A DNA stretch of 62,164 nt from Clostridia bacterium (GCA_017961365.1 JAGCXI010000068.1:1-62164); one strand, 5' to 3'; positions 1 to 62,164 are shown, counted from the first letter of the stretch. Notes: a model not told the origin generated them from the sequence alone. Program-made: numbers and translations.

Positions 1-2
1 CA

Positions 3-185
3 GACGCTTGCAGCGCGTCGCGCGTCCTCTTGAACGGAAAAGAGGCGAAGCCGTCCAAGGAAGTGCGCGAAGGCGACGTCATCGAGATCGTCTATGGCAA
101 GGGCAGTTTGCGCGTGCGTGTGACGAGCGTCGTCGAAGTGACAAAAAAGGAGAGCGCGGCGGAGCTTTACGAAGTTATCGACTAA
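3..185 (+). CDS. S4-domain RNA-binding protein, C-terminal fragment (gene starts upstream of window)
   Basis: Frame is open from the window edge to TAA at 183-185. Translation ...RVLLNGKEAKPSKEVREGDVIEIVYGKGSLRVRVTSVVEV... fits the S4/Hsp15-like pattern. Not in the ORF track because no start codon lies in the window. Confidence 0.45.
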   Translation, partial: DACSASRVLLNGKEAKPSKEVREGDVIEIVYGKGSLRVRVTSVVEVTKKESAAELYEVID

Positions 186-232
186 GTAAAAAGGATCAAA
201 AAGACGGAAATATCCGAGGATTACAAGGAAAA

Positions 233-1369
233 ATGAAAGGCATCGCGATCATCGTTGCGGCAGGGAGCGGCTCCCGCGCCGGCGTAGATAAAATATGGGA
301 AAAGATGGGCGGCGAGACGGTCCTTATGCGGAGCGTTCGGCCCTTTCTTTCTTGCCCTGCCATCGAGGAGATCATCGTCGTTGTGCGCGAGGAGAAAAAG
401 TCCCTTGCGCAAGGGACTTTCAAGGGACTTCCCGTGTCGGTCGTCGTAGGGGGCGAGACGCGTAGCGAAAGCGTGCGGAACGCCCTTCGCTACGCCGTGG
501 AACGCTTTGGGGAAAAGGACGTCATCGTGGCGATACACGACGGCGCAAGACCGTACGTGAAAGAGGATTTGATCACGCGCTGTATGGCGCGCGCGGCGAA
601 AGAGGGGTCTGCCGTCCCTGCCCTGCCCTGCTCGGATTCGCTTCGCAAAATCACGGAAGAGGGGAATAAGGCGGTGGATCGCAGAGAGTACGTTTCCGTT
701 CAGACACCCCAATGCTTCGATCTCGGACGGATCCAAGAGGCATATCGGCGGGTGACGGAGGCTTCCGACGATGCGACGATTTACGAGGCGGCTTTCGGCT
801 CCGTTGCCCTCGAAGAAGGCGATCCGAAAAATAAGAAAATTACCTATTTATCCGATATTTACGAATATTTTTCTCGGCGCGTCGGCGTCGGCTTTGACGT
901 GCACGAATTGCGCGAGGGACGGCGGCTTGTCCTCGGCGGCGTGACGATCCCTCACGAGAAAGGACTTTACGGACACAGCGACGCGGACGTTTTGACCCAT
1001 GCGGTCATGGATGCGCTCCTCACCGCGGCGGATCTTCCCGATATCGGGCATTTCTTCCCGCCCGAGGATCCGAAATACGAGGGGGCGGATAGTTTGACAC
1101 TTCTTGCGGAGGTGCTCCGCGCCATTCGGACAAAAGGGTATGACGTCGAGAACATTTCGGCGACGATCATGGCAGAGAAGCCCAAGCTTGCGCCTTACCT
1201 CCCCGAGATGGAGGAGAAAATCGCAGGGGCGATCGGCAAGCCGAAGGAACGCGTCCGTTTTGCGGCCACGACGACGGAGAAGCTCGGGATCATAGGCGAA
1301 GAGAAAGGAATGGCTGCGGATGCGGTGGCGCTTCTCGTCCGTTCGGATGAGCTTGCGACGGAAGGTTGA
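233..1369 (+). CDS. ispDF: Bifunctional 2-C-methyl-D-erythritol 4-phosphate cytidylyltransferase / 2-C-methyl-D-erythritol 2,4-cyclodiphosphate synthase (IspDF)
   Basis: ORF track 8..1369 starts at TTG. The ATG at 233 gives MKGIAIIVAAGSGSRAG (IspD nucleotide-binding motif). The C-terminal half has GFDVHEL...GHSDADVLTHAVMDA (IspF metal-binding motifs). Confidence 0.9.
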   Translation: MKGIAIIVAAGSGSRAGVDKIWEKMGGETVLMRSVRPFLSCPAIEEIIVVVREEKKSLAQGTFKGLPVSVVVGGETRSESVRNALRYAVERFGEKDVIVAIHDGARPYVKEDLITRCMARAAKEGSAVPALPCSDSLRKITEEGNKAVDRREYVSVQTPQCFDLGRIQEAYRRVTEASDDATIYEAAFGSVALEEGDPKNKKITYLSDIYEYFSRRVGVGFDVHELREGRRLVLGGVTIPHEKGLYGHSDADVLTHAVMDALLTAADLPDIGHFFPPEDPKYEGADSLTLLAEVLRAIRTKGYDVENISATIMAEKPKLAPYLPEMEEKIAGAIGKPKERVRFAATTTEKLGIIGEEKGMAADAVALLVRSDELATEG

Positions 1370-1413
1370 CAACGCACGGGCGCGTGTGATACCTTGTAAG
1401 AAAGGAAAAGACG

Positions 1414-1854
1414 ATGGAGATCAAGACCGAGAAGCTTAAAATCAAAAAAGACGAGGGCGCGGCGCGCGTTTTGCGAAAATGGGCGGAAGCGCTGGTTTTT
1501 GCGACGCAGCATAGTGACGCGGCGAAAGCGGAAGTCTTGTACGGCTTGCCCGGCGTCTTCTCGATGTCGCTCCAAGCAGGTGGCAAAAGCCTGCGCCTGA
1601 TCAAAGAGGGCGATAGCTTTCGAATTCTGAAATCTTCCGAAATATCCGACGTTTTGCTGTCGATAAGACTGGAAGATCGCGGCGCGGAAGAGGATATCAT
1701 TGAGGGAAGGGCGTCGCTCGCGAAGCTTTTTTCCGAAGGGCGTGTGACCTATCGCGGATCGGGGAAATCGTTTAATTGCGTAATGCGGATCGACTGCGTC
1801 TCGGACAAGCTGAGGCTTTCCGAGCGCAAAAGAAAGGATCTTTACGGATCTTGA
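1414..1854 (+). CDS. Hypothetical protein (possibly SCP2-like fold)
   Basis: 146-aa ORF filling the ispDF-adh gap. C-terminal ...ASLAKLFSEGRVTYRGSGK... loosely resembles SCP2 sterol-carrier-like domains. No strong motif. Confidence 0.45.
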   Translation: MEIKTEKLKIKKDEGAARVLRKWAEALVFATQHSDAAKAEVLYGLPGVFSMSLQAGGKSLRLIKEGDSFRILKSSEISDVLLSIRLEDRGAEEDIIEGRASLAKLFSEGRVTYRGSGKSFNCVMRIDCVSDKLRLSERKRKDLYGS

Positions 1855-1862
1855 GGTGGAAT

Positions 1863-3023
1863 ATGCGGAAATATTTCGAATTTTATAATCCTACGAAGAT
1901 AAATTGCGGAAAAGATGCCTTGCGCACGATCGGTGCGGAGTTGGATTATTTCGGCGCAAATGCGCCGATGGTTCTCGCGTCGACGAACGCAACGAGGATG
2001 GGCTCGCTTGAAAAGGTTCTTGCGGCATTAAAGGGAAGCAAAATTTCGGTGGGCGTGGCGTATAACGCGATGCCGAGTTGCCTGGACCTCGATCTGTTGC
2101 GCGCGCTGAAGGCGAAATATGCCGAAGGCAGATGCGACAGTATCATCGCGATCGGCGGCGAAAGCACGATGGACAGCGCAAAGGCGTTGAAGCTCTTTCT
2201 TTCGGAAAATTGCGACGATTTTCTTCCGTTGGCGGGCGTCGCAAGGCAAACAATCCGCGAGATTCCGCTCATCACCGTGCCGACGGAGTGCGGCTCCGGG
2301 CATGAGGCGAGCGGCTTTATCGAGGTGGAAGAGAATTTCATTTCCAACCCGAGCATTATTCCCAACGTTGTCGTGATCGACAGTGAGGTGGCGGCGATCG
2401 CGCCCGCGCGCGTGACTGCGGCGGGCGGCATCTATATTCTTGCGAACGCCATCGAGGCATATCTTGCCGCCGAGGACATCTCCATTATAGAAGTTTTTGC
2501 GCAAAAGGCGGTCAAGCTTGTTTTCGAGCATCTTGAGCGGGTCGTGGGCGGCGAGGAGTCTGAAGATGACTGTGTCGGGCTCTCCCTTGCGTCTGTTTTT
2601 GGCGGAATTTCCTATGGAAACGCCCCGTATGGCGCGGCGCATGCCCTTGCAGAGGCGCTTGCGGATGCCACGAAAGAGCCGATCGAGGAAATGGTTTCCG
2701 CCGTGCTTGTCGCGACGTTAAAAAAGCTTTCCGAGGAAAAGAAAGAAAAGCTTGCAGAGCTGCTTCCTTGTATGTGCTCCGCGGAAAAACTTGCGGAGAT
2801 TCCGCACTCCGAGTGGATCACAAGGACGATCGCCGATATCGAAGACCTGCTTGTGCGTTTGCACGATAAAGCGGGAGTTCCTGCCAAGATCAGCGACACC
2901 AAGGTGCAGCGCGAGATCTTCGGGAGTGTGGCGGACACCGCGCAGAGCAAGCGCGCCGCGCTGACGGATATGCGCCCGATCGGACAAGAAGAGTTCTTAA
3001 AAATATTGGCTGAAGCGTATTGA
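1863..3023 (+). CDS. Iron-containing (group III) alcohol dehydrogenase family protein
   Basis: ATG at 1863 follows TGAGGTGGA. Translation MRKYFEFYNPTKINCG..., IAIGGESTMDSAKAL (GGGS-type motif), and the conserved downstream layout of Fe-ADH. Confidence 0.8.
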   Translation: MRKYFEFYNPTKINCGKDALRTIGAELDYFGANAPMVLASTNATRMGSLEKVLAALKGSKISVGVAYNAMPSCLDLDLLRALKAKYAEGRCDSIIAIGGESTMDSAKALKLFLSENCDDFLPLAGVARQTIREIPLITVPTECGSGHEASGFIEVEENFISNPSIIPNVVVIDSEVAAIAPARVTAAGGIYILANAIEAYLAAEDISIIEVFAQKAVKLVFEHLERVVGGEESEDDCVGLSLASVFGGISYGNAPYGAAHALAEALADATKEPIEEMVSAVLVATLKKLSEEKKEKLAELLPCMCSAEKLAEIPHSEWITRTIADIEDLLVRLHDKAGVPAKISDTKVQREIFGSVADTAQSKRAALTDMRPIGQEEFLKILAEAY

Positions 3024-3024
3024 T

Positions 3025-3255
3025 GTTCCACGTGGAACGTCTGCAGGTTTGACAAAAGCGAGAGGGGGGTGCGCGTTGTCGCCCCCCCTCTTTTTTTTTG
3101 TTCGAGGCGGTTTGCAAACCTTTCGTGCTCATCCGTCCGCCTCCTCCGAGGTTTTGTGCGTTTGCCGCAGGCGGCAGGTAACTCGCACTGTTCCACGTGG
3201 AACGTGCGGCATGCGCCGTTTTTTTTCTTTGATTGCTCCTTGTTCCACGTGGAAC
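3025..3255. repeat. Three copies of the perfect 14-bp palindrome GTTCCACGTGGAAC (3025-3038, 3190-3203, 3242-3255)
   Basis: Read directly from the sequence. Copy 3 extends to the 16-bp palindrome TGTTCCACGTGGAACA. Partial sites are CCACGTG at 3308-3314 and GTTCCAC at 3433-3439. Confidence 0.95.
3061..3099 (+). terminator. Rho-independent terminator downstream of the alcohol dehydrogenase gene
   Basis: GAGGGGGG...CCCCCCTC stem followed by a T9 run. Confidence 0.8.
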
Positions 3256-3609
3256 ACGCCCATGATCTTTGCTTGTCTTTTGTTTTGCGCCCTCATCCCG
3301 GCAAGCGCCACGTGTTTGGATGTGGGTAACAGAGGTTGCTTTTGCCGTTTTGAGCTAAACTATGCGCAAAATGACAAATTTAAGACGTTTTCAGGGCGGT
3401 TATGCACCGATCTGTCCACAATTTGTGAAAAAGTTCCACTTGTTTAACTTTTAGACAAATACAATAGGCGCCGTCCCTTTTGCCCTGCTATGAGCTTTTG
3501 CAAAGAGGGATTGTGGGAGAGGGCTCTTTTGTTTTTTGCGTTTTATCGTGTGTTTCTTCATATGTCGATGCCTTTCTCCAAAATCGGCGAAACTTTTCGG
3601 ACGCATTGC

Positions 3610-3639
3610 TTGACACTCTTACGCGCGCCTGCGTATAAT
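3610..3639 (+). promoter_or_regulatory. Sigma-70-type promoter of the stand-alone tRNA-fMet gene
   Basis: TTGACA (3610-3615), 18-nt spacer, TATAAT (3634-3639). The tRNA starts ~12 nt downstream. Confidence 0.7.
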
Positions 3640-3650
3640 AATATTGATAT

Positions 3651-3728
3651 CGCGGGGTGGAGCAGCTTGGTAGCTCGTCGGGCCCATAACCCGAAGGTCG
3701 TATGGTTCAAATCCTGCCCCCGCAACCA
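3651..3728 (+). tRNA. Initiator tRNA-fMet (CAT), variant copy with C33
   Basis: CGCGGGG 5-prime end (C1 opposite A72), GGG/CCC anticodon stem, CAT anticodon, encoded CCA. The anticodon loop reads CCCATAA (C at position 33). 78 nt because the T-stem needs a bulge (GTATGG vs CCTGC). Confidence 0.85.
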
Positions 3729-3734
3729 TTCATC

Positions 3735-3761
3735 AGGCTCGCCGTAAGGCGAGTCTTTTTC
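3735..3761 (+). terminator. Terminator after the stand-alone tRNA-fMet
   Basis: AGGCTCGCC-GTAA-GGCGAGTCT followed by TTTTT. Confidence 0.75.
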
Positions 3762-3995
3762 TATGTAAAACGGCAGGGGTTGAACGAGAGCGTCAAGAAA
3801 TCGACAGTCGACCTCTGTCGATTTTAGCGGCTGATCGAGGCAATGCGAAAAGCACTGAGCGCGCAAAAACGATATCGATACGTAGCGCGTGGCGTTTCTT
3901 CGCCTTGCAAGGCGTGATTTGGGGGCATTTCTTTTTGCGGAAAAAGCGGTTGTATGTTATAATAATATTATCAGGTTACGCAAGAGGAGGCGCGC

Positions 3996-4514
3996 ATGGC
4001 GAATTCTATGGACGGTTGGGTCGTTTATTTTGATATGGACGGGGTGCTTGCCGATTTCGACAGGGGCGTCGTGGAGCTTTGTCACCTTCCTTCTCAAGTC
4101 CAAGACTCGGTTTCCGCCGAAGAGGAAGAGACGATGTGGGGGCGCATCCGCGCTTTGGATCGCTTTTATTATAAGCTTGAGCCCATCCGCGGCTCGGTGG
4201 AGCTTTTCTTGAAAACATACGGAAAACTCGGGAGAAATTGTCAGATACTCACCGGGATTCCGAAGCCCAAGCGCGGCGTCCTTACCGCCGGAGAGGACAA
4301 GCGGGACTGGGCATATAAGTATCTCGGAAAGGACGTCATCGTCAATATCGTGTATAAGGAAGAGAAGCCGAACTTCTGCCTTCATTCGAAATGTGTCTTG
4401 ATCGATGATTTTGCGGCGAACATTCGTCAATGGGAGGCAACGGGCGGGATCGGCATATTATTCGAGAGCGCGGAATCTGCGACGAAAAGGCTGAAAGAGC
4501 TGGGCGTTTTGTGA
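3996..4514 (+). CDS. 5-prime(3-prime)-deoxyribonucleotidase-like HAD-superfamily phosphatase
   Basis: AGAGGAGG RBS. N-terminal VYFDMDGVLADF (HAD motif I, DxDGV). Size 172 aa is typical of the NT5C family. Confidence 0.65.
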   Translation: MANSMDGWVVYFDMDGVLADFDRGVVELCHLPSQVQDSVSAEEEETMWGRIRALDRFYYKLEPIRGSVELFLKTYGKLGRNCQILTGIPKPKRGVLTAGEDKRDWAYKYLGKDVIVNIVYKEEKPNFCLHSKCVLIDDFAANIRQWEATGGIGILFESAESATKRLKELGVL

Positions 4515-4608
4515 GGGACGAAAATCCATCTTTCGGGGCAGGGGAGCGCGGCGACTCTCGCTGAGGAAGCGGAAAAGCAGACTTTTCTTATAAAACGCAA
4601 AAAAAACA

Positions 4609-4637
4609 TTGACAAACGAACGCCCGCTTGATAGAAT
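4609..4637 (+). promoter_or_regulatory. Sigma-70-type promoter of the tRNA fMet-Met-Glu cluster
   Basis: TTGACA (4609-4614), 17-nt spacer, TAGAAT (4632-4637). Confidence 0.7.
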
Positions 4638-4652
4638 AAATAAGCATTTCGT

Positions 4653-4730
<78 letters not shown>

Positions 4731-4736
4731 TTTTGT

Positions 4737-4813
4737 GGCGGCGTAGCTTAGTTGGTTAGAGCGGCCGGTTCATACCCGGCAGGTCGTTGGTTCGAATCTG
4801 ACCGCCGCTACCA
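4737..4813 (+). tRNA. Elongator tRNA-Met (CAT)
   Basis: GGCGGCG acceptor, anticodon loop TTCATAC, ...CGCCGCTACCA 3-prime end. Resembles Firmicutes elongator Met rather than the lysidine Ile2 tRNA. Confidence 0.8.
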
Positions 4814-4819
4814 TATAAT

Positions 4820-4894
4820 GGCCCCTTGGTCAAGCGGTTAAGACATCGCCCTTTCACGGCGGTTACATGGGTTCGAATCCCGTAGGGGTCACCA
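4820..4894 (+). tRNA. tRNA-Glu (TTC)
   Basis: GGCCCCTTGGTCAAGCGGTTAAGACA...CTTTCAC...GGTTCGAATCCCGTAGGGGTCACCA. Close to Bacillus-type tRNA-Glu. Confidence 0.9.
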
Positions 4895-5067
4895 GAGGCG
4901 AAGACGGTTTGTGTGATAAGCACAGACCGTTTTTCTTCATGTTCGCTTGAAAGGGATTCGAATAGGGAGCCGCGAGGAACGAGCGCTTTGCCCTGCAAAG
5001 CGAAAAGGCTATGATGCCTTTTCGGCGGGTAGGCCCGCACAGGCGGGGAATCCCGTAGGGGTCACCA
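4886..5067 (+). repeat. Repeat unit A: begins with the tRNA-Glu 3-prime end and ends with an exact 20-bp second copy of that end (5048-5067 = 4875-4894)
   Basis: Direct comparison with 9509-9688 shows the same order of segments with scattered substitutions. GAATCCCGTAGGGGTCACCA occurs twice. Confidence 0.85.
4903..4936 (+). terminator. Terminator of the tRNA cluster (lies inside repeat unit A)
   Basis: GACGGTTTGTG-TGATAAG-CACAGACCGT followed by TTTTT. Confidence 0.7.
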
Positions 5068-5144
5068 TTCGGGATTTTGACGCGCCCATAAAGCGAGTCA
5101 AAATCCGTTTTGTATTCACTCGGAATTTTGGTGTTTGAAATTCT

Positions 5145-5558
5145 TTATTCTTGCTCGGGCGAAAGATTTCTAACTGTTTTCTCCGCAAAAGCGCGTGCGT
5201 CAGGCTCCTTATCCTTTACGCGGAGCATCTGCGCGTAAAAATACTCGTCATCTACGGGGATACCCTTCCCTTGGAAGATTTTTTTCAGACCTTTAACCGT
5301 CCGATGCGACCAACACGCCGTGGTAAAAAGTACAACCTTCCCGATTGACTCCTTGGTCAAGGCTTCCGCATAGGCTCTCAGTTCGGGCGCCATCACGTTA
5401 GCATAGGGCGCGCCGCCCAAAAACAGGACGTCGCAACTGCCCTGCGGCGCTTTTTCATCCAAAAGGGAAACGGCGGTCACGCCCGCCCCTTCCGCTATTG
5501 CGCGCGCTATCCTTTCGGTCCTGCCGAACTTTGAAAAATATCTGACTTTGATTTCCAT
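5145..5558 (-). CDS. Flavodoxin-like protein
   Basis: 137 aa. MEIKVRYFSKFGRTERIARAIAEG... has flavodoxin-fold N-terminal topology. Last gene of the minus-strand redox operon. Confidence 0.6.
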   Translation of the reverse strand: MEIKVRYFSKFGRTERIARAIAEGAGVTAVSLLDEKAPQGSCDVLFLGGAPYANVMAPELRAYAEALTKESIGKVVLFTTACWSHRTVKGLKKIFQGKGIPVDDEYFYAQMLRVKDKEPDARAFAEKTVRNLSPEQE

Positions 5559-5585
5559 ACGATTTCCTCCTTTTTGACATCTGTT

Positions 5586-6398
5586 TTACGACAAAGCGTA
5601 AGACGCAACGTAAAAAACGTCTTCCGGGACGGCAAGAGCGGGATCTTCTTGCAGGAAAATCACGGACAAGCCTTCTTCCTCCGCTCCAAGCGCAAAATGG
5701 CAGAGAGCTATGCCCATATCGATCCGCTGGATGTCCCAGCCGTCCGCAGCGACAAACCTTTTGTCGCTCTTTTGATAAAAATGGACCCTGTCCCCTTGTA
5801 CGACGATGCGCCACGGCTGTCTGTTCACCGCAGAGGGCGCAAGGCGCACCATTTCCAAGGGCAAGCGTAGCTTACCCGCCTTTTTCGGCGAGAGGGGAGT
5901 GTTGAAATCGCCGTCAAAGCAGATTTCCTTAAACTCCTTGCGGGTGTTAGCTTTGATGCCCTTACGCATCATCAATTCACGGAAGGACATCTTTTTTGCG
6001 GGGTAGCCAAGCGGGCTTACGCATGGCAAAACCTCGTCCGCGGCGACCGCCATCGCGTTTTCAAATGCGGAGCGGTTCATCGTGCCTGCTATCCAGGTGG
6101 TGCCCACTCCCATTTCCTCGGCAAAAAGCACCGCCTTTTCAAAGGAATACCCAAAGGCTTCCGCCGCGTGCCGGACGCGTTTTGCCTTCCCTGCAATCCA
6201 CAGGTTTGTCCCCACAATCACGGGGGAACGCAATCCATCCCTTTCCGCGTCGAGAAGCTTCCATTCGATGGGGATGCCGTACGGGTTTGCCGCACTCTCG
6301 GCAAACTCCAAAATCCTGTCCGCTTGCGCCAAGGGAAGCGCCTTGCCGTCAAAGGTTCTGACGCTGCGTCTTTTGCGAATGATATCCGATTTTTTCAT
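5586..6398 (-). CDS. Nitroreductase family protein
   Basis: MKKSDIIRKRRSVRTFDGKALP (the classic nitroreductase N-terminal RRSxRxF motif). 270 aa. Confidence 0.75.
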   Translation of the reverse strand: MKKSDIIRKRRSVRTFDGKALPLAQADRILEFAESAANPYGIPIEWKLLDAERDGLRSPVIVGTNLWIAGKAKRVRHAAEAFGYSFEKAVLFAEEMGVGTTWIAGTMNRSAFENAMAVAADEVLPCVSPLGYPAKKMSFRELMMRKGIKANTRKEFKEICFDGDFNTPLSPKKAGKLRLPLEMVRLAPSAVNRQPWRIVVQGDRVHFYQKSDKRFVAADGWDIQRIDMGIALCHFALGAEEEGLSVIFLQEDPALAVPEDVFYVASYALS

Positions 6399-6429
6399 AG
6401 AAATAACTCCTTAAAATTTTTGCAAAGGG

Positions 6430-7602
6430 TTACCCCTCCGCGCGATTGCCGCCTCGCGGGTCGGAGGCTTTCTCCTCCGCTATACGGCGCATTATTTCCT
6501 CCACCTGCGCTTTTTTTTCAAACAGGACGCACCCACCTGCGTGATCCTCCTCCAAAAGACGTCCGTCGCGTAACGCCGCAAACAGCCCGGAGTTAATCGC
6601 CGCTTCGAGGGAAGTGTCCTTTACGTTTATGTCGGAGTAAGCCGAAAAGGGGCACGGCTCGGCGCCGCCGTGCGAATTGATGTGGAAAAACCCACGTCCT
6701 GCGGCAAGGCACCCGCCCGAACTTTTTTCATCCCCGGGGAAGGAGATAAACATCATCTCCTGCTTTGTTTTGCGCAAGCGATCAAGTTCCTTTTGCATAA
6801 ACGCCCTGTCGGCGTCGTCCGGCGCCAACTTTTTGCCCTCCTCCGTCACGGGCACGAATTCGATGTAAAAAACAGCCTTGCACCCGCTCTTTTCAAGCGA
6901 ATTCAAAAACTCGTCCGATACAGACTGCTTGAGGTTCTCCTTGGTCACCGTGACCGAAACGCCGTAAATCAGCCCGCGGGAATGCAACTTATCCATATTG
7001 TCCACAAGCTTTTCGTACACCCCCGCGCCGCGCCGCGCGTCGGTCTCCGCCTTGCCCCCCTCGATGCTCATCACGGGCACAAGGTTGCGACAGCGGTCAA
7101 AAAGGTCAAAGTCCTTTTCATCCATAAAGGTCCCGTTTGTAAAGATGGGGAACAGAATGCTTTGCAATGACCCCGCCGCTACCATCACTCCTCTGCGGAG
7201 CATGGGTTCGCCGCCTGCCAAAAGGATGAAACTGACGCCGAGAGACTGCGCTTCCTTGAAGATTTTGAGCCATTCCTCGTCGGTAAGTTGTGCCACAGGC
7301 TTGCAATCAACCGTGGCGTGGTTTGAACGCGAGTAACACCCCGCGCAATGCAGGTTGCAAGAAGACGTTATGCTTGCTATCAAAAAGGGCGGCACGTCGA
7401 GCCCTTCCTTTTTCTTCTTGCGACGAAGACGCGTTGCCTTCCTGCTTGCCAAGGCAAATTTTGCCATAAAAGCGCTCTCGCGCGGGTCGCGGAAGGTGGC
7501 GCGGATCGCCTCTTTGACGATTTCCTCCACCCCCTTTGCCATATATTCCTGTACGTCAAAATTTTTGCTCACGGCTACCCCTCCTTTATCGATCGTCGCC
7601 AT
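6430..7602 (-). CDS. Radical SAM protein (function unknown)
   Basis: CNLHCAGCY (CxxxCxxC) cluster motif and a C-terminal Cys-rich segment GGCLAAGRGFFHINSHGGAEPCPF. The ATG at 7602 is preceded by GAGGAG. The ORF-track start at 7617 is TTG. Confidence 0.75.
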   Translation of the reverse strand: MATIDKGGVAVSKNFDVQEYMAKGVEEIVKEAIRATFRDPRESAFMAKFALASRKATRLRRKKKKEGLDVPPFLIASITSSCNLHCAGCYSRSNHATVDCKPVAQLTDEEWLKIFKEAQSLGVSFILLAGGEPMLRRGVMVAAGSLQSILFPIFTNGTFMDEKDFDLFDRCRNLVPVMSIEGGKAETDARRGAGVYEKLVDNMDKLHSRGLIYGVSVTVTKENLKQSVSDEFLNSLEKSGCKAVFYIEFVPVTEEGKKLAPDDADRAFMQKELDRLRKTKQEMMFISFPGDEKSSGGCLAAGRGFFHINSHGGAEPCPFSAYSDINVKDTSLEAAINSGLFAALRDGRLLEEDHAGGCVLFEKKAQVEEIMRRIAEEKASDPRGGNRAEG

Positions 7603-7945
7603 CGTACTCCTCGCCAAGCGCCCAATGCGCCAAGCGATGCAAGATGGGCCAAAGTTCCCTCCCCTTATCCGTCAGGGAGTATTCCACGCGCGGCGGGATC
7701 TCCTTGTACTGCTTCCGCAGGACGATACCCGCCCCCTCCAGTTGTTTAAGGGCGGAAGAAAGCGCGGCGTTGGTGATGCCTTTCGTCTTTTTCAAGAGAT
7801 CGTTGTATCGCGCGGTGCCGTCCACGTAAAGGGTGCAAATCAGGCGTATCTTCCACTTGCCGCCCACTATGGAAAGGGCAATCCCCAAGGGGCAATCCCC
7901 CTCGCAAGGGCACATCGCTTGCTTTGTGCGTTCTTTAGTTTTCAT
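7586..7945 (-). CDS. HxlR-family winged-helix transcriptional regulator with a Cys-rich N-terminal extension
   Basis: ATG at 7945 after GGAGGAAGC. CPLGIALSIVGGKWKIRLI...RYNDL...ITNAALSSALKQLEGAGIV..K.Y.EIPPRVEYSLT is the HxlR signature. The N-terminus carries CPCEGDCP. The stop overlaps the radical SAM start by 17 nt. Confidence 0.8.
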   Translation of the reverse strand: MKTKERTKQAMCPCEGDCPLGIALSIVGGKWKIRLICTLYVDGTARYNDLLKKTKGITNAALSSALKQLEGAGIVLRKQYKEIPPRVEYSLTDKGRELWPILHRLAHWALGEEYDGDDR

Positions 7946-8193
7946 ATGCTTCCTCCGTGTGAAACGTGTGGTTTCTGCCCGAATTATATTATACACGATA
8001 TTTTTTTTATTGTAAATATACTTTTTATATTTTCCATACCGCTTAATGAAAACCAAGGCAAGGAGGACGGCAATTTAAAAGAATCACGACCTACTTGAAA
8101 TAACGAAATTATGTAGTTGCTTTTTCGGAAGTAATATAGCAACGTAATATTAAATGACGGCGCTATTAGACCTGTGAGACGGTCACCACTTGG

Positions 8194-8226
8194 GACTCAA
8201 CTGAACCATTCAGTTGAGTCTTTTTC
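8194..8226 (+). terminator. Orphan plus-strand intrinsic terminator in an AT-rich spacer
   Basis: 12-bp perfect stem GACTCAACTGAA/TTCAGTTGAGTC followed by TTTTT. No plus-strand ORF lies upstream. Confidence 0.55.
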
Positions 8227-8549
8227 TATAAAAATCCCTAAACTTCCGCATTTTTCCTTCCCATCACTCCGTTCTCCTCTGACTTTTTGAAAAAAAACTA
8301 ACAAACTTTTGCAATACGGTTTTTGCTAAAAATAATCCGAAATATCCGAATTTTTTACCGTTTTGTCCGTGTTGTCGTAGCGTATACTTTTATTGTTTTG
8401 AGCTTCCCGTTTCAGTATAAGACCATTTGCAACCGAAAACCGGTTGGCACGAATTTTGTTATTCCGTAAGCGGGCGTGGCATAATGAAATCGAAAGGTTG
8501 AAGAAATAAGCGTTTCTTCGATCTTTTATGTTTTGAGGAGGAGGACGCT

Positions 8550-9140
8550 ATGGAGTTATCACAAGCAAACGATTATGCGAGAAAAATGATGAATTGCCGG
8601 TGGGTAAAATGGGTTCACCCGGGATCGCCGACGGCGGAAACTGCGGCAGAGAAAAGGAGAAATGCGGACAATGCGCTTTTGGACAAAAGGCATTGCGCGG
8701 ATTGCCTGAATATGAACGGGTGCTGCTTTGTAAAAGGAAATAGCCCCGAAAATCCTTTGCACGAACATTGCCATTGCCATTATGAAGACGTCGGGATCAT
8801 TGACGTTCAAGCAAAAAGCGTGATAGAAAAATATACAAAATATATTTTTGACGATGAAAAGAATAAAGGTAAAAAAATGATGTTTGAAGCTTGGGGTTTT
8901 TCTATCCTCGATTCCGAATATTTGAAAGAGGAAATCGAAAGACAAGCACAAATCGCATTTCAATGCGGGGAGTACATCCTCGGAAAAAGAAATGATTTTG
9001 GACAAAGGCTCAACATTGTGATACACTTAGTACGAAGAGATACCGGAGAAGAAATAACGTTTGTTGCGGGGTGGATGAGTTATCCGGATGGGAGAATAGA
9101 CTCATTACGCCATATGGAGATGAAAAATGAAAGATCTTGA
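8550..9140 (+). CDS. Fusion-like protein: phage gp7/Mu-F-type Cys/His segment plus a DUF6883-like C-terminal domain (toxin-like)
   Basis: GAGGAGGAGG RBS. The segment CADCLNMNGCCF...PENPLHEHCHCHYE resembles the C-terminal metal-binding part of SPP1 gp7/Mu F head-morphogenesis domains. The rest resembles DUF6883 from memory. The 3-prime end may be frameshifted (see findings). Confidence 0.5.
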   Translation: MELSQANDYARKMMNCRWVKWVHPGSPTAETAAEKRRNADNALLDKRHCADCLNMNGCCFVKGNSPENPLHEHCHCHYEDVGIIDVQAKSVIEKYTKYIFDDEKNKGKKMMFEAWGFSILDSEYLKEEIERQAQIAFQCGEYILGKRNDFGQRLNIVIHLVRRDTGEEITFVAGWMSYPDGRIDSLRHMEMKNERS

Positions 9141-9357
9141 TAGAGTAGAACTTATAAAGGATAGAGCTCAATATTTGAAAGAGGGCATAAAAGCCGGCGC
9201 AAGGGGAACGATCATGATGGGTGAAGAGCGAAACGGATATGTCTTAGTCTTCTTTGACGGAGATTGGTATAAAAATAAATATGGTTTTATGCTGATGCAC
9301 GAGATTGACGTTGCGGTTAGAGTAGAAGACTTAAAAGTAATCGAGGGCGAGGAATAA
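9127..9357 (+). CDS. DUF4926-like small protein (putative antitoxin/immunity partner)
   Basis: 76 aa. ...LKEGIKAGARGTIMM...GYVLVFFDGD... matches the DUF4926 pattern from memory. The start overlaps the upstream gene. Confidence 0.55.
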   Translation: MKDLDRVELIKDRAQYLKEGIKAGARGTIMMGEERNGYVLVFFDGDWYKNKYGFMLMHEIDVAVRVEDLKVIEGEE

Positions 9358-9409
9358 AACTTTACGGGATAATAAAAACATTTGCGAAGTTTATTTGTAT
9401 AAAAGCGAC

Positions 9410-9443
9410 GAGGCAGAGATTTTTTACTTCTCTGCCTCTTTTC
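9410..9443 (+). terminator. Terminator after the DUF4926-like gene
   Basis: GAGGCAGAGA...TCTCTGCCTC 10-bp stem followed by TTTT. Confidence 0.75.
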
Positions 9444-9508
9444 GTAACGTCAGCACAAATGCGAAGCAACCTTTGATAAAAGCAAAGGTGTTCGTTTTAT
9501 TAACGTTT

Positions 9509-9688
9509 GGGTCACCAAGAGCGAAGACGGTTTGTGTGATAAGCACAAGCCGTTTTTATTTATGTCTGTTTGAAAGGGATTCGAATAGGGAGCCGCGAGG
9601 AACGAGCGCTTTGCAAAGCAAAGTGAAAAGGCTATAATGCCTTTTCAGCGGGTAGGCGGAACAGACGGGGAATCGGAAGGGGTCACCA
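9509..9688 (+). repeat. Repeat unit B: diverged copy of unit A (starts GGGTCACCA, ends GAATCGGAAGGGGTCACCA)
   Basis: Collinear with 4886-5067, including the terminator hairpin and the GAAAGGGATTCGAATAGGGAGCCGCGAGGAACGAGCGCTTTGC core. Confidence 0.85.
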
Positions 9689-9748
9689 AAAAATCTCGGC
9701 TTTTTGTCCGAGTTATTTTGTATCCAAACCGAAGCGAAGCAAGGTTTG

Positions 9749-9848
9749 GTATATCATCAAGGGCTTGCCCCTTGTATATCATCTCCCACAGCCGTGCATA
9801 AAAATGCTTCAGTTTGATGATATGCAATGCTTTGCATTGATGATATAC
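9749..9848. repeat. Four copies of a 10-mer: GTATATCATC x2 direct, then its reverse complement x2. Each pair flanks a short hairpin.
   Basis: Copies at 9749-9758, 9774-9783, 9816-9825 (1 mismatch) and 9839-9848. Located upstream of the vat promoter. Confidence 0.85.
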
Positions 9849-9876
9849 ACGCATCCGCGTGATAAGTATTTGCGGA

Positions 9877-9905
9877 TTGAAAAGACAAGTTGATCGTAGT
9901 ATAAT
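9877..9905 (+). promoter_or_regulatory. Sigma-70-type promoter of vat
   Basis: TTGAAA (9877-9882), 17-nt spacer, TATAAT (9900-9905). Confidence 0.6.
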
Positions 9906-9926
9906 AAGAAAAAAGGCGGTGACAAT

Positions 9927-10556
9927 ATGGGACCCAATCCAAAGGTTATTTTTCCCAATCCGAACATTCCGAGCTTGTGCTACATTAAAAACGTCGTGAA
10001 AAATCCCAACATCATCGTGGGAGACTACACCTATTACGACGACAAGGATGGCGCTGCAGATTTTGAGAGTCACGTGACGCACCATTATGACTTTATCGGT
10101 GACAAACTTATCATTGGCAAATTCTGTGCGATAGCGAAGGGCGTCGAGTTCATCATGAACGGCGCAAACCATCGAATGGACTCCGTGACGACCTATCCCT
10201 TCTTTATTATGGGGCATGGGTGGGAAAAGTCCGCGCCAAAGAATGAGGAATTGCCCTTAAAGGGAGATACCGTGATCGGAAACGACGTTTGGATCGGACA
10301 AAACGTGACCATTCTCCCCGGCGTGCACGTCGGTGACGGAGCGATTATCGGCGCAAATTCCGTTGTATCAAAAGACGTGCCTCCCTATGCCGTGGTCGGT
10401 GGCAACCCGATCAAGCTCATTCGCAAGCGTTTCGACGACGAGACCATCGCCTTTCTGCTTGATCTCAAATGGTGGGACTGGCCCGCCGAAAAGATCTTCG
10501 CGAACCTCGACGCATTGACAAGCGGCGATTTGTCCAAGATGAAAGCCATCCAATAG
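9927..10556 (+). CDS. vat: Vat-family streptogramin A O-acetyltransferase (xenobiotic acyltransferase, hexapeptide repeat)
   Basis: MGPNP...GDYTYYD...HHY...DKL.IGKFC.I..GV.FIMNGANHRMD..TTYPF...GW......LP.KGDT.IGNDVWIG.NV.I.PGV.VGDGAI...NSVV.KDV.PY...GGNP...I.KRFD...I..LL...WW.W is collinear with VatD/SatA as I remember it. Confidence 0.85.
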   Translation: MGPNPKVIFPNPNIPSLCYIKNVVKNPNIIVGDYTYYDDKDGAADFESHVTHHYDFIGDKLIIGKFCAIAKGVEFIMNGANHRMDSVTTYPFFIMGHGWEKSAPKNEELPLKGDTVIGNDVWIGQNVTILPGVHVGDGAIIGANSVVSKDVPPYAVVGGNPIKLIRKRFDDETIAFLLDLKWWDWPAEKIFANLDALTSGDLSKMKAIQ

Positions 10557-10595
10557 CCGTTACCGGCATATTTTTGAAAATATAGAAAGAAGAAG

Positions 10596-10817
10596 ATGAA
10601 AAAGAAAGGATTCAAAATGTTCGATCCGGTAGAGTTGATCGTGGAAGACGAAAGATATTTCGGGATGCATAAAGGCGCCAGAGGAAATATCGTGGAATTT
10701 TACGGGGATCTGGCTGCCGAAGTGGATTTTCACGGAATCGATGAGAACGGAAACGAATATTGGGATTGTTTCTCGGTCTACTTAAAAGATTTGAAACCGA
10801 TCAAACTGCGTGATTAA
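10596..10817 (+). CDS. Second DUF4926-like small protein (orphan)
   Basis: ...FDPVELIVEDERYFGMHKGARGNIVEFYGDLAAEVDF... has the same pattern as 9127..9357. The alternative ATG at 10617 is equally plausible. Confidence 0.5.
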   Translation: MKKKGFKMFDPVELIVEDERYFGMHKGARGNIVEFYGDLAAEVDFHGIDENGNEYWDCFSVYLKDLKPIKLRD

Positions 10818-11017
10818 AAGCTTTTTCTTCCCACCAAACAATCAATATCGACGTCAAAGTAGTCCGCAAGAAGCCAAAGGGAGCGAATGTAGGGCTCTTT
10901 TCCCCCGAGAAGCCAAGCGCTGATTGTATTTTGCCTGACGCCGATCTTTTCTCCGAGTCTGCTTTGATTCAGCCCTTCCGTCCGCATAAGTTCGCGGAAT
11001 CTGTCAATGAGAAGCAT
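10814..11017 (-). CDS. XRE-family helix-turn-helix regulator
   Basis: ...RELMRTEGLNQSRLGEKIGVRQNTISAWLLGGKEP..RSLWLLADYFDVDIDCLVGR is a classic HTH_3 pattern. The first ATG is at 11017. The ORF-track start at 11044 is TTG. Confidence 0.7.
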   Translation of the reverse strand: MLLIDRFRELMRTEGLNQSRLGEKIGVRQNTISAWLLGGKEPYIRSLWLLADYFDVDIDCLVGRKSF

Positions 11018-11163
11018 CTCTATGAGATGTCGCCTCCTTGGCAAAAGAACTGCGATGAAATCGCTTGCTCCTCCGAGGTTTTTATAGTATACTGTCTAAG
11101 AAATTTCCGAAATAAAACTACGTTTTAGTCGCTTGCCGAAATGGCGCGCGAAGGGAGCTTGGG

Positions 11164-12855
11164 ATGAAACTGAACAACGTTTGGGGATACGGACAATTAT
11201 TTGCTTTTTCGGGCTTGGACGGCTTGACGCGTTATTACGACGATTTCGTCGCCACGCTGCGCTGGAAGAAGGGCGAGCTCCGCTTTGAGCTCAAGGAATG
11301 GGTCAAGGTCAGCTTCCCCCTTTCGGGCAGAGTCCGCTTTCGCGCCATCACGGGCGATATGATAGACGCGGAGACGGAGAAGGGCGAATTTTTCCTGACC
11401 TTCGCCGGCGAAGACGCATTGGTCGGCTACGTGCCGGAGCTTCCCTCCTTCAAGGGAGAAAAAGGGCTGAAAAAGCTGAAGTCTTGGGACGTCGACGTTT
11501 ATTGCACGACCTATGACCGCATCGGCGTCGCCTGGGAGAAAACGGATCGGGGCTATAAGATCGCCATTTATCACGCCTTCTCCATCGAGGGCGCGCGCGC
11601 AGGGGTGAATGAAACGCTGAGAACGGCGGATCTCGACGCGCTCAAAGCCGCGCGTTACGCTTATTTCGAGGGGCTTCCCAAGTGTAAAGATCGCAAATAC
11701 GAGCAGCTTTATTACAAGGCGCTCTCCGTGAATAAAGTCAACGTGCATTCTCCCCAAGGGACCATCCCTTGCCGCTGGACGACGCCAAACCGCGTGCCGC
11801 ATCGCCATATGTGGCTTTGGGACAGCGTGTTCCACGCGCTCGCAATGGTGAATTATAATCCCGAAATGGCGAAGGACGCTTTGCGCGCCGTGCTCGAGCA
11901 GGCGCATCCGGACGGCTTTATGCCACATATGATGTCGCCCTTTCAATGCTCGGACGTGACGCAGCCGCAAGTCCTTGCCTGGGGCGTCTGGATCGTCTAT
12001 AAGAAGACGGGGGACCGCGCTTTCCTCGCGCAATATACGGACGTCCTCGAAAAATATTTGACCTGGGATATGGAGCATCGCGACGCAAACGGGAATGGGC
12101 TCCTCGAATGGCTGACCGAGCCGGATCAGCCGAACTGCAAATGCGGCGAATCGGGGCTGGACAATAGCCCGCGCTTCGATTTCGATTACGAAATGGACGC
12201 CATCGATTTCTCCGCCTTCGCCGTGCACGACGCGCATTATCTTTCTCTGATCTTTGCGGAGCTCGGAGACGCGGAACGCGCGAAGAAATGGCAACTTACG
12301 GCGGACAGGATCAAAGACAGGATCAATGCCGAACTCTGGGACGAAGAGACGGGGACGTATTATGACAAATTGTTCTCGGGCGAATTGACCCGCGTGCTCT
12401 CTCCCCTCAGTTTCTTCCCGCTTTTCTGCGGCATTCCTTCGGCGGAACAGGCGAAGAGAATGGTCAAACTGCTGACCGATAAAACCAAGCTTTGGACGCC
12501 CGTCCCGCTCGCTTCCATCTCGCAAGATCATCCCGCATTCTCCACGGATATGTGGCGCGGCGGCGTATGGCTGAACCTGAATTATTTCATCATCAAGGGG
12601 CTTCAAGATTACGGCTATGACGCGATCGCGGAAGAGCTCCGAGTGAAGACCCTCGAGACCGTCAAAAAATGGTATAAGAAGACGGGCACAATCTTCGAAT
12701 TTTACGATCCGCTGGATCAGACCATCCCTTATCGCTGCGAGCGCAAAGGCAAGCAGCCCCGCGTGCCCGACTGGCGTAAGCAATGGCATTCCATCGTGGA
12801 TTTTAACTGGTCATCCTGCTTTACCTTGCTTTTTATCCTGAAGGAATTCTATTGA
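11164..12855 (+). CDS. (alpha/alpha)6-barrel glycoside hydrolase, GH63/MGH1-like (trehalase superfamily)
   Basis: 563 aa. GQLFAFSGLDG..., HMWLWDSVFHALAM, PDGFMPHM and GESGLDNSPRFD are motifs typical of GH63-like/mannosylglycerate hydrolase-type enzymes. Confidence 0.6.
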   Translation: MKLNNVWGYGQLFAFSGLDGLTRYYDDFVATLRWKKGELRFELKEWVKVSFPLSGRVRFRAITGDMIDAETEKGEFFLTFAGEDALVGYVPELPSFKGEKGLKKLKSWDVDVYCTTYDRIGVAWEKTDRGYKIAIYHAFSIEGARAGVNETLRTADLDALKAARYAYFEGLPKCKDRKYEQLYYKALSVNKVNVHSPQGTIPCRWTTPNRVPHRHMWLWDSVFHALAMVNYNPEMAKDALRAVLEQAHPDGFMPHMMSPFQCSDVTQPQVLAWGVWIVYKKTGDRAFLAQYTDVLEKYLTWDMEHRDANGNGLLEWLTEPDQPNCKCGESGLDNSPRFDFDYEMDAIDFSAFAVHDAHYLSLIFAELGDAERAKKWQLTADRIKDRINAELWDEETGTYYDKLFSGELTRVLSPLSFFPLFCGIPSAEQAKRMVKLLTDKTKLWTPVPLASISQDHPAFSTDMWRGGVWLNLNYFIIKGLQDYGYDAIAEELRVKTLETVKKWYKKTGTIFEFYDPLDQTIPYRCERKGKQPRVPDWRKQWHSIVDFNWSSCFTLLFILKEFY

Positions 12856-12942
12856 TCCGGAAGTGGTCGAAAAGCGGATCTTTCGCAAACGGTCAAGGGA
12901 CTGCGCGCCTTCGTGACGGGCGCCGATGCCAAAGGAGAAACC

Positions 12943-13497
12943 ATGAAAAAGAAAGTAGCGTTGCTCGGAGATTCCATTCGGCTTTTCGGATACGGTAAGG
13001 TCGTGCCCTCTCTCTTGAAGGGCAAAGCCACGGTTTTTCAGCCCAAAACAAACTGCAAGTTTTCCAAGAATTTGATGCGCATGATCTTCGATCTCCAAGC
13101 AGACCTTAAAGACTGCGCCGTCATCCATTTTAATTGCGGTCTTTGGGACGTGGCGAAGATCGTCGGCGACGGCAAGCCCTTTTCTTCCGATGAGGAGTAC
13201 AAGCAGAACGTCCTTCGCATCGCCGCGATGTTGCTGAAGATCACGCCCAACGTGATCTTTGCCACGACGACGCCTGTCAAGCCCGAGCATCCGCATAATG
13301 AAAACGAGGATATCCGCCGCTTCAATGCGCTTGTGGTGCCGGAGCTCAAGACAATGGGCATCGAAATAAACGATCTCCATTCCTTGGTGGCGGAAGACAT
13401 TGAGGGCAATATCTGCGAGGACTATATCCACCTGACCAAGCTCGGCGCCGAGCGTTGCGGAAAGCAAGTCGCCGCCGCCATCGAGGCAAAGCTCTGA
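12943..13497 (+). CDS. SGNH/GDSL hydrolase family esterase
   Basis: ATG at 12943 after AAAGGAGAAACC. MKKKVALLGDSIR (GDS block I) and C-terminal DYIHLT (block V DxxH). Confidence 0.7.
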   Translation: MKKKVALLGDSIRLFGYGKVVPSLLKGKATVFQPKTNCKFSKNLMRMIFDLQADLKDCAVIHFNCGLWDVAKIVGDGKPFSSDEEYKQNVLRIAAMLLKITPNVIFATTTPVKPEHPHNENEDIRRFNALVVPELKTMGIEINDLHSLVAEDIEGNICEDYIHLTKLGAERCGKQVAAAIEAKL

Positions 13498-13550
13498 ATG
13501 GGAAGTCTTGAACCAATCATCGCATTGCGTAGCCTTTGAGCAAAAATGCA

Positions 13551-13590
13551 AAAAAAACGACTTGCGCCGAAAGCGCAAGCCGTTTTTTTT
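13551..13590. terminator. Bidirectional terminator between convergent genes
   Basis: A-run, CGACTTGCGC-CGAAA-GCGCAAGCCG, T-run. Confidence 0.75.
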
Positions 13591-13627
13591 GTTTCGCAAG
13601 AGCGAATTTTGAGAAAAGGAGATTGCT

Positions 13628-16516
13628 TTATTGTTTCACGAGTTCGAGATCTCCGAGGGTGACATTGTCATTCTCCCCGCCGACGTAGTCCGTGAAGTTA
13701 AAGGCGATGCGGGTCACGTTTCTGCCGTCATAGGCGGCGCCGCTCGCCGTGAAGGAGGAGAGAGGGATCTCGAAATATCCTTCTTTCTTGGAGATGCGGT
13801 TCAGATCGTAGCTGAAATTCTTCTCGCCGCATTGCAGCTGGACGATGACGCCGCTGCCCTTATATTCATTGAGATCCATATAGAATTTCAGCGCGTCGTA
13901 GCCTGCGGTGATCCCTTGCTCGAGGTTCACGATGCAATACAGCCAGTCGCCCTTCTTGGACACATTGATCTTCATGCCTCTTTCGTCCTTGGAGAGCTTG
14001 AGATCCGTGTGCACCACCATATTCTTTCGGACGAAGTCTTGCAGGTCGGCGTCGCTTGCGAATGCGAAAGATTGGATGGTGCGGCTCTCCACGCCGTCCA
14101 GCCGAATGCCGCTATTCGAGGCGACGGTCTCGCCGAGCTCATTCAGGGCGATGACTTTCGCATAATAGGTCGTGCCCGCCGCGCAGAGCGAGGCGTCGAA
14201 GGAGACTTGCATAAGGTCCGTGGTCTTCTCGAAGACGGGGGAGGAGAATGCCGTTCCGTCCGCGGAGACGATGACGCGATAAGACTCGGCGAAAGCTGCT
14301 TGTCCGTACTTGACAAGGCATTCATGACCGTCGTTTCTCGCCTCGGTGATCGTGAAAGCGGTGGGCGCCGTCCTTTGGACCTCCACGAACGCAAAGCCGA
14401 GCACCGTGACGGTGGCGGAATGCTCCGCGCGAATGGTCACTTCCACGTCCATGATCTTTTGATAGTCGATGATCCCGTCTTGGCGGTTATAGACACAGGC
14501 GAGGTCAAGGGTGGAGACCGTAAAGTCCCGTTTGCCCGTGAAGTCGTCCGTGATCTCATACGCCCAGATCTCGCCCGCGCCCTCCACGATGCGGAAGAGG
14601 ACTTTCGCGCCGGAATTCGTGCCGATGAGGCTGAAGCGGACGCCCCATTCTTGATATCCGATGGCGGCGTATTTGTCCAAGATCAGGGAGCCGAAGTCTT
14701 TGCCGTCGTCTGCCTTGGTGATGCGGAGACCCGTTTCGCCGTTTTCGGTGACGACCGTATGCTCCATCGAAGAGCCGTCGGGATGCAGACGATAATTCGC
14801 GTCTTCGGAATAATCCAAGAGGTCGATATTGCGATTGTATTTATCCGTGCGGAAGGGGCTCATCAGGAAGCCGTCTTTATTATAGAGATTCAGGAAGGGG
14901 CTCTTCGAGAATCCGTATTTGATATAGACGGGTGAAGGGACTTTTTCGGAGGTGACGACGATCTTGCCGTCTTCGATGACCGCCGATGCCGCGTAATATT
15001 TGCCGTCCGCGCCCGCGAGAAGGAAGCCGCGGATCTCTTCTCCGTTTGAGGTGAGCCCTTCGCCGTTCTTTACGGAGATGATCGCGCGGGCGCCCTCCGT
15101 CGTATGTGAGAGATAGGTGGGGCTTTGGGGGAGATACGCTGCGCCGTAATGGGTGGAGAGGATGGATTTCGAGAGCCTCTCGGCGATATAACGCTTATGG
15201 ACGGGATGGATGTCATTCGGGTCGCCGTCGTCGCAGGTGGCGATGAGATAAGCATTCGCGTCCTCTTCGCAAGAGAGGTATTGCGATTCGCGCACGTAAG
15301 AGAAATCGTAATTATTGCCGCTGTCGCCGTCGAAGACGGGAAGCTGGACGACATAGAAGGGGAGATCCGCCTTGCGGAAGAGCGCGCGCCAATTCGCTTT
15401 GAGGGCGTTCAGCAAGTCTTTATAAGCGATGCCGCCCGCGGAATTATTGCAGCCTTGATACCAGACTACGCCGCAGAACTCGGCGTTGCGCAGGGGATGG
15501 ATCTTCGCATTGTAATGGACGTTTTTGTAGGAGATGGAGCCGTCGTAATAGTCCTTTCCGATCCAAGAGGCGATATTCGTATTGCCCTTGGTGGCGCAGA
15601 CGATGCCGACGGGCACCTTGCTCTCCGCGAGCGCCTCCCCGAGCATCGAGCCGAGCATAAAGGAGATGGCGGAGAATGACTTATACGTCTCGTCTCCGTC
15701 CGACATCTTGAACCATTCGCCGCCCTTGATCGCGTCCAGCGGCGTGGAGGAAGTATTCTCGAGGTCCATTTTGAAATAACGAACATCATGTGCCGCTGCT
15801 GTCGCGATATCCTCCTCTCGGCAGTCGGACTGCAAGACGGTGCGCTGGATATTGGACTGACCGCTGACCAAATAAACGTCGCCGACGAGCACGTCGCGGA
15901 GCACGAGTTTCTTTTCTTTCAAGAGGCGGAATTCCATGTCGGACGGGGTGGCATTCGCCTCCATCGCGGGCAGGGTGAAGGAGAAAGCGCCCGTTTCGTC
16001 CGAGACGGCGTAGCGCAGAGCGCCGAGGAAGTCCAGCGTGATGAGCGTATGCTCCCGCGCCGTTCCTTTGAGGGTGATCTCGCGCCCTCTTTGGATCACC
16101 ATATGGGACTTATAAGGCTCGCAGAGCGAGAGGCTCGACGCCGTGAGGCGGGGCGTGCCCGTGCCATCGAGGGTCTTGAAGGCGGCGGACATCTCTTTCC
16201 CGCTCGTGACGCCGCGGATGACGGCGGTGTATTTCGTGCCGTAGTCGAGGCATTTCGTGAGTTCGAAATGCGTGCTCTGCGTCTCCTCTTCGAGGATCAC
16301 CTTGTCTTCTCCGTCCTTGATGAGGAAGGAGAAGGAGGCGTCCCCCTTTTCGTTCGTCCAGTCAAAGACGGGATTCACCGTCGTCTTGTCGCCCACCCGA
16401 CCGTGGATCGTGATGGCGTCATTTTCCATAGTCGCCTCCTTTTTCTTGCAGCCGCCGACCGCGAGAAGACAGACGGCGAGGAAAGACAATAATAAAATCG
16501 AAAGGATCTTTTTCAT
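13628..16516 (-). CDS. Large secreted lipoprotein with a sialate O-acetylesterase (SASA/DUF303)-type domain and carbohydrate-binding-like modules
   Basis: Lipobox signal MKKILSILLLSFLAVCLLAVGGC. VYLVSGQSNIQ (the GQSN catalytic block of the SASA family). 962 aa. Confidence 0.7.
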   Translation of the reverse strand: MKKILSILLLSFLAVCLLAVGGCKKKEATMENDAITIHGRVGDKTTVNPVFDWTNEKGDASFSFLIKDGEDKVILEEETQSTHFELTKCLDYGTKYTAVIRGVTSGKEMSAAFKTLDGTGTPRLTASSLSLCEPYKSHMVIQRGREITLKGTAREHTLITLDFLGALRYAVSDETGAFSFTLPAMEANATPSDMEFRLLKEKKLVLRDVLVGDVYLVSGQSNIQRTVLQSDCREEDIATAAAHDVRYFKMDLENTSSTPLDAIKGGEWFKMSDGDETYKSFSAISFMLGSMLGEALAESKVPVGIVCATKGNTNIASWIGKDYYDGSISYKNVHYNAKIHPLRNAEFCGVVWYQGCNNSAGGIAYKDLLNALKANWRALFRKADLPFYVVQLPVFDGDSGNNYDFSYVRESQYLSCEEDANAYLIATCDDGDPNDIHPVHKRYIAERLSKSILSTHYGAAYLPQSPTYLSHTTEGARAIISVKNGEGLTSNGEEIRGFLLAGADGKYYAASAVIEDGKIVVTSEKVPSPVYIKYGFSKSPFLNLYNKDGFLMSPFRTDKYNRNIDLLDYSEDANYRLHPDGSSMEHTVVTENGETGLRITKADDGKDFGSLILDKYAAIGYQEWGVRFSLIGTNSGAKVLFRIVEGAGEIWAYEITDDFTGKRDFTVSTLDLACVYNRQDGIIDYQKIMDVEVTIRAEHSATVTVLGFAFVEVQRTAPTAFTITEARNDGHECLVKYGQAAFAESYRVIVSADGTAFSSPVFEKTTDLMQVSFDASLCAAGTTYYAKVIALNELGETVASNSGIRLDGVESRTIQSFAFASDADLQDFVRKNMVVHTDLKLSKDERGMKINVSKKGDWLYCIVNLEQGITAGYDALKFYMDLNEYKGSGVIVQLQCGEKNFSYDLNRISKKEGYFEIPLSSFTASGAAYDGRNVTRIAFNFTDYVGGENDNVTLGDLELVKQ

Positions 16517-16759
16517 AATGCACCTCGTAAGAAGCCCGCAGCCCCTTTCGCCAAGAGACGAAAAGCCGCGCGCAATGTCGGTTATCTATACTATACACTC
16601 TTTTTGCGGGGATTTCAAGAAGGGCGAACGGATTTCGGCGAAAAGCTGCCGAGATCACCCGAAAGGGTTGAAAGAAAAGAGAAGAAAGGGTATAATGGAT
16701 CTCGGAGCGCCTTATGGCGCAAAAAAGATAAAGTTTGCCAAAAGGCAAAGGAGACGGAA

Positions 16760-17518
16760 ATGAAAAAGACAGGTAAGATCATCATTTGCATTCTGATATT
16801 GGCGCTGGCGTGCTCCGCCATCCTCGGCGGATGCGACCTCGTGCGCAAGGTCAAAGGCGCGGAGCTCGGCTTCCAAAAGAAACTGAAAGCCGCCACAGAG
16901 GTCTCTTTCGATATGCACCTTGATATCACAAAGAGCGGGGTGACGAGCGGGATCGACCTCTCGTGTTACAAGAAGGGTGACGAATATGCCTACACCTTCT
17001 CCGATCCCGCCTTGAAGGGCGTGACGTACAGGAAGCTCTTCGCGGATAACTGCAAATACGAGTTCTGCGAGACGACCACACTCTTGAATGTCCGCACCGG
17101 CACGTACGTCAAAACGGAGGACGTTCCCTACACCGACGACAGCAACCTGCTTTACGTCGTGACGAAGAATATCATGCTCGTCACCGTCGCCGCTTTCATC
17201 ACCAAGGCGGAGAAGGAGACCCTCGGCGACACGGAGGTCTATCATTATTCCTTCGACTATAACGGCGATCAATATCATTTCTGGTATGACGCCGAAAACC
17301 TCGTGAAAGTCTCCGCCACTTTCAATTCGGAAGACGAGAACGGCTTGACGACGAGCGAGACTTATTCCGCTACCTTCACGAATTATCGTTTCGAGCGCGT
17401 CGCTGGCGATCCTTTCCTCCGTCCCGTTGCGCCCGCTTACGTGGAGAGCCCCTACACCGTGGAAGAATGGATGGAGATCCTGACGGAATTCGGCGCTCGC
17501 GCGGGAAATTGGATGTGA
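16760..17518 (+). CDS. Hypothetical lipoprotein
   Basis: ATG at 16760 after AAAGGAGACGGAA. Signal MKKTGKIIICILILALACSAILGGC. Confidence 0.6.
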   Translation: MKKTGKIIICILILALACSAILGGCDLVRKVKGAELGFQKKLKAATEVSFDMHLDITKSGVTSGIDLSCYKKGDEYAYTFSDPALKGVTYRKLFADNCKYEFCETTTLLNVRTGTYVKTEDVPYTDDSNLLYVVTKNIMLVTVAAFITKAEKETLGDTEVYHYSFDYNGDQYHFWYDAENLVKVSATFNSEDENGLTTSETYSATFTNYRFERVAGDPFLRPVAPAYVESPYTVEEWMEILTEFGARAGNWM

Positions 17519-17601
17519 TCCGAAGGGGAGAAAGATAAAGGCGATAATGTCGGATATTTCCGAAGAAAGGAGAAGGCGGGATACCGCCGAAGGAGAAGAA
17601 A

Positions 17602-18219
17602 ATGAAAGTGCTCATCATCAATGGAAGCCCGCGTAAAGAAGGAAACTCCGCTTTGCTCATCAAGGAAGCCATTCGCGTCTTCGAGGAGGCGGGCGTGGAG
17701 GTCATCCGCTATGACGTCGGCACGAAGGAGATCCGCGGTTGCATCGCTTGCGGCGGCTGTCTGAAGAAAGGGGAGTGCGTCCTCGGGGGCGACGTCCCGC
17801 GCCTTGCGAAAGAGCTCGCGAGCGCGGACGGAATGCTCATCGCTTCGCCCGTGTATTACGCCTCGCCGAATGGGAGCCTCATCAGCCTCTTGGACAGGCT
17901 CTTTATGAGCGCGAATTGTGACCTTCGGATGAAGGTCGGCGCCGCCTTTGCCGTGGCGAGAAGAGCGGGCACCGTGGCGTCTTTCGACGTGCTGAATAAG
18001 TATTTCACCATCAATCAAATGCCCGTCGTCAGCGGCAGGTATTGGAATAACGGATTCGGGAGAGCCCCCGGGGAGATCCGAGAGGATGAAGAAGGGCTGC
18101 AAAACGCCCGCTTCGTCGCGCGGAACATGGTCTTCCTGATGAGATCTGTCGCGTTGGGGAAAGAGAAATACGGCTTGCCCGAAAGCGAGACGGTCATCAA
18201 GACGCCTTTTGTGCGATAG
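17602..18219 (+). CDS. NADPH-dependent FMN reductase / iron-sulfur flavoprotein-like protein
   Basis: MKVLIINGSPRKEGNS..., CIACGGC cluster, ...ASPVYYASPNG. Confidence 0.7.
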   Translation: MKVLIINGSPRKEGNSALLIKEAIRVFEEAGVEVIRYDVGTKEIRGCIACGGCLKKGECVLGGDVPRLAKELASADGMLIASPVYYASPNGSLISLLDRLFMSANCDLRMKVGAAFAVARRAGTVASFDVLNKYFTINQMPVVSGRYWNNGFGRAPGEIREDEEGLQNARFVARNMVFLMRSVALGKEKYGLPESETVIKTPFVR

Positions 18220-18368
18220 TCCTCGCCGCGTCTGTCTTTGCGTATTGACAAAGAGTGCATAATGATGCTACACTTTATGTATGGCGTTTTTCGTCGAATA
18301 ATGCCAAAATAACACGACGGAGGAAGCCCGAAGCGGCGAAATGCGGCTCGCTTCGGCGCGAAGAAAAG

Positions 18369-19037
18369 ATGAAGTGTCCTCATTGCGGAATGATCTTTAA
18401 CGGCGTGACAGACACCTGCCCCCTTTGCGGGAAAGAGGTGTATGTCGGCTGCAAAAAACTCAAAAGTTTGACAACGAAGACCTATAAGATCGGTAAGCTG
18501 GACTGCAATATCATGCAGCTTTGCTTGATCTTTGCGGTGAATGTCGCCATCGTTTCCCTGATCGTAAATCTTTCGATGGGGATCGGCAAGCTTTGGTCTG
18601 CCTTTCCCATCGTCGGGATCTTTACGCTTTATTTCGTCTTTTCGATGATGCTGGGATATACGTCCGTAGCCTCCGGTATCCGCCGGCTCGCCTTGCTGCA
18701 TTTTGCGGGCGCGAGCGCCTTACAATTTCTCTTTTTCAAAGAGTGGTGGATGTATGGTTATTATCTCCCCGCCTTCCTCATCGCGATCAACCTCGTGGTT
18801 TGCGTCGTCTTTTTCCTGCCGAATACCAAGCGGGTGTCCCTCTTCCTCAGCGAAGTATTGCTGGCGCTGATGGGGGCGACGTTGCTCATCTTGATGGAGA
18901 CCTCCGTCATCGCGACGAATGAGGTGAGCCGCGTGCTCATCATCACGTCCTTCGCCATCGTCGCTTGCGTTTTCGCGAATTACTCCATCTATATGCTTTT
19001 CTGCCTGAAGGATAAGTTCCGCACCATCATAAAATGA
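18369..19037 (+). CDS. Zinc-ribbon membrane protein
   Basis: ATG at 18369. MKCPHCGMIFNGVTDTCPLCGKEV followed by about 5 hydrophobic helices. Confidence 0.6.
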   Translation: MKCPHCGMIFNGVTDTCPLCGKEVYVGCKKLKSLTTKTYKIGKLDCNIMQLCLIFAVNVAIVSLIVNLSMGIGKLWSAFPIVGIFTLYFVFSMMLGYTSVASGIRRLALLHFAGASALQFLFFKEWWMYGYYLPAFLIAINLVVCVVFFLPNTKRVSLFLSEVLLALMGATLLILMETSVIATNEVSRVLIITSFAIVACVFANYSIYMLFCLKDKFRTIIK

Positions 19038-19906
19038 CAGAAGACCTCAAGATCGGATTGGTCGTATCCGGCGGAAACGCGGTCGGCTCTTATCACGCGG
19101 GCGCGCTGAAGGCGCTTTCCGGGATCCTGCCGAAAGGCAGCGTCAAGGTGATCTCGGCGTCCTCTGTCGGCGTTTTGAATGCCTATGCTTACGCCACGGA
19201 CAAGATCGACGTGCTCGAGGACTGTTGGAAGAATCTTCCGACGGGCGGGCTTTTTTCGATGTTTCGCGCGCTTCGCAAGGACAGTCTGCTCCCGAAATAT
19301 ATCGACGACGTGATGAAAGAGACGGACGTTTTGGACGCTCCTTTTTATGTCACCACGAGTGAGCCGAAGAAGCCTCTCGTCGAGTACTGGAAGATCGAAG
19401 GGGCGTATAAGGAAAGCTGGCGCGATCTCTTTTACCAAGCGGCGTCCTTTCCATTTCTCGTGCCTAAGCTTCGCTCCGAGGAGAAGCGCCGTCTTGACGG
19501 CGGGCTTTTCGATAATATCCCCGTCTATCCTCTTTTCTATGAAAAAGATCTCGACATGATCCTGATCCTTCATTCCGATCCCAAATACACGCCGCCGGAG
19601 GAATGTTTTGCGGACGGAAAGATCGTCTTCGATTACGTGGTGAATCTGGGACTTTGCAAGGTGATCGACCATTATAAATTCGATCGGAAGCGCGTGGCGA
19701 AATGGTTTGACGAAGGCTATGCGCTCGCAAAAGAGGTCTTTCTTGAGATCTTTTCCGAGGCGGAAAGCAAGGAAGCGCTTCGGAGCAAGGTGACTGCTTT
19801 TTATCAAAGAAAACTTGCGGAACGCAAAAAGGCGCACGCCGCGGACTCCCTTGCAACGATGTGCAATAACATTTTTTGGAATCTTTTCGGACGGAAAGAG
19901 CTATAA
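19034..19906 (+). CDS. Patatin-like phospholipase
   Basis: GLVVSGGNAVGSYHAGALKAL (oxyanion G-rich), SASSVG (GxSxG) and DGGLFDNIP (DGG/A). ATGA overlap with the upstream gene. Confidence 0.75.
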   Translation: MTEDLKIGLVVSGGNAVGSYHAGALKALSGILPKGSVKVISASSVGVLNAYAYATDKIDVLEDCWKNLPTGGLFSMFRALRKDSLLPKYIDDVMKETDVLDAPFYVTTSEPKKPLVEYWKIEGAYKESWRDLFYQAASFPFLVPKLRSEEKRRLDGGLFDNIPVYPLFYEKDLDMILILHSDPKYTPPEECFADGKIVFDYVVNLGLCKVIDHYKFDRKRVAKWFDEGYALAKEVFLEIFSEAESKEALRSKVTAFYQRKLAERKKAHAADSLATMCNNIFWNLFGRKEL

Positions 19907-19915
19907 AGGGGGAAG

Positions 19916-20974
19916 ATGAAACGAGCCATAATTTTTCTGATGGTGATTATGTTTTCTGTCTTCGCTTTTGCGGCGTGTGCCGGAGAGGATGATCGCTTGT
20001 CTGCGCCGGACAATCTGCGCGTACAAGCCGAGATCTTGCTCTGGGATCGCGTCGACGGCGCGTCCGCATACAAGATCTTTGCGGATGGGAAAATGATGGC
20101 GACGACCGAAGCGTGTTATTACGATCTTTCCGAGTTGTCTCTCACAGAGGAAGAGGAATGTGTCCTGAATGTCAGGGCGATCCCCGAAGACAAGGAGAAA
20201 GCGCCGAGCGCGCTCTCGAGACCCTTTGCCTATACGCCGAGCAAGGAGGGGGAAGACGCGACGAACTCTGCGGGTGAATTCGGCACGGAAGAGCGCCCGT
20301 ACGTGATCTCGACGAAAGAAGATCTGGAAAATATTTTTATATGGGGCGCAGATAAATGCTATGTTTTGGGGAATGACTTGGAGCTGGGCGAGTGGACGCC
20401 GCTTGGCGCGTACAGTCAGCCTCACGGCGACAGAAGCCGCATCCCCGGCTTGGCAGAGCCGTTCAGCGGGCTTTTGATCGGAGACGGGCATACGATCTCA
20501 TATACGATCAACATTTCGGATACGGACGCCGATAAGGATTACGGATGGGGGCTCTTCGGCATTTCGGAAGGGGCGACGTTCAGATACTTGAAAATCGAGG
20601 CGACCATCCAAGGTGCGCAGCCGGCGAATAGCTCTTCGTCTGTCGCGGGCGGGTTGACCGGCTGGGCGAAAAACTGCCGATTCGACTGTTGCGAGACGAG
20701 CGGAACGATCCGTCAAGACCATAATGGATCCGCAAACTACGGATGCATACGCTCCGGCGGGCTTGTGGGGATGGCGGAGGGCTGCGCTTTCTATCGTTGC
20801 ACAAATCGCGCCGACGTGCTTGCGGGCGGATTCTTTGCCTCGGCAGGCGGCATCGTCGGCGGGCAAAAGGATTGCGATTTCGACAGTTGCGTTAATCACG
20901 GCGAGATCAGCTCGAATCACGGATCGTGGCTTTTCGGCGGAGATAATCACGGGGATCTTTACGGGAGGACGTAA
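19916..20974 (+). CDS. Secreted lipoprotein with GLUG-motif repeats
   Basis: Signal MKRAIIFLMVIMFSVFAFAAC. Repeated GGLTGWAKNC.F..C / GGLVGMAEGC.F..C / GGIVGGQKDC.F..C units. Confidence 0.6.
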   Translation: MKRAIIFLMVIMFSVFAFAACAGEDDRLSAPDNLRVQAEILLWDRVDGASAYKIFADGKMMATTEACYYDLSELSLTEEEECVLNVRAIPEDKEKAPSALSRPFAYTPSKEGEDATNSAGEFGTEERPYVISTKEDLENIFIWGADKCYVLGNDLELGEWTPLGAYSQPHGDRSRIPGLAEPFSGLLIGDGHTISYTINISDTDADKDYGWGLFGISEGATFRYLKIEATIQGAQPANSSSSVAGGLTGWAKNCRFDCCETSGTIRQDHNGSANYGCIRSGGLVGMAEGCAFYRCTNRADVLAGGFFASAGGIVGGQKDCDFDSCVNHGEISSNHGSWLFGGDNHGDLYGRT

Positions 20975-21049
20975 AAATAAATCCCCATCAAAGAAAAGGA
21001 AAAGAAGTCGGCGCTTTGCCGACTTCTTCTTTGTAAGATCACTTGTTTT

Positions 21050-22531
21050 TTATTTCTTTTCCGGCTTCATCGTCGGGAATAAGAGCACGTCGCGAATGGA
21101 GCGGGAATCCGTGAGGAACATCACCATTCTGTCGATGCCGATGCCGAGGCCGCCCGTCGGGGGCATGCCGTATTCCAGCGCCGTGCAGAAGTCCTCGTCA
21201 TAAGGCTGGGCTTCTTCGTCTCCCTTCGCTTTCGCTGCCATCTGCGCCTCGAAACGCTTCCTTTGGTCGATGGGGTCATTCAGCTCGCTGAAAGCATTGC
21301 CGCCTTCGGACGCGAAGATGAAGAACTCGAATCTTTCCGTAAGGCGCGGATCGGAGGGCTTCCTCTTTGCGAGGGGGCTCACTTCCACGGGATAATCCGT
21401 GATGAAGACGGGGCCCATAAGCTTCTCCTCTACGAAAGCGTCGAAGATATTGTAAAGCGCGTTGCCCCAAGAAGTGTCCGGCGCCATGTCGAGCCCCATT
21501 TTATTCCCGCGCTCGATGAGGGAGGGGAGATCGTCCTTGTCGAAGTCCATCCCCGTGTATTTCTTCACGGCTTCCACCATCGTGAGGCGTTCCCACGGCG
21601 TTTGGAGATGGAGCTCTTGTCCTTGATAGGTGAGATCGAGCGATCCATTCACTTTCATCGCTGCGGCGGTGTAAAGCTCTTCGGTGATGCGCATCATCTC
21701 CTGATAGTCCACGTAAGCTTGATAAAGCTCGATGGTCGTGAACTCGGGATTATGCTTGGTGTCCATCCCTTCGTTGCGGAACTGTCTTCCGATCTCATAG
21801 ACCTTCTCGAAGCCGCCCACGATGCAGCGCTTGAGATGAAGCTCCGTGGCGATGCGCATATACATGTCGATATCCAGCGTATTGTGATGCGTGACGAAAG
21901 GACGCGCGTTCGCGCCGCCCGCGAGCGTATTCAAAACGGGGGTCTCCACCTCGATGAAGCCCTTCTTGTCGAGGACTTCGCGGATCGTGGAGATGATCTT
22001 GCTGCGCTTGATGAAGACGTCCTTCACCTCGGGATTTGCAATGAGGTCTACATAGCGCTGACGATAGCGGAGGTCGGTGTCTTGCAGCCCGTGGAACTTC
22101 TCGGGGAGGGGGAGAAGGGACTTGGAGAGGAGCTTATAGCTTTTCGCATGCACGCTGATCTCGCCCGTCTGCGTGGTGAAGACGAAGCCCGTCACGCCGA
22201 TGATGTCGCCGATGTCGAGCTGCTTGAAGCTCATGTATTCCGCTTCGCCGATGTCGTCGCGGCGCACGTAGATCTGGATCTTGCCGTCGCCGTCCAAAAG
22301 ATGAGCAAAGCTTGCTTTGCCCATAATGCGGCGGGAAACCAGCCTCCCTGCGATCGTGACCTCTTTCTCAAAAAGAGCTTCGGCATTCGCCTTGATCTCC
22401 GCGGAGGAATGCGTCTTGTCGAATTTCACCTCCGTGAAAGGGTCTGCGCCCGCGTCCACGAGGGTCTGCAGCTTCGCAAGGCGGACTCTCTTCGCTTCTT
22501 GTACGTTCTCTAAAGTCGTCGTTTCTTCCAT
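21050..22531 (-). CDS. lysS: Lysine--tRNA ligase (class II)
   Basis: ATG at 22531 after GGAGACAG. OB-fold N-domain, then class II motifs (...FRNEG..., ...[15 protein letters not shown]). Confidence 0.9.
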
Positions 22532-22627
22532 ACTGTCTCCTGATGATTCTTGCTTAAAACAAGGGAGAAAGTCCCTTGCGGAATGCTCAAATGAAAAGGG
22601 CAAGGGACTTTTTGAATGATTGATTCT

Positions 22628-23098
22628 TTATTTGCGGATGCCGAGGATCTTGTATTGGCTGACGCCTGCGGGCGCCTTCACCTCGACGATCTCGTTCTTC
22701 TTATGTCCGATGAGCGCCGCGCCGAGGATGGACTCATTCGAGATCTTATGATCGGCGTAATTCGCTTCCGCGCTGCCGACGATCTTGAATTCCTCCACTT
22801 CGTCGTATTCGATGTCATGCACCTTCACAAAGCAGCCCACGCTGACCACGGTGGTGTCGATGGCTTCGCCGTCGATGACTTTCGCGAGCTTCAAGGTCTC
22901 TTCGAGCTCACGGATGTGCCCTTCGACGATGCCCTGCTCGTCCTTCGCCGCGTCGTATTCCGCGTTTTCGCTGAGGTCTCCGAATTCACGCGCGAGCTTC
23001 ACTCTCTCCGCGGCTTCGGGTCTCTTTACTTTGACGTAGAAATCAAGCTCTTCTTCCAGCTTTTTATACCCTTCCGGGGTAAGTACGATCTCTGCCAT
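22628..23098 (-). CDS. greA: Transcription elongation factor GreA
   Basis: 156 aa. ...LTPEGYKKLEEEL....R.E......A...GDLSENAEYDAAK.EQ.. Confidence 0.9.
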   Translation of the reverse strand: MAEIVLTPEGYKKLEEELDFYVKVKRPEAAERVKLAREFGDLSENAEYDAAKDEQGIVEGHIRELEETLKLAKVIDGEAIDTTVVSVGCFVKVHDIEYDEVEEFKIVGSAEANYADHKISNESILGAALIGHKKNEIVEVKAPAGVSQYKILGIRK

Positions 23099-23278
23099 AT
23101 TCTCTCCTTTCTCGCTTTATGCGAGCTCGCTCAAGCGAGCCTTCCCTCGGGACGGTCTGTCCTCGCGAGGGGCGCGTGTCTCCACGCAATGCGGCTTCCG
23201 TCGAGGCTTTCTCGGCGAAACGCCATAAAAAAGGCGCAATTCGAAGCGGAAACTCGACTGCGCCTTCTGTCTTCCCGA

Positions 23279-23542
23279 TTACTCTTTATCCGAGCCCGGT
23301 TCCGGAAGAAGCGCCATCACTCTTGCGCGTTTGATCGCGGCGGCGAGAAGCCTCTGATGCTTCGCGCAAACGCCGGTGGAACGCCTCGGAGCGATCTTTC
23401 CGCTCTCGGTGATGAACTTTCTGAGCTTCGCCACGTCCTTATAATCGATGTCGTTGATCTTGTCCACGCAGAAAATGCAAACCTTTTTCTTCGCGGGCTT
23501 CTTCATGGGGCGCTTTGCCCCTTTCTCTTCCATATTTTTCAT
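23279..23542 (-). CDS. rpsR: 30S ribosomal protein S18
   Basis: KKVCIFC...IDYKDV..LRKFI...GKI.PRR.TG.CAKHQR.L..AIKRAR..ALLP. Confidence 0.9.
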
Positions 23543-23577
23543 ATTACACTCCTTAAAATTCTGCCGTTATCGGCGCA

Positions 23578-23970
23578 TTAGAAGGGAAGATCGTCCTCCA
23601 CGACTTCCGAACCGATGCGAGCGCTCGACGCGCCGCTGACCGGAGCGGGGGGAATCTCGCCCTCACCTTTGGTGGAGAGGAACTGCACTTCGTCGGCAAC
23701 GATCTCGGTGATGTAACGCTTGGAACCGTCGTTCGCGTCGTACGAACGGGTCTGCACAGCGCCCGCAACAGCCGCCTTGCTGCCCTTTTTCAGGAACTTG
23801 CCGCAATTCTCCGCCTGTCCTCTCCATACGATGACGGGAAGGAAGTCGGTCTCGGTATTGCCGAATCTTCTGGACACCGCAAGCGTAAACTTGCAGACGG
23901 GGATGCCGTTATTGGTGTTCGACAGCTCGGGATCTTTGGTCAAATTGCCGATCAAAAATACTTTATTCAT
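23578..23970 (-). CDS. ssb: Single-stranded DNA-binding protein
   Basis: MNKVFLIGNLTKDPEL... OB fold and an acidic tail ending DDLPF. Confidence 0.9.
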   Translation of the reverse strand: MNKVFLIGNLTKDPELSNTNNGIPVCKFTLAVSRRFGNTETDFLPVIVWRGQAENCGKFLKKGSKAAVAGAVQTRSYDANDGSKRYITEIVADEVQFLSTKGEGEIPPAPVSGASSARIGSEVVEDDLPF

Positions 23971-24004
23971 TGTTTCTCCTCCGAATTACTTTGCTACTCG
24001 CGAA

Positions 24005-24286
24005 CTATTTTCTCGTGACCATAAAACGAACTACGTTTTCGTCGTTTCTCATCTGACGCTCGAGCTCAGCGGGGAGCGCGGGAGCGGACTCGAAATTCAT
24101 AAGAACGTAATAGCCTTCGGTCTTGTAATTGATGGGGTAAGCGAATTTCTTCATGCCCCACTTGTCTACGGTCGTCACCGTGCCGCCGTTTTCCGCGATG
24201 AGCTGAGAGAACTTCTCGACCGTCGCGTTTTTGACGTCGTCCGACGCTTCGCCGTACAAGATGTACAAAACTTCGTACTTATTCAT
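24005..24286 (-). CDS. rpsF: 30S ribosomal protein S6
   Basis: MNKYEVLYIL... 93 aa. First gene of the conserved rpsF-ssb-rpsR operon. Confidence 0.9.
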   Translation of the reverse strand: MNKYEVLYILYGEASDDVKNATVEKFSQLIAENGGTVTTVDKWGMKKFAYPINYKTEGYYVLMNFESAPALPAELERQMRNDENVVRFMVTRK

Positions 24287-24435
24287 TTTGCTACCTCCTT
24301 TTGGACTTGATGACCTTTGCGCTTGGCAAAAGTAAGGAACACTCGCCCTTTGCGAGTTATGGTGATTATACTATATAAATAAATAAAAGTAAAGCGTTTT
24401 TGTAAAAAATAGTTTGCGCTTCGGCGCGTCGAAGA

Positions 24436-25029
24436 TCAAAAGAGACGGAGGAGCATATCGAGGACGATCTTCCTCATCTCGGCATAGTCGATATAATCGT
24501 GATGGTCATAGACCTCTTCGTGCGCGAAAGACTGGACGACCATAATGACGGTATGGACTTTCTCGAAAAGATGCTCGCCTTTATAGCCGAGATCGACGAG
24601 CTTTGCGGAGAGCTTTTTCGTCATCTCTTCTTCGAGGGCGGAGAATCTCGCGTCCACGATCTCATCCTTCGAGAAGAGAGAATGAAGGGTCGTGTGCATG
24701 GCGGCGTTCGTACGATGCACGTTCACGGCGTGCTCGATCGCGCGGGAGAGGATGAAGGGGAAGTCCGGCGTCGTGACGTCGTCCAAAAGCGAGAGGATGG
24801 GGGTGAAGACGTTATTCAGATAAATGTCCATCGCCTCGAGGAGGATGTCACGCTTGTCGCGGAAATATCCGTAGACGATGCCCGTGGAGACGCCCGCTTC
24901 CTTTGCGATCTCGGCGGTATTCGTATTAAAATACCCCTTTTCCGCAAAGAGCTTGTAGCCCGCTTTGATGATGCGCTCCTTTTTCTCGATGGAGCGCTTT
25001 TGTTTCGGTTCTCTGACGATCTCTGCCAT
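24436..25029 (-). CDS. TetR/AcrR-family transcriptional regulator
   Basis: ATG at 25029. ...KQKRSIEKKERIIKAGYKLFAEKGYFNTNTAEIAKEAGVSTGIVYGYF.DK is the TetR HTH signature. Confidence 0.8.
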   Translation of the reverse strand: MAEIVREPKQKRSIEKKERIIKAGYKLFAEKGYFNTNTAEIAKEAGVSTGIVYGYFRDKRDILLEAMDIYLNNVFTPILSLLDDVTTPDFPFILSRAIEHAVNVHRTNAAMHTTLHSLFSKDEIVDARFSALEEEMTKKLSAKLVDLGYKGEHLFEKVHTVIMVVQSFAHEEVYDHHDYIDYAEMRKIVLDMLLRLF

Positions 25030-25178
25030 AGATATCATTATAGCGCGGAAGAGAGAAAAAGGCAATACAAATCTGCTTTTCCGTCTCGGAGGAGAAAAAC
25101 ACGAAAAAGAGAAGCGACTCGACGCCGAGGGAGGCGTCAAAGGAGAAATGCGGAATGATCCGATGATTTCGGAGGAAT

Positions 25179-26465
25179 TTATTCGTTCCGGGAAAGCAGG
25201 AAATCGCGGATTTCGCGGGCGCAAGCTTCCGCGAGCGCGGCGTCGGGGCATTCCGTCATAATGCGGACGACGTTCTCCGTTCCGCTCGCGCGGACGAGGA
25301 CGCGTCCCCGCGGCAGGCGTGCTTTGACTTCCGCGGCGAAGGCTTGGGTGGCTTCGGCGTAGGCGACGCTTTTGTCAGGCAGGCGAAGATCGATGCGGCT
25401 TTGCGGATAGACCGTGAGTTCCTTCGGCAGAAGGACAGGCTCTCCCGCGCGGAGCATTTTGAGGAGCATTCCGCCGACGAGGATGCCGTCTCCCGTCATC
25501 AAGAGATCGCCGAGGACGATATGTCCGCTCTGTTCCCCGCCGAGGGACAGCCCCTCGCTCCGCATCGCCGCCGTGACGGCGCTGTCTCCGACGTTGCAGA
25601 GGACCGGCGTGACGCCGATTTCGGTGAGACTATGCAGTACGCCGCCGTTCGTCATCACGGTGAGCGCCACTTTGTCTTTCGCGAGGCTGCCTTCTCGCTT
25701 CATTTTTCGCGCGAAAAGATAGAGGATCGCGTCTCCGTCGAGGATGTCGCCCTCTTTGGTGACGACAAGGATGCGGTCACCGTCTCCGTCCAGCGCGATC
25801 CCGAGATCGGCTTTGACGCGAAGCGTCTCTTCGCGAAGCGCGCCCGGGAAGAGCGCGCCGCATCCGACGTTTACGGCGTCTCCTTTTTCGGAGAGGCCGA
25901 GGGGAAAGACCTCCGCGCCGAGCGAGGGGAGGAGATCTCGAAAGACGTAGCCCGCGCCGCCGGCATAGTCAAAGGCGACTTTCAAGCCGTCCAGCCGACC
26001 GACCGCCTCTCGGAAGAAGGCGCGATAGCCCTCGAGAAGAGAAGGATCCTCCCTTTCCGTCCGATAAGAAACAGAAGAGAGAGAAATGCTCTGCATTTCT
26101 TCTTCTAACGCACGACAGGCGTCGTTGCCGAGCTTTCCCGCTTTGTCGAAGACTTTCAGTCCGTTATGATCGGGGGGATTGTGACTCGCCGTTATCATCA
26201 CGGCGGTTTCCGCGTCGGAATGGGTGAATGCGTAGTAAAGAGCGGGGGTGGTGGAGAGCCCGAGAAAGGAAAAGCGCCCGCCTGCCGCCGTTACGCCGCC
26301 GAGAAAGGCGCTTGCGAGAATGGGAGAGGAGAGGCGATTGTCGCGCGCAAGAAGGATCTTTCCCCGTTTTGCCAATGCCGCGCCGAGACGATAAGCCGTC
26401 TCGTCCGTGACGTCTTTTCCGTATATGCCGCGTATGCCGTCCGTGCCGAAATGAGAGGTATTCAT
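25179..26465 (-). CDS. glmM: Phosphoglucosamine mutase (alpha-D-phosphohexomutase family)
   Basis: ATG at 26465. FGTDGIRG, ITASHNPPDHNGLKVF (phosphoserine loop), ALDGDGDR (Mg loop). Divergent from glmS. Confidence 0.75.
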   Translation of the reverse strand: MNTSHFGTDGIRGIYGKDVTDETAYRLGAALAKRGKILLARDNRLSSPILASAFLGGVTAAGGRFSFLGLSTTPALYYAFTHSDAETAVMITASHNPPDHNGLKVFDKAGKLGNDACRALEEEMQSISLSSVSYRTEREDPSLLEGYRAFFREAVGRLDGLKVAFDYAGGAGYVFRDLLPSLGAEVFPLGLSEKGDAVNVGCGALFPGALREETLRVKADLGIALDGDGDRILVVTKEGDILDGDAILYLFARKMKREGSLAKDKVALTVMTNGGVLHSLTEIGVTPVLCNVGDSAVTAAMRSEGLSLGGEQSGHIVLGDLLMTGDGILVGGMLLKMLRAGEPVLLPKELTVYPQSRIDLRLPDKSVAYAEATQAFAAEVKARLPRGRVLVRASGTENVVRIMTECPDAALAEACAREIRDFLLSRNE

Positions 26466-26558
26466 ACGATATAATATGCGCGCTTTCCTCGTCGTGACAG
26501 TGTCAGCGCAGGGCGGAAGGGGCATATAGTATAGAAAAATTTTTCGGAGGAAAAGGAC

Positions 26559-28355
26559 ATGTGCGGCATCGTGGGATACGTCGGAAAAGGAGAGGCGACA
26601 GAGTACCTCATCAAGGGGCTCGAGTCCCTTGAATACAGGGGATATGACAGCAGCGGGATCGCCCTTCATAACGGCGCGAATCTCGTCTTGGAGAAGCGCG
26701 CGGGGCGGCTCGCAAAGCTCAGAGAAGCGCTCGCGAAAAGACCTTTGGAAGGGCATTGCGGGATCGGACATACGCGCTGGGCGACGCATGGGGCGGCGAC
26801 GGACGATAACGCCCATCCTTTTGCCTCGGAATACGGTAAATTCGCCGTGGTGCATAATGGGATCATCACGAATTACGAAGAGATCGCAGGCTTTTTGCGT
26901 GCGCGCGGCGTTCGCCTGCGGTCAGAGACGGATAGCGAAGTCATCGCGCATTTGATCGACCTTTATTACACGGGCGACACCCTTTCCGCGATCTGTCGCG
27001 CCGTCAAAGATCTCGAAGGGAGTTTTGCCTTGGGGATCCTTTCCGTATATGAAGAAAAGGCGCTTTTCGGCGTGAGAAAGGACAGCCCCCTCATCGTCGG
27101 GAGAGGCGAGGAAGAAAGCTTCATTTGTTCGGATATTTCGGGAATTTCCGAATTTTGTGACGAGGTGTCTTTTCTCGAGGATGACACCGTCGTGCGCGTG
27201 ACGGCGGAAGGGGCTGATGCATACGATCTCTCGAGGGGAAAGCGCTCGCTCTCCTTTCGAAAGAATCGCCGCGCGGAAAGGGGACGGGAGGGGGTGTTTT
27301 TCGGCTCGCATATGCTCTCCGAGATCCGAGAAGTCCCCCTTTCGATCAAAGAAACGCTCGAGGCGTATCCCGAAGAAGCGGTGGGACGGATCTTGCGGGG
27401 GGAATATGACGGCATCGCTCTTTTGGGCTGCGGCAGCGCCTATCACGCGGGCTTGGTCTTTAAAACGGCGATGCGTGAGATCGCCGGAGTGCTTGTCCGA
27501 GACTGCATCGCGAGCGAATATCTGACCGAGCGACAGACGGAGGACGAGCGCACGCTCTTTATCGCGGTGAGCCAAAGCGGCGAAACGGCGGACACCCTTC
27601 AAGCCGTCCGTCGCGCGAAGAAAAAGGGCGCGAAGATCCTCGCGGTCTGCAATGCGCCCGAGTCCTCTCTTTCGCGCCTTGCGGATGAGACCGTGATGAC
27701 GCAATGCGGCGTGGAACGCGCCGTCGCCGCCACGAAATCTTATTCCGCGCAAGCCGCCGTGCTTTTGCGCATTTGCTTGCAATATGCGGATATTTGCGGA
27801 AAAATCAAAAAAGAGGAGAGTCTCCGTTATCATGCGGAACTCTCTCGCCTCGCCGAAAAAGCAGAGAAAGTCATCGGGGCGGAAAAAGCGCTCGAAGAGA
27901 TCGCGGAGAGCCTTGCCTTGGGAGACGCGCTCTTTTGTCTCGGACGGGGCGCGGATCATTGCGCCGCCAAAGAGGCGAGCCTGAAGATCAAAGAGGTCAG
28001 CTATCTTTTTTCCGAAGCCTATCCTTCGGGCGAGCTCAAGCACGGCACTCTCGCTTTGATGACGAAGGGGGTCTTTGCCCTCTTTTTCTCCACGGATCCT
28101 GTGCTCGCGGAGAAGAATGCCGCGTCCGTGGAGGAGGTCAGATGCCGCGGGGCGCAAGCCGTCGTCCTCGCCGCGGAAAGCGCCGCAAAAGCGATCCGCA
28201 CGGAGCGGATCTTCCTCCTCCCCGACACGATCCCCGTTTTCTCGCCCGTCGTCTCTTCCGTGGCGGCGCAGCTTATCGCGTATTTCGTGGCGGTCAAACG
28301 AGGATGCGACGTGGATAGGCCTAGGAATTTGGCGAAATCCGTAACCGTAGAATGA
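26559..28355 (+). CDS. glmS: Glutamine--fructose-6-phosphate aminotransferase (isomerizing)
   Basis: MCGIVGYVG N-terminal nucleophile, two SIS domains, C-terminal ...DRPRNLAKSVTVE. Confidence 0.92.
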   Translation: MCGIVGYVGKGEATEYLIKGLESLEYRGYDSSGIALHNGANLVLEKRAGRLAKLREALAKRPLEGHCGIGHTRWATHGAATDDNAHPFASEYGKFAVVHNGIITNYEEIAGFLRARGVRLRSETDSEVIAHLIDLYYTGDTLSAICRAVKDLEGSFALGILSVYEEKALFGVRKDSPLIVGRGEEESFICSDISGISEFCDEVSFLEDDTVVRVTAEGADAYDLSRGKRSLSFRKNRRAERGREGVFFGSHMLSEIREVPLSIKETLEAYPEEAVGRILRGEYDGIALLGCGSAYHAGLVFKTAMREIAGVLVRDCIASEYLTERQTEDERTLFIAVSQSGETADTLQAVRRAKKKGAKILAVCNAPESSLSRLADETVMTQCGVERAVAATKSYSAQAAVLLRICLQYADICGKIKKEESLRYHAELSRLAEKAEKVIGAEKALEEIAESLALGDALFCLGRGADHCAAKEASLKIKEVSYLFSEAYPSGELKHGTLALMTKGVFALFFSTDPVLAEKNAASVEEVRCRGAQAVVLAAESAAKAIRTERIFLLPDTIPVFSPVVSSVAAQLIAYFVAVKRGCDVDRPRNLAKSVTVE

Positions 28356-28433
28356 GCGCGGATAAACGCGCATCTGCGGCGTTTACTGCCGTCGTCGCGG
28401 CGAAATCACGTACTTTTGTACGCTCATTCGTCG

Positions 28434-28643
28434 TCTCCTCGGCGAGCCTTGCATCCGCACGCTTCTCCGCGCTCATTTTGCGTGTTTAAGACCCGCCTCC
28501 TCGGAGAGCACTCGCCTCTACGCCGCTCTCCGCTGTCACTTGCGGTTATAATGAGAACGGTTTGCGTTTTTTAAGGTATTGATTGGGTTTCTTTGATCGG
28601 GCAGGCGCATTTGGCGCCTCCTCGGCGAGCCTTCATCCGCACG
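28434..28643. repeat. Degenerate intergenic repeats (CTCCTCGGCGAGCCTTxCATCCGCACG at 28435-28461 and 28618-28643, plus a weaker third unit near 28494)
   Basis: Read from the sequence. Also an 11-bp inverted repeat, AATGAGCGCGG (28351-28361) / CCGCGCTCATT (28468-28478). Confidence 0.7.
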
Positions 28644-28789
28644 ATTTTTGAAGGCAGCGCGCAATTCGCGCACGGCAGCGCATTACATGACCGAAGGTCA
28701 AGTCATGCGCGAAGGGAATTCATCCTTGTTTGATAAAAAAAAGGAAAAGCGATTTTGCCTTTCCTTCTCCGTCTTATTTTGTCTGTCCT

Positions 28790-29065
28790 TTATTTATTCA
28801 TCACAGCCACGAATGTTTTGCTCGCTTTAAAGGTGGGGACGCAACGACCTGCGATCTTGATACGCTCGCCGGTCTTCGGATGCAAGCCCTCTTTCGAGGC
28901 GCGTTGTTTCGCTTTGAAGCAGCCGAAGCCCGCAAACGTGACGGAATCTCCCGCTTTCAATGCTTGCGCGATGGTCTCGATAAATGCCTCGGACACGCGG
29001 CGGCAATCCGCCTCGGTAATATTTGTTTTATCAGAGATGACCTTGATGACGTCGCTCTTATTCAT
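28790..29065 (-). CDS. hup: HU-family DNA-binding protein
   Basis: ATG at 29065 after GGAGGAAAGGAA. MNKSDVI..IS.K....K.D......AF...I...L..GD.V...GFG.F....R..R.G.NP.TGE.I.I. Confidence 0.9.
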   Translation of the reverse strand: MNKSDVIKVISDKTNITEADCRRVSEAFIETIAQALKAGDSVTFAGFGCFKAKQRASKEGLHPKTGERIKIAGRCVPTFKASKTFVAVMNK

Positions 29066-29258
29066 TTCCTTTCCTCCCAACGGTTGTTGTATTCATCATA
29101 CAATAAATAAGTGGGGCTTGTCAATACCCAAAATTTTGAAAAATGTCGTAAATTTCGCGGAAAAATATCTATCGAAATGAGATGTGAACTCTCAAAATCG
29201 GGGGGGGGTGCCCTTTTGAAGGCTCCCCTTCTGCCTCGATTTTTCTCGAAAAATTGCG

Positions 29259-30302
29259 TTATTGCAGGTCGTCTTTGCTCTCGCCCGGGATGTTCTTGCT
29301 GAGCTCGCGCTGATCCTCCACGAAGCGCTCCGCGACGCGCTTCGTCTTCGCGTCCGCTTTTTCGAAAGTGGTGGGTTCGTGCACGACGACTTGCGTGAAG
29401 GGGATATTGATGTCGTTCTCATCGAAGAGGAGCTTCATCTGACGATTCATATCCCTCTCCACTTGGAAGCGGGCGGATTCCTGACAGCGCGCGATGAAGC
29501 GGAGGGTGACGCCCGAGGCGCCGAGGGAGGCGACGCCTTTGTAATAAGGGCCGTCCTCGATGTCGGGAATGGAGGCTTTCACTTTGTCAAGATTGCGCTT
29601 GACCACGGCTTCCACGCGCTCGATGGACTCGCCGTATTCGATGTCGATGTCGCAGATGGCAAGGGAGAGCTCGCTCGTCATATTCACGAGGGTGCGGATC
29701 TCGGAATTATTCACCACTTTTACGTTGCCGCCCGCGTCCACGATCTGCGTCGTGCGCACGCCTATCTCTTTCACCGTGCCGCGGAAACCGTCCACGACGA
29801 TGATGTCGCCGATGTCGAAGACCTCCTCAAAGACGATGAAGAGCCCGGCGATGACGTCGGAGATCAGCGGCTGCGCGCCGAGACCGATGACCAAGCTCAA
29901 GATCCCAGCGCCGGCAAGAAGCGTCACGGTGTCCACTTTGAAGGCTTTCAAGATCAGGAAGAGCAGGACGATGACCGCGAGGTACTTGATGATGGATGAG
30001 AGGAGATTCACGACCGCCTTTCCTTTCTTCATAAAGCGCGTGGATTGATTCAGCACGAGGCGGAGCAGATAGCTCGCGCTCAGGATGAAGAATGCGTAGC
30101 TCAGGATGCGCACCGCGATATTGGGATCGCCCGCGCCCGAGAAAAGATTCAGGCTGCGGTAAAATGCGTTTTCCGGCTTGAAGACGAATCTGCCGAAGAT
30201 GAGGAGCACGTAATATGCTGCCACAAGCGCCAGAAGAAGGATCTTTACGATGAGATCCAAATAGTCGGGAAAGGTCTTTGGTTTTTCAAAATGCTTTTTC
30301 AT
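29259..30302 (-). CDS. Mechanosensitive ion channel family protein (MscS-like)
   Basis: Multiple N-terminal TM helices, then ...PLISDVIAGLFIVFEEVFDIGDIIVVDGFRGTVKEIGVRTT (MscS pore-helix/beta-domain signature). Confidence 0.8.
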   Translation of the reverse strand: MKKHFEKPKTFPDYLDLIVKILLLALVAAYYVLLIFGRFVFKPENAFYRSLNLFSGAGDPNIAVRILSYAFFILSASYLLRLVLNQSTRFMKKGKAVVNLLSSIIKYLAVIVLLFLILKAFKVDTVTLLAGAGILSLVIGLGAQPLISDVIAGLFIVFEEVFDIGDIIVVDGFRGTVKEIGVRTTQIVDAGGNVKVVNNSEIRTLVNMTSELSLAICDIDIEYGESIERVEAVVKRNLDKVKASIPDIEDGPYYKGVASLGASGVTLRFIARCQESARFQVERDMNRQMKLLFDENDINIPFTQVVVHEPTTFEKADAKTKRVAERFVEDQRELSKNIPGESKDDLQ

Positions 30303-30320
30303 ATTGCCTCCGTTTTTGCA

Positions 30321-32600
30321 TTATTCGGTGGGGTAAGTATAGAACACATCTTGATAAATCAAGATGGGATCTTCGTTGTTTGCGGTGTTTCCGCCCGTGG
30401 GATCGCCGACGCGTTGCGCGAAGATGCGCAGGAGATACATCGTCTCCGGATCGAGATCGGACGCGCGGATGGTATAGTCGTCTCCCGTCATCGAGAGCGA
30501 CGCTTCCGTCTCGTTCAGGAAGACGAAGAATTGATAATCCTCCGCGTTGTACGGGGTGAAATACGCGGTGAAAGAGGTCGCTTCGATGGCATAATCACCA
30601 CAGCTCAGCGAAATGTCTGGCTCCGAGAGGGTATTGACGTTTCCGATGTAAAGGACGCTTTCCCCCGACGCGTCTTTGACGGAGAGGGTATAAAAGCTAT
30701 CCGGCTCTAAGTTTTGGAAGAGGGCGTAACAGGAGCGACCGAGGCGGTCGGTGGTGAGCTCATATGCCTCTTCGTCGAGGAACGCCGTAAGGGTGGTGTT
30801 CGCGGCATTCGTCGGCATGGAGAAGGACACGAAAGCGGAATCATGCGTGACGGTATAGAGCAAAAGCTCCATCGCGGAGTCGGAAGTCGGCGTAGCGCTC
30901 GTTTCCGTGCGGAAGTCTTCCGAGTAGACCGTTCTGTCATAGTCGTCCGTCAGCTCGATGCGATAAGAGGTGTCCGGATCAAGATCCGTGAGTCGGATCA
31001 GGTAATTCCCGTCCGAAACGGAAGCGAAGTCCGCATTGTCACCGTTTACGGTGAGATAAAGGACGGCGTCGGGGACGGAGGATTCCAAGGAGAGCGAAAT
31101 GCTGTCGGAGGTGACGGAAGAAGAGCCTCTCGTGATCGTCGGGATCTCGGGCGCAAGGGGATCGCCGGACGCGCTCTCTGTGGAGTATTCTTTGGAAAAG
31201 ACCTCTCTTCCGTATTCGTCCGTGATCGTGATGGTGTAAGACGTGAGAGGCGCAAGATCGGTCAACTCGATGGCGTATATGCCGTCCGACACGGAGGAGA
31301 AGTCTCGGACGTCACCATCCACGGAAAGAGTAAGGGTCGCTTCGGGAAGGGAGGATTCCAAGACGATGGAAAGAGAAGCGGAGGAAGCGGAGAAAGAGCT
31401 CTCCGTTACGGTCGCGAGCTCCGGTTCGGTCGGCTCCGTGGTTTCGGTCGGTTCCGTGGGGGTCGTAGGTTCTGTGGGTTCCGTGGGCTCCGTGGGCTCC
31501 GTCGTCGGCGCCTGCTTGCTTTCGGTGCGATAGTCTTGGGAAAAGACCTTTCGTCCATAGGGATCGGTCAGCTCGATGCGATAGAGGGTATCCGGCGTAA
31601 GCCCGGAGAGGTCTATGACGCAGGCTCCGCTTTGTTCTTTGAGGAGCGGGGCGCTTTCGCCGTTCACCGTCAGCGAGAAAGAGACGTCCGTCCTCGAAGG
31701 ATCGAGGGAAAGGAAGAGCGCTTCGGCGCTGACGGAGAAAGAGGTCACCGTGAATTTCGCGGGAAGGAAATCTTCCGCGGGAAGAGAGAGGGAGGCGACG
31801 CCTTTTCCGCTCACGGTGATGGTGGCGTAACAATTCTTGTCAAAGGGATAATCGGGAATGCGGAAGAGGGTCTTTCCCGTCGCGGCGCAGTCCGAGACGA
31901 AGATCTCCGCGCCCTTTTCGTCCGAGACGCGCAAGGTGTAGAAGGAGAGCTTTTCTCCGGAGACGTCGGCTTGGAGAGAGAGCTCGCTCTCCGAGAAAGT
32001 CATCACGCGGATCTCCGCCGCATAAGAAACGCTTTTGGTCTTGTAATTTCCCTCATAGAAGACTTCGCCGTCTCCGTTGATGAGGGAAAGATGGTATTCC
32101 GTGTCGGGGGAAAGCCCTTCGAAGGTGATGTATTTTTCTCCATCGAGGGCGAGAGAATAAGCCGTCCCTTCCGTCTCCAAAACGGCGACGGGGGAGGTGA
32201 GTTTTTCGTAATTCAGATCCAGCTCAAAGGTCAGGAAAGTTGCACCTGCGGCGAAAAGAAGGATATTATAGACGAGGGCGGTCACCACAGCGGAGACGAC
32301 GACGCCCGCCGTTCCCACGAAAGCCGTGATGCCGAGAAGCACTTTTTGGAGATTCGAAGAGGCTTTCTTGCTCTCGACTTCCTCGCGAGAAGCGGACGAA
32401 GCGACCTCTTCGGAAGAGGAAAGAGAAGGGGTAGGCGCGGGGGATGCAGCGGAGAAGGACTCCTCGCCGCTCGGACGATAAGACTCCGCCGTTACGGCGT
32501 TTCGCTCGGAGGCGAAAGAAAAGCTCTCGCGGAAAGAAGTCTCCTTCGCTTGAAAGGATTCCGAACCGTAGATCTCGTCTTGTCTTTCGTCTTGTTTCAT
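30321..32600 (-). CDS. Membrane-anchored surface protein with tandem ~85-95-aa Ig/FN3-like repeats and a PTEPTEPTEP linker
   Basis: One TM helix (VLLGITAFVGTAGVVVSAVVTALVYNILLFAA), then repeated units ...L.L.V.G....F..VSDG.Y.I.LTDL.P.TSY.I..TD.Y.R.V.S.....E. Confidence 0.65.
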   Translation of the reverse strand: MKQDERQDEIYGSESFQAKETSFRESFSFASERNAVTAESYRPSGEESFSAASPAPTPSLSSSEEVASSASREEVESKKASSNLQKVLLGITAFVGTAGVVVSAVVTALVYNILLFAAGATFLTFELDLNYEKLTSPVAVLETEGTAYSLALDGEKYITFEGLSPDTEYHLSLINGDGEVFYEGNYKTKSVSYAAEIRVMTFSESELSLQADVSGEKLSFYTLRVSDEKGAEIFVSDCAATGKTLFRIPDYPFDKNCYATITVSGKGVASLSLPAEDFLPAKFTVTSFSVSAEALFLSLDPSRTDVSFSLTVNGESAPLLKEQSGACVIDLSGLTPDTLYRIELTDPYGRKVFSQDYRTESKQAPTTEPTEPTEPTEPTTPTEPTETTEPTEPELATVTESSFSASSASLSIVLESSLPEATLTLSVDGDVRDFSSVSDGIYAIELTDLAPLTSYTITITDEYGREVFSKEYSTESASGDPLAPEIPTITRGSSSVTSDSISLSLESSVPDAVLYLTVNGDNADFASVSDGNYLIRLTDLDPDTSYRIELTDDYDRTVYSEDFRTETSATPTSDSAMELLLYTVTHDSAFVSFSMPTNAANTTLTAFLDEEAYELTTDRLGRSCYALFQNLEPDSFYTLSVKDASGESVLYIGNVNTLSEPDISLSCGDYAIEATSFTAYFTPYNAEDYQFFVFLNETEASLSMTGDDYTIRASDLDPETMYLLRIFAQRVGDPTGGNTANNEDPILIYQDVFYTYPTE

Positions 32601-32856
32601 CGCGCTCCCGAGCGGGCGCTCGCCGTACTTGGCGAAAGCGCCGCTTTACATATGGTCTCTTTTTTTATAATAAGACTTGTCGCGCGCGCTTGTCAATATC
32701 CTCGCCCGCCGAAAAGCGCCGCGAGATGCCTTTTCTTGCGAAAAGTCTTTCGGAATTAAACTTGCTCCCGCTTTCGTAATACGCTATAATAAAGGAAACC
32801 CGAGCGCAGCGCCCCTTCGCCTCTTGCGGAAGCGCGCGCGGATAGGAGGGAAGGAT

Positions 32857-34065
32857 ATGAAGAAGAGCACCAAGAGAAAAGTCGTTCGCACGGCGAAAAA
32901 GCATCCCGGCGCGGTCATCGCGGTCGTGGTCATCCTCGTCGTCATCATTGCGGTCGGCGCGCTTTTGTATTTCAAAGTGGACAGCGTCCATAACGCGGTG
33001 GACGATCTCGTAAAGCGATTCACGGCGTCCGACGTCGAAAATGCGTCGGGCGGGAAGACCTCCGCTCCCACCTTCACGACCTATGGCGAGGACGATCTTT
33101 CTTTCCATTTCCTCGAACTCGGAAATGCTTATACGGGGGACAGCGTCTATATCAAGGCGGGCGAGATCGACATCTTGATCGATGCGGGCTCTCGCCAAGA
33201 CAGCGCGGAGGCGATCTCCGCTTACGTGAATCAATACTGCACGGACGGCAAGCTCGAATACGTCATCGCCACCCACGCCCATCAAGACCATATCGCGGGC
33301 TTTGTCAGCACGAAAAACAATCCGGGCATTTTCGAGCGATACGAATGCGAAACGATCATCGATTTCGCGCTTACGAACGCAGAGACTGCGGTCTATAATA
33401 ATTACGTCGCGGCGCGCGACGCGGAACCGGGCGCAAAGCACTATACGGCGCTCGAATGTTATCGAGAGTCCAAAGAGGGCGCGCAACGCGTTTATTCCCT
33501 CGGAGAAGGGATGAGCATGACCATCCTTTATCAGGAGTTTTATGAGAAAAAGACGTCGGACGAGAACGATTATTCCGTTTGCCTTCTGTTTACGCACGGA
33601 AGCAAGCATTATCTTTTCACGGGGGATCTGGAGAAGGACGGAGAGGCCTCTCTCGTGAAGAACAACGCGCTTCCCGAAGTGGAGCTTTTCAAGGCGGGGC
33701 ATCACGGCTCTTACACCGCTTCCACAGATACGTTGCTCTCCGTCATTCGCCCCAAGATCGTCTGCGTGTGTTGCTGCGCGGGGTCCACGGAGTACACGAG
33801 CAATACGGCGAATACCTTCCCTTCGCAGAAATTCGTGGATAACGTTGCGCCTTATACCGACTGCGTCTACGTGACGACGGTCGTCTCCGTGGTGTATGAC
33901 GAGAAGAAAGGGAAAGACGTGGAGAAGGGCGTCTCGATGAATGGAAACATCACGGTCCTGAGCTCCGGCGGCACGGTGACCGTCTCTTGCAAAAACGACA
34001 CCAAGCTGAAAGATACCGAGTGGTTTAAGGCGAATCGAACCTGCCCTGCGGCGTGGTCGAGCTAA
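32857..34065 (+). CDS. Membrane-anchored MBL-fold metallo-hydrolase (ComEC C-terminal-domain-like)
   Basis: ATG at 32857 after GGAGGGAAGGAT. N-terminal TM, THAHQDHIAG (HxHxDH), GHHGS. Confidence 0.65.
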   Translation: MKKSTKRKVVRTAKKHPGAVIAVVVILVVIIAVGALLYFKVDSVHNAVDDLVKRFTASDVENASGGKTSAPTFTTYGEDDLSFHFLELGNAYTGDSVYIKAGEIDILIDAGSRQDSAEAISAYVNQYCTDGKLEYVIATHAHQDHIAGFVSTKNNPGIFERYECETIIDFALTNAETAVYNNYVAARDAEPGAKHYTALECYRESKEGAQRVYSLGEGMSMTILYQEFYEKKTSDENDYSVCLLFTHGSKHYLFTGDLEKDGEASLVKNNALPEVELFKAGHHGSYTASTDTLLSVIRPKIVCVCCCAGSTEYTSNTANTFPSQKFVDNVAPYTDCVYVTTVVSVVYDEKKGKDVEKGVSMNGNITVLSSGGTVTVSCKNDTKLKDTEWFKANRTCPAAWSS

Positions 34066-34137
34066 AAAACGCTTGCAAGCGCAGGGCGCGCGTGCTATAA
34101 TCAAACTATCGAAAAACCTATAAGGAGAGTTTTTACA

Positions 34138-34356
34138 ATGGCAAAGAAGAGCTCAAAAGGCGCATACGGTTTCGGCTGGATCATCAATATCATTCTCGCG
34201 ATCATTCCCATCACGAATATCATTTTCGGCATCGTGAAGCGCGCGACGAGCGGGCACGTCATCGGCGCGATCTTGAATTTCTTCCTGTCCCCGCTTTTCT
34301 ATCTCGTGGATCTCATCACGGTCATCTTCACGAACAAGCTCGTTTTAGCGGCGTAA
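34138..34356 (+). CDS. Small two-helix membrane protein
   Basis: 72 aa, AAGGAGAG RBS, two hydrophobic helices. Confidence 0.5.
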   Translation: MAKKSSKGAYGFGWIINIILAIIPITNIIFGIVKRATSGHVIGAILNFFLSPLFYLVDLITVIFTNKLVLAA

Positions 34357-34531
34357 GAACGGACATGAAAGCAAGTCGTTTCTTTTATTACGCATATTAT
34401 TACCGCGCGGATATCCAATAATATCGGCTGTTTTTAGCGTATAGAAAGAGAAAAAGCGGTCGATATTCGATCGCTTTTTATTTTTTTGAAATAAGGCGCC
34501 TCATTGCGGAGCGCGAAAAAGGAGAAGAACA

Positions 34532-35542
34532 ATGATCATCGTACTGAAAAAGGACAGGGACGAAGAGCAATACAAACATCTGACGGAATGGATCAAGTCC
34601 CTCGGGCTTAAGACGGATATCAGCCAAGGCGAGAATACCATCGTGATGGGGCTCGTGGGCGATACCAGCCGCGTGGACATCGATCTCGTGCGCTCCCTCG
34701 ACATCGTCGAGGACGTGAAGCGCATCCAAGAGCCTTTCAAGATGGCGAATCGGAAGTTCCACCCCGAAGACACCGTCGTGAAAGTGGGCGGTCTCACGAT
34801 CGGCGGCGGAAGCTTCCATTACATCGCGGGCCCCTGCTCCGTGGAGAGCGAGAAACAGATCATCGAGGTGGCGGCGGCCGTTAAAGAGGCGGGCGCCACG
34901 ATCTTGCGCGGCGGCGCGTTTAAGCCGAGGACCTCGCCCTACGCTTTCCAAGGCTTGCGGGAAGAGGGCATTCGCCTGCTCCTTCGCGCGAAAGAGGAGA
35001 CGGGGCTCCCCATCGTGACCGAGATCATGAGCGAGACGCATATCGACCTTTTTCGTGACGTGGATATCGTCCAAATCGGCGCGCGCGATATGCAAAATTT
35101 CGAACTGCTGAAAGCCGTGGGGAAGATGGGCAAGCCTGTCGTCTTGAAACGCGGCATCGCCGCCACCATTCAAGAATGGCTGATGAGCGCGGAATATCTC
35201 ATGAGCGAAGGCTGCCACGACATCGTGCTTTGCGAGCGCGGCATCCGCACCTATGAGACCTATACGAGGAACACTTTGGACATCAGCGCGGTGCCCGTCT
35301 TGAAAGAGCTCACGCATTTGCCCGTCATCGTGGATCCTTCCCATGCGAGCGGCGTGGCGAGGCTGGTGAAGCCCCTTGCGAAGGCGAGCGCGGCGGCGGG
35401 CGCGGACGGCGTGATGATCGAAGTGCATAACGATCCGCCGAGAGCGCTCTGCGACGGCGCGCAGTCTCTCCGTCCGGAGCAATTCCGCGACGTGGTCACG
35501 GAAGTGAATAAAGTCATTACGGCGGTGGGGAAGACGATATGA
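34532..35542 (+). CDS. aroF: 3-deoxy-7-phosphoheptulonate (DAHP) synthase, type I-beta, with an N-terminal regulatory domain
   Basis: MIIVLKK... ferredoxin-like N-domain, GPCSVES, ...LKRG....EW.. Confidence 0.85.
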   Translation: MIIVLKKDRDEEQYKHLTEWIKSLGLKTDISQGENTIVMGLVGDTSRVDIDLVRSLDIVEDVKRIQEPFKMANRKFHPEDTVVKVGGLTIGGGSFHYIAGPCSVESEKQIIEVAAAVKEAGATILRGGAFKPRTSPYAFQGLREEGIRLLLRAKEETGLPIVTEIMSETHIDLFRDVDIVQIGARDMQNFELLKAVGKMGKPVVLKRGIAATIQEWLMSAEYLMSEGCHDIVLCERGIRTYETYTRNTLDISAVPVLKELTHLPVIVDPSHASGVARLVKPLAKASAAAGADGVMIEVHNDPPRALCDGAQSLRPEQFRDVVTEVNKVITAVGKTI

Positions 35543-36378
35543 TAAAAAAGATCGGGATCGTCGGGCTCGGGTTGATGGGCGCGAGCTTCGGCAGGCTCCT
35601 CGTCCAGAGAGGATATACGGTGTACGGCGCGGACAGAGACCCCGCCGTGATGACGAGGGCGTTGATGGCGAAAGCGTATGGCGAGCCTTTGACGGAGGAG
35701 ACGGCAAAGGAAGTCGATCTTCTCATCGTCGCCATCTTTCCGCGCGATTTCAAGGCGGCGGCGGAGACCTATCTTCCCTTTCTCAAAAAGGGAGCGATCC
35801 TTTCCGACTTTTGCGGGAATAAGCGCATCGTCGTTCGCGCGATGAAGGAGCTCAAAGAGAAATATCCTTCGGCGATATATTGCGGCGGACATCCGATGGC
35901 GGGGAGAGAGTACAGCGGCGTGGAGCATTCTTCCGTGCGCCTTTTCGAGAATGCCTCGATGATCCTCGTCCCGGTGACGGAGGATCTCTTCATTCTTTCG
36001 GAATTGAAGAAATTTTATCTTTCGCTCGGCTTCGGCGAAGTGGTGATCACCACCCCCGAAAAGCACGACGAGATGATCGCTTATACCTCTCAGCTTTGCC
36101 ACGTTGTGAGCAATGCTTTCATCAAGAGCGAGACGGCGAAGCGGCACGGTGGTTATTCCGCCGGGAGTTACAAAGATCTCACCCGCGTGGCGCGGCTGAA
36201 TCCCGCGATGTGGTCGGAGCTGATGGAGGATAATCGGGACTATCTCAAGGCGGAGCTTGATCTTCTTATCGGAAATTTGGAGAAATACAGAGACGCCCTT
36301 GCCTCGGGAGACGAAGCGGAGCTTCGCGCGCTTCTCGCGGAAGGGGATAAGATCAAGCGGGAGATCGATAAAAGATGA
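35539..36378 (+). CDS. tyrA: Prephenate dehydrogenase
   Basis: IGIVGLGLMGASFG (Rossmann), ...GGHPMAG.E. ATGA overlap with aroF. Confidence 0.8.
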   Translation: MIKKIGIVGLGLMGASFGRLLVQRGYTVYGADRDPAVMTRALMAKAYGEPLTEETAKEVDLLIVAIFPRDFKAAAETYLPFLKKGAILSDFCGNKRIVVRAMKELKEKYPSAIYCGGHPMAGREYSGVEHSSVRLFENASMILVPVTEDLFILSELKKFYLSLGFGEVVITTPEKHDEMIAYTSQLCHVVSNAFIKSETAKRHGGYSAGSYKDLTRVARLNPAMWSELMEDNRDYLKAELDLLIGNLEKYRDALASGDEAELRALLAEGDKIKREIDKR

Positions 36379-37613
36379 GTGACGCGCGGATATTTCCCTC
36401 TGCATTGAAAGGACGGGTTGCGGCGGCGCCCTCCAAGTCTTACGCGCATCGCCTGCTCATCGCGGCGGCGCTTTCGGGCGGAAGTCTCTCCTTCGGCGAT
36501 TCGGACGACGCCTATCGCACGGCGAAAGGGCTGGAAGCTTTGGGCTTTGAGGCGGCGTTTGAAGGAGATCGCGTTCGTTACGGCGCTTTTCATCCCTCGG
36601 CGGAGGAGAAGATCGTCCGCGTGGGAGAGAGCGGCAGTACGCTGCGTTTCTTGCTTCCTTTGGCGGCGGCGCTTGGCGTGAGCGCGACCTTTCTCAGAGA
36701 GGGAAGGCTTGCGGAACGTCCGATGGGCGCTCTGACCGAGACGCTTCTGGCGCATGGCGCGGCGTCGGACGGCGGGAAGACCCGCGGCGCATTGACGGCG
36801 GGCAGATATGAGATCGACGCGACGGTGAGTTCGCAGTACGTTACGGGACTCTTGATGGCGCTTCCGCTTCTCGAGGGAGACAGCGAGATCGTCCTAAAAG
36901 GGAGAATGGTCTCCGCGCCCTACGTGGAGATCACGTTGGATGTGCTTGGAAAGGCGGGGATCGAGATCCATCGCACGGCGGAAGGCTTTTTCGTCGCGGG
37001 AGGACAAAAATATCATTTGACGGAGAGCCGCGTGCCCGGGGATTTTTCGGGCGCGGCGTTTTATCTCGTCGCGGGGGCGCTCGGCGAGGGCGTCGAGGTG
37101 ACGGGGCTGGATCTTACTTCCGCCCAAGGGGATAAAGCCGTCTTGGACGCGCTCCGAGCGGCGGGGGCGGAGGTCTCCTCGCAAGGGGAGGCGGTGAAGG
37201 TGAAAGGTGGTGCGCTTCGCGCTTTCCGCTTGAACTTGGAAAATATCCCCGATCTTGCGCCGATCCTCTCCGTTCTCGCGGCGTTCGCCAAAGGCGAAAG
37301 CGTCTTTGAAAAAGTGGGCAGACTGCGGGATAAAGAGAGCGACCGTCTCTTTGCCATCCGCGATATGCTCGGACGGGCGGGGATCGAGACCAAAGAGGAA
37401 GGAGACGCCCTCTTTATTCGCGGCGGGAAGCCGAGGGGCGGCGTCTTCGAGAGCTTTTCCGATCATCGAATGTGTATGTCGGCGGCGGTGCTCGCGAGTT
37501 TTGCGGAGGGCGAAAGCCGCGTGAAAGAAGTTGAATGCGTAAGAAAATCCTATCCTTCTTTTTGGGAGGATCTGAAGAAAGTGGGAGGACGATATGAAAT
37601 GGAGAGGAGATAA
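36375..37613 (+). CDS. aroA: 3-phosphoshikimate 1-carboxyvinyltransferase (EPSP synthase)
   Basis: ...PSKSYAHR.L..AALS.G..., GESGSTLRFL, ...DHRM.M. Overlaps tyrA. Confidence 0.88.
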   Translation: MSDARIFPSALKGRVAAAPSKSYAHRLLIAAALSGGSLSFGDSDDAYRTAKGLEALGFEAAFEGDRVRYGAFHPSAEEKIVRVGESGSTLRFLLPLAAALGVSATFLREGRLAERPMGALTETLLAHGAASDGGKTRGALTAGRYEIDATVSSQYVTGLLMALPLLEGDSEIVLKGRMVSAPYVEITLDVLGKAGIEIHRTAEGFFVAGGQKYHLTESRVPGDFSGAAFYLVAGALGEGVEVTGLDLTSAQGDKAVLDALRAAGAEVSSQGEAVKVKGGALRAFRLNLENIPDLAPILSVLAAFAKGESVFEKVGRLRDKESDRLFAIRDMLGRAGIETKEEGDALFIRGGKPRGGVFESFSDHRMCMSAAVLASFAEGESRVKEVECVRKSYPSFWEDLKKVGGRYEMERR

Positions 37614-38640
37614 GATCGCGTTCGAGGTCTACGGCACGTCGCATGCGCCCGAAATAGGCGTCATCGCGAAAGGCGTGCCCGATCTGCCTTGGGAAGAGGC
37701 TGCGCTTCGTCCTTTCCTCGAGCGGAGACGGGCGAAAAACGCCGTGTATTCCACAAAGAGGATGGAGGCGGACGTCCCCGTCATCGAGAGAACGGGAGAG
37801 GAGCTTCGCGCCGTGATCCGCAATGAAAATGTGCGCAGCGGGGATTATAATGAGCTTTACGGCATCCCCCGTCCCTCGCACGCCGATTACGCGGCGCACC
37901 TTTTGGACGGCAGACTGGATTTTTCGGGCGGCGGCGAATTCAGCGGCAGGCTCACGGCGCCTCTTTGCGTGCTCGGCGGGATCGCAAAAGAGATATTGCG
38001 CGGCGCGGGCGTGAAGGTGTCCGCTTGGGTCAGCGAGATCGGCGGCGTCAAGGGCGTCAGCTATAAAGACGGGCTCTCCGAAGCGGCGCTCTCCTGCGGA
38101 GAGGAAGGGAAATGGACCCCCGTGAAGGAAGGGGAAATGCTCTCGGTCATCGAGGGCGCGGCGGCGGAAAAGGACTCCGTCGGCGGCAGGGTGGAATGCG
38201 CCGTCATCGGGCTGCAAGGCGCGGTGGGCGGCGGCTCTTTCGGCTCCTTGGAGGGGAAGATCGCTTCGCTTTTATACCTCATCCCCGCCGTGAAAGCGGT
38301 GGAATTCGGGCTGGGCTTCGGCTTTGCAATCGCATTCGGCTCGCAGGCAAATGACCCCCTGCGGATGGAGGGAGGAGAAGTGCGCGTCGTGAAGAACGAT
38401 GCGGGCGGCATCAATGGCGGCTTGTCCAACGGAAATCCCGTCACGCTCGGCGTCTCCATTCGCCCCACGCCGTCCATCGGACGGAAGCAGGCTTCCGTGG
38501 ATCTTATAAAAAAGGAGAATGCGGAGATCGAGATCAAGGGTAGACACGATGCCTGCATCGTGCCGCGCGTCGTTCCTGTCGTGGAAGCGGCGGTCGCCAT
38601 CGCGCTTTTGGACGCATTGCTTGAAGGAGGAAGATTATGA
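37594..38640 (+). CDS. aroC: Chorismate synthase (divergent N-terminus)
   Basis: RPSHADY, GGGEFSGRLTAP, GGINGGLSNGNP. The N-terminal motif reads YGTSHA instead of the usual GESHG. Overlaps aroA by 20 nt. Confidence 0.8.
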   Translation: MKWRGDKIAFEVYGTSHAPEIGVIAKGVPDLPWEEAALRPFLERRRAKNAVYSTKRMEADVPVIERTGEELRAVIRNENVRSGDYNELYGIPRPSHADYAAHLLDGRLDFSGGGEFSGRLTAPLCVLGGIAKEILRGAGVKVSAWVSEIGGVKGVSYKDGLSEAALSCGEEGKWTPVKEGEMLSVIEGAAAEKDSVGGRVECAVIGLQGAVGGGSFGSLEGKIASLLYLIPAVKAVEFGLGFGFAIAFGSQANDPLRMEGGEVRVVKNDAGGINGGLSNGNPVTLGVSIRPTPSIGRKQASVDLIKKENAEIEIKGRHDACIVPRVVPVVEAAVAIALLDALLEGGRL

Positions 38641-38894
38641 CGGAAATCACGAAACAGAGAGAAGAGATCGACCGTATAGACGCGGCGATCATCCCTTTAT
38701 TGCTTGAGCGCTTCGCCGTCGTCAGGAAGATCGGCGCCGCAAAGAAAGAAGCAGGACTTCCCGTCTTTGACCCCGCGCGAGAAAAAGCCGTTTTGGAGAA
38801 GATCTCGGCGAAAGCGGGGACGGAAGAGGAGAAAAAAGCGCTTTGCGCGGTCTATGAGAGCATCATGACCGCCGCAAAAGAGCTGGAAAAATAA
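38637..38894 (+). CDS. Chorismate mutase (AroQ class)
   Basis: 85 aa. ...REEIDRIDAAIIPLLLERFAVVRKIGAAKKEAGLPVFDPAREKAVL. Confidence 0.8.
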   Translation: MTEITKQREEIDRIDAAIIPLLLERFAVVRKIGAAKKEAGLPVFDPAREKAVLEKISAKAGTEEEKKALCAVYESIMTAAKELEK

Positions 38895-38982
38895 AAAGAT
38901 CCGCTTTGCGGAATGAAACTTTCGAAAAAAGATCTCGGCGACCGCCGAGATCTTCCTTTTTATAGGGGACATTTCCGAAGGA

Positions 38983-39408
38983 TCATTCGCAGATGCGCCT
39001 CAGAAGCGCGTATTCTTCCCGCGTGACTTTATCGTCGCTGACGAGCAGGCAGAGCCCGAAAAGACAGATGTAATGCTTGAGATCGGGGTCGAGCGCGTCG
39101 ATGAAAGCGTCCATCGCCGTGATAAAACGGGGGTTGGTGCCGCCATTGGAGAAATCAAAAAACTCGTCATAGGACATGTCGGTGAATTCGTAGATGTCTT
39201 TCACGAGGCAATATTCTTCCTGCGAGCATTTTTTGTCCGCGCTGACGAAAAGACGGATGCAGTCACAGATCCTGGTGCTCGCCATCTCTTCGCTGAATCC
39301 GATCGCGAAAAGCCCGTCGCTGATCTCTTGCACGCATTTTCTGCCGAGTGTCACCTTCTGGTCGTAATTCAGATCGATCGTCGTCAATATCATTTCATCT
39401 AACGTCAT
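38983..39408 (-). CDS. Hypothetical protein (possibly TerB-like helical fold)
   Basis: GGAGGAAGAAT RBS. 141 aa, helical, acidic. No firm motif. Confidence 0.5.
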   Translation of the reverse strand: MTLDEMILTTIDLNYDQKVTLGRKCVQEISDGLFAIGFSEEMASTRICDCIRLFVSADKKCSQEEYCLVKDIYEFTDMSYDEFFDFSNGGTNPRFITAMDAFIDALDPDLKHYICLFGLCLLVSDDKVTREEYALLRRICE

Positions 39409-39719
39409 ATTCTTCCTCCGAAAAGAGCATGCATTTATGATACAGGATTTTTACAACTCTTGTAAAGAACTTTTGCGGGAAAGGCGCGTATGTGATCGCG
39501 GGAAGAAGGAAAATGATGCTTTTCGGGCGGCGTTTTCGCGCCTTTTTCTTTTTCGCCGCGGCGTCTCTTCGCTCGTCGCATTTCAAGGGGTTCGCAAGGG
39601 GCTTTAAGGGGCGGAAGAAGGGAGAAGAACTCCCGCCAGAAGCATTGACGAACGCCCCGAAACGTGCTATACTGACCGAAGACGCGGCGGGAAGTTTTTT
39701 GCGGCGTCGGGAGGAAAGA

Positions 39720-40448
39720 ATGAAAAAGTTTCTCAGCATCCTTGCTTTTTGCGTCGCCGCGGTCTTTACGCTCGTGGGGGCGGTGGCGATCCTGAAGACG
39801 GGGCAGACCGCCATCGGGATCGCGATGCTCGTCGGCGCCGGACTTTTTGCGGCGCTTGGCATTTTCCTTCGGAAAAAGAGGAGGAGACGCCCCTCCAAGC
39901 CGCGCGGGAGCAGAGGCGCTTCCCGCAAGACACCGAAGGTCAAGACGTCTTCCGGGAAAGGAAGATCCTCCGGGCGTCCCGAAAAGAAGGAGCCGAAAAA
40001 GCCCGTAGAGCCTAAGGTCGAGCCGAAGAAAGCGGAGCCCGAAGAAAAGAGCGCGCCCAAGAAGACGGCAGAGCCTTTGAAGCCGAGGAAAGCCGACCCC
40101 GTTTCCGAGCCTGCGTCGCCCGAACCTCCCGCGGAAGAAGAGAAGGACGTCGCCACGCAGGTGCGCGAGCTTGCGGAAAGCGCGAAAGAGGGCTATGTCT
40201 ATGCGTCGGATAACGGCATCGCGAAGATCAAAGAAGTGGCGGTCTCCGAGGCGGAGACGCATTTTGCGATCGAGCTCGTCGTCGAGATATCCTTCTTTCA
40301 AGGCAAGCTTGCGGACGAAGTCGCCGTCAAGGCGGAGACGAATCACGTCATCGCCGCGGTCAATGAGAAGATCAAATGGCTGAAGACCCGAGCGGAGAAG
40401 CTCGGCGCGGAGACGGAGATCGACGCGCAGTACGATTTCAACGAATAA
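39720..40448 (+). CDS. Membrane protein with a Lys/Pro/Glu-rich disordered linker
   Basis: ATG at 39720. Two TM helices, a KKRRRRPSKPRGS... basic low-complexity region, and a folded C-terminus. Confidence 0.6.
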   Translation: MKKFLSILAFCVAAVFTLVGAVAILKTGQTAIGIAMLVGAGLFAALGIFLRKKRRRRPSKPRGSRGASRKTPKVKTSSGKGRSSGRPEKKEPKKPVEPKVEPKKAEPEEKSAPKKTAEPLKPRKADPVSEPASPEPPAEEEKDVATQVRELAESAKEGYVYASDNGIAKIKEVAVSEAETHFAIELVVEISFFQGKLADEVAVKAETNHVIAAVNEKIKWLKTRAEKLGAETEIDAQYDFNE

Positions 40449-40635
40449 TAATCTATTATAAAAAGGCTTCCCCGAAAAACTTCTTGACTGCAAGAAAAAA
40501 AATGACGCGGGGAAGTCTTTTTTTTATCGTTTGCGCCACGCCCCGATTCCTCGGGTGAAGAAAAGTGAATTGTCAAACTAAGTGCAAAGCGTTTATGAAG
40601 GGAATCTGCTTCTCCCCATACTTCGGTCAGCCGCT

Positions 40636-40663
40636 AAAAAAGCGCCAAGTCAAGGCGCTTTTT
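40636..40663. terminator. Bidirectional terminator at the chromosome/element junction
   Basis: AAAAA-AGCGCC-AAGTCAA-GGCGCT-TTTTT. Confidence 0.65.
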
Positions 40664-40680
40664 CCAAACGCTCTCGGTTC

Positions 40681-42264
40681 TCACCCCTTGCTTAGGCAAA
40701 AATAAAAAATGTCGGAAAAATCCGACATTTTTCTGGTTGGTGGGCAGTAACTCTTTTGTTTAGAACTCTGGGAACGCAAAGAAGAGGGGGTTGTTTCCGC
40801 TATTTCGGACTCAACTTTTTGAAGTTGTTCTTTAGTCTTTTTCAGAGTGGGGAAATCGTCCGTAAAGTTATAGGTTATTACTATTCTATCATCATATAAT
40901 AGCACCTCTCGCACGAAGGTATTTATCAGCTGTTTTTTGAGATCAATATTGGTCGGATCGGTAAAGAACTCTGCCCTCAAAAAGTCCTCGATTTGCTCGA
41001 CGGTCAAATAGGCAAAATTACGGTTTTTCTCTTTCTCAATATCCACGTCAAGGATGGCGATTTCGGTTTCAAGTTCTTTCAGCCTGCTTTTCGTTGCCTC
41101 GGTGATGATCCCTTGTTCAATGGCTTTAATCATATTGGTTTGAGCACGTATCGCATCCCTTTGTTTTTGCTCTAACGCTCGGAGCGCCGTATGATCCTGC
41201 ATACCGTTTTTGTGCATTTTGAAAACCTGTGTGGCGATCTCGTGAATGTTCGCATTTTCGCAAAGAAGCCTCGCCGTCGTATGGACGACGATATCCTCAA
41301 TCACTTGTTTCTTGATTGCGCGCGTCGGACACTTTTTCTTCCGCCCTCTACCGGGGAGACAATCATAATAATAGTGGGTAGCGCCCGTCTTGGAACGTCC
41401 GCTGACACCGGACATCCTTCGTTTGCAGTTACCGCAAAACAGTTTCCCCGAAAGGATGAAGTCGCAAATCTCTTTCTTGCGGCAGGGAGCAAGCTTGTTT
41501 TCCTCGTTTATTGCGCTAACGGCTCTCCATAATTCCTCGGAGATGATGCGAGGGAAGATCTTGTCATAAACGATGCCTTGATGTTCGACGATTCCCGTAT
41601 AACGCACATCGTGTAAAAGGTCGTAAAGGTATTTCAAGTTAAGCGGTCTGCCGTTCTTCCTTCGATACCCCCGCTTCTCAAAATTAGCCAAAATGGCAGG
41701 GACGGTGTATCCCTTTGCATACTCCGTGAAGGCTTCAATGACGATATTGCTTTCGTATGGATTGATGACGCACCTTTTATCTACGACGTCGTATCCGAAA
41801 ACCGCTTTGCCCCCTCCGGTCTGACCTTTGCTCCAGCTCTCCCTCAGCCCGCGATTGACCTTTTGTTTCAGCTCCGCCGAATAGTATTGGTTCATACCCT
41901 CCAGCAAGCTTTCGAGGATGATACCCTCGGGGCTGTCGGGAATATTCTCCATCGCGGATACGAGTTTGACGCCGTTTTCTCTCAAGGTGTGTTTATGGAT
42001 AGTCGTTTCGTACTTGTCTCGAGAAAAACGGTCTAACTTGTAGACCAAAACGATCTCCCATTGACCTTTGGCACTATCTCGAATCATCCTCTGGAAATCC
42101 GGTCTCATATCGTTCGTGCCCGACATCGCGCGGTCGATATAGGTATCCACGATCAAAATATCGTTGCTTTTGGCGTAATCCTTACAAACGCGGAGTTGTC
42201 CTTCGATCGACTGCTCCGTTTGGCTATCGCAGGAATACCTTGCATAAATCACTGCTTTCTTCAT
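40681..42264 (-). CDS. Large serine recombinase (integrase)
   Basis: MKKAVIYARYSCDSQ...SIEGQ (resolvase catalytic Ser domain), recombinase domain, Cys4 zinc ribbon CGNCKRRM...YYYDC, and a coiled-coil C-terminal region. 527 aa. Confidence 0.88.
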   Translation of the reverse strand: MKKAVIYARYSCDSQTEQSIEGQLRVCKDYAKSNDILIVDTYIDRAMSGTNDMRPDFQRMIRDSAKGQWEIVLVYKLDRFSRDKYETTIHKHTLRENGVKLVSAMENIPDSPEGIILESLLEGMNQYYSAELKQKVNRGLRESWSKGQTGGGKAVFGYDVVDKRCVINPYESNIVIEAFTEYAKGYTVPAILANFEKRGYRRKNGRPLNLKYLYDLLHDVRYTGIVEHQGIVYDKIFPRIISEELWRAVSAINEENKLAPCRKKEICDFILSGKLFCGNCKRRMSGVSGRSKTGATHYYYDCLPGRGRKKKCPTRAIKKQVIEDIVVHTTARLLCENANIHEIATQVFKMHKNGMQDHTALRALEQKQRDAIRAQTNMIKAIEQGIITEATKSRLKELETEIAILDVDIEKEKNRNFAYLTVEQIEDFLRAEFFTDPTNIDLKKQLINTFVREVLLYDDRIVITYNFTDDFPTLKKTKEQLQKVESEIAETTPSSLRSQSSKQKSYCPPTRKMSDFSDIFYFCLSKG

Positions 42265-42489
42265 TTCATTCTCCTTTTTCTTTTATTTTGTCTTTCGACG
42301 GAAACCCGTTCAGCCGAGGGTGGAGACAGCAGTCAAGGAAGAAGAAAAAACTTATAGGTCATCGTTATCTTTCTTTATGGTTTTTCCTATAATTTTTTCC
42401 CTTTACGGCTGGATCCGCACTCGGGTAGGCTTTCCGCAGAGAAAGATAAAATTGCCTGTCTTTCTCTTTGAAATGAAGATTACGAACTC

Positions 42490-42560
42490 AATATGAAAGC
42501 CTTTTTCATATTCAAGATTTTTCGGTAAATCCATTCAATGTGAAAAATGCCTTCATATTC
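42490..42560. promoter_or_regulatory. Two related palindromic candidate operators (AATATGAAA-N5-TTTCATATT at 42490-42512; imperfect CAATGTGAA-N7-TTCATATTC at 42536-42560)
   Basis: Read from the sequence. A 21-nt stretch TGAAAAATGCCTTCATATTCG (42541-42561) recurs exactly at 43336-43356. Confidence 0.5.
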
Positions 42561-42790
42561 GTCCGATATGCTGTTCTCACCAAGGAAAAGGAGGATGAAA
42601 AAGATCGTGAACAAGAGTACTGCTTTACGGCGAAATGAAGACCCGAGGAAGGTATGCGCGGTGGGTGTTCCCAAGTTTTCCAATCTGCCCAAACAAGACG
42701 CAAGCGTCTTGTTTTCCGCTCTCGTATCAATCGTAAACGAGCATTTCAAAGTGACATCGAAAAAAGGTTAAAAAACTTTCTTTCGGGGTC

Positions 42791-42819
42791 TTGACAGACA
42801 CCTTTTTATGATATATAAT
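42791..42819 (+). promoter_or_regulatory. Consensus sigma-70 promoter driving the plus-strand genes of the element
   Basis: TTGACA (42791-42796), 17-nt spacer, TATAAT (42814-42819). Confidence 0.65.
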
Positions 42820-42940
42820 AGCCTTGCGATATGAACAAATGTTCGTATTAAATAAGGCAAAAAGAGGTAAAAAGGACTGATAAAATGCAAAAATCTAGCG
42901 GCTTGTGTGTGGCGACCTCTTATACGGGAGGTGAGATTAT

Positions 42941-43135
42941 ATGCAAGACAAATGGATTGCCCCGCTGGAGCGATACTGCGGAAACTGCGGAATGCACCTA
43001 TACGGATGCGCGGATGCAAAAGGATTTGTGAAATTTCAATGTCCCCGCTGCGGTATGGTGTGTACGATGAAAAAGAAAAGCAGGAGGTTGGTGCATATTG
43101 AGGAATATGCGCCGCAAGGAGAACAATTTATATAG
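42941..43135 (+). CDS. Small double CxxC zinc-ribbon protein
   Basis: GGGAGGTGAG RBS. CGNCG...CPRCG, 64 aa. Confidence 0.6.
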   Translation: MQDKWIAPLERYCGNCGMHLYGCADAKGFVKFQCPRCGMVCTMKKKSRRLVHIEEYAPQGEQFI

Positions 43136-43330
43136 AATAACGACGGTAAGGTCTGTCGGCTGAAAAAGCGCCGGGTGTTGTGTAAATCCTTATCAGGTCA
43201 TATTCCGAAAACAGTCGGAAGTTAATCCGAGAAAATCGAGAGGCTCCGACGGATGGATTTTTCCTTTATGGGAAGGGTCTGTCTGTCGGGGCCTTTTTTG
43301 TTCTCCTCAAAAAAATCAAAAAACTTTTAC

Positions 43331-43355
43331 GAATATGAAAAATGCCTTCATATTC
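43331..43355. promoter_or_regulatory. Perfect 9-7-9 palindrome GAATATGAA-AAATGCC-TTCATATTC upstream of the HTH gene (candidate operator)
   Basis: Read from the sequence, 50 nt upstream of the ATG at 43406. Confidence 0.55.
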
Positions 43356-43405
43356 GCCAAATAGAATGCAATCGTAAGTTCGGAAAAAGGAGGTGAAGAT
43401 CGGAA

Positions 43406-43747
43406 ATGACGGCGACGGAAAGACGGCAAGCCATCTTGGAAACGTTGTGTGTCAGACGCCACGAAACGAGCGCAAATCTCGCGTTCGAGTTCGGCGTAAC
43501 TGTTCGCACGATCGTTAATGATGTGTTGCTTCTTTCGCTTGAATATCCGATCTATACCCAGAAAGGCGGTGGCGGCGGCATTTTTGTAGAGAATGGTTAC
43601 TATCTTCACAAATCGCGCTTTGCCGATGCTGAACTGGATGTTTTGGAGGAAGCGCTCCCTTACTTTTCCGGAAAGAAAAGGGAAATACTGCTCGGAATAA
43701 TTTTGAAACACGGAGGTGAAAAACGACATGGAAAAAAGCATCAATGA
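43406..43747 (+). CDS. HTH (DeoR/HTH_11-type) DNA-binding protein
   Basis: AAAGGAGGTGAAG RBS. ERRQAILETLCVRRHETSANLAFEFGVTVRTIVNDV is a winged-HTH pattern. Confidence 0.65.
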   Translation: MTATERRQAILETLCVRRHETSANLAFEFGVTVRTIVNDVLLLSLEYPIYTQKGGGGGIFVENGYYLHKSRFADAELDVLEEALPYFSGKKREILLGIILKHGGEKRHGKKHQ

Positions 43748-43976
43748 TTTGCTTGAAGGAGCAACTAACGTTTATCGGACGCGGGATTACATTGTGAAGC
43801 AAGAGATCGAAGTATTGGTCAATCGCCATGATAACAATGCCGTAGTCAGTCATGATACGTTCATTCGTCGAACGAAGCTTCGGGATAGATTCTATGAGAT
43901 CCTGTTCTGCGCTCGTAAGAATATCGACGGAAAACGCTTGCCCAGCACTATGTACGATCGAAAGTACGTAGTCTAA
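43728..43976 (+). CDS. Hypothetical protein
   Basis: ATG at 43728 after GGAGGTG. Overlaps the end of the HTH gene. 82 aa. Confidence 0.45.
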   Translation: MEKSINDLLEGATNVYRTRDYIVKQEIEVLVNRHDNNAVVSHDTFIRRTKLRDRFYEILFCARKNIDGKRLPSTMYDRKYVV

Positions 43977-44214
43977 TCAATTTGGGTTTATCGAACGCAG
44001 AGATATAACCGATCGTTCGAGCGGTACTTGCAAGATAAGAGTGGCCACTCACCGTAAGAAATCGCCCGAAACGAGATGTTTCAACAAATTGCGTTCGTTA
44101 CCGATACAACTGAATAGCGGCAAACAGATCTGAGCGAGGAGCTGGATCAAAAAAAGCCGCACCGCTGTGCTATCGGCGTCACGGGCAACGATACCACAAA
44201 GAGGAGGAAACAAT

Positions 44215-44499
44215 ATGTCGAACAAATCGTCCGGAGCGGGCTCTGCCGGTAAGTACAACAACCGCAGATGGTCCGTTCCTTCCAAGCGTGCAAAAGCATA
44301 CGCGGAAGACAGAAAGGCGAAAGTCCATACCTATGGTAAGAAGGAAGGTCAGCAGCTCACCGACTACGAAGCCGGTATGCGTTCCGGTTACCTGCAATGC
44401 CAAGGGGATCACGCCGGTCTGTACAAGTACAAGAAAGCCCTTGCGGAGGGCAAATCTAAGAGCGAGGCAAAGAAGATCTCGCAACAGAAAAAGAAATAA
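44215..44499 (+). CDS. Lys-rich small basic protein (candidate nucleic-acid-binding protein)
   Basis: ATG at 44215 after AGAGGAGGAAACAAT. 94 aa with a KKISQQKKK tail. Confidence 0.55.
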   Translation: MSNKSSGAGSAGKYNNRRWSVPSKRAKAYAEDRKAKVHTYGKKEGQQLTDYEAGMRSGYLQCQGDHAGLYKYKKALAEGKSKSEAKKISQQKKK

Positions 44500-44517
44500 A
44501 AGGAGGAAAAACAGAGA

Positions 44518-44859
44518 ATGAGCAACAAGATTTTTGTGGAAAGAGACACCTACGAGAGTAAGGGTAAGACCTATTACTCTTATTTCATCAAGGGACAAAT
44601 CAGAGGTAAGGACGTTCGCGTCGCCATCGTTCCCCCGGATCTCGGCGGATATGCCGTTTTGGAGATCGTCTTCGGAGAAGCTATGGCTGCGGAACTCATC
44701 GCCAAACCGTTTGAGATCAAGGACGACAAGACGGGTTCCGTCATCAGCGGAAACACCTATATGGTCCGCACCGAAGACGAAAACGGCATGGTGTACGAGT
44801 GCAATGTCAAGCCTTTCCGTTCGTCCGATAAATCGCTTCTCAATATGCTTTTGAGATAA
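44518..44859 (+). CDS. Hypothetical 113-aa protein (candidate ssDNA-binding/OB-like; speculative)
   Basis: AAAGGAGGAAAAAC RBS. Beta-strand-rich sequence. Its position resembles gene V in filamentous phages. Confidence 0.5.
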   Translation: MSNKIFVERDTYESKGKTYYSYFIKGQIRGKDVRVAIVPPDLGGYAVLEIVFGEAMAAELIAKPFEIKDDKTGSVISGNTYMVRTEDENGMVYECNVKPFRSSDKSLLNMLLR

Positions 44860-44870
44860 GGAGGTAAAAC

Positions 44871-45977
44871 ATGGAATTCAGTAAAGAAAAAATCAGATGG
44901 ATCATTATCATCTCGGCAATTCTCGTCATCCTCGGTCTCACGATCGCGGCGGTCGTCGTTTCGCAGAAGCAAGCCGCGCAAGTAAATGAAACCGTGTCGG
45001 AATTGCTCCTTGAGGATAACTCGGAAACCCTTTCGGCAGAACCTATCGCCATCACGACCATTTCCGGAAGCGGCATTATGGTGCTTGAAAAACCGATGTA
45101 CCTTGGTGCCGGTGACGGCGGTAGCGGCGATTCTGCGTTCGCAAAGACCCTCACCGCAACCGTCCTTCCCGTGGACGCACCGGATAAGAGCGTGGATTGG
45201 TCTGTCGCTTGGGCATCGGACGCAAGTCGTAGTTCCCAACAGGTTAATCAGTATATTACTGTTACCCCGAATGCAGACGGCTCTAACGTCGCAGTCGTTC
45301 GTTGCTTGAAGAGTTTCGAGGGAGACCACATCCTTGTCACGGTCACGACCCGCGTAGGTGGCTTCTCTGCAACCTGTCAGGTGGAGTATGTCGGTGTGCC
45401 GCAGACCATGACGATTAACACGACCGGTAAGACGGTAAAAACCGATACTGCTTGGAACAAGTCCATGGTGGAATTACAGTGCGGTTCGGAATACTATTTC
45501 GACCTCGATCTGGATAACGAACTTCATGCGGTCGGATCTTCGTATGGCAACTATACTTTCTCGGTCGCCGCTTATGGTTCGGTTGACGTCAACGTTCATG
45601 CTCACAACAATTCGACCGGAGAGGATACTTATTCCGTTGAAACGGAAGAGCATAAGGTCGGAGATGTTCTTGAATCAAGTGGCTATATTTATACCTTCTT
45701 CTCTGAGCCCAGTAGTCTTCTCCCGGTGGTTCATGTTGAATTGCGTGATGGCAAACTGTATGTGAAAGCCGAAAGAGCAATTTCTTCGCTCAGTGGGATA
45801 AACGGTAACCGTGGTGGCTATGCCGAGAGATCATTCAAGCAGTACACCGACGGTAAGTGCCCGTATGCCACCATCACCGTGACTGAGACCACGACCGGCC
45901 TTTCCAAGTCTATTAACGTGAAGACCATCGCGACCGTCACGAACGTGAATATGTCTGCCGCAACGATGTCCTTCTGA
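44871..45977 (+). CDS. N-terminally anchored membrane protein with a Big_2-like Ig segment
   Basis: TAAGGAGGTAAAAC RBS. TM segment IRWIIIISAILVILGLTIAAVVV. ...LTATVLPVDAPDKSVDWSVAWASD...ITVTPNADGSNVAVVRCLKSFEGDHILVTVTT..GGFSATCQVEY resembles bacterial Ig-like group 2. Confidence 0.65.
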   Translation: MEFSKEKIRWIIIISAILVILGLTIAAVVVSQKQAAQVNETVSELLLEDNSETLSAEPIAITTISGSGIMVLEKPMYLGAGDGGSGDSAFAKTLTATVLPVDAPDKSVDWSVAWASDASRSSQQVNQYITVTPNADGSNVAVVRCLKSFEGDHILVTVTTRVGGFSATCQVEYVGVPQTMTINTTGKTVKTDTAWNKSMVELQCGSEYYFDLDLDNELHAVGSSYGNYTFSVAAYGSVDVNVHAHNNSTGEDTYSVETEEHKVGDVLESSGYIYTFFSEPSSLLPVVHVELRDGKLYVKAERAISSLSGINGNRGGYAERSFKQYTDGKCPYATITVTETTTGLSKSINVKTIATVTNVNMSAATMSF

Positions 45978-45991
45978 GAAGGAGGTGTCGT

Positions 45992-46585
45992 ATGAGTGGA
46001 AAGAGCGCAAAACTTAAAATAAGCAAGGTCATAACTTACATCTTGATCTTCCTCGTTTTGGTGGGCTGTTTAGGTTTCGTCGCCTATTTCACGAATGGGT
46101 TTACCGGTGATTTCAAAGAGTTCTATGTCAATGTTGACGGCAAGAACGTACTGGCAGAAGCGGAGGGGTATATGCTCGCAGCAGACGCCCCTCTATCCGC
46201 AAACGTCAAATACACGTTCGGCGCCATAAGCAAAGACATTTCGGGCTACCATCTCGCAGTCCTTCCCGCGACGGATTTCACCTTTACCGTAGATGGTGAA
46301 GAACACAAGTTCGCCGACGAGAAGGACCTCTCCGCGGGTTTTGAGATCATCGAAGGCGAGGAGGAGTTCACGCTGACGCCGAAGGGCTCGCTGATGGATA
46401 TCTTACAGGCAGTCTATTCGGATACGGAGATCGTTATGGATAAGAGCCAAATCTCCCTAGACAAAGACCTTTTTAAGGTCGTCGTCTATTCCGAGGACAA
46501 GTCCGCGAAGGTCGTCATCGGTTGCCGCCTCAAGGATCCCTTTATGGAGGGTGTGAGGTTGGATAAGGAGGTGATCACGTTTTGA
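45992..46585 (+). CDS. N-terminally anchored membrane protein
   Basis: GAAGGAGGTG RBS. TM segment VITYILIFLVLVGCLGFVAYF. 197 aa. Confidence 0.6.
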   Translation: MSGKSAKLKISKVITYILIFLVLVGCLGFVAYFTNGFTGDFKEFYVNVDGKNVLAEAEGYMLAADAPLSANVKYTFGAISKDISGYHLAVLPATDFTFTVDGEEHKFADEKDLSAGFEIIEGEEEFTLTPKGSLMDILQAVYSDTEIVMDKSQISLDKDLFKVVVYSEDKSAKVVIGCRLKDPFMEGVRLDKEVITF

Positions 46586-48003
46586 CCAGAGAGATTAGAA
46601 CGAGAGTAATCATTGGTTTTCTCGCTCTGATCTTGGGGGTAGGTGTCGTCCTATTGATGGCACTTTCCCCCACTATGGCAAGCGCGGAAACCAAAACCTA
46701 TTCGGGCGTATTGTCCGATCTCAAGCGCGACGCTACCTTCAAAGAAAGTAACTATCCGGAGAACCCAACGGACTATTCCCTCTCTATCATCCAAATAGCG
46801 GAGAGCGAGGACAGCGAACTATTCTTGTATGTCTACCAACCGAGCCGAAAGACCAAGGAACTGGCGGCGTGCTCGATCAATATCTCCACGACCATCAACG
46901 ATGCCATATCGTTCACGAACTATAAGCTGGAACTGCTAAATAGCAGCGGCGTGTTCTGCAAGTATAAGGTCAAGGATTTCACGGTACGGACGGATCCCGT
47001 CAGGTACTATGTCATCACTTCAATCTATCGTCCCTTCGACGAGTCCATAGACCTAGGAACGGGAAACAGCAATACCATTACCGAAGTCAACTACGCCGTG
47101 AACAAGCAATACTGTTTCGGATCGATCAACGGCAACCCGTACTGTTCCGTCGTGGATATAGAGACCATCGTCGTCACGGATAAGTTTGTCGGCTTCGTTC
47201 GTTACCCGGACGGATTCAAGCTGTATATCGGCGCTTGTGACGCTCACTTCGTCGCGTTCAACACGGACCGACCTATGGACAAGCTCTTAGAAGCTGACGT
47301 GTATTACACGCAACAGAAATACGAGATGTCCTCCGCAATGATCGTCGGAAAGCAAGAAACCTTCGGGACCAAAGAGGACAAGTATGCCTATTTGAAGTAC
47401 ACGGATAAGGTGGAACACAATGGCGGAGGTTGGTTCGCCGGGACGTACCGATGGGATCGTATTCAAACGGTTTCGGATTTCATATCCAAAGAAAACCGTG
47501 AGAATATTTACCATGGCGCCATCCTCGATGTGGAGACCTCTTCCAAGCTGACGGATGCGGCTCTTAGGGAGCTTCAAGGGAAACAATGGGTGTTGCGTTT
47601 CGCCGAAACGAGCTATGAGTTCAATTCGGTAAACGGTGTCACTTGGCAATTTTCATCCATCGTAGGTGACGTAACCATTCTGCGCTTGAAGTTCGAAACA
47701 GACGGTATCACCTATAACCTCGGTGTGATCGATAACAAGCAAACGGGAAGCACGGAGCCTGTGAATGAAGTAGAGTATGAGGTCAGCGTTTCAAGTCGAG
47801 CAAAGAAACTGCTCATGCTGTTGCTGTTGATCTTACTGCTCATCATCCTTGCACCAATCCTGCCCTATATCCTGAAAGTCGTGTTTTGGATCATCACACT
47901 ACCGTTCAAGATCCTCGGCGGCATTCTGAAGGCGTGGAAGAAAGCCAGAGAGAAACGGGCGGAGAGAAGGAATAAACCGCCACAACGAGATCCCACGGGA
48001 TAA
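46582..48003 (+). CDS. Protein with a signal-like N-terminus and a C-terminal TM anchor plus basic tail (adsorption/spike-like topology)
   Basis: TTG start after AAGGAGGTG, overlapping the upstream stop. N-terminus ...VIIGFLALILGVGVVLLMALSPTMASAE. C-terminus KKLLMLLLLILLLIILAPILPYILKVVFWIITLPFKILGG...KKAREKRAERRNK. Confidence 0.6.
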   Translation: MTREIRTRVIIGFLALILGVGVVLLMALSPTMASAETKTYSGVLSDLKRDATFKESNYPENPTDYSLSIIQIAESEDSELFLYVYQPSRKTKELAACSINISTTINDAISFTNYKLELLNSSGVFCKYKVKDFTVRTDPVRYYVITSIYRPFDESIDLGTGNSNTITEVNYAVNKQYCFGSINGNPYCSVVDIETIVVTDKFVGFVRYPDGFKLYIGACDAHFVAFNTDRPMDKLLEADVYYTQQKYEMSSAMIVGKQETFGTKEDKYAYLKYTDKVEHNGGGWFAGTYRWDRIQTVSDFISKENRENIYHGAILDVETSSKLTDAALRELQGKQWVLRFAETSYEFNSVNGVTWQFSSIVGDVTILRLKFETDGITYNLGVIDNKQTGSTEPVNEVEYEVSVSSRAKKLLMLLLLILLLIILAPILPYILKVVFWIITLPFKILGGILKAWKKAREKRAERRNKPPQRDPTG

Positions 48004-48077
48004 CCGAAGGATCACAATCAAACGGGCGTCGGCGGAGAAATCTGTCGGCGCCTTACTTTTATAAAGGAGGAAAAACA

Positions 48078-48209
48078 ATGAAAACAGTAAAAAGAATCGT
48101 GGCAGTCCTTGTGGTTGTCCTGATTATCGCCGTTGTGTCCTATATGGTCTATACGGCAAAACAAATAGATATGGATCAAGTCAAGGAGGCTGCCTATGCG
48201 AGTGCGTAA
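48078..48209 (+). CDS. 43-aa single-TM protein (candidate major coat/virion membrane protein). Not in the supplied ORF track.
   Basis: TAAAGGAGGAAAAACA RBS. MKTVKRIVAVLVVVLIIAVVSYMVYTAKQIDMDQVKEAAYASA. The stop at 48207-48209 overlaps the next gene, which starts at 48196. Confidence 0.5.
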   Translation: MKTVKRIVAVLVVVLIIAVVSYMVYTAKQIDMDQVKEAAYASA

Positions 48210-50310
48210 AGCATTGAATATCATCCTAACGGTCGCCTTATCCGGTTTGTTCCTATTGTTCGGGTACCGACATTTCACCGGATCGTATATCCGCCTCGGA
48301 GAGAGTTTTAAGGACTTGTTCGGGAGTTTGAAATACTACTTCTATATGCTCTTTGATAAGCCCGTGGGAGAAACGCCGCACGTCGCCGAGTATTCCGAGT
48401 TCGTGAAGTGGGAGATCCTACTTCCCAAAGACTTTGAAACCTTCAAATCGGGAGCTGCGGCGTACTTCAAGGCGCTGTTCAACGGCAAGAACTTCGTAGG
48501 CTGGCTGACCTCGGCACTGACCGATGTGGGAGGCTTCGCTAAGGTAATGATGTTGATCCTGCCGTGCATTGTCGTGGGAATCATCGTCATTAAGCGTATC
48601 TATGGACAGGAGAATACCGATCACGGCAAGGACACGGTGCCGTTGCGCGTCTATAAGTTCATATCGAAGAAAACCTATCAACCGACCAAGGGCTTTGTGC
48701 AGCAATACATAGAGTTCATAAAGGCCAATTCGTGGATTTTGATTTCTTGGGCGGTCTTGTGGGGCTTGCACTTCAATCTCGGCGCGATCGTCGTTGAGTT
48801 CTTCGCGTATTACTTCTTCTTTTCGGTATCATTCGGTTGGGAGACTTTGTACGTGCAGTTCGTCAAGCTCGTACTGGATCTTCAAACGATTATACGCTTC
48901 TTCCCGTGGTGGGTGCTAGCGTTCTTCGCCTATGCGATCTTCCATCATATTCGCAAGAAGATTGCACTTGCTCTGCTCCGAAACTACGAAGCGAGGAATT
49001 GCGGATTCATCAACAGCCTGCCGATCGTGTCTATCACTTGCGGGAGCATGGGCAAAAAGAAAACCACAATGATCACCGACATGACTCTCTCCCAAGAGGT
49101 TATGTTTCGGCAGAAAACCTTTGAGATCATCCAAAAGGGAGATATGCAATTTCCACACTTCCCGTGGATCCACTTTGAGGACGAACTGCTCCGCTGTATG
49201 GAACACGGCACCGTCTATAATCTCGCAACCGTTAAGGCTTGGGTGGCAAAGAAACAGGAGCGGTACGAAAAGCATCACAACAGCGACTTGCAACTCTACG
49301 GATACGATACCAAACGCTACGGTCTCGTGTATAACGATGCCCTGAAACCTCGCCATCTCTTCGAGGTCTTAGAAACCTATGGGCAGGCGTACTTTATCTA
49401 TGCCATGCAGACGAGCCTCATCGTAGCGAATTACTCCGTGCGAACGGACAACGAAATGGTGTCGGTCGGCAACTTCCCGATGTGGTTGACGGACTTTTTC
49501 GCCGAGGAGCGACGGAACAGTAGGCATTCTCATATCTTGGACTTTGATGTACTACGCCTCGGTAAGAAAGTGATGGAGAGCAATCCCAACGCAGGCAGTT
49601 TCGAGTTCGGTGTGGTAGCTATAACGGAGATCGGGAAAGAGCGCGGCAACAACCTTGAGTTGAAAGAGATCAAGAAGAAAAACGACGAGACCAACCAAAA
49701 GAACGACCTCTTCAATTCGTGGCTGAAAATGTGCCGTCATTCGGCGACCGTGGATAATTTCCCGTTTATCAAGGTGTTTACCGACGAACAACGGCCCGAA
49801 AGTTGGGGAGCGGACGCACGGGATCTTTGCGACATCGTGAATATCGCTCAAGCGGGAGAAACTAAACTTGCGCTGCCGTTCTACACCATAGAGGAAATGC
49901 TGTCCGAGTGGGCGTATAGCTGGTTCATTTCGCTGTATTACGACTTCCGCTATCGTCGAGGGGACAATACTCTCCTTGTGCACATCTTGAAGTCCGTGAC
50001 ATCGTGGCTTTGGAAACGAAATCATCGGATCTATAACCGTTTCGGGTACTCCGAATTGAAGGTTGAAAAGGAACGCGGGACGATGGACGGTCGCGCGGAA
50101 AGCAAGAAGTATTACCTCATGCACAACAAGATTTACAGCGGCAGGTTCACGACGGACTGCTTTTCGGATTATTTCAACGACTTAGCGAAGAAGACGCCGG
50201 TGGGACTCTTGGATTATCCGGAGTACGAGACCGAGAAAGCAAGCATCGACGAGCTGAAAATGCAGAACAGCTATTTCATCAATTCGCTGTATAAGGACGA
50301 GGAGGAATAA
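48196..50310 (+). CDS. 704-aa protein: N-terminal polytopic membrane domain plus a cytoplasmic domain with a deviant P-loop (candidate assembly/extrusion ATPase)
   Basis: AAGGAGG RBS. About 4-5 hydrophobic helices in residues 7-250. ITCGSMGKKKTT (residues 281-292) is Walker-A-like. FGVVAITEIG is a possible Walker B. Confidence 0.6.
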   Translation: MRVRKALNIILTVALSGLFLLFGYRHFTGSYIRLGESFKDLFGSLKYYFYMLFDKPVGETPHVAEYSEFVKWEILLPKDFETFKSGAAAYFKALFNGKNFVGWLTSALTDVGGFAKVMMLILPCIVVGIIVIKRIYGQENTDHGKDTVPLRVYKFISKKTYQPTKGFVQQYIEFIKANSWILISWAVLWGLHFNLGAIVVEFFAYYFFFSVSFGWETLYVQFVKLVLDLQTIIRFFPWWVLAFFAYAIFHHIRKKIALALLRNYEARNCGFINSLPIVSITCGSMGKKKTTMITDMTLSQEVMFRQKTFEIIQKGDMQFPHFPWIHFEDELLRCMEHGTVYNLATVKAWVAKKQERYEKHHNSDLQLYGYDTKRYGLVYNDALKPRHLFEVLETYGQAYFIYAMQTSLIVANYSVRTDNEMVSVGNFPMWLTDFFAEERRNSRHSHILDFDVLRLGKKVMESNPNAGSFEFGVVAITEIGKERGNNLELKEIKKKNDETNQKNDLFNSWLKMCRHSATVDNFPFIKVFTDEQRPESWGADARDLCDIVNIAQAGETKLALPFYTIEEMLSEWAYSWFISLYYDFRYRRGDNTLLVHILKSVTSWLWKRNHRIYNRFGYSELKVEKERGTMDGRAESKKYYLMHNKIYSGRFTTDCFSDYFNDLAKKTPVGLLDYPEYETEKASIDELKMQNSYFINSLYKDEEE

Positions 50311-50313
50311 GGT

Positions 50314-51213
50314 ATGCCATTTGAAGAAACGAAAGTATATTACGACGGTAGCCATTACGTGGCGATTCCCCACACCGAACGAGGTTCCCGAAAGCGTAAA
50401 AAGCTAAAGGAAGAGCCGATCGTGGTGGAGAATAGAACAACTACGCGGAAGGAGCTGTTCAATGATTTGTACGCCTCGTCGGAAAGCAAGACCAAACGAA
50501 GCAAGAAGAAGGAAATTACCGATCAGATGAAAGACTTTTTCCCCAATAAAAAGGACGCGGATATGTTCGTGGAAGAGAACTTCCAAAGGAAACGTCGCAA
50601 TCTTATTTGTCGAAGAACAAGGCTCTTTCGGAAGGCAGCGATGCAGGAGTTCAATTACTTTTGTACCTTCACCTATGATCCTCAAAAGATGGACGAAGAT
50701 ACTTTTCGAACAAAGCTACAATATGTGTTTAGACACAATAGCACGCGCAAAGGCTGGAAGTATATAGGGGTATGGGAGCGATCCCCGGAGAAGCACAGAC
50801 TTCACTTTCACGGGATCTTTTATATCCCCGACGGTACAATGCTCGGTGAATTTGAAGAAAAGAGCGATTACAGCATCGGAGACGCCAAACGGAGAAAGAC
50901 GAAGCAGAACACTTACTTCGCGGAACGCTTCGGGCGAAACGTCTTTGATCGCTTGGAACACACCACTGATGCAAATCGATCTTTGACGTACATTATAAAG
51001 TACCTCGAAAAAACGGAAGAACGGATCGTGTATTCCAAGGGAATGAAGCAATATTTCATATCGGATGTGATGGAGGAAGACGTCGCTTGTCCGTGCGGCA
51101 TCGGCGACGCAAAGCTTCTTTTATTCGATGACTTCATCTGCTACGATCAAGGGGAAATCAAGGGACAAGTATCGCCGAAAGTCATAGCGGAAATGCGGAA
51201 AACAGATTCGTGA
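50314..51213 (+). CDS. HUH-superfamily rolling-circle replication initiator (two-tyrosine, superfamily I type)
   Basis: AGGAGGAATAAGGT RBS. Motif 1 FCTFTY (116-121), motif 2 LHFHGIFY (H164-F-H166), motif 3 YIIKYLEK (Y226, Y230). Confidence 0.75.
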   Translation: MPFEETKVYYDGSHYVAIPHTERGSRKRKKLKEEPIVVENRTTTRKELFNDLYASSESKTKRSKKKEITDQMKDFFPNKKDADMFVEENFQRKRRNLICRRTRLFRKAAMQEFNYFCTFTYDPQKMDEDTFRTKLQYVFRHNSTRKGWKYIGVWERSPEKHRLHFHGIFYIPDGTMLGEFEEKSDYSIGDAKRRKTKQNTYFAERFGRNVFDRLEHTTDANRSLTYIIKYLEKTEERIVYSKGMKQYFISDVMEEDVACPCGIGDAKLLLFDDFICYDQGEIKGQVSPKVIAEMRKTDS

Positions 51214-51349
51214 TAAAGAACCGAAAAAGCAAACTGCATTTCGCCGCCGAGAGGAAACGAGGGCGCGACGCAAGCGGATTAGCGCGACCGCCCCGTCCTC
51301 CGCGGCGCAGTTGCTTCGGTTTTGATCGAATCGCCGCGCGCTATGCGGG

Positions 51350-51469
51350 CGTGTGCTTGTTGGCGGATCGAAGCGCGGCGACAGCCGCGCGAAGAGACGC
51401 CACTTGATATATACAAGCACACGTCCGAGTGCCAATTGTATTATCAAGCTTGTTTTATACAAGCACACG
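51350..51469. repeat. ori-like repeat cluster downstream of rep: ACAAGCACAC(G) in three copies (inverted at 51350-51360; direct ATACAAGCACACG at 51411-51423 and 51457-51469) plus the GC hairpin GCGCGGC-GACA-GCCGCGC (51373-51390)
   Basis: Read from the sequence. Confidence 0.6.
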
Positions 51470-51691
51470 CATTACTGCCAATCGAGGTTTTTTAGGTATT
51501 TTCGGTCAAAAACACAGTTGCTCTTTCGCTCGATTTTTCAGTAAAAATAGCTGTGGCTATTTGGAGCAGAGAGAGCGGCTTGATAAATATTTGCTAAGGT
51601 CTATTATTATGCTTTTTTGCGGTTTGTTCGACACCAGACACATACTTTGCATTGAACGACACTAACTTGTATTTTAAATAACTCTTGGTTC

Positions 51692-52939
51692 TTAATTTAT
51701 CGTTTGATTACTATATAGCAGTTTAATACTCTCTTTTAGTGAAGGCTCCCGATGAATTCCAAGAGCCAATAAGAATTCGACATATAGCTTTTTTTTCATG
51801 AATTCATATTCGTCATCACTTATAATATCGTTATAAACCACCGGATTTGTTATAATGAGATTTCGATCCAATCTAACATCATAATTGTTATCGTTCACAA
51901 ACACATTTTGGCAGTTTATAAGAGACAAGCAAACAAAGATTTTTCTATTGCTAAAAATGTTTTTAAAAACACTGGTATAGCTTTCTAACAAGCCTCCCAA
52001 TTGATTCCATAATGGGCACCATTCAAAATAATCTTTGCCGGAACTAGCATGACGTAATAAATCTCCTTGATTTAAGGGGCAAAGACATTCTACAATTCCG
52101 TTATATGTTATTAAACCTTCATAATTTCTGTAATCGCTTTCAGGTGAGGCGATGAATCTTAGCCCGTCCACACTGGGCAAAGATGTATGTCCACAATTAA
52201 AATGATTAAAGATATCACTAAATTTAATATGCTTAATAATACTTAACGCAAAAGGATTAATATTATAACTTGAATCAATAAACGTTTCAGGAATTAAATG
52301 AATAAGTAAAAATTTTTTACCATTATCCCAATTTATATTTGTTTTATCTTCGCAAAATTTTATCCGATCTAACCGAAAATTATAGATTTCTTTTTCCAAG
52401 ATAATTGATTGATTAAATCTATTTTTAAGTTCATTATAAGTCATAGAAAATTTCCTGTTCCCGTTTCTTGTGTATGCATAATATCTACATTGGTTTTCTA
52501 AAAATAAATATGGTGCAAAGTTATCGCTCTGAATGAACAAAACAACAACATATTTACCATTTTCAAGTTTGATAAAATGAAAAATAATAAAAGGAGTTTT
52601 GGGAAATATAGACAAAAGGTTGTTACGTCTTTCTTGTTCAAATGAATCCGTATTGTTGTTAGGAATATTAATCCCAACTATGTTCGTAGCTATACCATTT
52701 TTTTCAGAAATTCCAAAAATTAAATATCCACCTTCGGAATTAGCAAAAGAACAAACGTCGTTTTTAAATTCAACTATTTTTTCATTTCGTTTATTATCGT
52801 TTTTATCAAATTCTAGAAAAGCAAAATTTTCCTTGTAGTCTATATATTCGTTCTCTCTATAATCTTGGTTATCTAAGAGAAGTTTTAATTCATCCTCATT
52901 TATTTCTGTAAATGATTTCCCATTAATTGTTGGTAGCAT
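51692..52939 (-). CDS. AlbA_2 (Schlafen-like, divergent AAA_4) DNA-binding-domain protein with an unknown ~300-aa C-terminal domain
   Basis: ATG at 52939. ...ENEYIDYKENF........IVEFKNDVCSFANSEGGYLIFGISEKNG matches the AlbA_2 core (E..fK...........i....aFANt.GG.l.iGv). Confidence 0.65.
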   Translation of the reverse strand: MLPTINGKSFTEINEDELKLLLDNQDYRENEYIDYKENFAFLEFDKNDNKRNEKIVEFKNDVCSFANSEGGYLIFGISEKNGIATNIVGINIPNNNTDSFEQERRNNLLSIFPKTPFIIFHFIKLENGKYVVVLFIQSDNFAPYLFLENQCRYYAYTRNGNRKFSMTYNELKNRFNQSIILEKEIYNFRLDRIKFCEDKTNINWDNGKKFLLIHLIPETFIDSSYNINPFALSIIKHIKFSDIFNHFNCGHTSLPSVDGLRFIASPESDYRNYEGLITYNGIVECLCPLNQGDLLRHASSGKDYFEWCPLWNQLGGLLESYTSVFKNIFSNRKIFVCLSLINCQNVFVNDNNYDVRLDRNLIITNPVVYNDIISDDEYEFMKKKLYVEFLLALGIHREPSLKESIKLLYSNQTIN

Positions 52940-52943
52940 AGTT

Positions 52944-53309
52944 TTACTCCATAGTTTTGATTTTCGACTCGATATAAGATTGTTCTTCCACAGTAAGATA
53001 GTCACTCAAATCGACGCCCAATTTAACAAGCCCTTTACAGCCAAGCGCACATAAAAAATGACGTGCCGATAAGTATTTATCCTTCATTGTCTTTGGTTTG
53101 TGGGTGTTTATTCTATTCCATATTTTCATTTCTTCCTGATGCTTATTCGCTATCTCGACAATATGCTTGTTCATTTCGTGGAACCTTTGATCTAGGTATA
53201 AAAAATCCAGTTTATTCAGATCACGTTGAATATCATTTATATCATGACGGTCCTTAAACACATCAAAAAGTTTACGAAAATTATCCATTTCGTTAGGTTT
53301 CAGTTCCAT
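52944..53309 (-). CDS. Hypothetical 121-aa helical protein
   Basis: AAAGGAG RBS. The stop lies 4 nt before the AlbA_2 gene ATG. Confidence 0.55.
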   Translation of the reverse strand: MELKPNEMDNFRKLFDVFKDRHDINDIQRDLNKLDFLYLDQRFHEMNKHIVEIANKHQEEMKIWNRINTHKPKTMKDKYLSARHFLCALGCKGLVKLGVDLSDYLTVEEQSYIESKIKTME

Positions 53310-53386
53310 CTCGGGACTCCTTTTTCCGCATTAGGGCGTATTTCATGTGTTTTCACTTTAACATTTGTTGAAAACCTAGATGCCAT
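53300..53386 (-). CDS. Candidate 28-aa leader ORF (MASRFSTNVKVKTHEIRPNAEKGVPRWN)
   Basis: AAAGGAGAATTTATT-ATG. Its stop overlaps the ATG of the 121-aa gene (AGATGGAACTGA). Too short for the ORF track. Confidence 0.25.
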   Translation of the reverse strand: MASRFSTNVKVKTHEIRPNAEKGVPRWN

Positions 53387-53421
53387 AATAAATTCTCCTT
53401 TCTAAATATTATTTGTTTATA

Positions 53422-54168
53422 TCATATTAAATCAGATCTCAAAATACTATCATATGAAATCGATATTTTATCTATCTCATATAAACGTGAATTTATTGCC
53501 TTACAGTCTTCCGAGTAAAAGAAGACTAACACATCTCCATCAGGATGCAAAGAACTTTGAAATACAACACCATCGAACCCCATATTTATAAACTGTCCTG
53601 CCAAGTACTGAGTAAACCAATAGTTATGCCCCGAATAATGTGGCCGTGAAAATTCTTCAGCTATTCTTGAAATAAGATAGCTTAATACTTCATTATCAAT
53701 TAATTTTGCTGATACATTTTTTCGTAAATCGGCAAAATTTAAATCCCGTGTTGTTATAAATTCTGCTATGGAAATTCTTTCATGTTTTATGGGGCGTAGT
53801 TCATATATAACTGTTGTTGGATTGTTACAAGTATAAAGAAATGACTGTCCTTTACAATTAAGCCTCCCTTCTGCTGCAAGTTCGTGAGGTGGCGCGCCAG
53901 ACTTATCTGCATCATATCCTTGAAAAACCTCCTCATCTGAATCAATAAATTTATCAAAGTCCTCGCTATTAGAAACTACTTCATCCAAATTAAAAATACG
54001 TCCTCTAAAAAAGGATAAGCCCTCTTTTATTCGACAAGAAAATAGTCCTCTATTTTTTTCTAATATAGATAAAAAAGGGTTTCTCGTATCAAATCTATTA
54101 AATTTTACAATCGTTTCTTTCCAATGATAAAAATCAAAACGAACTTTATTTCTTAACTGTTTATCCAT
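53422..54168 (-). CDS. RES-domain protein with an N-terminal extension
   Basis: ATG at 54168 after TAAGGTG. GRLNCKGQSFLYTCNNPTTVIYELRP (R...E) and FDGVVFQSSLHPDGDVLVFF (S) match the RES (Arg-Glu-Ser) domain pattern. Confidence 0.65.
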   Translation of the reverse strand: MDKQLRNKVRFDFYHWKETIVKFNRFDTRNPFLSILEKNRGLFSCRIKEGLSFFRGRIFNLDEVVSNSEDFDKFIDSDEEVFQGYDADKSGAPPHELAAEGRLNCKGQSFLYTCNNPTTVIYELRPIKHERISIAEFITTRDLNFADLRKNVSAKLIDNEVLSYLISRIAEEFSRPHYSGHNYWFTQYLAGQFINMGFDGVVFQSSLHPDGDVLVFFYSEDCKAINSRLYEIDKISISYDSILRSDLI

Positions 54169-54209
54169 TGTGCACCTTATTGTTTTTCTGATACTTTGCA
54201 AAAGCAATT

Positions 54210-57200
54210 TTACTCCATAGGCTTAATCATCGACTCAATGAAAGCGATTTCGGATTCGTCGAGATTGTATTTAGCATATAAATCGGCATCCGCCCAAGCT
54301 CGTGAAAAGTCTTGTACGGAGACGAAACGATATGTTTTTGCCGTGCCGTGCTGACTGATTTTAGCGAGACTCAACAAGTATCTTGCGAACTTGGTTTTCA
54401 AATAATTGCAAAGATTGGTTGCTTTGTTTTCATCAAGATTCAAATCGGCACCAACCACAAGAAACGTTTCCGTACAAACAGTGTTCGGCGAGCCGACAAA
54501 TGCATTTTGATTATCATCATTTAACTCGGTACCGATATTATTAGATTCGGGAATGTACACCTTCCATAGTTTCACCCATTCTTTATGGGTGGAAATTTCA
54601 GAATAGTCTACATAGCCTTCTTTCCCGGAACGCCCATAGCATTTTACTGGATTCTTTAATCCAATGGGTTCCGCTCTAAATTTCGAATCATTTATAAAGA
54701 ATGTTCTAAAGCCAAACGCTTTAGCTGCCGATATGTGTCTCTCAAAGGTGTCCAAAGTTTGTTCCTGCGGCAAAACCTTGTCAAGTATGGAGATTGCTCG
54801 ACTATCGCGAATAAAAATATCAAGATCCCTTGTTTTCAAGGAACGTTGTGAAATATGCGTTTTCCCTTCGCCTTCGTGTGTAACAATCGTCACGCCGACT
54901 TGAGAATTATCAAAGGACTTATTTCTTGCAAAATAGCAAATACCGCCTCTATTGTTTGTATCGGGGAAAACTTCTTCGGGATGCAGAAAATCGTGTAGCT
55001 CCTTTATGTGTTTATCTCTCAACATTTCATCTCTAAATTCATCAAGCCCCTTGCCGCCGGCATACCAACGAGTAGGCATAATAATAGAGAGATATTCGGG
55101 TTGAAGTTTCTTTCCTACTTTAACAAAAGCGTTATAGATAGGTTTTGCGCTTTTCTGCGCGCCGCCGTCGTCTTCTTGATAAGGCGGATTTCCTACTACT
55201 GCATCGAATTGAATCATATCTGCTTCTCCTTGTGTCGGATCGTCTGTCAGTTTTATCTCATCAAAGGGTTTGCTCTGCGCTATTATCTTGGCTATCTTTT
55301 CGTAGTCGATTTCGTCATCCGTTTTCACGTCAAGCAAATCTGTTGCAATGAATCGCTTTGCGATATTGGCACCGTTCAAACCGAGCATTTCATACAGCTT
55401 TCGCGTCAGTTCATAACAAATGGATGACTTCGGAATGGTGTAAATCATATCGGCAACAACCTGTCTGTCAATGCCAAGTGATAGCAATCTCTTTTGCAAT
55501 GCTAATGCGTATTCGCCCGACGTACCGGCAATATCCAATATCCTGCCGCGCCTTTCGGCAACTTCTTTCAGGAAGTCATCGGAGAAGAGATTGACCATAT
55601 CGTCGCAAATATTCGACGGCGTAATAACGATGGCGTCGCCAAGCTTGCCGAACTTCTTGACGGCGACCGCCGCTCTGTCCTCGGGCGACATATCCGACGC
55701 TTGCGACAAATCGTTTAGGTCTTGGATTTTGTAATCCAAATCGCTCAACACAAACTTGTTGGATTTTTGGTAAAGTAGGACAAGTATCTCCTTTTTCAGT
55801 CCAAGGTTATAGGCAATGCGCTTGTTGTCTTCCGTCTCCATCTTCTCGATAATGTCGGAAACGGAAATAACTCTGTCTTTTGTGATGTATGCAAAGAGCA
55901 AGATTCGGACATAAAAACCCTGTATCTTTTTCTTGTTGCTGATCTCTTGCTTCCGCGTATCGTCAGGTGAAGAAGGCGCATTATCGTGCGGAGCCGTATC
56001 CTCCGTTTCCTCCGCATCGGGATCGGGCGTGCCGCCGTCCGGCGTATTTAAGTCATTGCCTTCGTTCCCGTCCGTGCCATCATGTGCGGGCGTGGATAAA
56101 CCGGCTTTTGATCCAATCTCGTTTTCCTGTTCGATTGCCGCACGAATGGTCGCGTCCTCCAAAATACTCAAATCGACGGGCGTTTCAAGCGCTTCGTCCT
56201 TAATGCCTTTGTCTTTTTTATAGTTGCTTACCACTTGAAGGATATCCGCCGCCTTTACTTCAACGATCTTATCTGTATTGATGGTAACGATGGGAGAAAT
56301 GCGCAACTCTTCGATTATGCGCTTTTCCAGCTCACGATTGCCGCCGGTGTCGACGTTTGCGTTGTAGATTTTAGACTTTGTTTCTTGCATGACAAACATT
56401 CTGTTCGGCATAAAGTCCACAAGCAACGTCTGCGGCTTCATATTGTACTTGATTGTATCACCGTTGTCGTCAACGTAAGTTTTTATATATTGATTTTGCA
56501 AACGGAAAATTGCTTGGTCGTATTCCTGCGGAGAAGCGGTATCTTTTAGATACAACATCGTATCCCACTCCGGTACAGTGCTACCCGTAAGCATACGATT
56601 TACGGTCAACGTGATCGTCTTTTGCCCGTTCTTTTCCGCTACACGAACGGCGGCTTTTATCGCGTTCGGAGTCTTGTAAGCATTTGGATTATCCACGCCG
56701 GAAATGTTGATGATTTTGTATCCATTCAGATTGCGGAACCTATCCGTATTGGCCGCGATCAAGGTTTCAAGAGCGTCGCAAGAAGCGCAATAAGGCAAAA
56801 CAATAACGATATGGCGACACATCTTGCCGTCTTTGATCTTATCGTAATTGAGGAAACCCAACAATTGGTCGTCTGCTTTGCTTCCGTCTATGACTTCCAA
56901 CAAATCAAGTATCTCTCGCTCGTATTTGAATTTCTTATGCAAACCGCTTTCGTTCTTTTTGATTGACATCGGCTTGAAGAGCGCAGAAAACGCATAAGTC
57001 ATTCCCGACTTTTTCAATTCTTCCAAACGCTTGCGGGAAGATTCGTTCGGATTGAAGGCAAATCGTACCATCTGCGGGAATCCGAAATAAGGATTATCCC
57101 ATTCTTTGTAGTCATCGTCCAAGACGTGTTCTTTATCCCACGCTTCCTGATCGTGGACGATGTCGATGAATTGATAGAAGGCGATGATGTCTTCTTTTTT

Positions 57201-58253
57201 GAACTCGCTTCCCATCAAGATACGATACGGTGTACCCGACAGGTGAATGGTGATGTTGGTATGAAGCGTTTTTATCGTTTCGTCCGCTTCTTCCACATCA
57301 ATGAAATCATCTGCGTCTTTCTTGTTTTTGACATCTTTTTCGTATTTCTCGCCTTTAAGCACTGCACCGTACTTATCGGCACGCGCGCCGAAATGTGTTT
57401 CGTCCACAAGCAAAAGATCGATGTCTTGCCCAAATACTTCTTGGTGCTTATCCTTAATGGTATCGCCTTGCAGATCTTGCAAGGTTAAAAAGACGGCAAC
57501 CTTCTTTCCGTTCGATAGCGTTTCCGTGATAATTTTGTTGTTGCGGTTGAGTTCGTCGCTTGTTAAAAAGACATAATCCGCAAATTTGACATGGCTTTCG
57601 ACCGTCTTCTTCCATTCCATCTTTACGTCCGCTTTTGCCGAAACGATAACGACCAATTTGGCGTCCATCTCCGCGGCGCAACACATCGATGTAAACGATT
57701 TCCCGAAACGCATAACGGCATACATCAAAAGATTCTTGCGACCGCTATCTATTGCTTGTCTGAACGCTTTGATCGTTTTCTCTTGATTGGGGCGAGGAGA
57801 AAAGGTTTCGGTGCGTGCAAATGTGAAGGTTTCGGCAAGGCGATTTTCGGCATTGTAGAATTGATACTTCTCGGCATTATCCGAGAAATCTTTTTCAATA
57901 TCCGCGATTGCCGCTTGTATGTCTTCGGAATTGGCATCCTTAAAAAACTCTCGGGAGTAATAAACGCCCGCAGGGATGTCCGTTGGCGTTAATCTTGCTC
58001 TTTGCTTGTCTGTCTCCAAAAATTGATGGACAGCATAATCACGGAAATAAACATCGTCGTTGATTCTCGCCGTACCTTCGTATTGTTTTTCAAGCTCGGG
58101 AAAATGCACGCGCCATTCGTCCAACCGCGTTGAAACGGGTCGATATGTATCGCCGACTTTCAAATAATTGGGAATCGTGTTGGTCGTAAAGGCATAAATG
58201 CGAGGCTCGACTCTTCCGATAATGATATTGTCCAAACAGCTTTTATCTATCAT
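54210..58253 (-). CDS. 1347-aa fusion: GIY-YIG/T5orf172-like N-domain, SF2 (DEAH-type) helicase, acidic linker, gamma-class N6-adenine DNA methyltransferase (Eco57I-type) and TaqI_C-like specificity region
   Basis: IYAFTTNTIPNYLKVGDTYRPVSTRLDEW; AVMRFGKSFTS (motif I); LLLVDETH (motif II); QAIFRLQN (motif VI-like); ITPSNICDDMV, ILDIAGTSGEYA, VVGNPPYQ (residues 1020-1026). Confidence 0.8.
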   Translation of the reverse strand: MIDKSCLDNIIIGRVEPRIYAFTTNTIPNYLKVGDTYRPVSTRLDEWRVHFPELEKQYEGTARINDDVYFRDYAVHQFLETDKQRARLTPTDIPAGVYYSREFFKDANSEDIQAAIADIEKDFSDNAEKYQFYNAENRLAETFTFARTETFSPRPNQEKTIKAFRQAIDSGRKNLLMYAVMRFGKSFTSMCCAAEMDAKLVVIVSAKADVKMEWKKTVESHVKFADYVFLTSDELNRNNKIITETLSNGKKVAVFLTLQDLQGDTIKDKHQEVFGQDIDLLLVDETHFGARADKYGAVLKGEKYEKDVKNKKDADDFIDVEEADETIKTLHTNITIHLSGTPYRILMGSEFKKEDIIAFYQFIDIVHDQEAWDKEHVLDDDYKEWDNPYFGFPQMVRFAFNPNESSRKRLEELKKSGMTYAFSALFKPMSIKKNESGLHKKFKYEREILDLLEVIDGSKADDQLLGFLNYDKIKDGKMCRHIVIVLPYCASCDALETLIAANTDRFRNLNGYKIINISGVDNPNAYKTPNAIKAAVRVAEKNGQKTITLTVNRMLTGSTVPEWDTMLYLKDTASPQEYDQAIFRLQNQYIKTYVDDNGDTIKYNMKPQTLLVDFMPNRMFVMQETKSKIYNANVDTGGNRELEKRIIEELRISPIVTINTDKIVEVKAADILQVVSNYKKDKGIKDEALETPVDLSILEDATIRAAIEQENEIGSKAGLSTPAHDGTDGNEGNDLNTPDGGTPDPDAEETEDTAPHDNAPSSPDDTRKQEISNKKKIQGFYVRILLFAYITKDRVISVSDIIEKMETEDNKRIAYNLGLKKEILVLLYQKSNKFVLSDLDYKIQDLNDLSQASDMSPEDRAAVAVKKFGKLGDAIVITPSNICDDMVNLFSDDFLKEVAERRGRILDIAGTSGEYALALQKRLLSLGIDRQVVADMIYTIPKSSICYELTRKLYEMLGLNGANIAKRFIATDLLDVKTDDEIDYEKIAKIIAQSKPFDEIKLTDDPTQGEADMIQFDAVVGNPPYQEDDGGAQKSAKPIYNAFVKVGKKLQPEYLSIIMPTRWYAGGKGLDEFRDEMLRDKHIKELHDFLHPEEVFPDTNNRGGICYFARNKSFDNSQVGVTIVTHEGEGKTHISQRSLKTRDLDIFIRDSRAISILDKVLPQEQTLDTFERHISAAKAFGFRTFFINDSKFRAEPIGLKNPVKCYGRSGKEGYVDYSEISTHKEWVKLWKVYIPESNNIGTELNDDNQNAFVGSPNTVCTETFLVVGADLNLDENKATNLCNYLKTKFARYLLSLAKISQHGTAKTYRFVSVQDFSRAWADADLYAKYNLDESEIAFIESMIKPME

Positions 58254-58262
58254 TTTAGCCCC

Positions 58263-59234
58263 TCATTTCCTCAGTAAGTTGACGAATTTGATCTTCTTTC
58301 CCGTTTCCCAGTCCTTTACGTAGCAATATATCCCGTTGTGCTTTTTGTGATTGTTTTTCTTGCAGCCATCACACATTTCTTCGTGGACTTCTTCTCCAAA
58401 AAAAGTGTAGTCCACGACTTTTTCATTATGGCAGCTATTCGGAATGACAAACTTTAATCCATCCATTTGCCAAATATTCCAAGAGAGGATCTCGGCGACC
58501 TCGCGCAAGTATTCTTTGATAGGATAGACGCCGAATTTGTTTTCATAATGATCGGTGAAGGTGAACAGTAAGTTTTCACGGGCAAGCAGCACGTTATCTC
58601 CTTGCCAATCATAGCCGTATATACTCTTAAAAGCTTCTTTTGCCCATTCGTACCATTCTTGCTCGCCGTCGATGTTTTCCGAAACGACGCGCAGTTTGCG
58701 ATCCAAAAGTCCGATACGGTCTTTAACCTCGATAACTTCACCTGTCACGGTATCATAACGGCTTGCAAGGTAAGGGGCCTCGCCGCAAGTTATTTCAAGA
58801 CGTTGTGCTTTGACATAGTCTTGCCAAGTTTTCCCCTCCGGGAACACTATCTTTTCGGAATTGGTCGTCCACCCTTTTTCTGTTTCGGTGTTGAAGACGC
58901 CCTCGCATCCAAACCAAGCGTTATCTACGAGATTGTTTTGTTGATTGCATATCCAAGACGGGGTGAAAACTTCCGCTTTATCGCGGACACGGGAAAGCTG
59001 CTCCTTCTTGCTCTTTTCGGTTCTTGGGCGGATCAAATTACCGCTTTTTCCGGTGATGGAATAAATCGTAATATAGTCGCTTGCGCTGTATCCGTTGCCG
59101 TTTGAAATATAGTCATCCGTTGCCCATATCAGATTCTTCCCGGACGAATTGTCTTTCAGCAGGATTGACAAAAGTTGAGCGTCACGCTCCAATATTCTAT
59201 TTTCTTTGACGTCAACCCGTATTTCTTTTGCCAT
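58263..59234 (-). CDS. Methyltransferase-fold-like protein lacking the (N/D)PP(Y/F) catalytic motif, with a C-terminal Cys/His cluster
   Basis: AEVFTPSWICNQQNNLVD (motif X-like) and LEITCGEAPYL (motif I-like). No PP dipeptide anywhere. C-terminal CHNEK...CDGCKKNNHKKHNGIYC. 9-nt gap to the fusion gene. Confidence 0.6.
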   Translation of the reverse strand: MAKEIRVDVKENRILERDAQLLSILLKDNSSGKNLIWATDDYISNGNGYSASDYITIYSITGKSGNLIRPRTEKSKKEQLSRVRDKAEVFTPSWICNQQNNLVDNAWFGCEGVFNTETEKGWTTNSEKIVFPEGKTWQDYVKAQRLEITCGEAPYLASRYDTVTGEVIEVKDRIGLLDRKLRVVSENIDGEQEWYEWAKEAFKSIYGYDWQGDNVLLARENLLFTFTDHYENKFGVYPIKEYLREVAEILSWNIWQMDGLKFVIPNSCHNEKVVDYTFFGEEVHEEMCDGCKKNNHKKHNGIYCYVKDWETGKKIKFVNLLRK

Positions 59235-59369
59235 TATTATCCTTTACATTGCTTTGCGCAATTCGTTTTTTGTCTATTTTATATAATAACATATCTACCT
59301 CTTCTTTCTCAATACCTAAGTTGAACTTCTTTATCTTGACTATTGAGGCGACTTGTGCCATAATTAGAG

Positions 59370-59507
59370 TGGACTACAACTTAATATACGACGAGAGAGG
59401 CGCTTTTCTTGGTAAAAGTGTCTCCCTATCTCTCGTCGTAGAGTTGTAGTCCAATACAAGGGAGGCATTTTTCGGTGCGCTCCCGTAATAAGGAGCGCAC
59501 TCTTTTT
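59370..59507 (+). ncRNA. Candidate small structured RNA: long imperfect hairpin (59370-59453) plus an intrinsic terminator (59475-59507)
   Basis: Upstream TTGACT (59336-59341), 17-nt spacer, CATAAT (59359-59364). Helices TGGACTACAAC/GTTGTAGTCCA (11 bp) and TACGACGAGAGA/TCTCTCGTCGTA (12 bp), with apical CTTTT/AAAAG. Then GTGCGCTCC-N8-GGAGCGCAC followed by TCTTTTT. Confidence 0.35.
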
Positions 59508-59529
59508 ATTAAGCAGTCGAAGCGATGAG

Positions 59530-59994
59530 ATGGTGAAAAACCGAGGGAAACAGAATTGGCTACGGCATACGGTTATTATCGTTATAATCGCGGTTTCTTT
59601 GTTTCTCATCAATACTCTCTGGCTCGGATCAACCGCACACAAAACCGTATCGGTAAATGAATCTCAACCCAAGGTTTATATAACCAAGTCGGGAGATAAA
59701 TATCACAACGTTTCTTGCGGTTATTTACATTCTTCGAGCATTCCCATCGGCAAGAATGAAGCGGAAAAGAAAGGATACACAGCCTGTTCTGTTTGCGGCG
59801 GGACGGCAAGCGGGACCATTACCATTTCTCACAAGGAGAGTAAGGTTGTGAAGGGGAACGCTTGGAACTCACAAAATATTATCTTGAACGTGGTTTTGGC
59901 CGTTTTCGCCGCGCCGATGCTCTATATATTTTTTTGTTGTATTGTAGAAAAGAAAGAAAAGTTCGAATCGAATAAAAAAAGCCGAGAGATATAA
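59530..59994 (+). CDS. Membrane protein with an H-C...C-C zinc-binding-like motif
   Basis: N-terminal TM. VYITKSGDKYHNVSCGYL...GYTACSVC. C-terminal TM. 154 aa. Confidence 0.5.
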   Translation: MVKNRGKQNWLRHTVIIVIIAVSLFLINTLWLGSTAHKTVSVNESQPKVYITKSGDKYHNVSCGYLHSSSIPIGKNEAEKKGYTACSVCGGTASGTITISHKESKVVKGNAWNSQNIILNVVLAVFAAPMLYIFFCCIVEKKEKFESNKKSREI

Positions 59995-60128
59995 ATATGT
60001 TTATACCTCCCGGCTCTGTTTTAGTTATGCTTCAAGAGTGATTGTGTAATGCTTCCCGCCCGCCGAAAGCTCATCTGTTCTGTTTCCCAATTTTGCCGCA
60101 TTTTCCCGCGCATTTGTCTTATAAAAGA

Positions 60129-61037
60129 CTACAGAAGAAGTTTATTTCGATAGTTGTATTTCGATAGTACTTTTTTCTTTCTGTTGATTGTGACTTCGGT
60201 ATATATCTCGGTGGTGGAGACGCTTGCGTGTCCCATAATTTCTTGCACGGAACGAAGATCGGCTCCGTTTGCAAGCAAGTTTGTCGCAAAGGTATGGCGA
60301 AGGAAGTGCGGCGTTGCTTTTGTGTTAATTCCCGTTAGATCCCGATATTTGCTAAAGATGTTTTCTGCACCGTACACGCTGAGCGGAGAGTGTTCCCGAT
60401 TGACGAAGAGAAAGCCGCAGTTAATACCGCGCTCTTTGCGCAGTCGTAGCCAATCTTTTAGGTTGTTCCATGTATCTTGGCAGGATATGTAGAGAAGACG
60501 TTGTTTGCGTCCTTTTCCATGGATTAGAATCGTGTGTTCCGAGTGTACGACGTCATCGAGAGTCAGTGCCACAGCCTCTCCCACACGTATGCCGGTGCTG
60601 AGCATAAGGTCGATTAAGCAGAGGTCGCGGGTGGTTTGAAAAACTGCGAACGGGGTGACAGCTTCGGTCTTGCGGGTTTTCAGACAGTTGATCAAAGCGC
60701 GCACCTCTTTTACTTCAAGGGTTTTGGGTAGGCGCCGTTCTTTTCTGAAGGGGAAAGATATCTCTCGCATCGGGTTCTCCGTCAAGTGCTTTGTCTTGCA
60801 AAGGTAATCCAAAAATTGCTTGATCGAGATCAATTTTCGCTTGATAGAGGTGTCTTTGAGTCCTTGCGCCTTCAGCCCGTCTATATAATTGAAAATCTCA
60901 GATAAGGTCACCGCGCCCACATCCTCGTTCTCCGCAAGAAATCCCTTCAAATCCGATCGATACGCCTTAATTGTCTTTTCCGACAGATTCTTCGTCGTGC
61001 GTATTTTTTGTATAAATTCATCCAAACACATTCCCAT
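60129..61037 (-). CDS. Tyrosine recombinase (XerC/XerD-like phage integrase family)
   Basis: N-terminal SAM-like domain (...KTIKAYRSDLKGF...), catalytic ...TGIRVGEA...LIHGKGRKQR...HFLRHTFATNLL..GADLRSVQEIMGHASVSTTEIYT. The ATG at 61031 has better RBS spacing than the one at 61037. Confidence 0.85.
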   Translation of the reverse strand: MGMCLDEFIQKIRTTKNLSEKTIKAYRSDLKGFLAENEDVGAVTLSEIFNYIDGLKAQGLKDTSIKRKLISIKQFLDYLCKTKHLTENPMREISFPFRKERRLPKTLEVKEVRALINCLKTRKTEAVTPFAVFQTTRDLCLIDLMLSTGIRVGEAVALTLDDVVHSEHTILIHGKGRKQRLLYISCQDTWNNLKDWLRLRKERGINCGFLFVNREHSPLSVYGAENIFSKYRDLTGINTKATPHFLRHTFATNLLANGADLRSVQEIMGHASVSTTEIYTEVTINRKKKVLSKYNYRNKLLL

Positions 61038-61125
61038 TTCCTCCTAAAATGCTTAATATTGACAATTATATTTCTTTTTGCTACAATTAAATAAAAATAA
61101 CTATAAATTATTTTAGGAATGATAA

Positions 61126-62130
61126 ATGAGAAACTATATACCAGTATTCACGGATGAAGAAACAGATAATGTTTTAAAAAAATTGAAGCCATCAAACAGC
61201 AAAGCTTGTAACGATAATTTATTATGGGGTTCTGCAACCTCACAAGCTTATTCCGGAAAGTATCATGGCTATAGTTTTAAAAGATCCAACTTATATAAGG
61301 TAGCTTTTTCTTCGGCAGAATTCGATCATTGTAATTTTACGGGATCGATTCTAAAAGAAGTAATTTTTGAGTCAACTTGTAATTTTTCTTCAGTTAATTT
61401 TCAGCGATCTATTCTTGATGGTTGTTCATTTAATAGTGAAGAAACAATGCATGCTTTAAATTTTTCCGCATGCATTTTAGACAATGTTGATTTTAGCAAT
61501 AATACCATACGCGGCAGTTATTTTAATAATGCGAAAATTAATAATTGCAGATTTAACAATACTGTAATTCGATCTACGTCTTTTGATAATTGTATTATAA
61601 AGAATTCTTCATTTTTAAATTGTAATATGAAAAATTTAAACTTGGAGTTTTCAACATTTATTAATGTAGATTTAGAAAATGCGCAGATTTCTTTTTATCA
61701 ACTACCGTATATAATAGGGATATTTAATGAGCCTAATAGGTTAAAAAATCTACTCATAGGATGTGGTGAAGGAAAAACTATAAATTTTTCAGATTATGTG
61801 CACAATATACAAGACTCCATCGTTTATTTTACCAATAAAAATCAATTCCTTCCCCTTGCTAATTTATACTATTTAAAAGGTGACTACAACATTGCGAAGA
61901 ACTGCATTTTGTCTGGGGTGGAAAATTCACTGCTGAGAAACGATTATACTTTAATAAAGTATTTGATTAAATTGGCGATAATACTTAAATTGTTAGACTA
62001 TTCAGAAATTAATCATCTATTAAATAAGGTAGATTTGCATTTAAATAAAATAAAGGATGATGAGAACTATACATATTACTTGTTACAATCATTTGAAATG
62101 CAAATTGAACATTGGAAACATCTGTTGTAA
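61126..62130 (+). CDS. Pentapeptide-repeat protein with a helical C-terminal domain
   Basis: Runs of A(D/N)LxF-like pentapeptides (...AEFDHCNFTGSILKEVIFESTCNFSSVNFQRSILDGCSFNS...NVDFSNNTIRGSYFNNAKINNCRFNNTVIRSTSFDNCIIKNSSFLNCNMKNLNLEFSTFINVDLENAQI). Very AT-rich. Confidence 0.7.
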   Translation: MRNYIPVFTDEETDNVLKKLKPSNSKACNDNLLWGSATSQAYSGKYHGYSFKRSNLYKVAFSSAEFDHCNFTGSILKEVIFESTCNFSSVNFQRSILDGCSFNSEETMHALNFSACILDNVDFSNNTIRGSYFNNAKINNCRFNNTVIRSTSFDNCIIKNSSFLNCNMKNLNLEFSTFINVDLENAQISFYQLPYIIGIFNEPNRLKNLLIGCGEGKTINFSDYVHNIQDSIVYFTNKNQFLPLANLYYLKGDYNIAKNCILSGVENSLLRNDYTLIKYLIKLAIILKLLDYSEINHLLNKVDLHLNKIKDDENYTYYLLQSFEMQIEHWKHLL

Positions 62131-62164
62131 GTCTTGTTATTAAACTACTTGTTGAAAATTTATC

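Follow-up and report, generated by a model that had tools for sequence, protein, structure and literature searches.

A probable two-subunit restriction-modification system on the Type ISP plan in DNA from a Clostridia bacterium

Two adjacent genes in a 62,164-nucleotide stretch of DNA from a Clostridia bacterium (the whole stretch is called the window here) appear to encode a two-subunit, ATP-dependent restriction-modification (RM) enzyme built on the Type ISP plan, in which a small protein, A, would be an obligatory part of the holoenzyme. Judged from sequence, this statement as a whole is given a probability of roughly 0.6. That the pair is a heteromeric Type ISP-like RM system is very probable. 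The argument starts from domain content, and then moves to the linkage of the genes, the two layouts in which they occur and the way their modules have evolved.

The locus and the large protein

The large gene is found at 54210-58253 on the minus strand, as an open reading frame of 1347 amino acids with a nuclease-type head, a motor, a methylase and a TRD. Gene A (58263-59234, minus strand, 323 amino acids) lies directly upstream. Between them is a 9-nucleotide spacer (58254-58262, minus strand), which runs from the stop of gene A to the ATG of the large gene. The junction reads TGA, GGGGCTAAA, ATG, with a Shine-Dalgarno-like GAGGGG inside, and translational coupling of the two genes is likely. 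In 52 related loci the spacer between A and the large gene measures about -19 to +30 nucleotides; in locus L002 the genes overlap by 4. A promoter-like site, predicted by a consensus scan, is located about 50 nucleotides upstream of gene A (59283-59312, minus strand), and consists of TTGAGA, an 18-nucleotide spacer with TG, and TATTAT.

Both reading frames, the gap and every motif named in the original prediction are where it placed them. The pair had also been described as sitting in an AT-rich island next to defence-type genes. This is correct: over 51-62 kb the GC content is 0.31-0.45, versus about 0.55 in the rest of the window, and the neighbours include genes for a RES domain protein, a Schlafen/AlbA_2 protein, a tyrosine recombinase and a pentapeptide-repeat protein. 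No silent TRD copies or inverted repeats, which could have pointed to phase variation by this tyrosine recombinase, were found in the window.

The large protein starts with a head (residues 1-135, 57849-58253, minus strand) that is presumed to be a nuclease, of the T5orf172 type within the GIY-YIG superfamily. A head like this, instead of an Mrr nuclease, had been proposed earlier, and the sequence supports the idea. From IYAFTT...LDEW, which begins at residue 19, the head fits the T5orf172 signature IY...K(I/V)G.T...R...H...E(W/F)F, with its catalytic Tyr, Arg and Glu. In type A and type B relatives alike, I19, Y20, K32, G34, T36, E46 and F104 are invariant, while R38, R43, H76 and E102 are present in at least 90%, with E102 near-invariant. 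The Pfam model PF10544 (T5orf172) matches 3 of 30 orthologous heads (best E 4.2e-6), and there is a precomputed match for the relative P0109. The window's own head has no Pfam match, and the corresponding partner in locus L082 scores under the cut-off of 20 (18.4 bits, E 0.0031). Pfam finds no Mrr or PD-(D/E)xK match in the large protein. The AF2 model of the head, based on 30 orthologues, is poor (pLDDT 65.6, and below 50 for the conserved residues 1-37), and a Foldseek search with it returned only noise and no meaningful match. The assignment of the head therefore comes from its sequence. A T5orf172 domain is known to function as a nuclease in Gp88 of phage ICP1 (PMC8263062).

After the head comes an SF2 helicase-like ATPase (residues 150-700, 56154-57806, minus strand). 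Pfam ResIII covers residues 151-301 (E 7.8e-12), and the SF2 motifs are GKS at 184, DETH at 284, SGTP at 339 and QAIFRLQN (QxxFR) at 580. Relatives of both type A and type B keep these motifs without change. The acidic low-complexity linker that had been noted before was found at residues 716-770 (55944-56108, minus strand); it is 27% Asp/Glu and poorly conserved. The interval between motor and methylase is filled by a coupler-like region (residues 771-865, 55659-55943, minus strand), named by position and by analogy with Type ISP, and conserved as part of the motor block.

The methylase consists of an N-lobe, called B, and a cassette, called C. N-lobe B (residues 866-1012, 55218-55658, minus strand) has motif X with TP at 878 (TPSNI), motif I as LDIAGTSGEY at 906, with ILDIAGTSGEYA at residue 905, an atypical motif II without the acid, and motif III. 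T878, P879, D907 and G913 are invariant (119/119), G910 is present in 118 of the 119 sequences, and D972 in only 91. Cassette C (residues 1013-1347, 54213-55217, minus strand) runs from the catalytic lobe, starting at FDAVVGNPPYQ with NPPY at 1022, through a variable TRD to a conserved C-terminal tail. Motifs X, I and IV (NPPY) follow each other in gamma order. Pfam Eco57I (PF07669) matches residues 971-1096 with E 2.2e-24 (86.9 bits, cut-off 25.3), and the PADLOC model MTase_II PDLC03375 matches residues 1013-1346 over its whole length. NCBIfam has no match to either protein.

With these matches and motif positions, the Type ISP domain order put forward in the original prediction stands. Its TaqI_C-type specificity region was not confirmed, as Pfam TaqI_C does not match in the C-terminal 250 amino acids; these are called a TRD only from their position and high variability. 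Together, B and C form, within a single chain, a methylase domain of the Eco57I type that is canonical and complete. This means that on paper A is dispensable for methylation.

Protein A and the two layouts

Protein A contains motifs X, I, II and III (EVFTPSWICN is at 88, LEITCGEAPYL at 146), and is without motif IV, a catalytic lobe and a TRD. It had been noticed that there is no (N/D)PP(Y/F) motif in the protein. That is true, and a search for (N/D/S)PP(Y/F/W) in 120 close relatives also found none. Protein A aligns over its whole length with the N-terminal halves of methylases of about 650 amino acids. These long relatives run from the A part straight into FDxVxGNPPYQ, as happens at residue 1013 of the large protein. 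Protein A stops exactly where their catalytic lobe begins, and hundreds of A sequences share this end point. By itself, A cannot be a methylase, so that part of the earlier description was right.

The other part, that A is catalytically degenerate, did not survive. Gene A is intact as an open reading frame, with 58-87% identity across phyla. The AF2 model has a pLDDT of 95.2, with strands at LEIT, IYGYD and IWQ in a beta-alpha-beta core. In 136 diverse sequences some 15 columns are invariant, among them E147, an acid at 209, and N253, Q256 and M257; D258 is invariant or nearly so. Given these conserved cofactor-contact positions, A is best described as the intact SAM-binding N-lobe of an Eco57I-lineage gamma methylase, not as a degenerate methylase. 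The PADLOC model MTase_II PDLC03390 matches residues 5-322 with 409.7 bits. Comparing profiles of A and B gives a match at motif X only (26 columns, probability 87.5%). The C-terminal Cys/His cluster pointed out earlier does exist, as Cys 268, 288, 291 and 304 are conserved among close relatives, but all four are found in just 49 of the 136 diverse ones. The cluster is therefore an optional insert and not a core feature.

The two genes belong together. In 54 loci collected through head and helicase, A is directly upstream of the large gene and on the same strand in 52. The converse also holds: loci collected through A have the large gene beside it. Loci picked by similarity to A had suggested a much stronger conservation of A than of the large protein. 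Loci picked by their motor do not bear this out, as there the median for A is 49% versus 63% for the head. Protein A occurs with two motor lineages that are only about 25% identical to each other, and judging by this it recombines between motor lineages.

Two layouts recur. The window has A followed by head-helicase-B-C, and the reciprocal layout has A-C followed by head-helicase-B. Each encodes A and B as its two N-lobes and C as its single catalytic lobe with TRD, and the reciprocal layout too keeps an orphan N-lobe. Cassette C of the window shares 54% identity with the C-halves of P0258 and P0319, which are A-C methylases of about 650 amino acids. Gene-by-gene inspection of the reciprocal loci L082, L083 and L085 found full-length partners of 1116-1124 amino acids, in which the head, ResIII and B are present and NPPY is absent. 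In L088 the partner is broken by the contig end. A script classed 8 of 80 viral contigs as reciprocal; these are automatic calls only.

The modules have not all evolved as one. A mirror-tree analysis puts the correlations among A, head, helicase, coupler and B at r 0.82-0.92, while the catalytic lobe reaches only about 0.25 against these same modules. Within cassette C, catalytic lobe and TRD vary together (rho 0.76). Protein A has small partial correlations with the coupler and the C-tail, and not with the catalytic lobe. In other words, A, motor and B co-evolve, and C with its TRD is an independently exchanged cassette. The suggestion that the small protein is a specificity or nuclease partner finds no support here; A co-evolves with the motor and not with the TRD.

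A third layout, in which A is followed by a separate C, is tentative. The script over-called it, and L163 for example turned out to be a helicase-deletion derivative. In L089 the A and C frames are in phase across a single TAA stop, and L092 has a decayed remnant of B. Both loci, with A and C as separate genes and no B, may be the result of gene decay. Another locus, L236, has a B fragment and C, without A. P0269 and P0297, candidates for 'Rosetta-stone' fusions, look like in-frame deletion derivatives and are given little weight. P0394 resembled a free-standing B-C methylase, but is actually the downstream part of a large gene that is split.

Proposed working and rival readings

What the sequences show is the domain content, the linkage of the genes, their two layouts and the pattern by which the modules evolve; the enzymatic activities, the way A joins the large subunit and the part that A plays are inferred. 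The large subunit would supply a T5orf172 nuclease, an SF2 translocase, a coupler, N-lobe B and the NPPY catalytic lobe with its TRD. The small subunit A, a stand-alone SAM-binding N-lobe, would be co-produced with the large subunit and be obligatory in the holoenzyme. The TRD would read an asymmetric site, where the methylase would modify one strand of the host's DNA to m6A. If the DNA is unmodified, recognition of the site would turn on the ATPase, followed by translocation and a cut by the head. Docked on the large subunit, A might provide the working SAM site in trans for the catalytic lobe. Alternatively, the docked A might be a second SAM site that gates methylation versus restriction. 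The odds that A is directly involved in SAM binding, be it for methylation or for licensing, are put at slightly under even.

Specificity would change by swapping catalytic lobe and TRD whole, through recombination at the conserved motif IV sequence. Because the cassette starts exactly at motif IV, recombination there could attach C behind either lobe, which would account for C being found behind B in the window and behind A in the reciprocal layout. A bolder version, which is rather doubtful, has one C and TRD cassette shared obligatorily by free A and motor-tethered B. The lobe that is engaged would then decide between methylation on the one hand and translocation with cleavage on the other, and recombination at motif IV would re-plug the cassette and so swap specificity. 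If true, this would amount to a novel principle in how a restriction enzyme is put together and evolves. The cassette and the rule of two N-lobes to one catalytic lobe provide a testable model for how methylation is coupled to restriction in ATP-dependent RM enzymes, and also for how their specificity changes. If A is needed, annotation pipelines miscount methylases, and attempts to express the large gene without A, whether to match methylomes or to obtain a reagent, would not succeed. A natural split-methylase scaffold may also be of use in engineering.

It is at least conceivable that the large protein needs no partner and works as a single-chain Type ISP-like enzyme that methylates with B and C. 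Protein A would then be an accessory without catalysis of its own, left by a lost companion methylase and sensing SAM, helping assembly or acting as a regulator. The Eco57I Pfam model covers B and C contiguously in the relatives L002 and P0297, motifs X and I of B are invariant, P0297 combines an intact B-C with an A cut at residue 244, and A co-varies with the motor instead of the catalytic lobe. All this would fit. A pure scaffold would however have no need for the canonical cofactor-contact residues, all of which are invariant in A. In A-C fused proteins A is moreover the only N-lobe in the chain, and solitary A-C genes are intact. On balance this alternative is unlikely, while deserving to be taken seriously. 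Far less can be said for gene A as a decaying, functionless leftover of a companion methylase whose catalytic half is gone. The family does have many deletion and split derivatives (L163, L094, L236, P0297, P0402). Against this stand the intact frame with its identity across phyla, the linkage in 52 of 54 loci with coupling-type spacers, the common end point, the confident structure model, the invariant columns, and the orphan N-lobe that is likewise kept in the reciprocal layout. Taken together these make decay extremely improbable.

The pair might also not restrict DNA at all. It could be a methylation or epigenetic module, or an addiction or anti-restriction module of mobile elements, with the helicase and head serving some other end. 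There is a precedent in the DnmA-YeeB-YeeC trio of B. subtilis, which acts as an orphan methylase and gives no phage protection (PMC9973331), and the system described here is common on viral contigs and on elements with serine recombinases. Nevertheless, the Vibrio homologues of that trio do change phage sensitivity (PMC9973331). In the present family, the nuclease signature and ATPase motifs are kept in lineages that share only 25% identity, the TRD cassette turns over fast, as expected of defence specificity, and the locus lies inside a defence-type island. A role without restriction is accordingly quite improbable, and the two-subunit RM enzyme is preferred.

Related systems and distribution

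Type ISP enzymes (LlaGI/LlaBIII) are the closest in plan. They work as one polypeptide with no accessory subunit, and cut after ATP-driven translocation when two enzymes collide. Like the large protein, they have a nuclease, SF2 ATPase, coupler, gamma N6A methylase and TRD in one chain. One-strand modification of an asymmetric site and translocation-driven cleavage, as described in PMC4666363 and PMC3553950, are both probable here as well. The head is different, Mrr/PD-(D/E)xK in Type ISP and T5orf172/GIY-YIG-type in the window. The window's system also adds a partner that is only an N-lobe, proposed to be obligatory, and its catalytic lobe travels with the TRD as a single cassette. Neither protein matches any PDB chain, as a single sequence or as a family profile. 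For the large protein, this covers phmmer and a profile hmmsearch at E <= 1 against all PDB chains, with the LlaGI/LlaBIII entries 4xqk and 5ffj among them.

The DnmA(YeeA)-YeeB-YeeC trio, a conserved set of genes for a methylase, a helicase and a T5orf172 protein, shares the three activities (PMC2731913, PMC9973331). As here, the genes form a cluster that is conserved and lies in low-GC DNA of horizontal origin (PMC2731913, PMC9973331). The comparison is by domain type: an MmeI-like methylase, an SF2 helicase and T5orf172. The trio consists of three separate proteins with no orphan N-lobe described, whereas the window has a fused protein and half a methylase.

Type III systems (Mod and Res, as in EcoP15I) resemble the reciprocal layout, where an A-C methylase gene precedes a nuclease-helicase gene, and they likewise have a helicase-like ATPase and asymmetric sites. 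In Type III, the Mod subunit belongs to the beta class of methylases and the Res subunit has a C-terminal PD-(D/E)xK nuclease. The methylase of the window has the gamma-class motif order, its T5orf172 head is N-terminal, and in the reciprocal layout the motor subunit ends in a methylase N-lobe. It is therefore not a Type III system.

Type IIG enzymes of the Eco57I kind share the Pfam Eco57I domain and a gene pair that looks like 'M + RM', as well as the PADLOC label. They have no helicase motor however, and their companion is a complete methylase, where A is without catalytic lobe and TRD. In structure, the top Foldseek neighbours of the A model are BrxX/PglX of BREX, MmeI, DrdV and LlaGI, none of them significant (best E 0.13). 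The first three align over about 200 columns with E of at least 0.13 and a TM of about 0.3, and unlike A they are complete methylases with a catalytic lobe of their own.

The original prediction had named a catalogued family with characterised members as what would refute it. The architecture is indeed catalogued at full length by PADLOC models derived from REBASE, MTase_II for the partner and, for residues 6-1346 of the large protein, REase_MTase_IIG PDLC03626 (1496.4 bits), which goes part of the way towards that refutation. No characterised member of either family was found, and literature searches returned no description of the paired family or of an orphan N-lobe. Neither database label, 'Type IIG' for the large protein or 'methyltransferase' for its partner, fits the anatomy found.

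For each protein the relatives, in gut anaerobes and in (pro)phages, run into the thousands, and so do the protein clusters of the system. Matching stretches number at least 591 among species-representative genomes and no fewer than 482 on viral contigs. This places the system among the commoner RM-type systems of gut anaerobes and their (pro)phages.

Modules of the gene pair

The two reading frames claimed in the original prediction are both found, a large gene at 54210-58253 (-) encoding 1347 aa and a small one at 58263-59234 (-) encoding 323 aa, with the expected gap of 9 nt between them. This spacer contains GAGGGG, which resembles a ribosome-binding sequence, and there is a promoter-like site some 50 nt upstream of the small gene. 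The motifs that had been named are all present in their places. In the large protein, Pfam matches ResIII at residues 151-301 and Eco57I at residues 971-1096.

The small protein had been described as a catalytically degenerate methyltransferase-like protein. It does lack NPPY, as do the other short forms, but it is not degenerate: it is half a methylase, an N-lobe (module A) with conserved cofactor-contact residues. An exhaustive search found 1820 relatives. Among the representatives, roughly one in three measures 600-710 aa and carries NPPY near residue 300-380, a motif missing from the short ones. The 323-aa protein aligns end to end with the N-half of these longer relatives, Cys cluster included. 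Past this part, the longer relatives run directly into FDxVxGNPPYQ in the alignment, and this motif plus the following 335 residues corresponds to the large protein from residue 1013. The related proteins P0258 and P0319, for example, are 54% identical to large-protein residues 1007-1347, and their N-halves are about 50% identical to the small protein.

AlphaFold2 models the small protein with very high confidence (pLDDT 95.2, pTM 0.93) and places LEIT (motif I), IYGYD (motif II) and IWQ (motif III) on strands. Among 136 diverse sequences, the expected SAM contacts E147, an acid at 209, N253, Q256 and M257 occur in every one, and D258 in 125. A Foldseek search with A gave no significant match; BrxX/PglX, MmeI, DrdV, LlaGI and LlaBIII rank at the top. 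All four cysteines are found in only 49 of the 136, which makes the Cys cluster an optional insert.

The large protein carries its own N-lobe, module B, and therefore the window encodes A followed by head-helicase-coupler-B-C, where C is the catalytic lobe with its TRD. In B, TP at 878 marks motif X and LDIAG..G at 906 motif I; motif II is atypical and lacks the acid, and the Asp of motif III varies. All 119 sequences compared have T878, P879, D907 and G913, and 118 of them have G910. The two N-lobes are only distant relatives: a profile comparison of A and B aligns motif X alone.

In the large protein, residues 1-50 rank among the best conserved. The head agrees with the T5orf172 pattern (IYAF..., KVGDT, R, then H..L and REFF), and I19, Y20, K32, G34, T36, E46 and F104 are invariant even when compared with a lineage that has just 25% helicase identity. 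Pfam PF10544 matches 3 of 30 orthologous heads (best E 4.2e-6) and, weakly, a partner protein at related locus L082; it does not match the window's own head. The AlphaFold2 model of the head is poor, and Foldseek on that model was uninformative. Phage ICP1 Gp88 has T5orf172, of the GIY-YIG superfamily, as its nuclease domain (PMC8263062). On sequence grounds, namely the pattern, the invariant residues and the partial PF10544 support, the proposed T5orf172/GIY-YIG-type head is accepted, as a presumed nuclease.

Two layouts and one exchangeable cassette

A reciprocal layout also exists. Four complete A-C methylases (P0242, P0243, P0245, P0319) are each followed by a gene for a ResIII helicase partner, often with overlapping stop and start codons. 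The full-length partners, at L082, L083 and L085, measure 1116-1124 aa and consist of a T5orf172-type head, helicase, coupler and B. They end about 15 residues past motif III, without NPPY; the partner at L088 is cut off by the contig end. Comparing the layouts, both hold A, B and a single C. C stands behind B in one and behind A in the other, and the breakpoint is always just before FDxVxGNPPY. A script assigned 8 of 80 viral contigs to the reciprocal layout and 62 to that of the window; these are automated calls, and the script over-called another class. A-C genes also occur solitary.

Where metagenomic loci found through head and helicase had enough upstream sequence, A was directly upstream on the same strand in 52 of 54, with spacers of about -19 to +30 nt. 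Starting from A, a large gene adjoins it in almost all genomic loci that extend far enough downstream. The motors come in two lineages: type A helicases are 44-83% identical to that of the window, and type B helicases about 25%, with the plan unchanged. At locus L002, a type B motor is paired with an A protein 80% identical to the window's, so A can move between motor lineages.

A mirror-tree analysis of 36 dereplicated type A loci separates the modules. A, head, helicase, coupler and B give mutually consistent distance matrices (r 0.82-0.92), and the catalytic lobe is uncoupled from all five (r 0.22-0.26). The lobe instead tracks the C-terminal tail (r 0.65); in a separate comparison it also tracks the TRD (rho 0.76). 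Median identities to the window, over 29 complete type A loci, are 66% for the helicase, 63% for the head, 62% for A, 47% for the coupler, 46% for B, 38% for the catalytic lobe and 30% for the TRD. Together this means that the locus consists of a constant framework (A, motor and B) and an exchangeable cassette, to which both the catalytic lobe and the TRD belong.

A further layout, A with a separate C, is tentative, since the loci that seem to show it are not clean. L163 is a helicase-deletion derivative, at L089 the two reading frames are in frame across a single TAA stop, and L092 has a decayed B remnant in the spacer. L236 has a B fragment and C, without A. The family gives rise to many in-frame deletion and split derivatives, seen at L163 (6009-7763), L094 (2768-6825) and L236 (3428-5032), and in P0297, P0269 and P0402. 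Examples include a lost helicase with the head start joined to the coupler end, a large gene broken into pieces of 841 and 511 aa, and a fusion of truncated A to B-C. These are probably decay steps towards orphan methylases. L089 is a 125-kb phage-like contig; of the 24 genes called there, 13 stop with TAA, 11 with TGA and none with TAG, which hints that TAG is reassigned in this phage.

Classification and proposed working

The architecture is already catalogued, with PADLOC models derived from REBASE covering both proteins: "REase_MTase_IIG" (PDLC03626) covers the large one end to end at 1496 bits, and "MTase_II" (PDLC03390) the small one at 410 bits. PADLOC's PDLC03375 (348 aa) matches large-protein residues 1013-1346. 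Relatives of both number in the thousands. In species-representative genomes the family of the small protein turns up in at least 591 stretches, from Clostridia, Bacteroidales, Spirochaetota, Bacilli and other groups; at least 482 more stretches come from viral contigs. NCBIfam and the PDB hold no relative of either protein, and a literature search found no study of the two-protein family. Morgan et al. 2009 (PMC2731913) did mention "large single polypeptides", uncharacterised, that combine endonuclease, helicase, methylase and TRD, and also MmeI-like methylases with a helicase and a GIY-YIG protein on their flanks.

The family is common, catalogued and unstudied. Filing the large protein as Type IIG ignores its motor, and the label "methyltransferase" for the small protein is wrong as it stands. 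That two SAM-binding lobes share one mobile catalytic-lobe/TRD cassette was not found described in the literature search.

Beyond the observed anatomy, gene linkage, reciprocal layouts and cassette behaviour, we infer a heteromeric restriction-modification enzyme that works like Type ISP. The TRD would read the site, and one strand would be methylated through NPPY chemistry. Unmodified sites would trigger ATP-driven translocation, and the T5orf172 head would cut the DNA. To this extent the earlier likening to Type ISP is retained. The system does fall outside the LlaGI/LlaBIII family, given its other nuclease head, undetectable sequence homology and extra subunit.

A is taken to be a subunit of the enzyme because it is nearly always present and probably translationally coupled to the large gene. 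Its role has two candidate explanations. Acting in trans, A may complete or replace the catalytic lobe's SAM site. This fits the invariant cofactor-contact residues of A, its position as the sole N-lobe in A-C proteins, and the intactness of solitary A-C genes. Alternatively, A may be a second SAM-binding lobe with an accessory or regulatory role, leaving the chemistry to B-C. In favour of this, B-C is a canonical Eco57I domain in a single chain, the motifs of B are invariant, and A co-evolves with the motor and not with the cassette.

YeeA-YeeB-YeeC clusters have the same three activities, which are fused here. The analogous DnmA-YeeB-YeeC trio of B. subtilis gave no defence, although Vibrio homologues are reported to provide it (PMC9973331). 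Type III mod-res systems resemble the reciprocal layout but differ in methylase class and nuclease.

The surrounding island

The AT-rich island and its defence-type genes were described correctly: GC is 0.31-0.45 across 51-62 kb and about 0.55 elsewhere, and the neighbours include RES-domain, Schlafen/AlbA_2, tyrosine recombinase and pentapeptide-repeat genes. A large serine recombinase gene (40681-42264, -) adjoining the housekeeping chorismate synthase gene, and a Rep gene of the ORF2/G2P family (50314-51213, +), suggest that an integrated mobile element is present, with the island as its cargo end. The two 34-nt direct repeats after the Rep gene (51403-51482) are possibly an origin. Serine recombinases also flank the related systems at L082, L083 and L085.

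The RES-domain gene (53422-54207, -; Pfam E 1.2e-9) starts 2 nt past the stop of the large gene on the same strand, and may be co-transcribed with it; no antitoxin-like partner was identified for it. A 121-aa reading frame at 52944-53309 (-) ends in ...EEQSYIESKIKTME, resembling the C-terminus of the large protein (...ESEIAFIESMIKPME). Both gene ends are covered by a 37-nt direct repeat with 78% identity (52942-52978 and 54208-54244). This may be a recombination relic of an earlier cassette end.

The Schlafen/AlbA_2 gene near the pair lies at 51692-53005 (-). At the unrelated locus L236, a gene with SLFN_AlbA_2 and HATPase_c_4 (5043-6497) directly follows the C-TRD remnant, so the association may be a recurring one. 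The XerC-like tyrosine recombinase (60129-61037, -) shares the strand of the pair and lies 0.9 kb upstream of it; at L087, a solitary A-C methylase is directly preceded by a tyrosine recombinase. The window contains no inverted silent cassette, and thus no evidence of phase variation. The pentapeptide-repeat protein (61126-62130, +) weakly matches the Hailong effector HalA at 36 bits (cut-off 250), probably mere repeat similarity. The high-GC host part of the window carries a cluster of three tRNA-Met and one tRNA-Glu at 3651-4894 (+).
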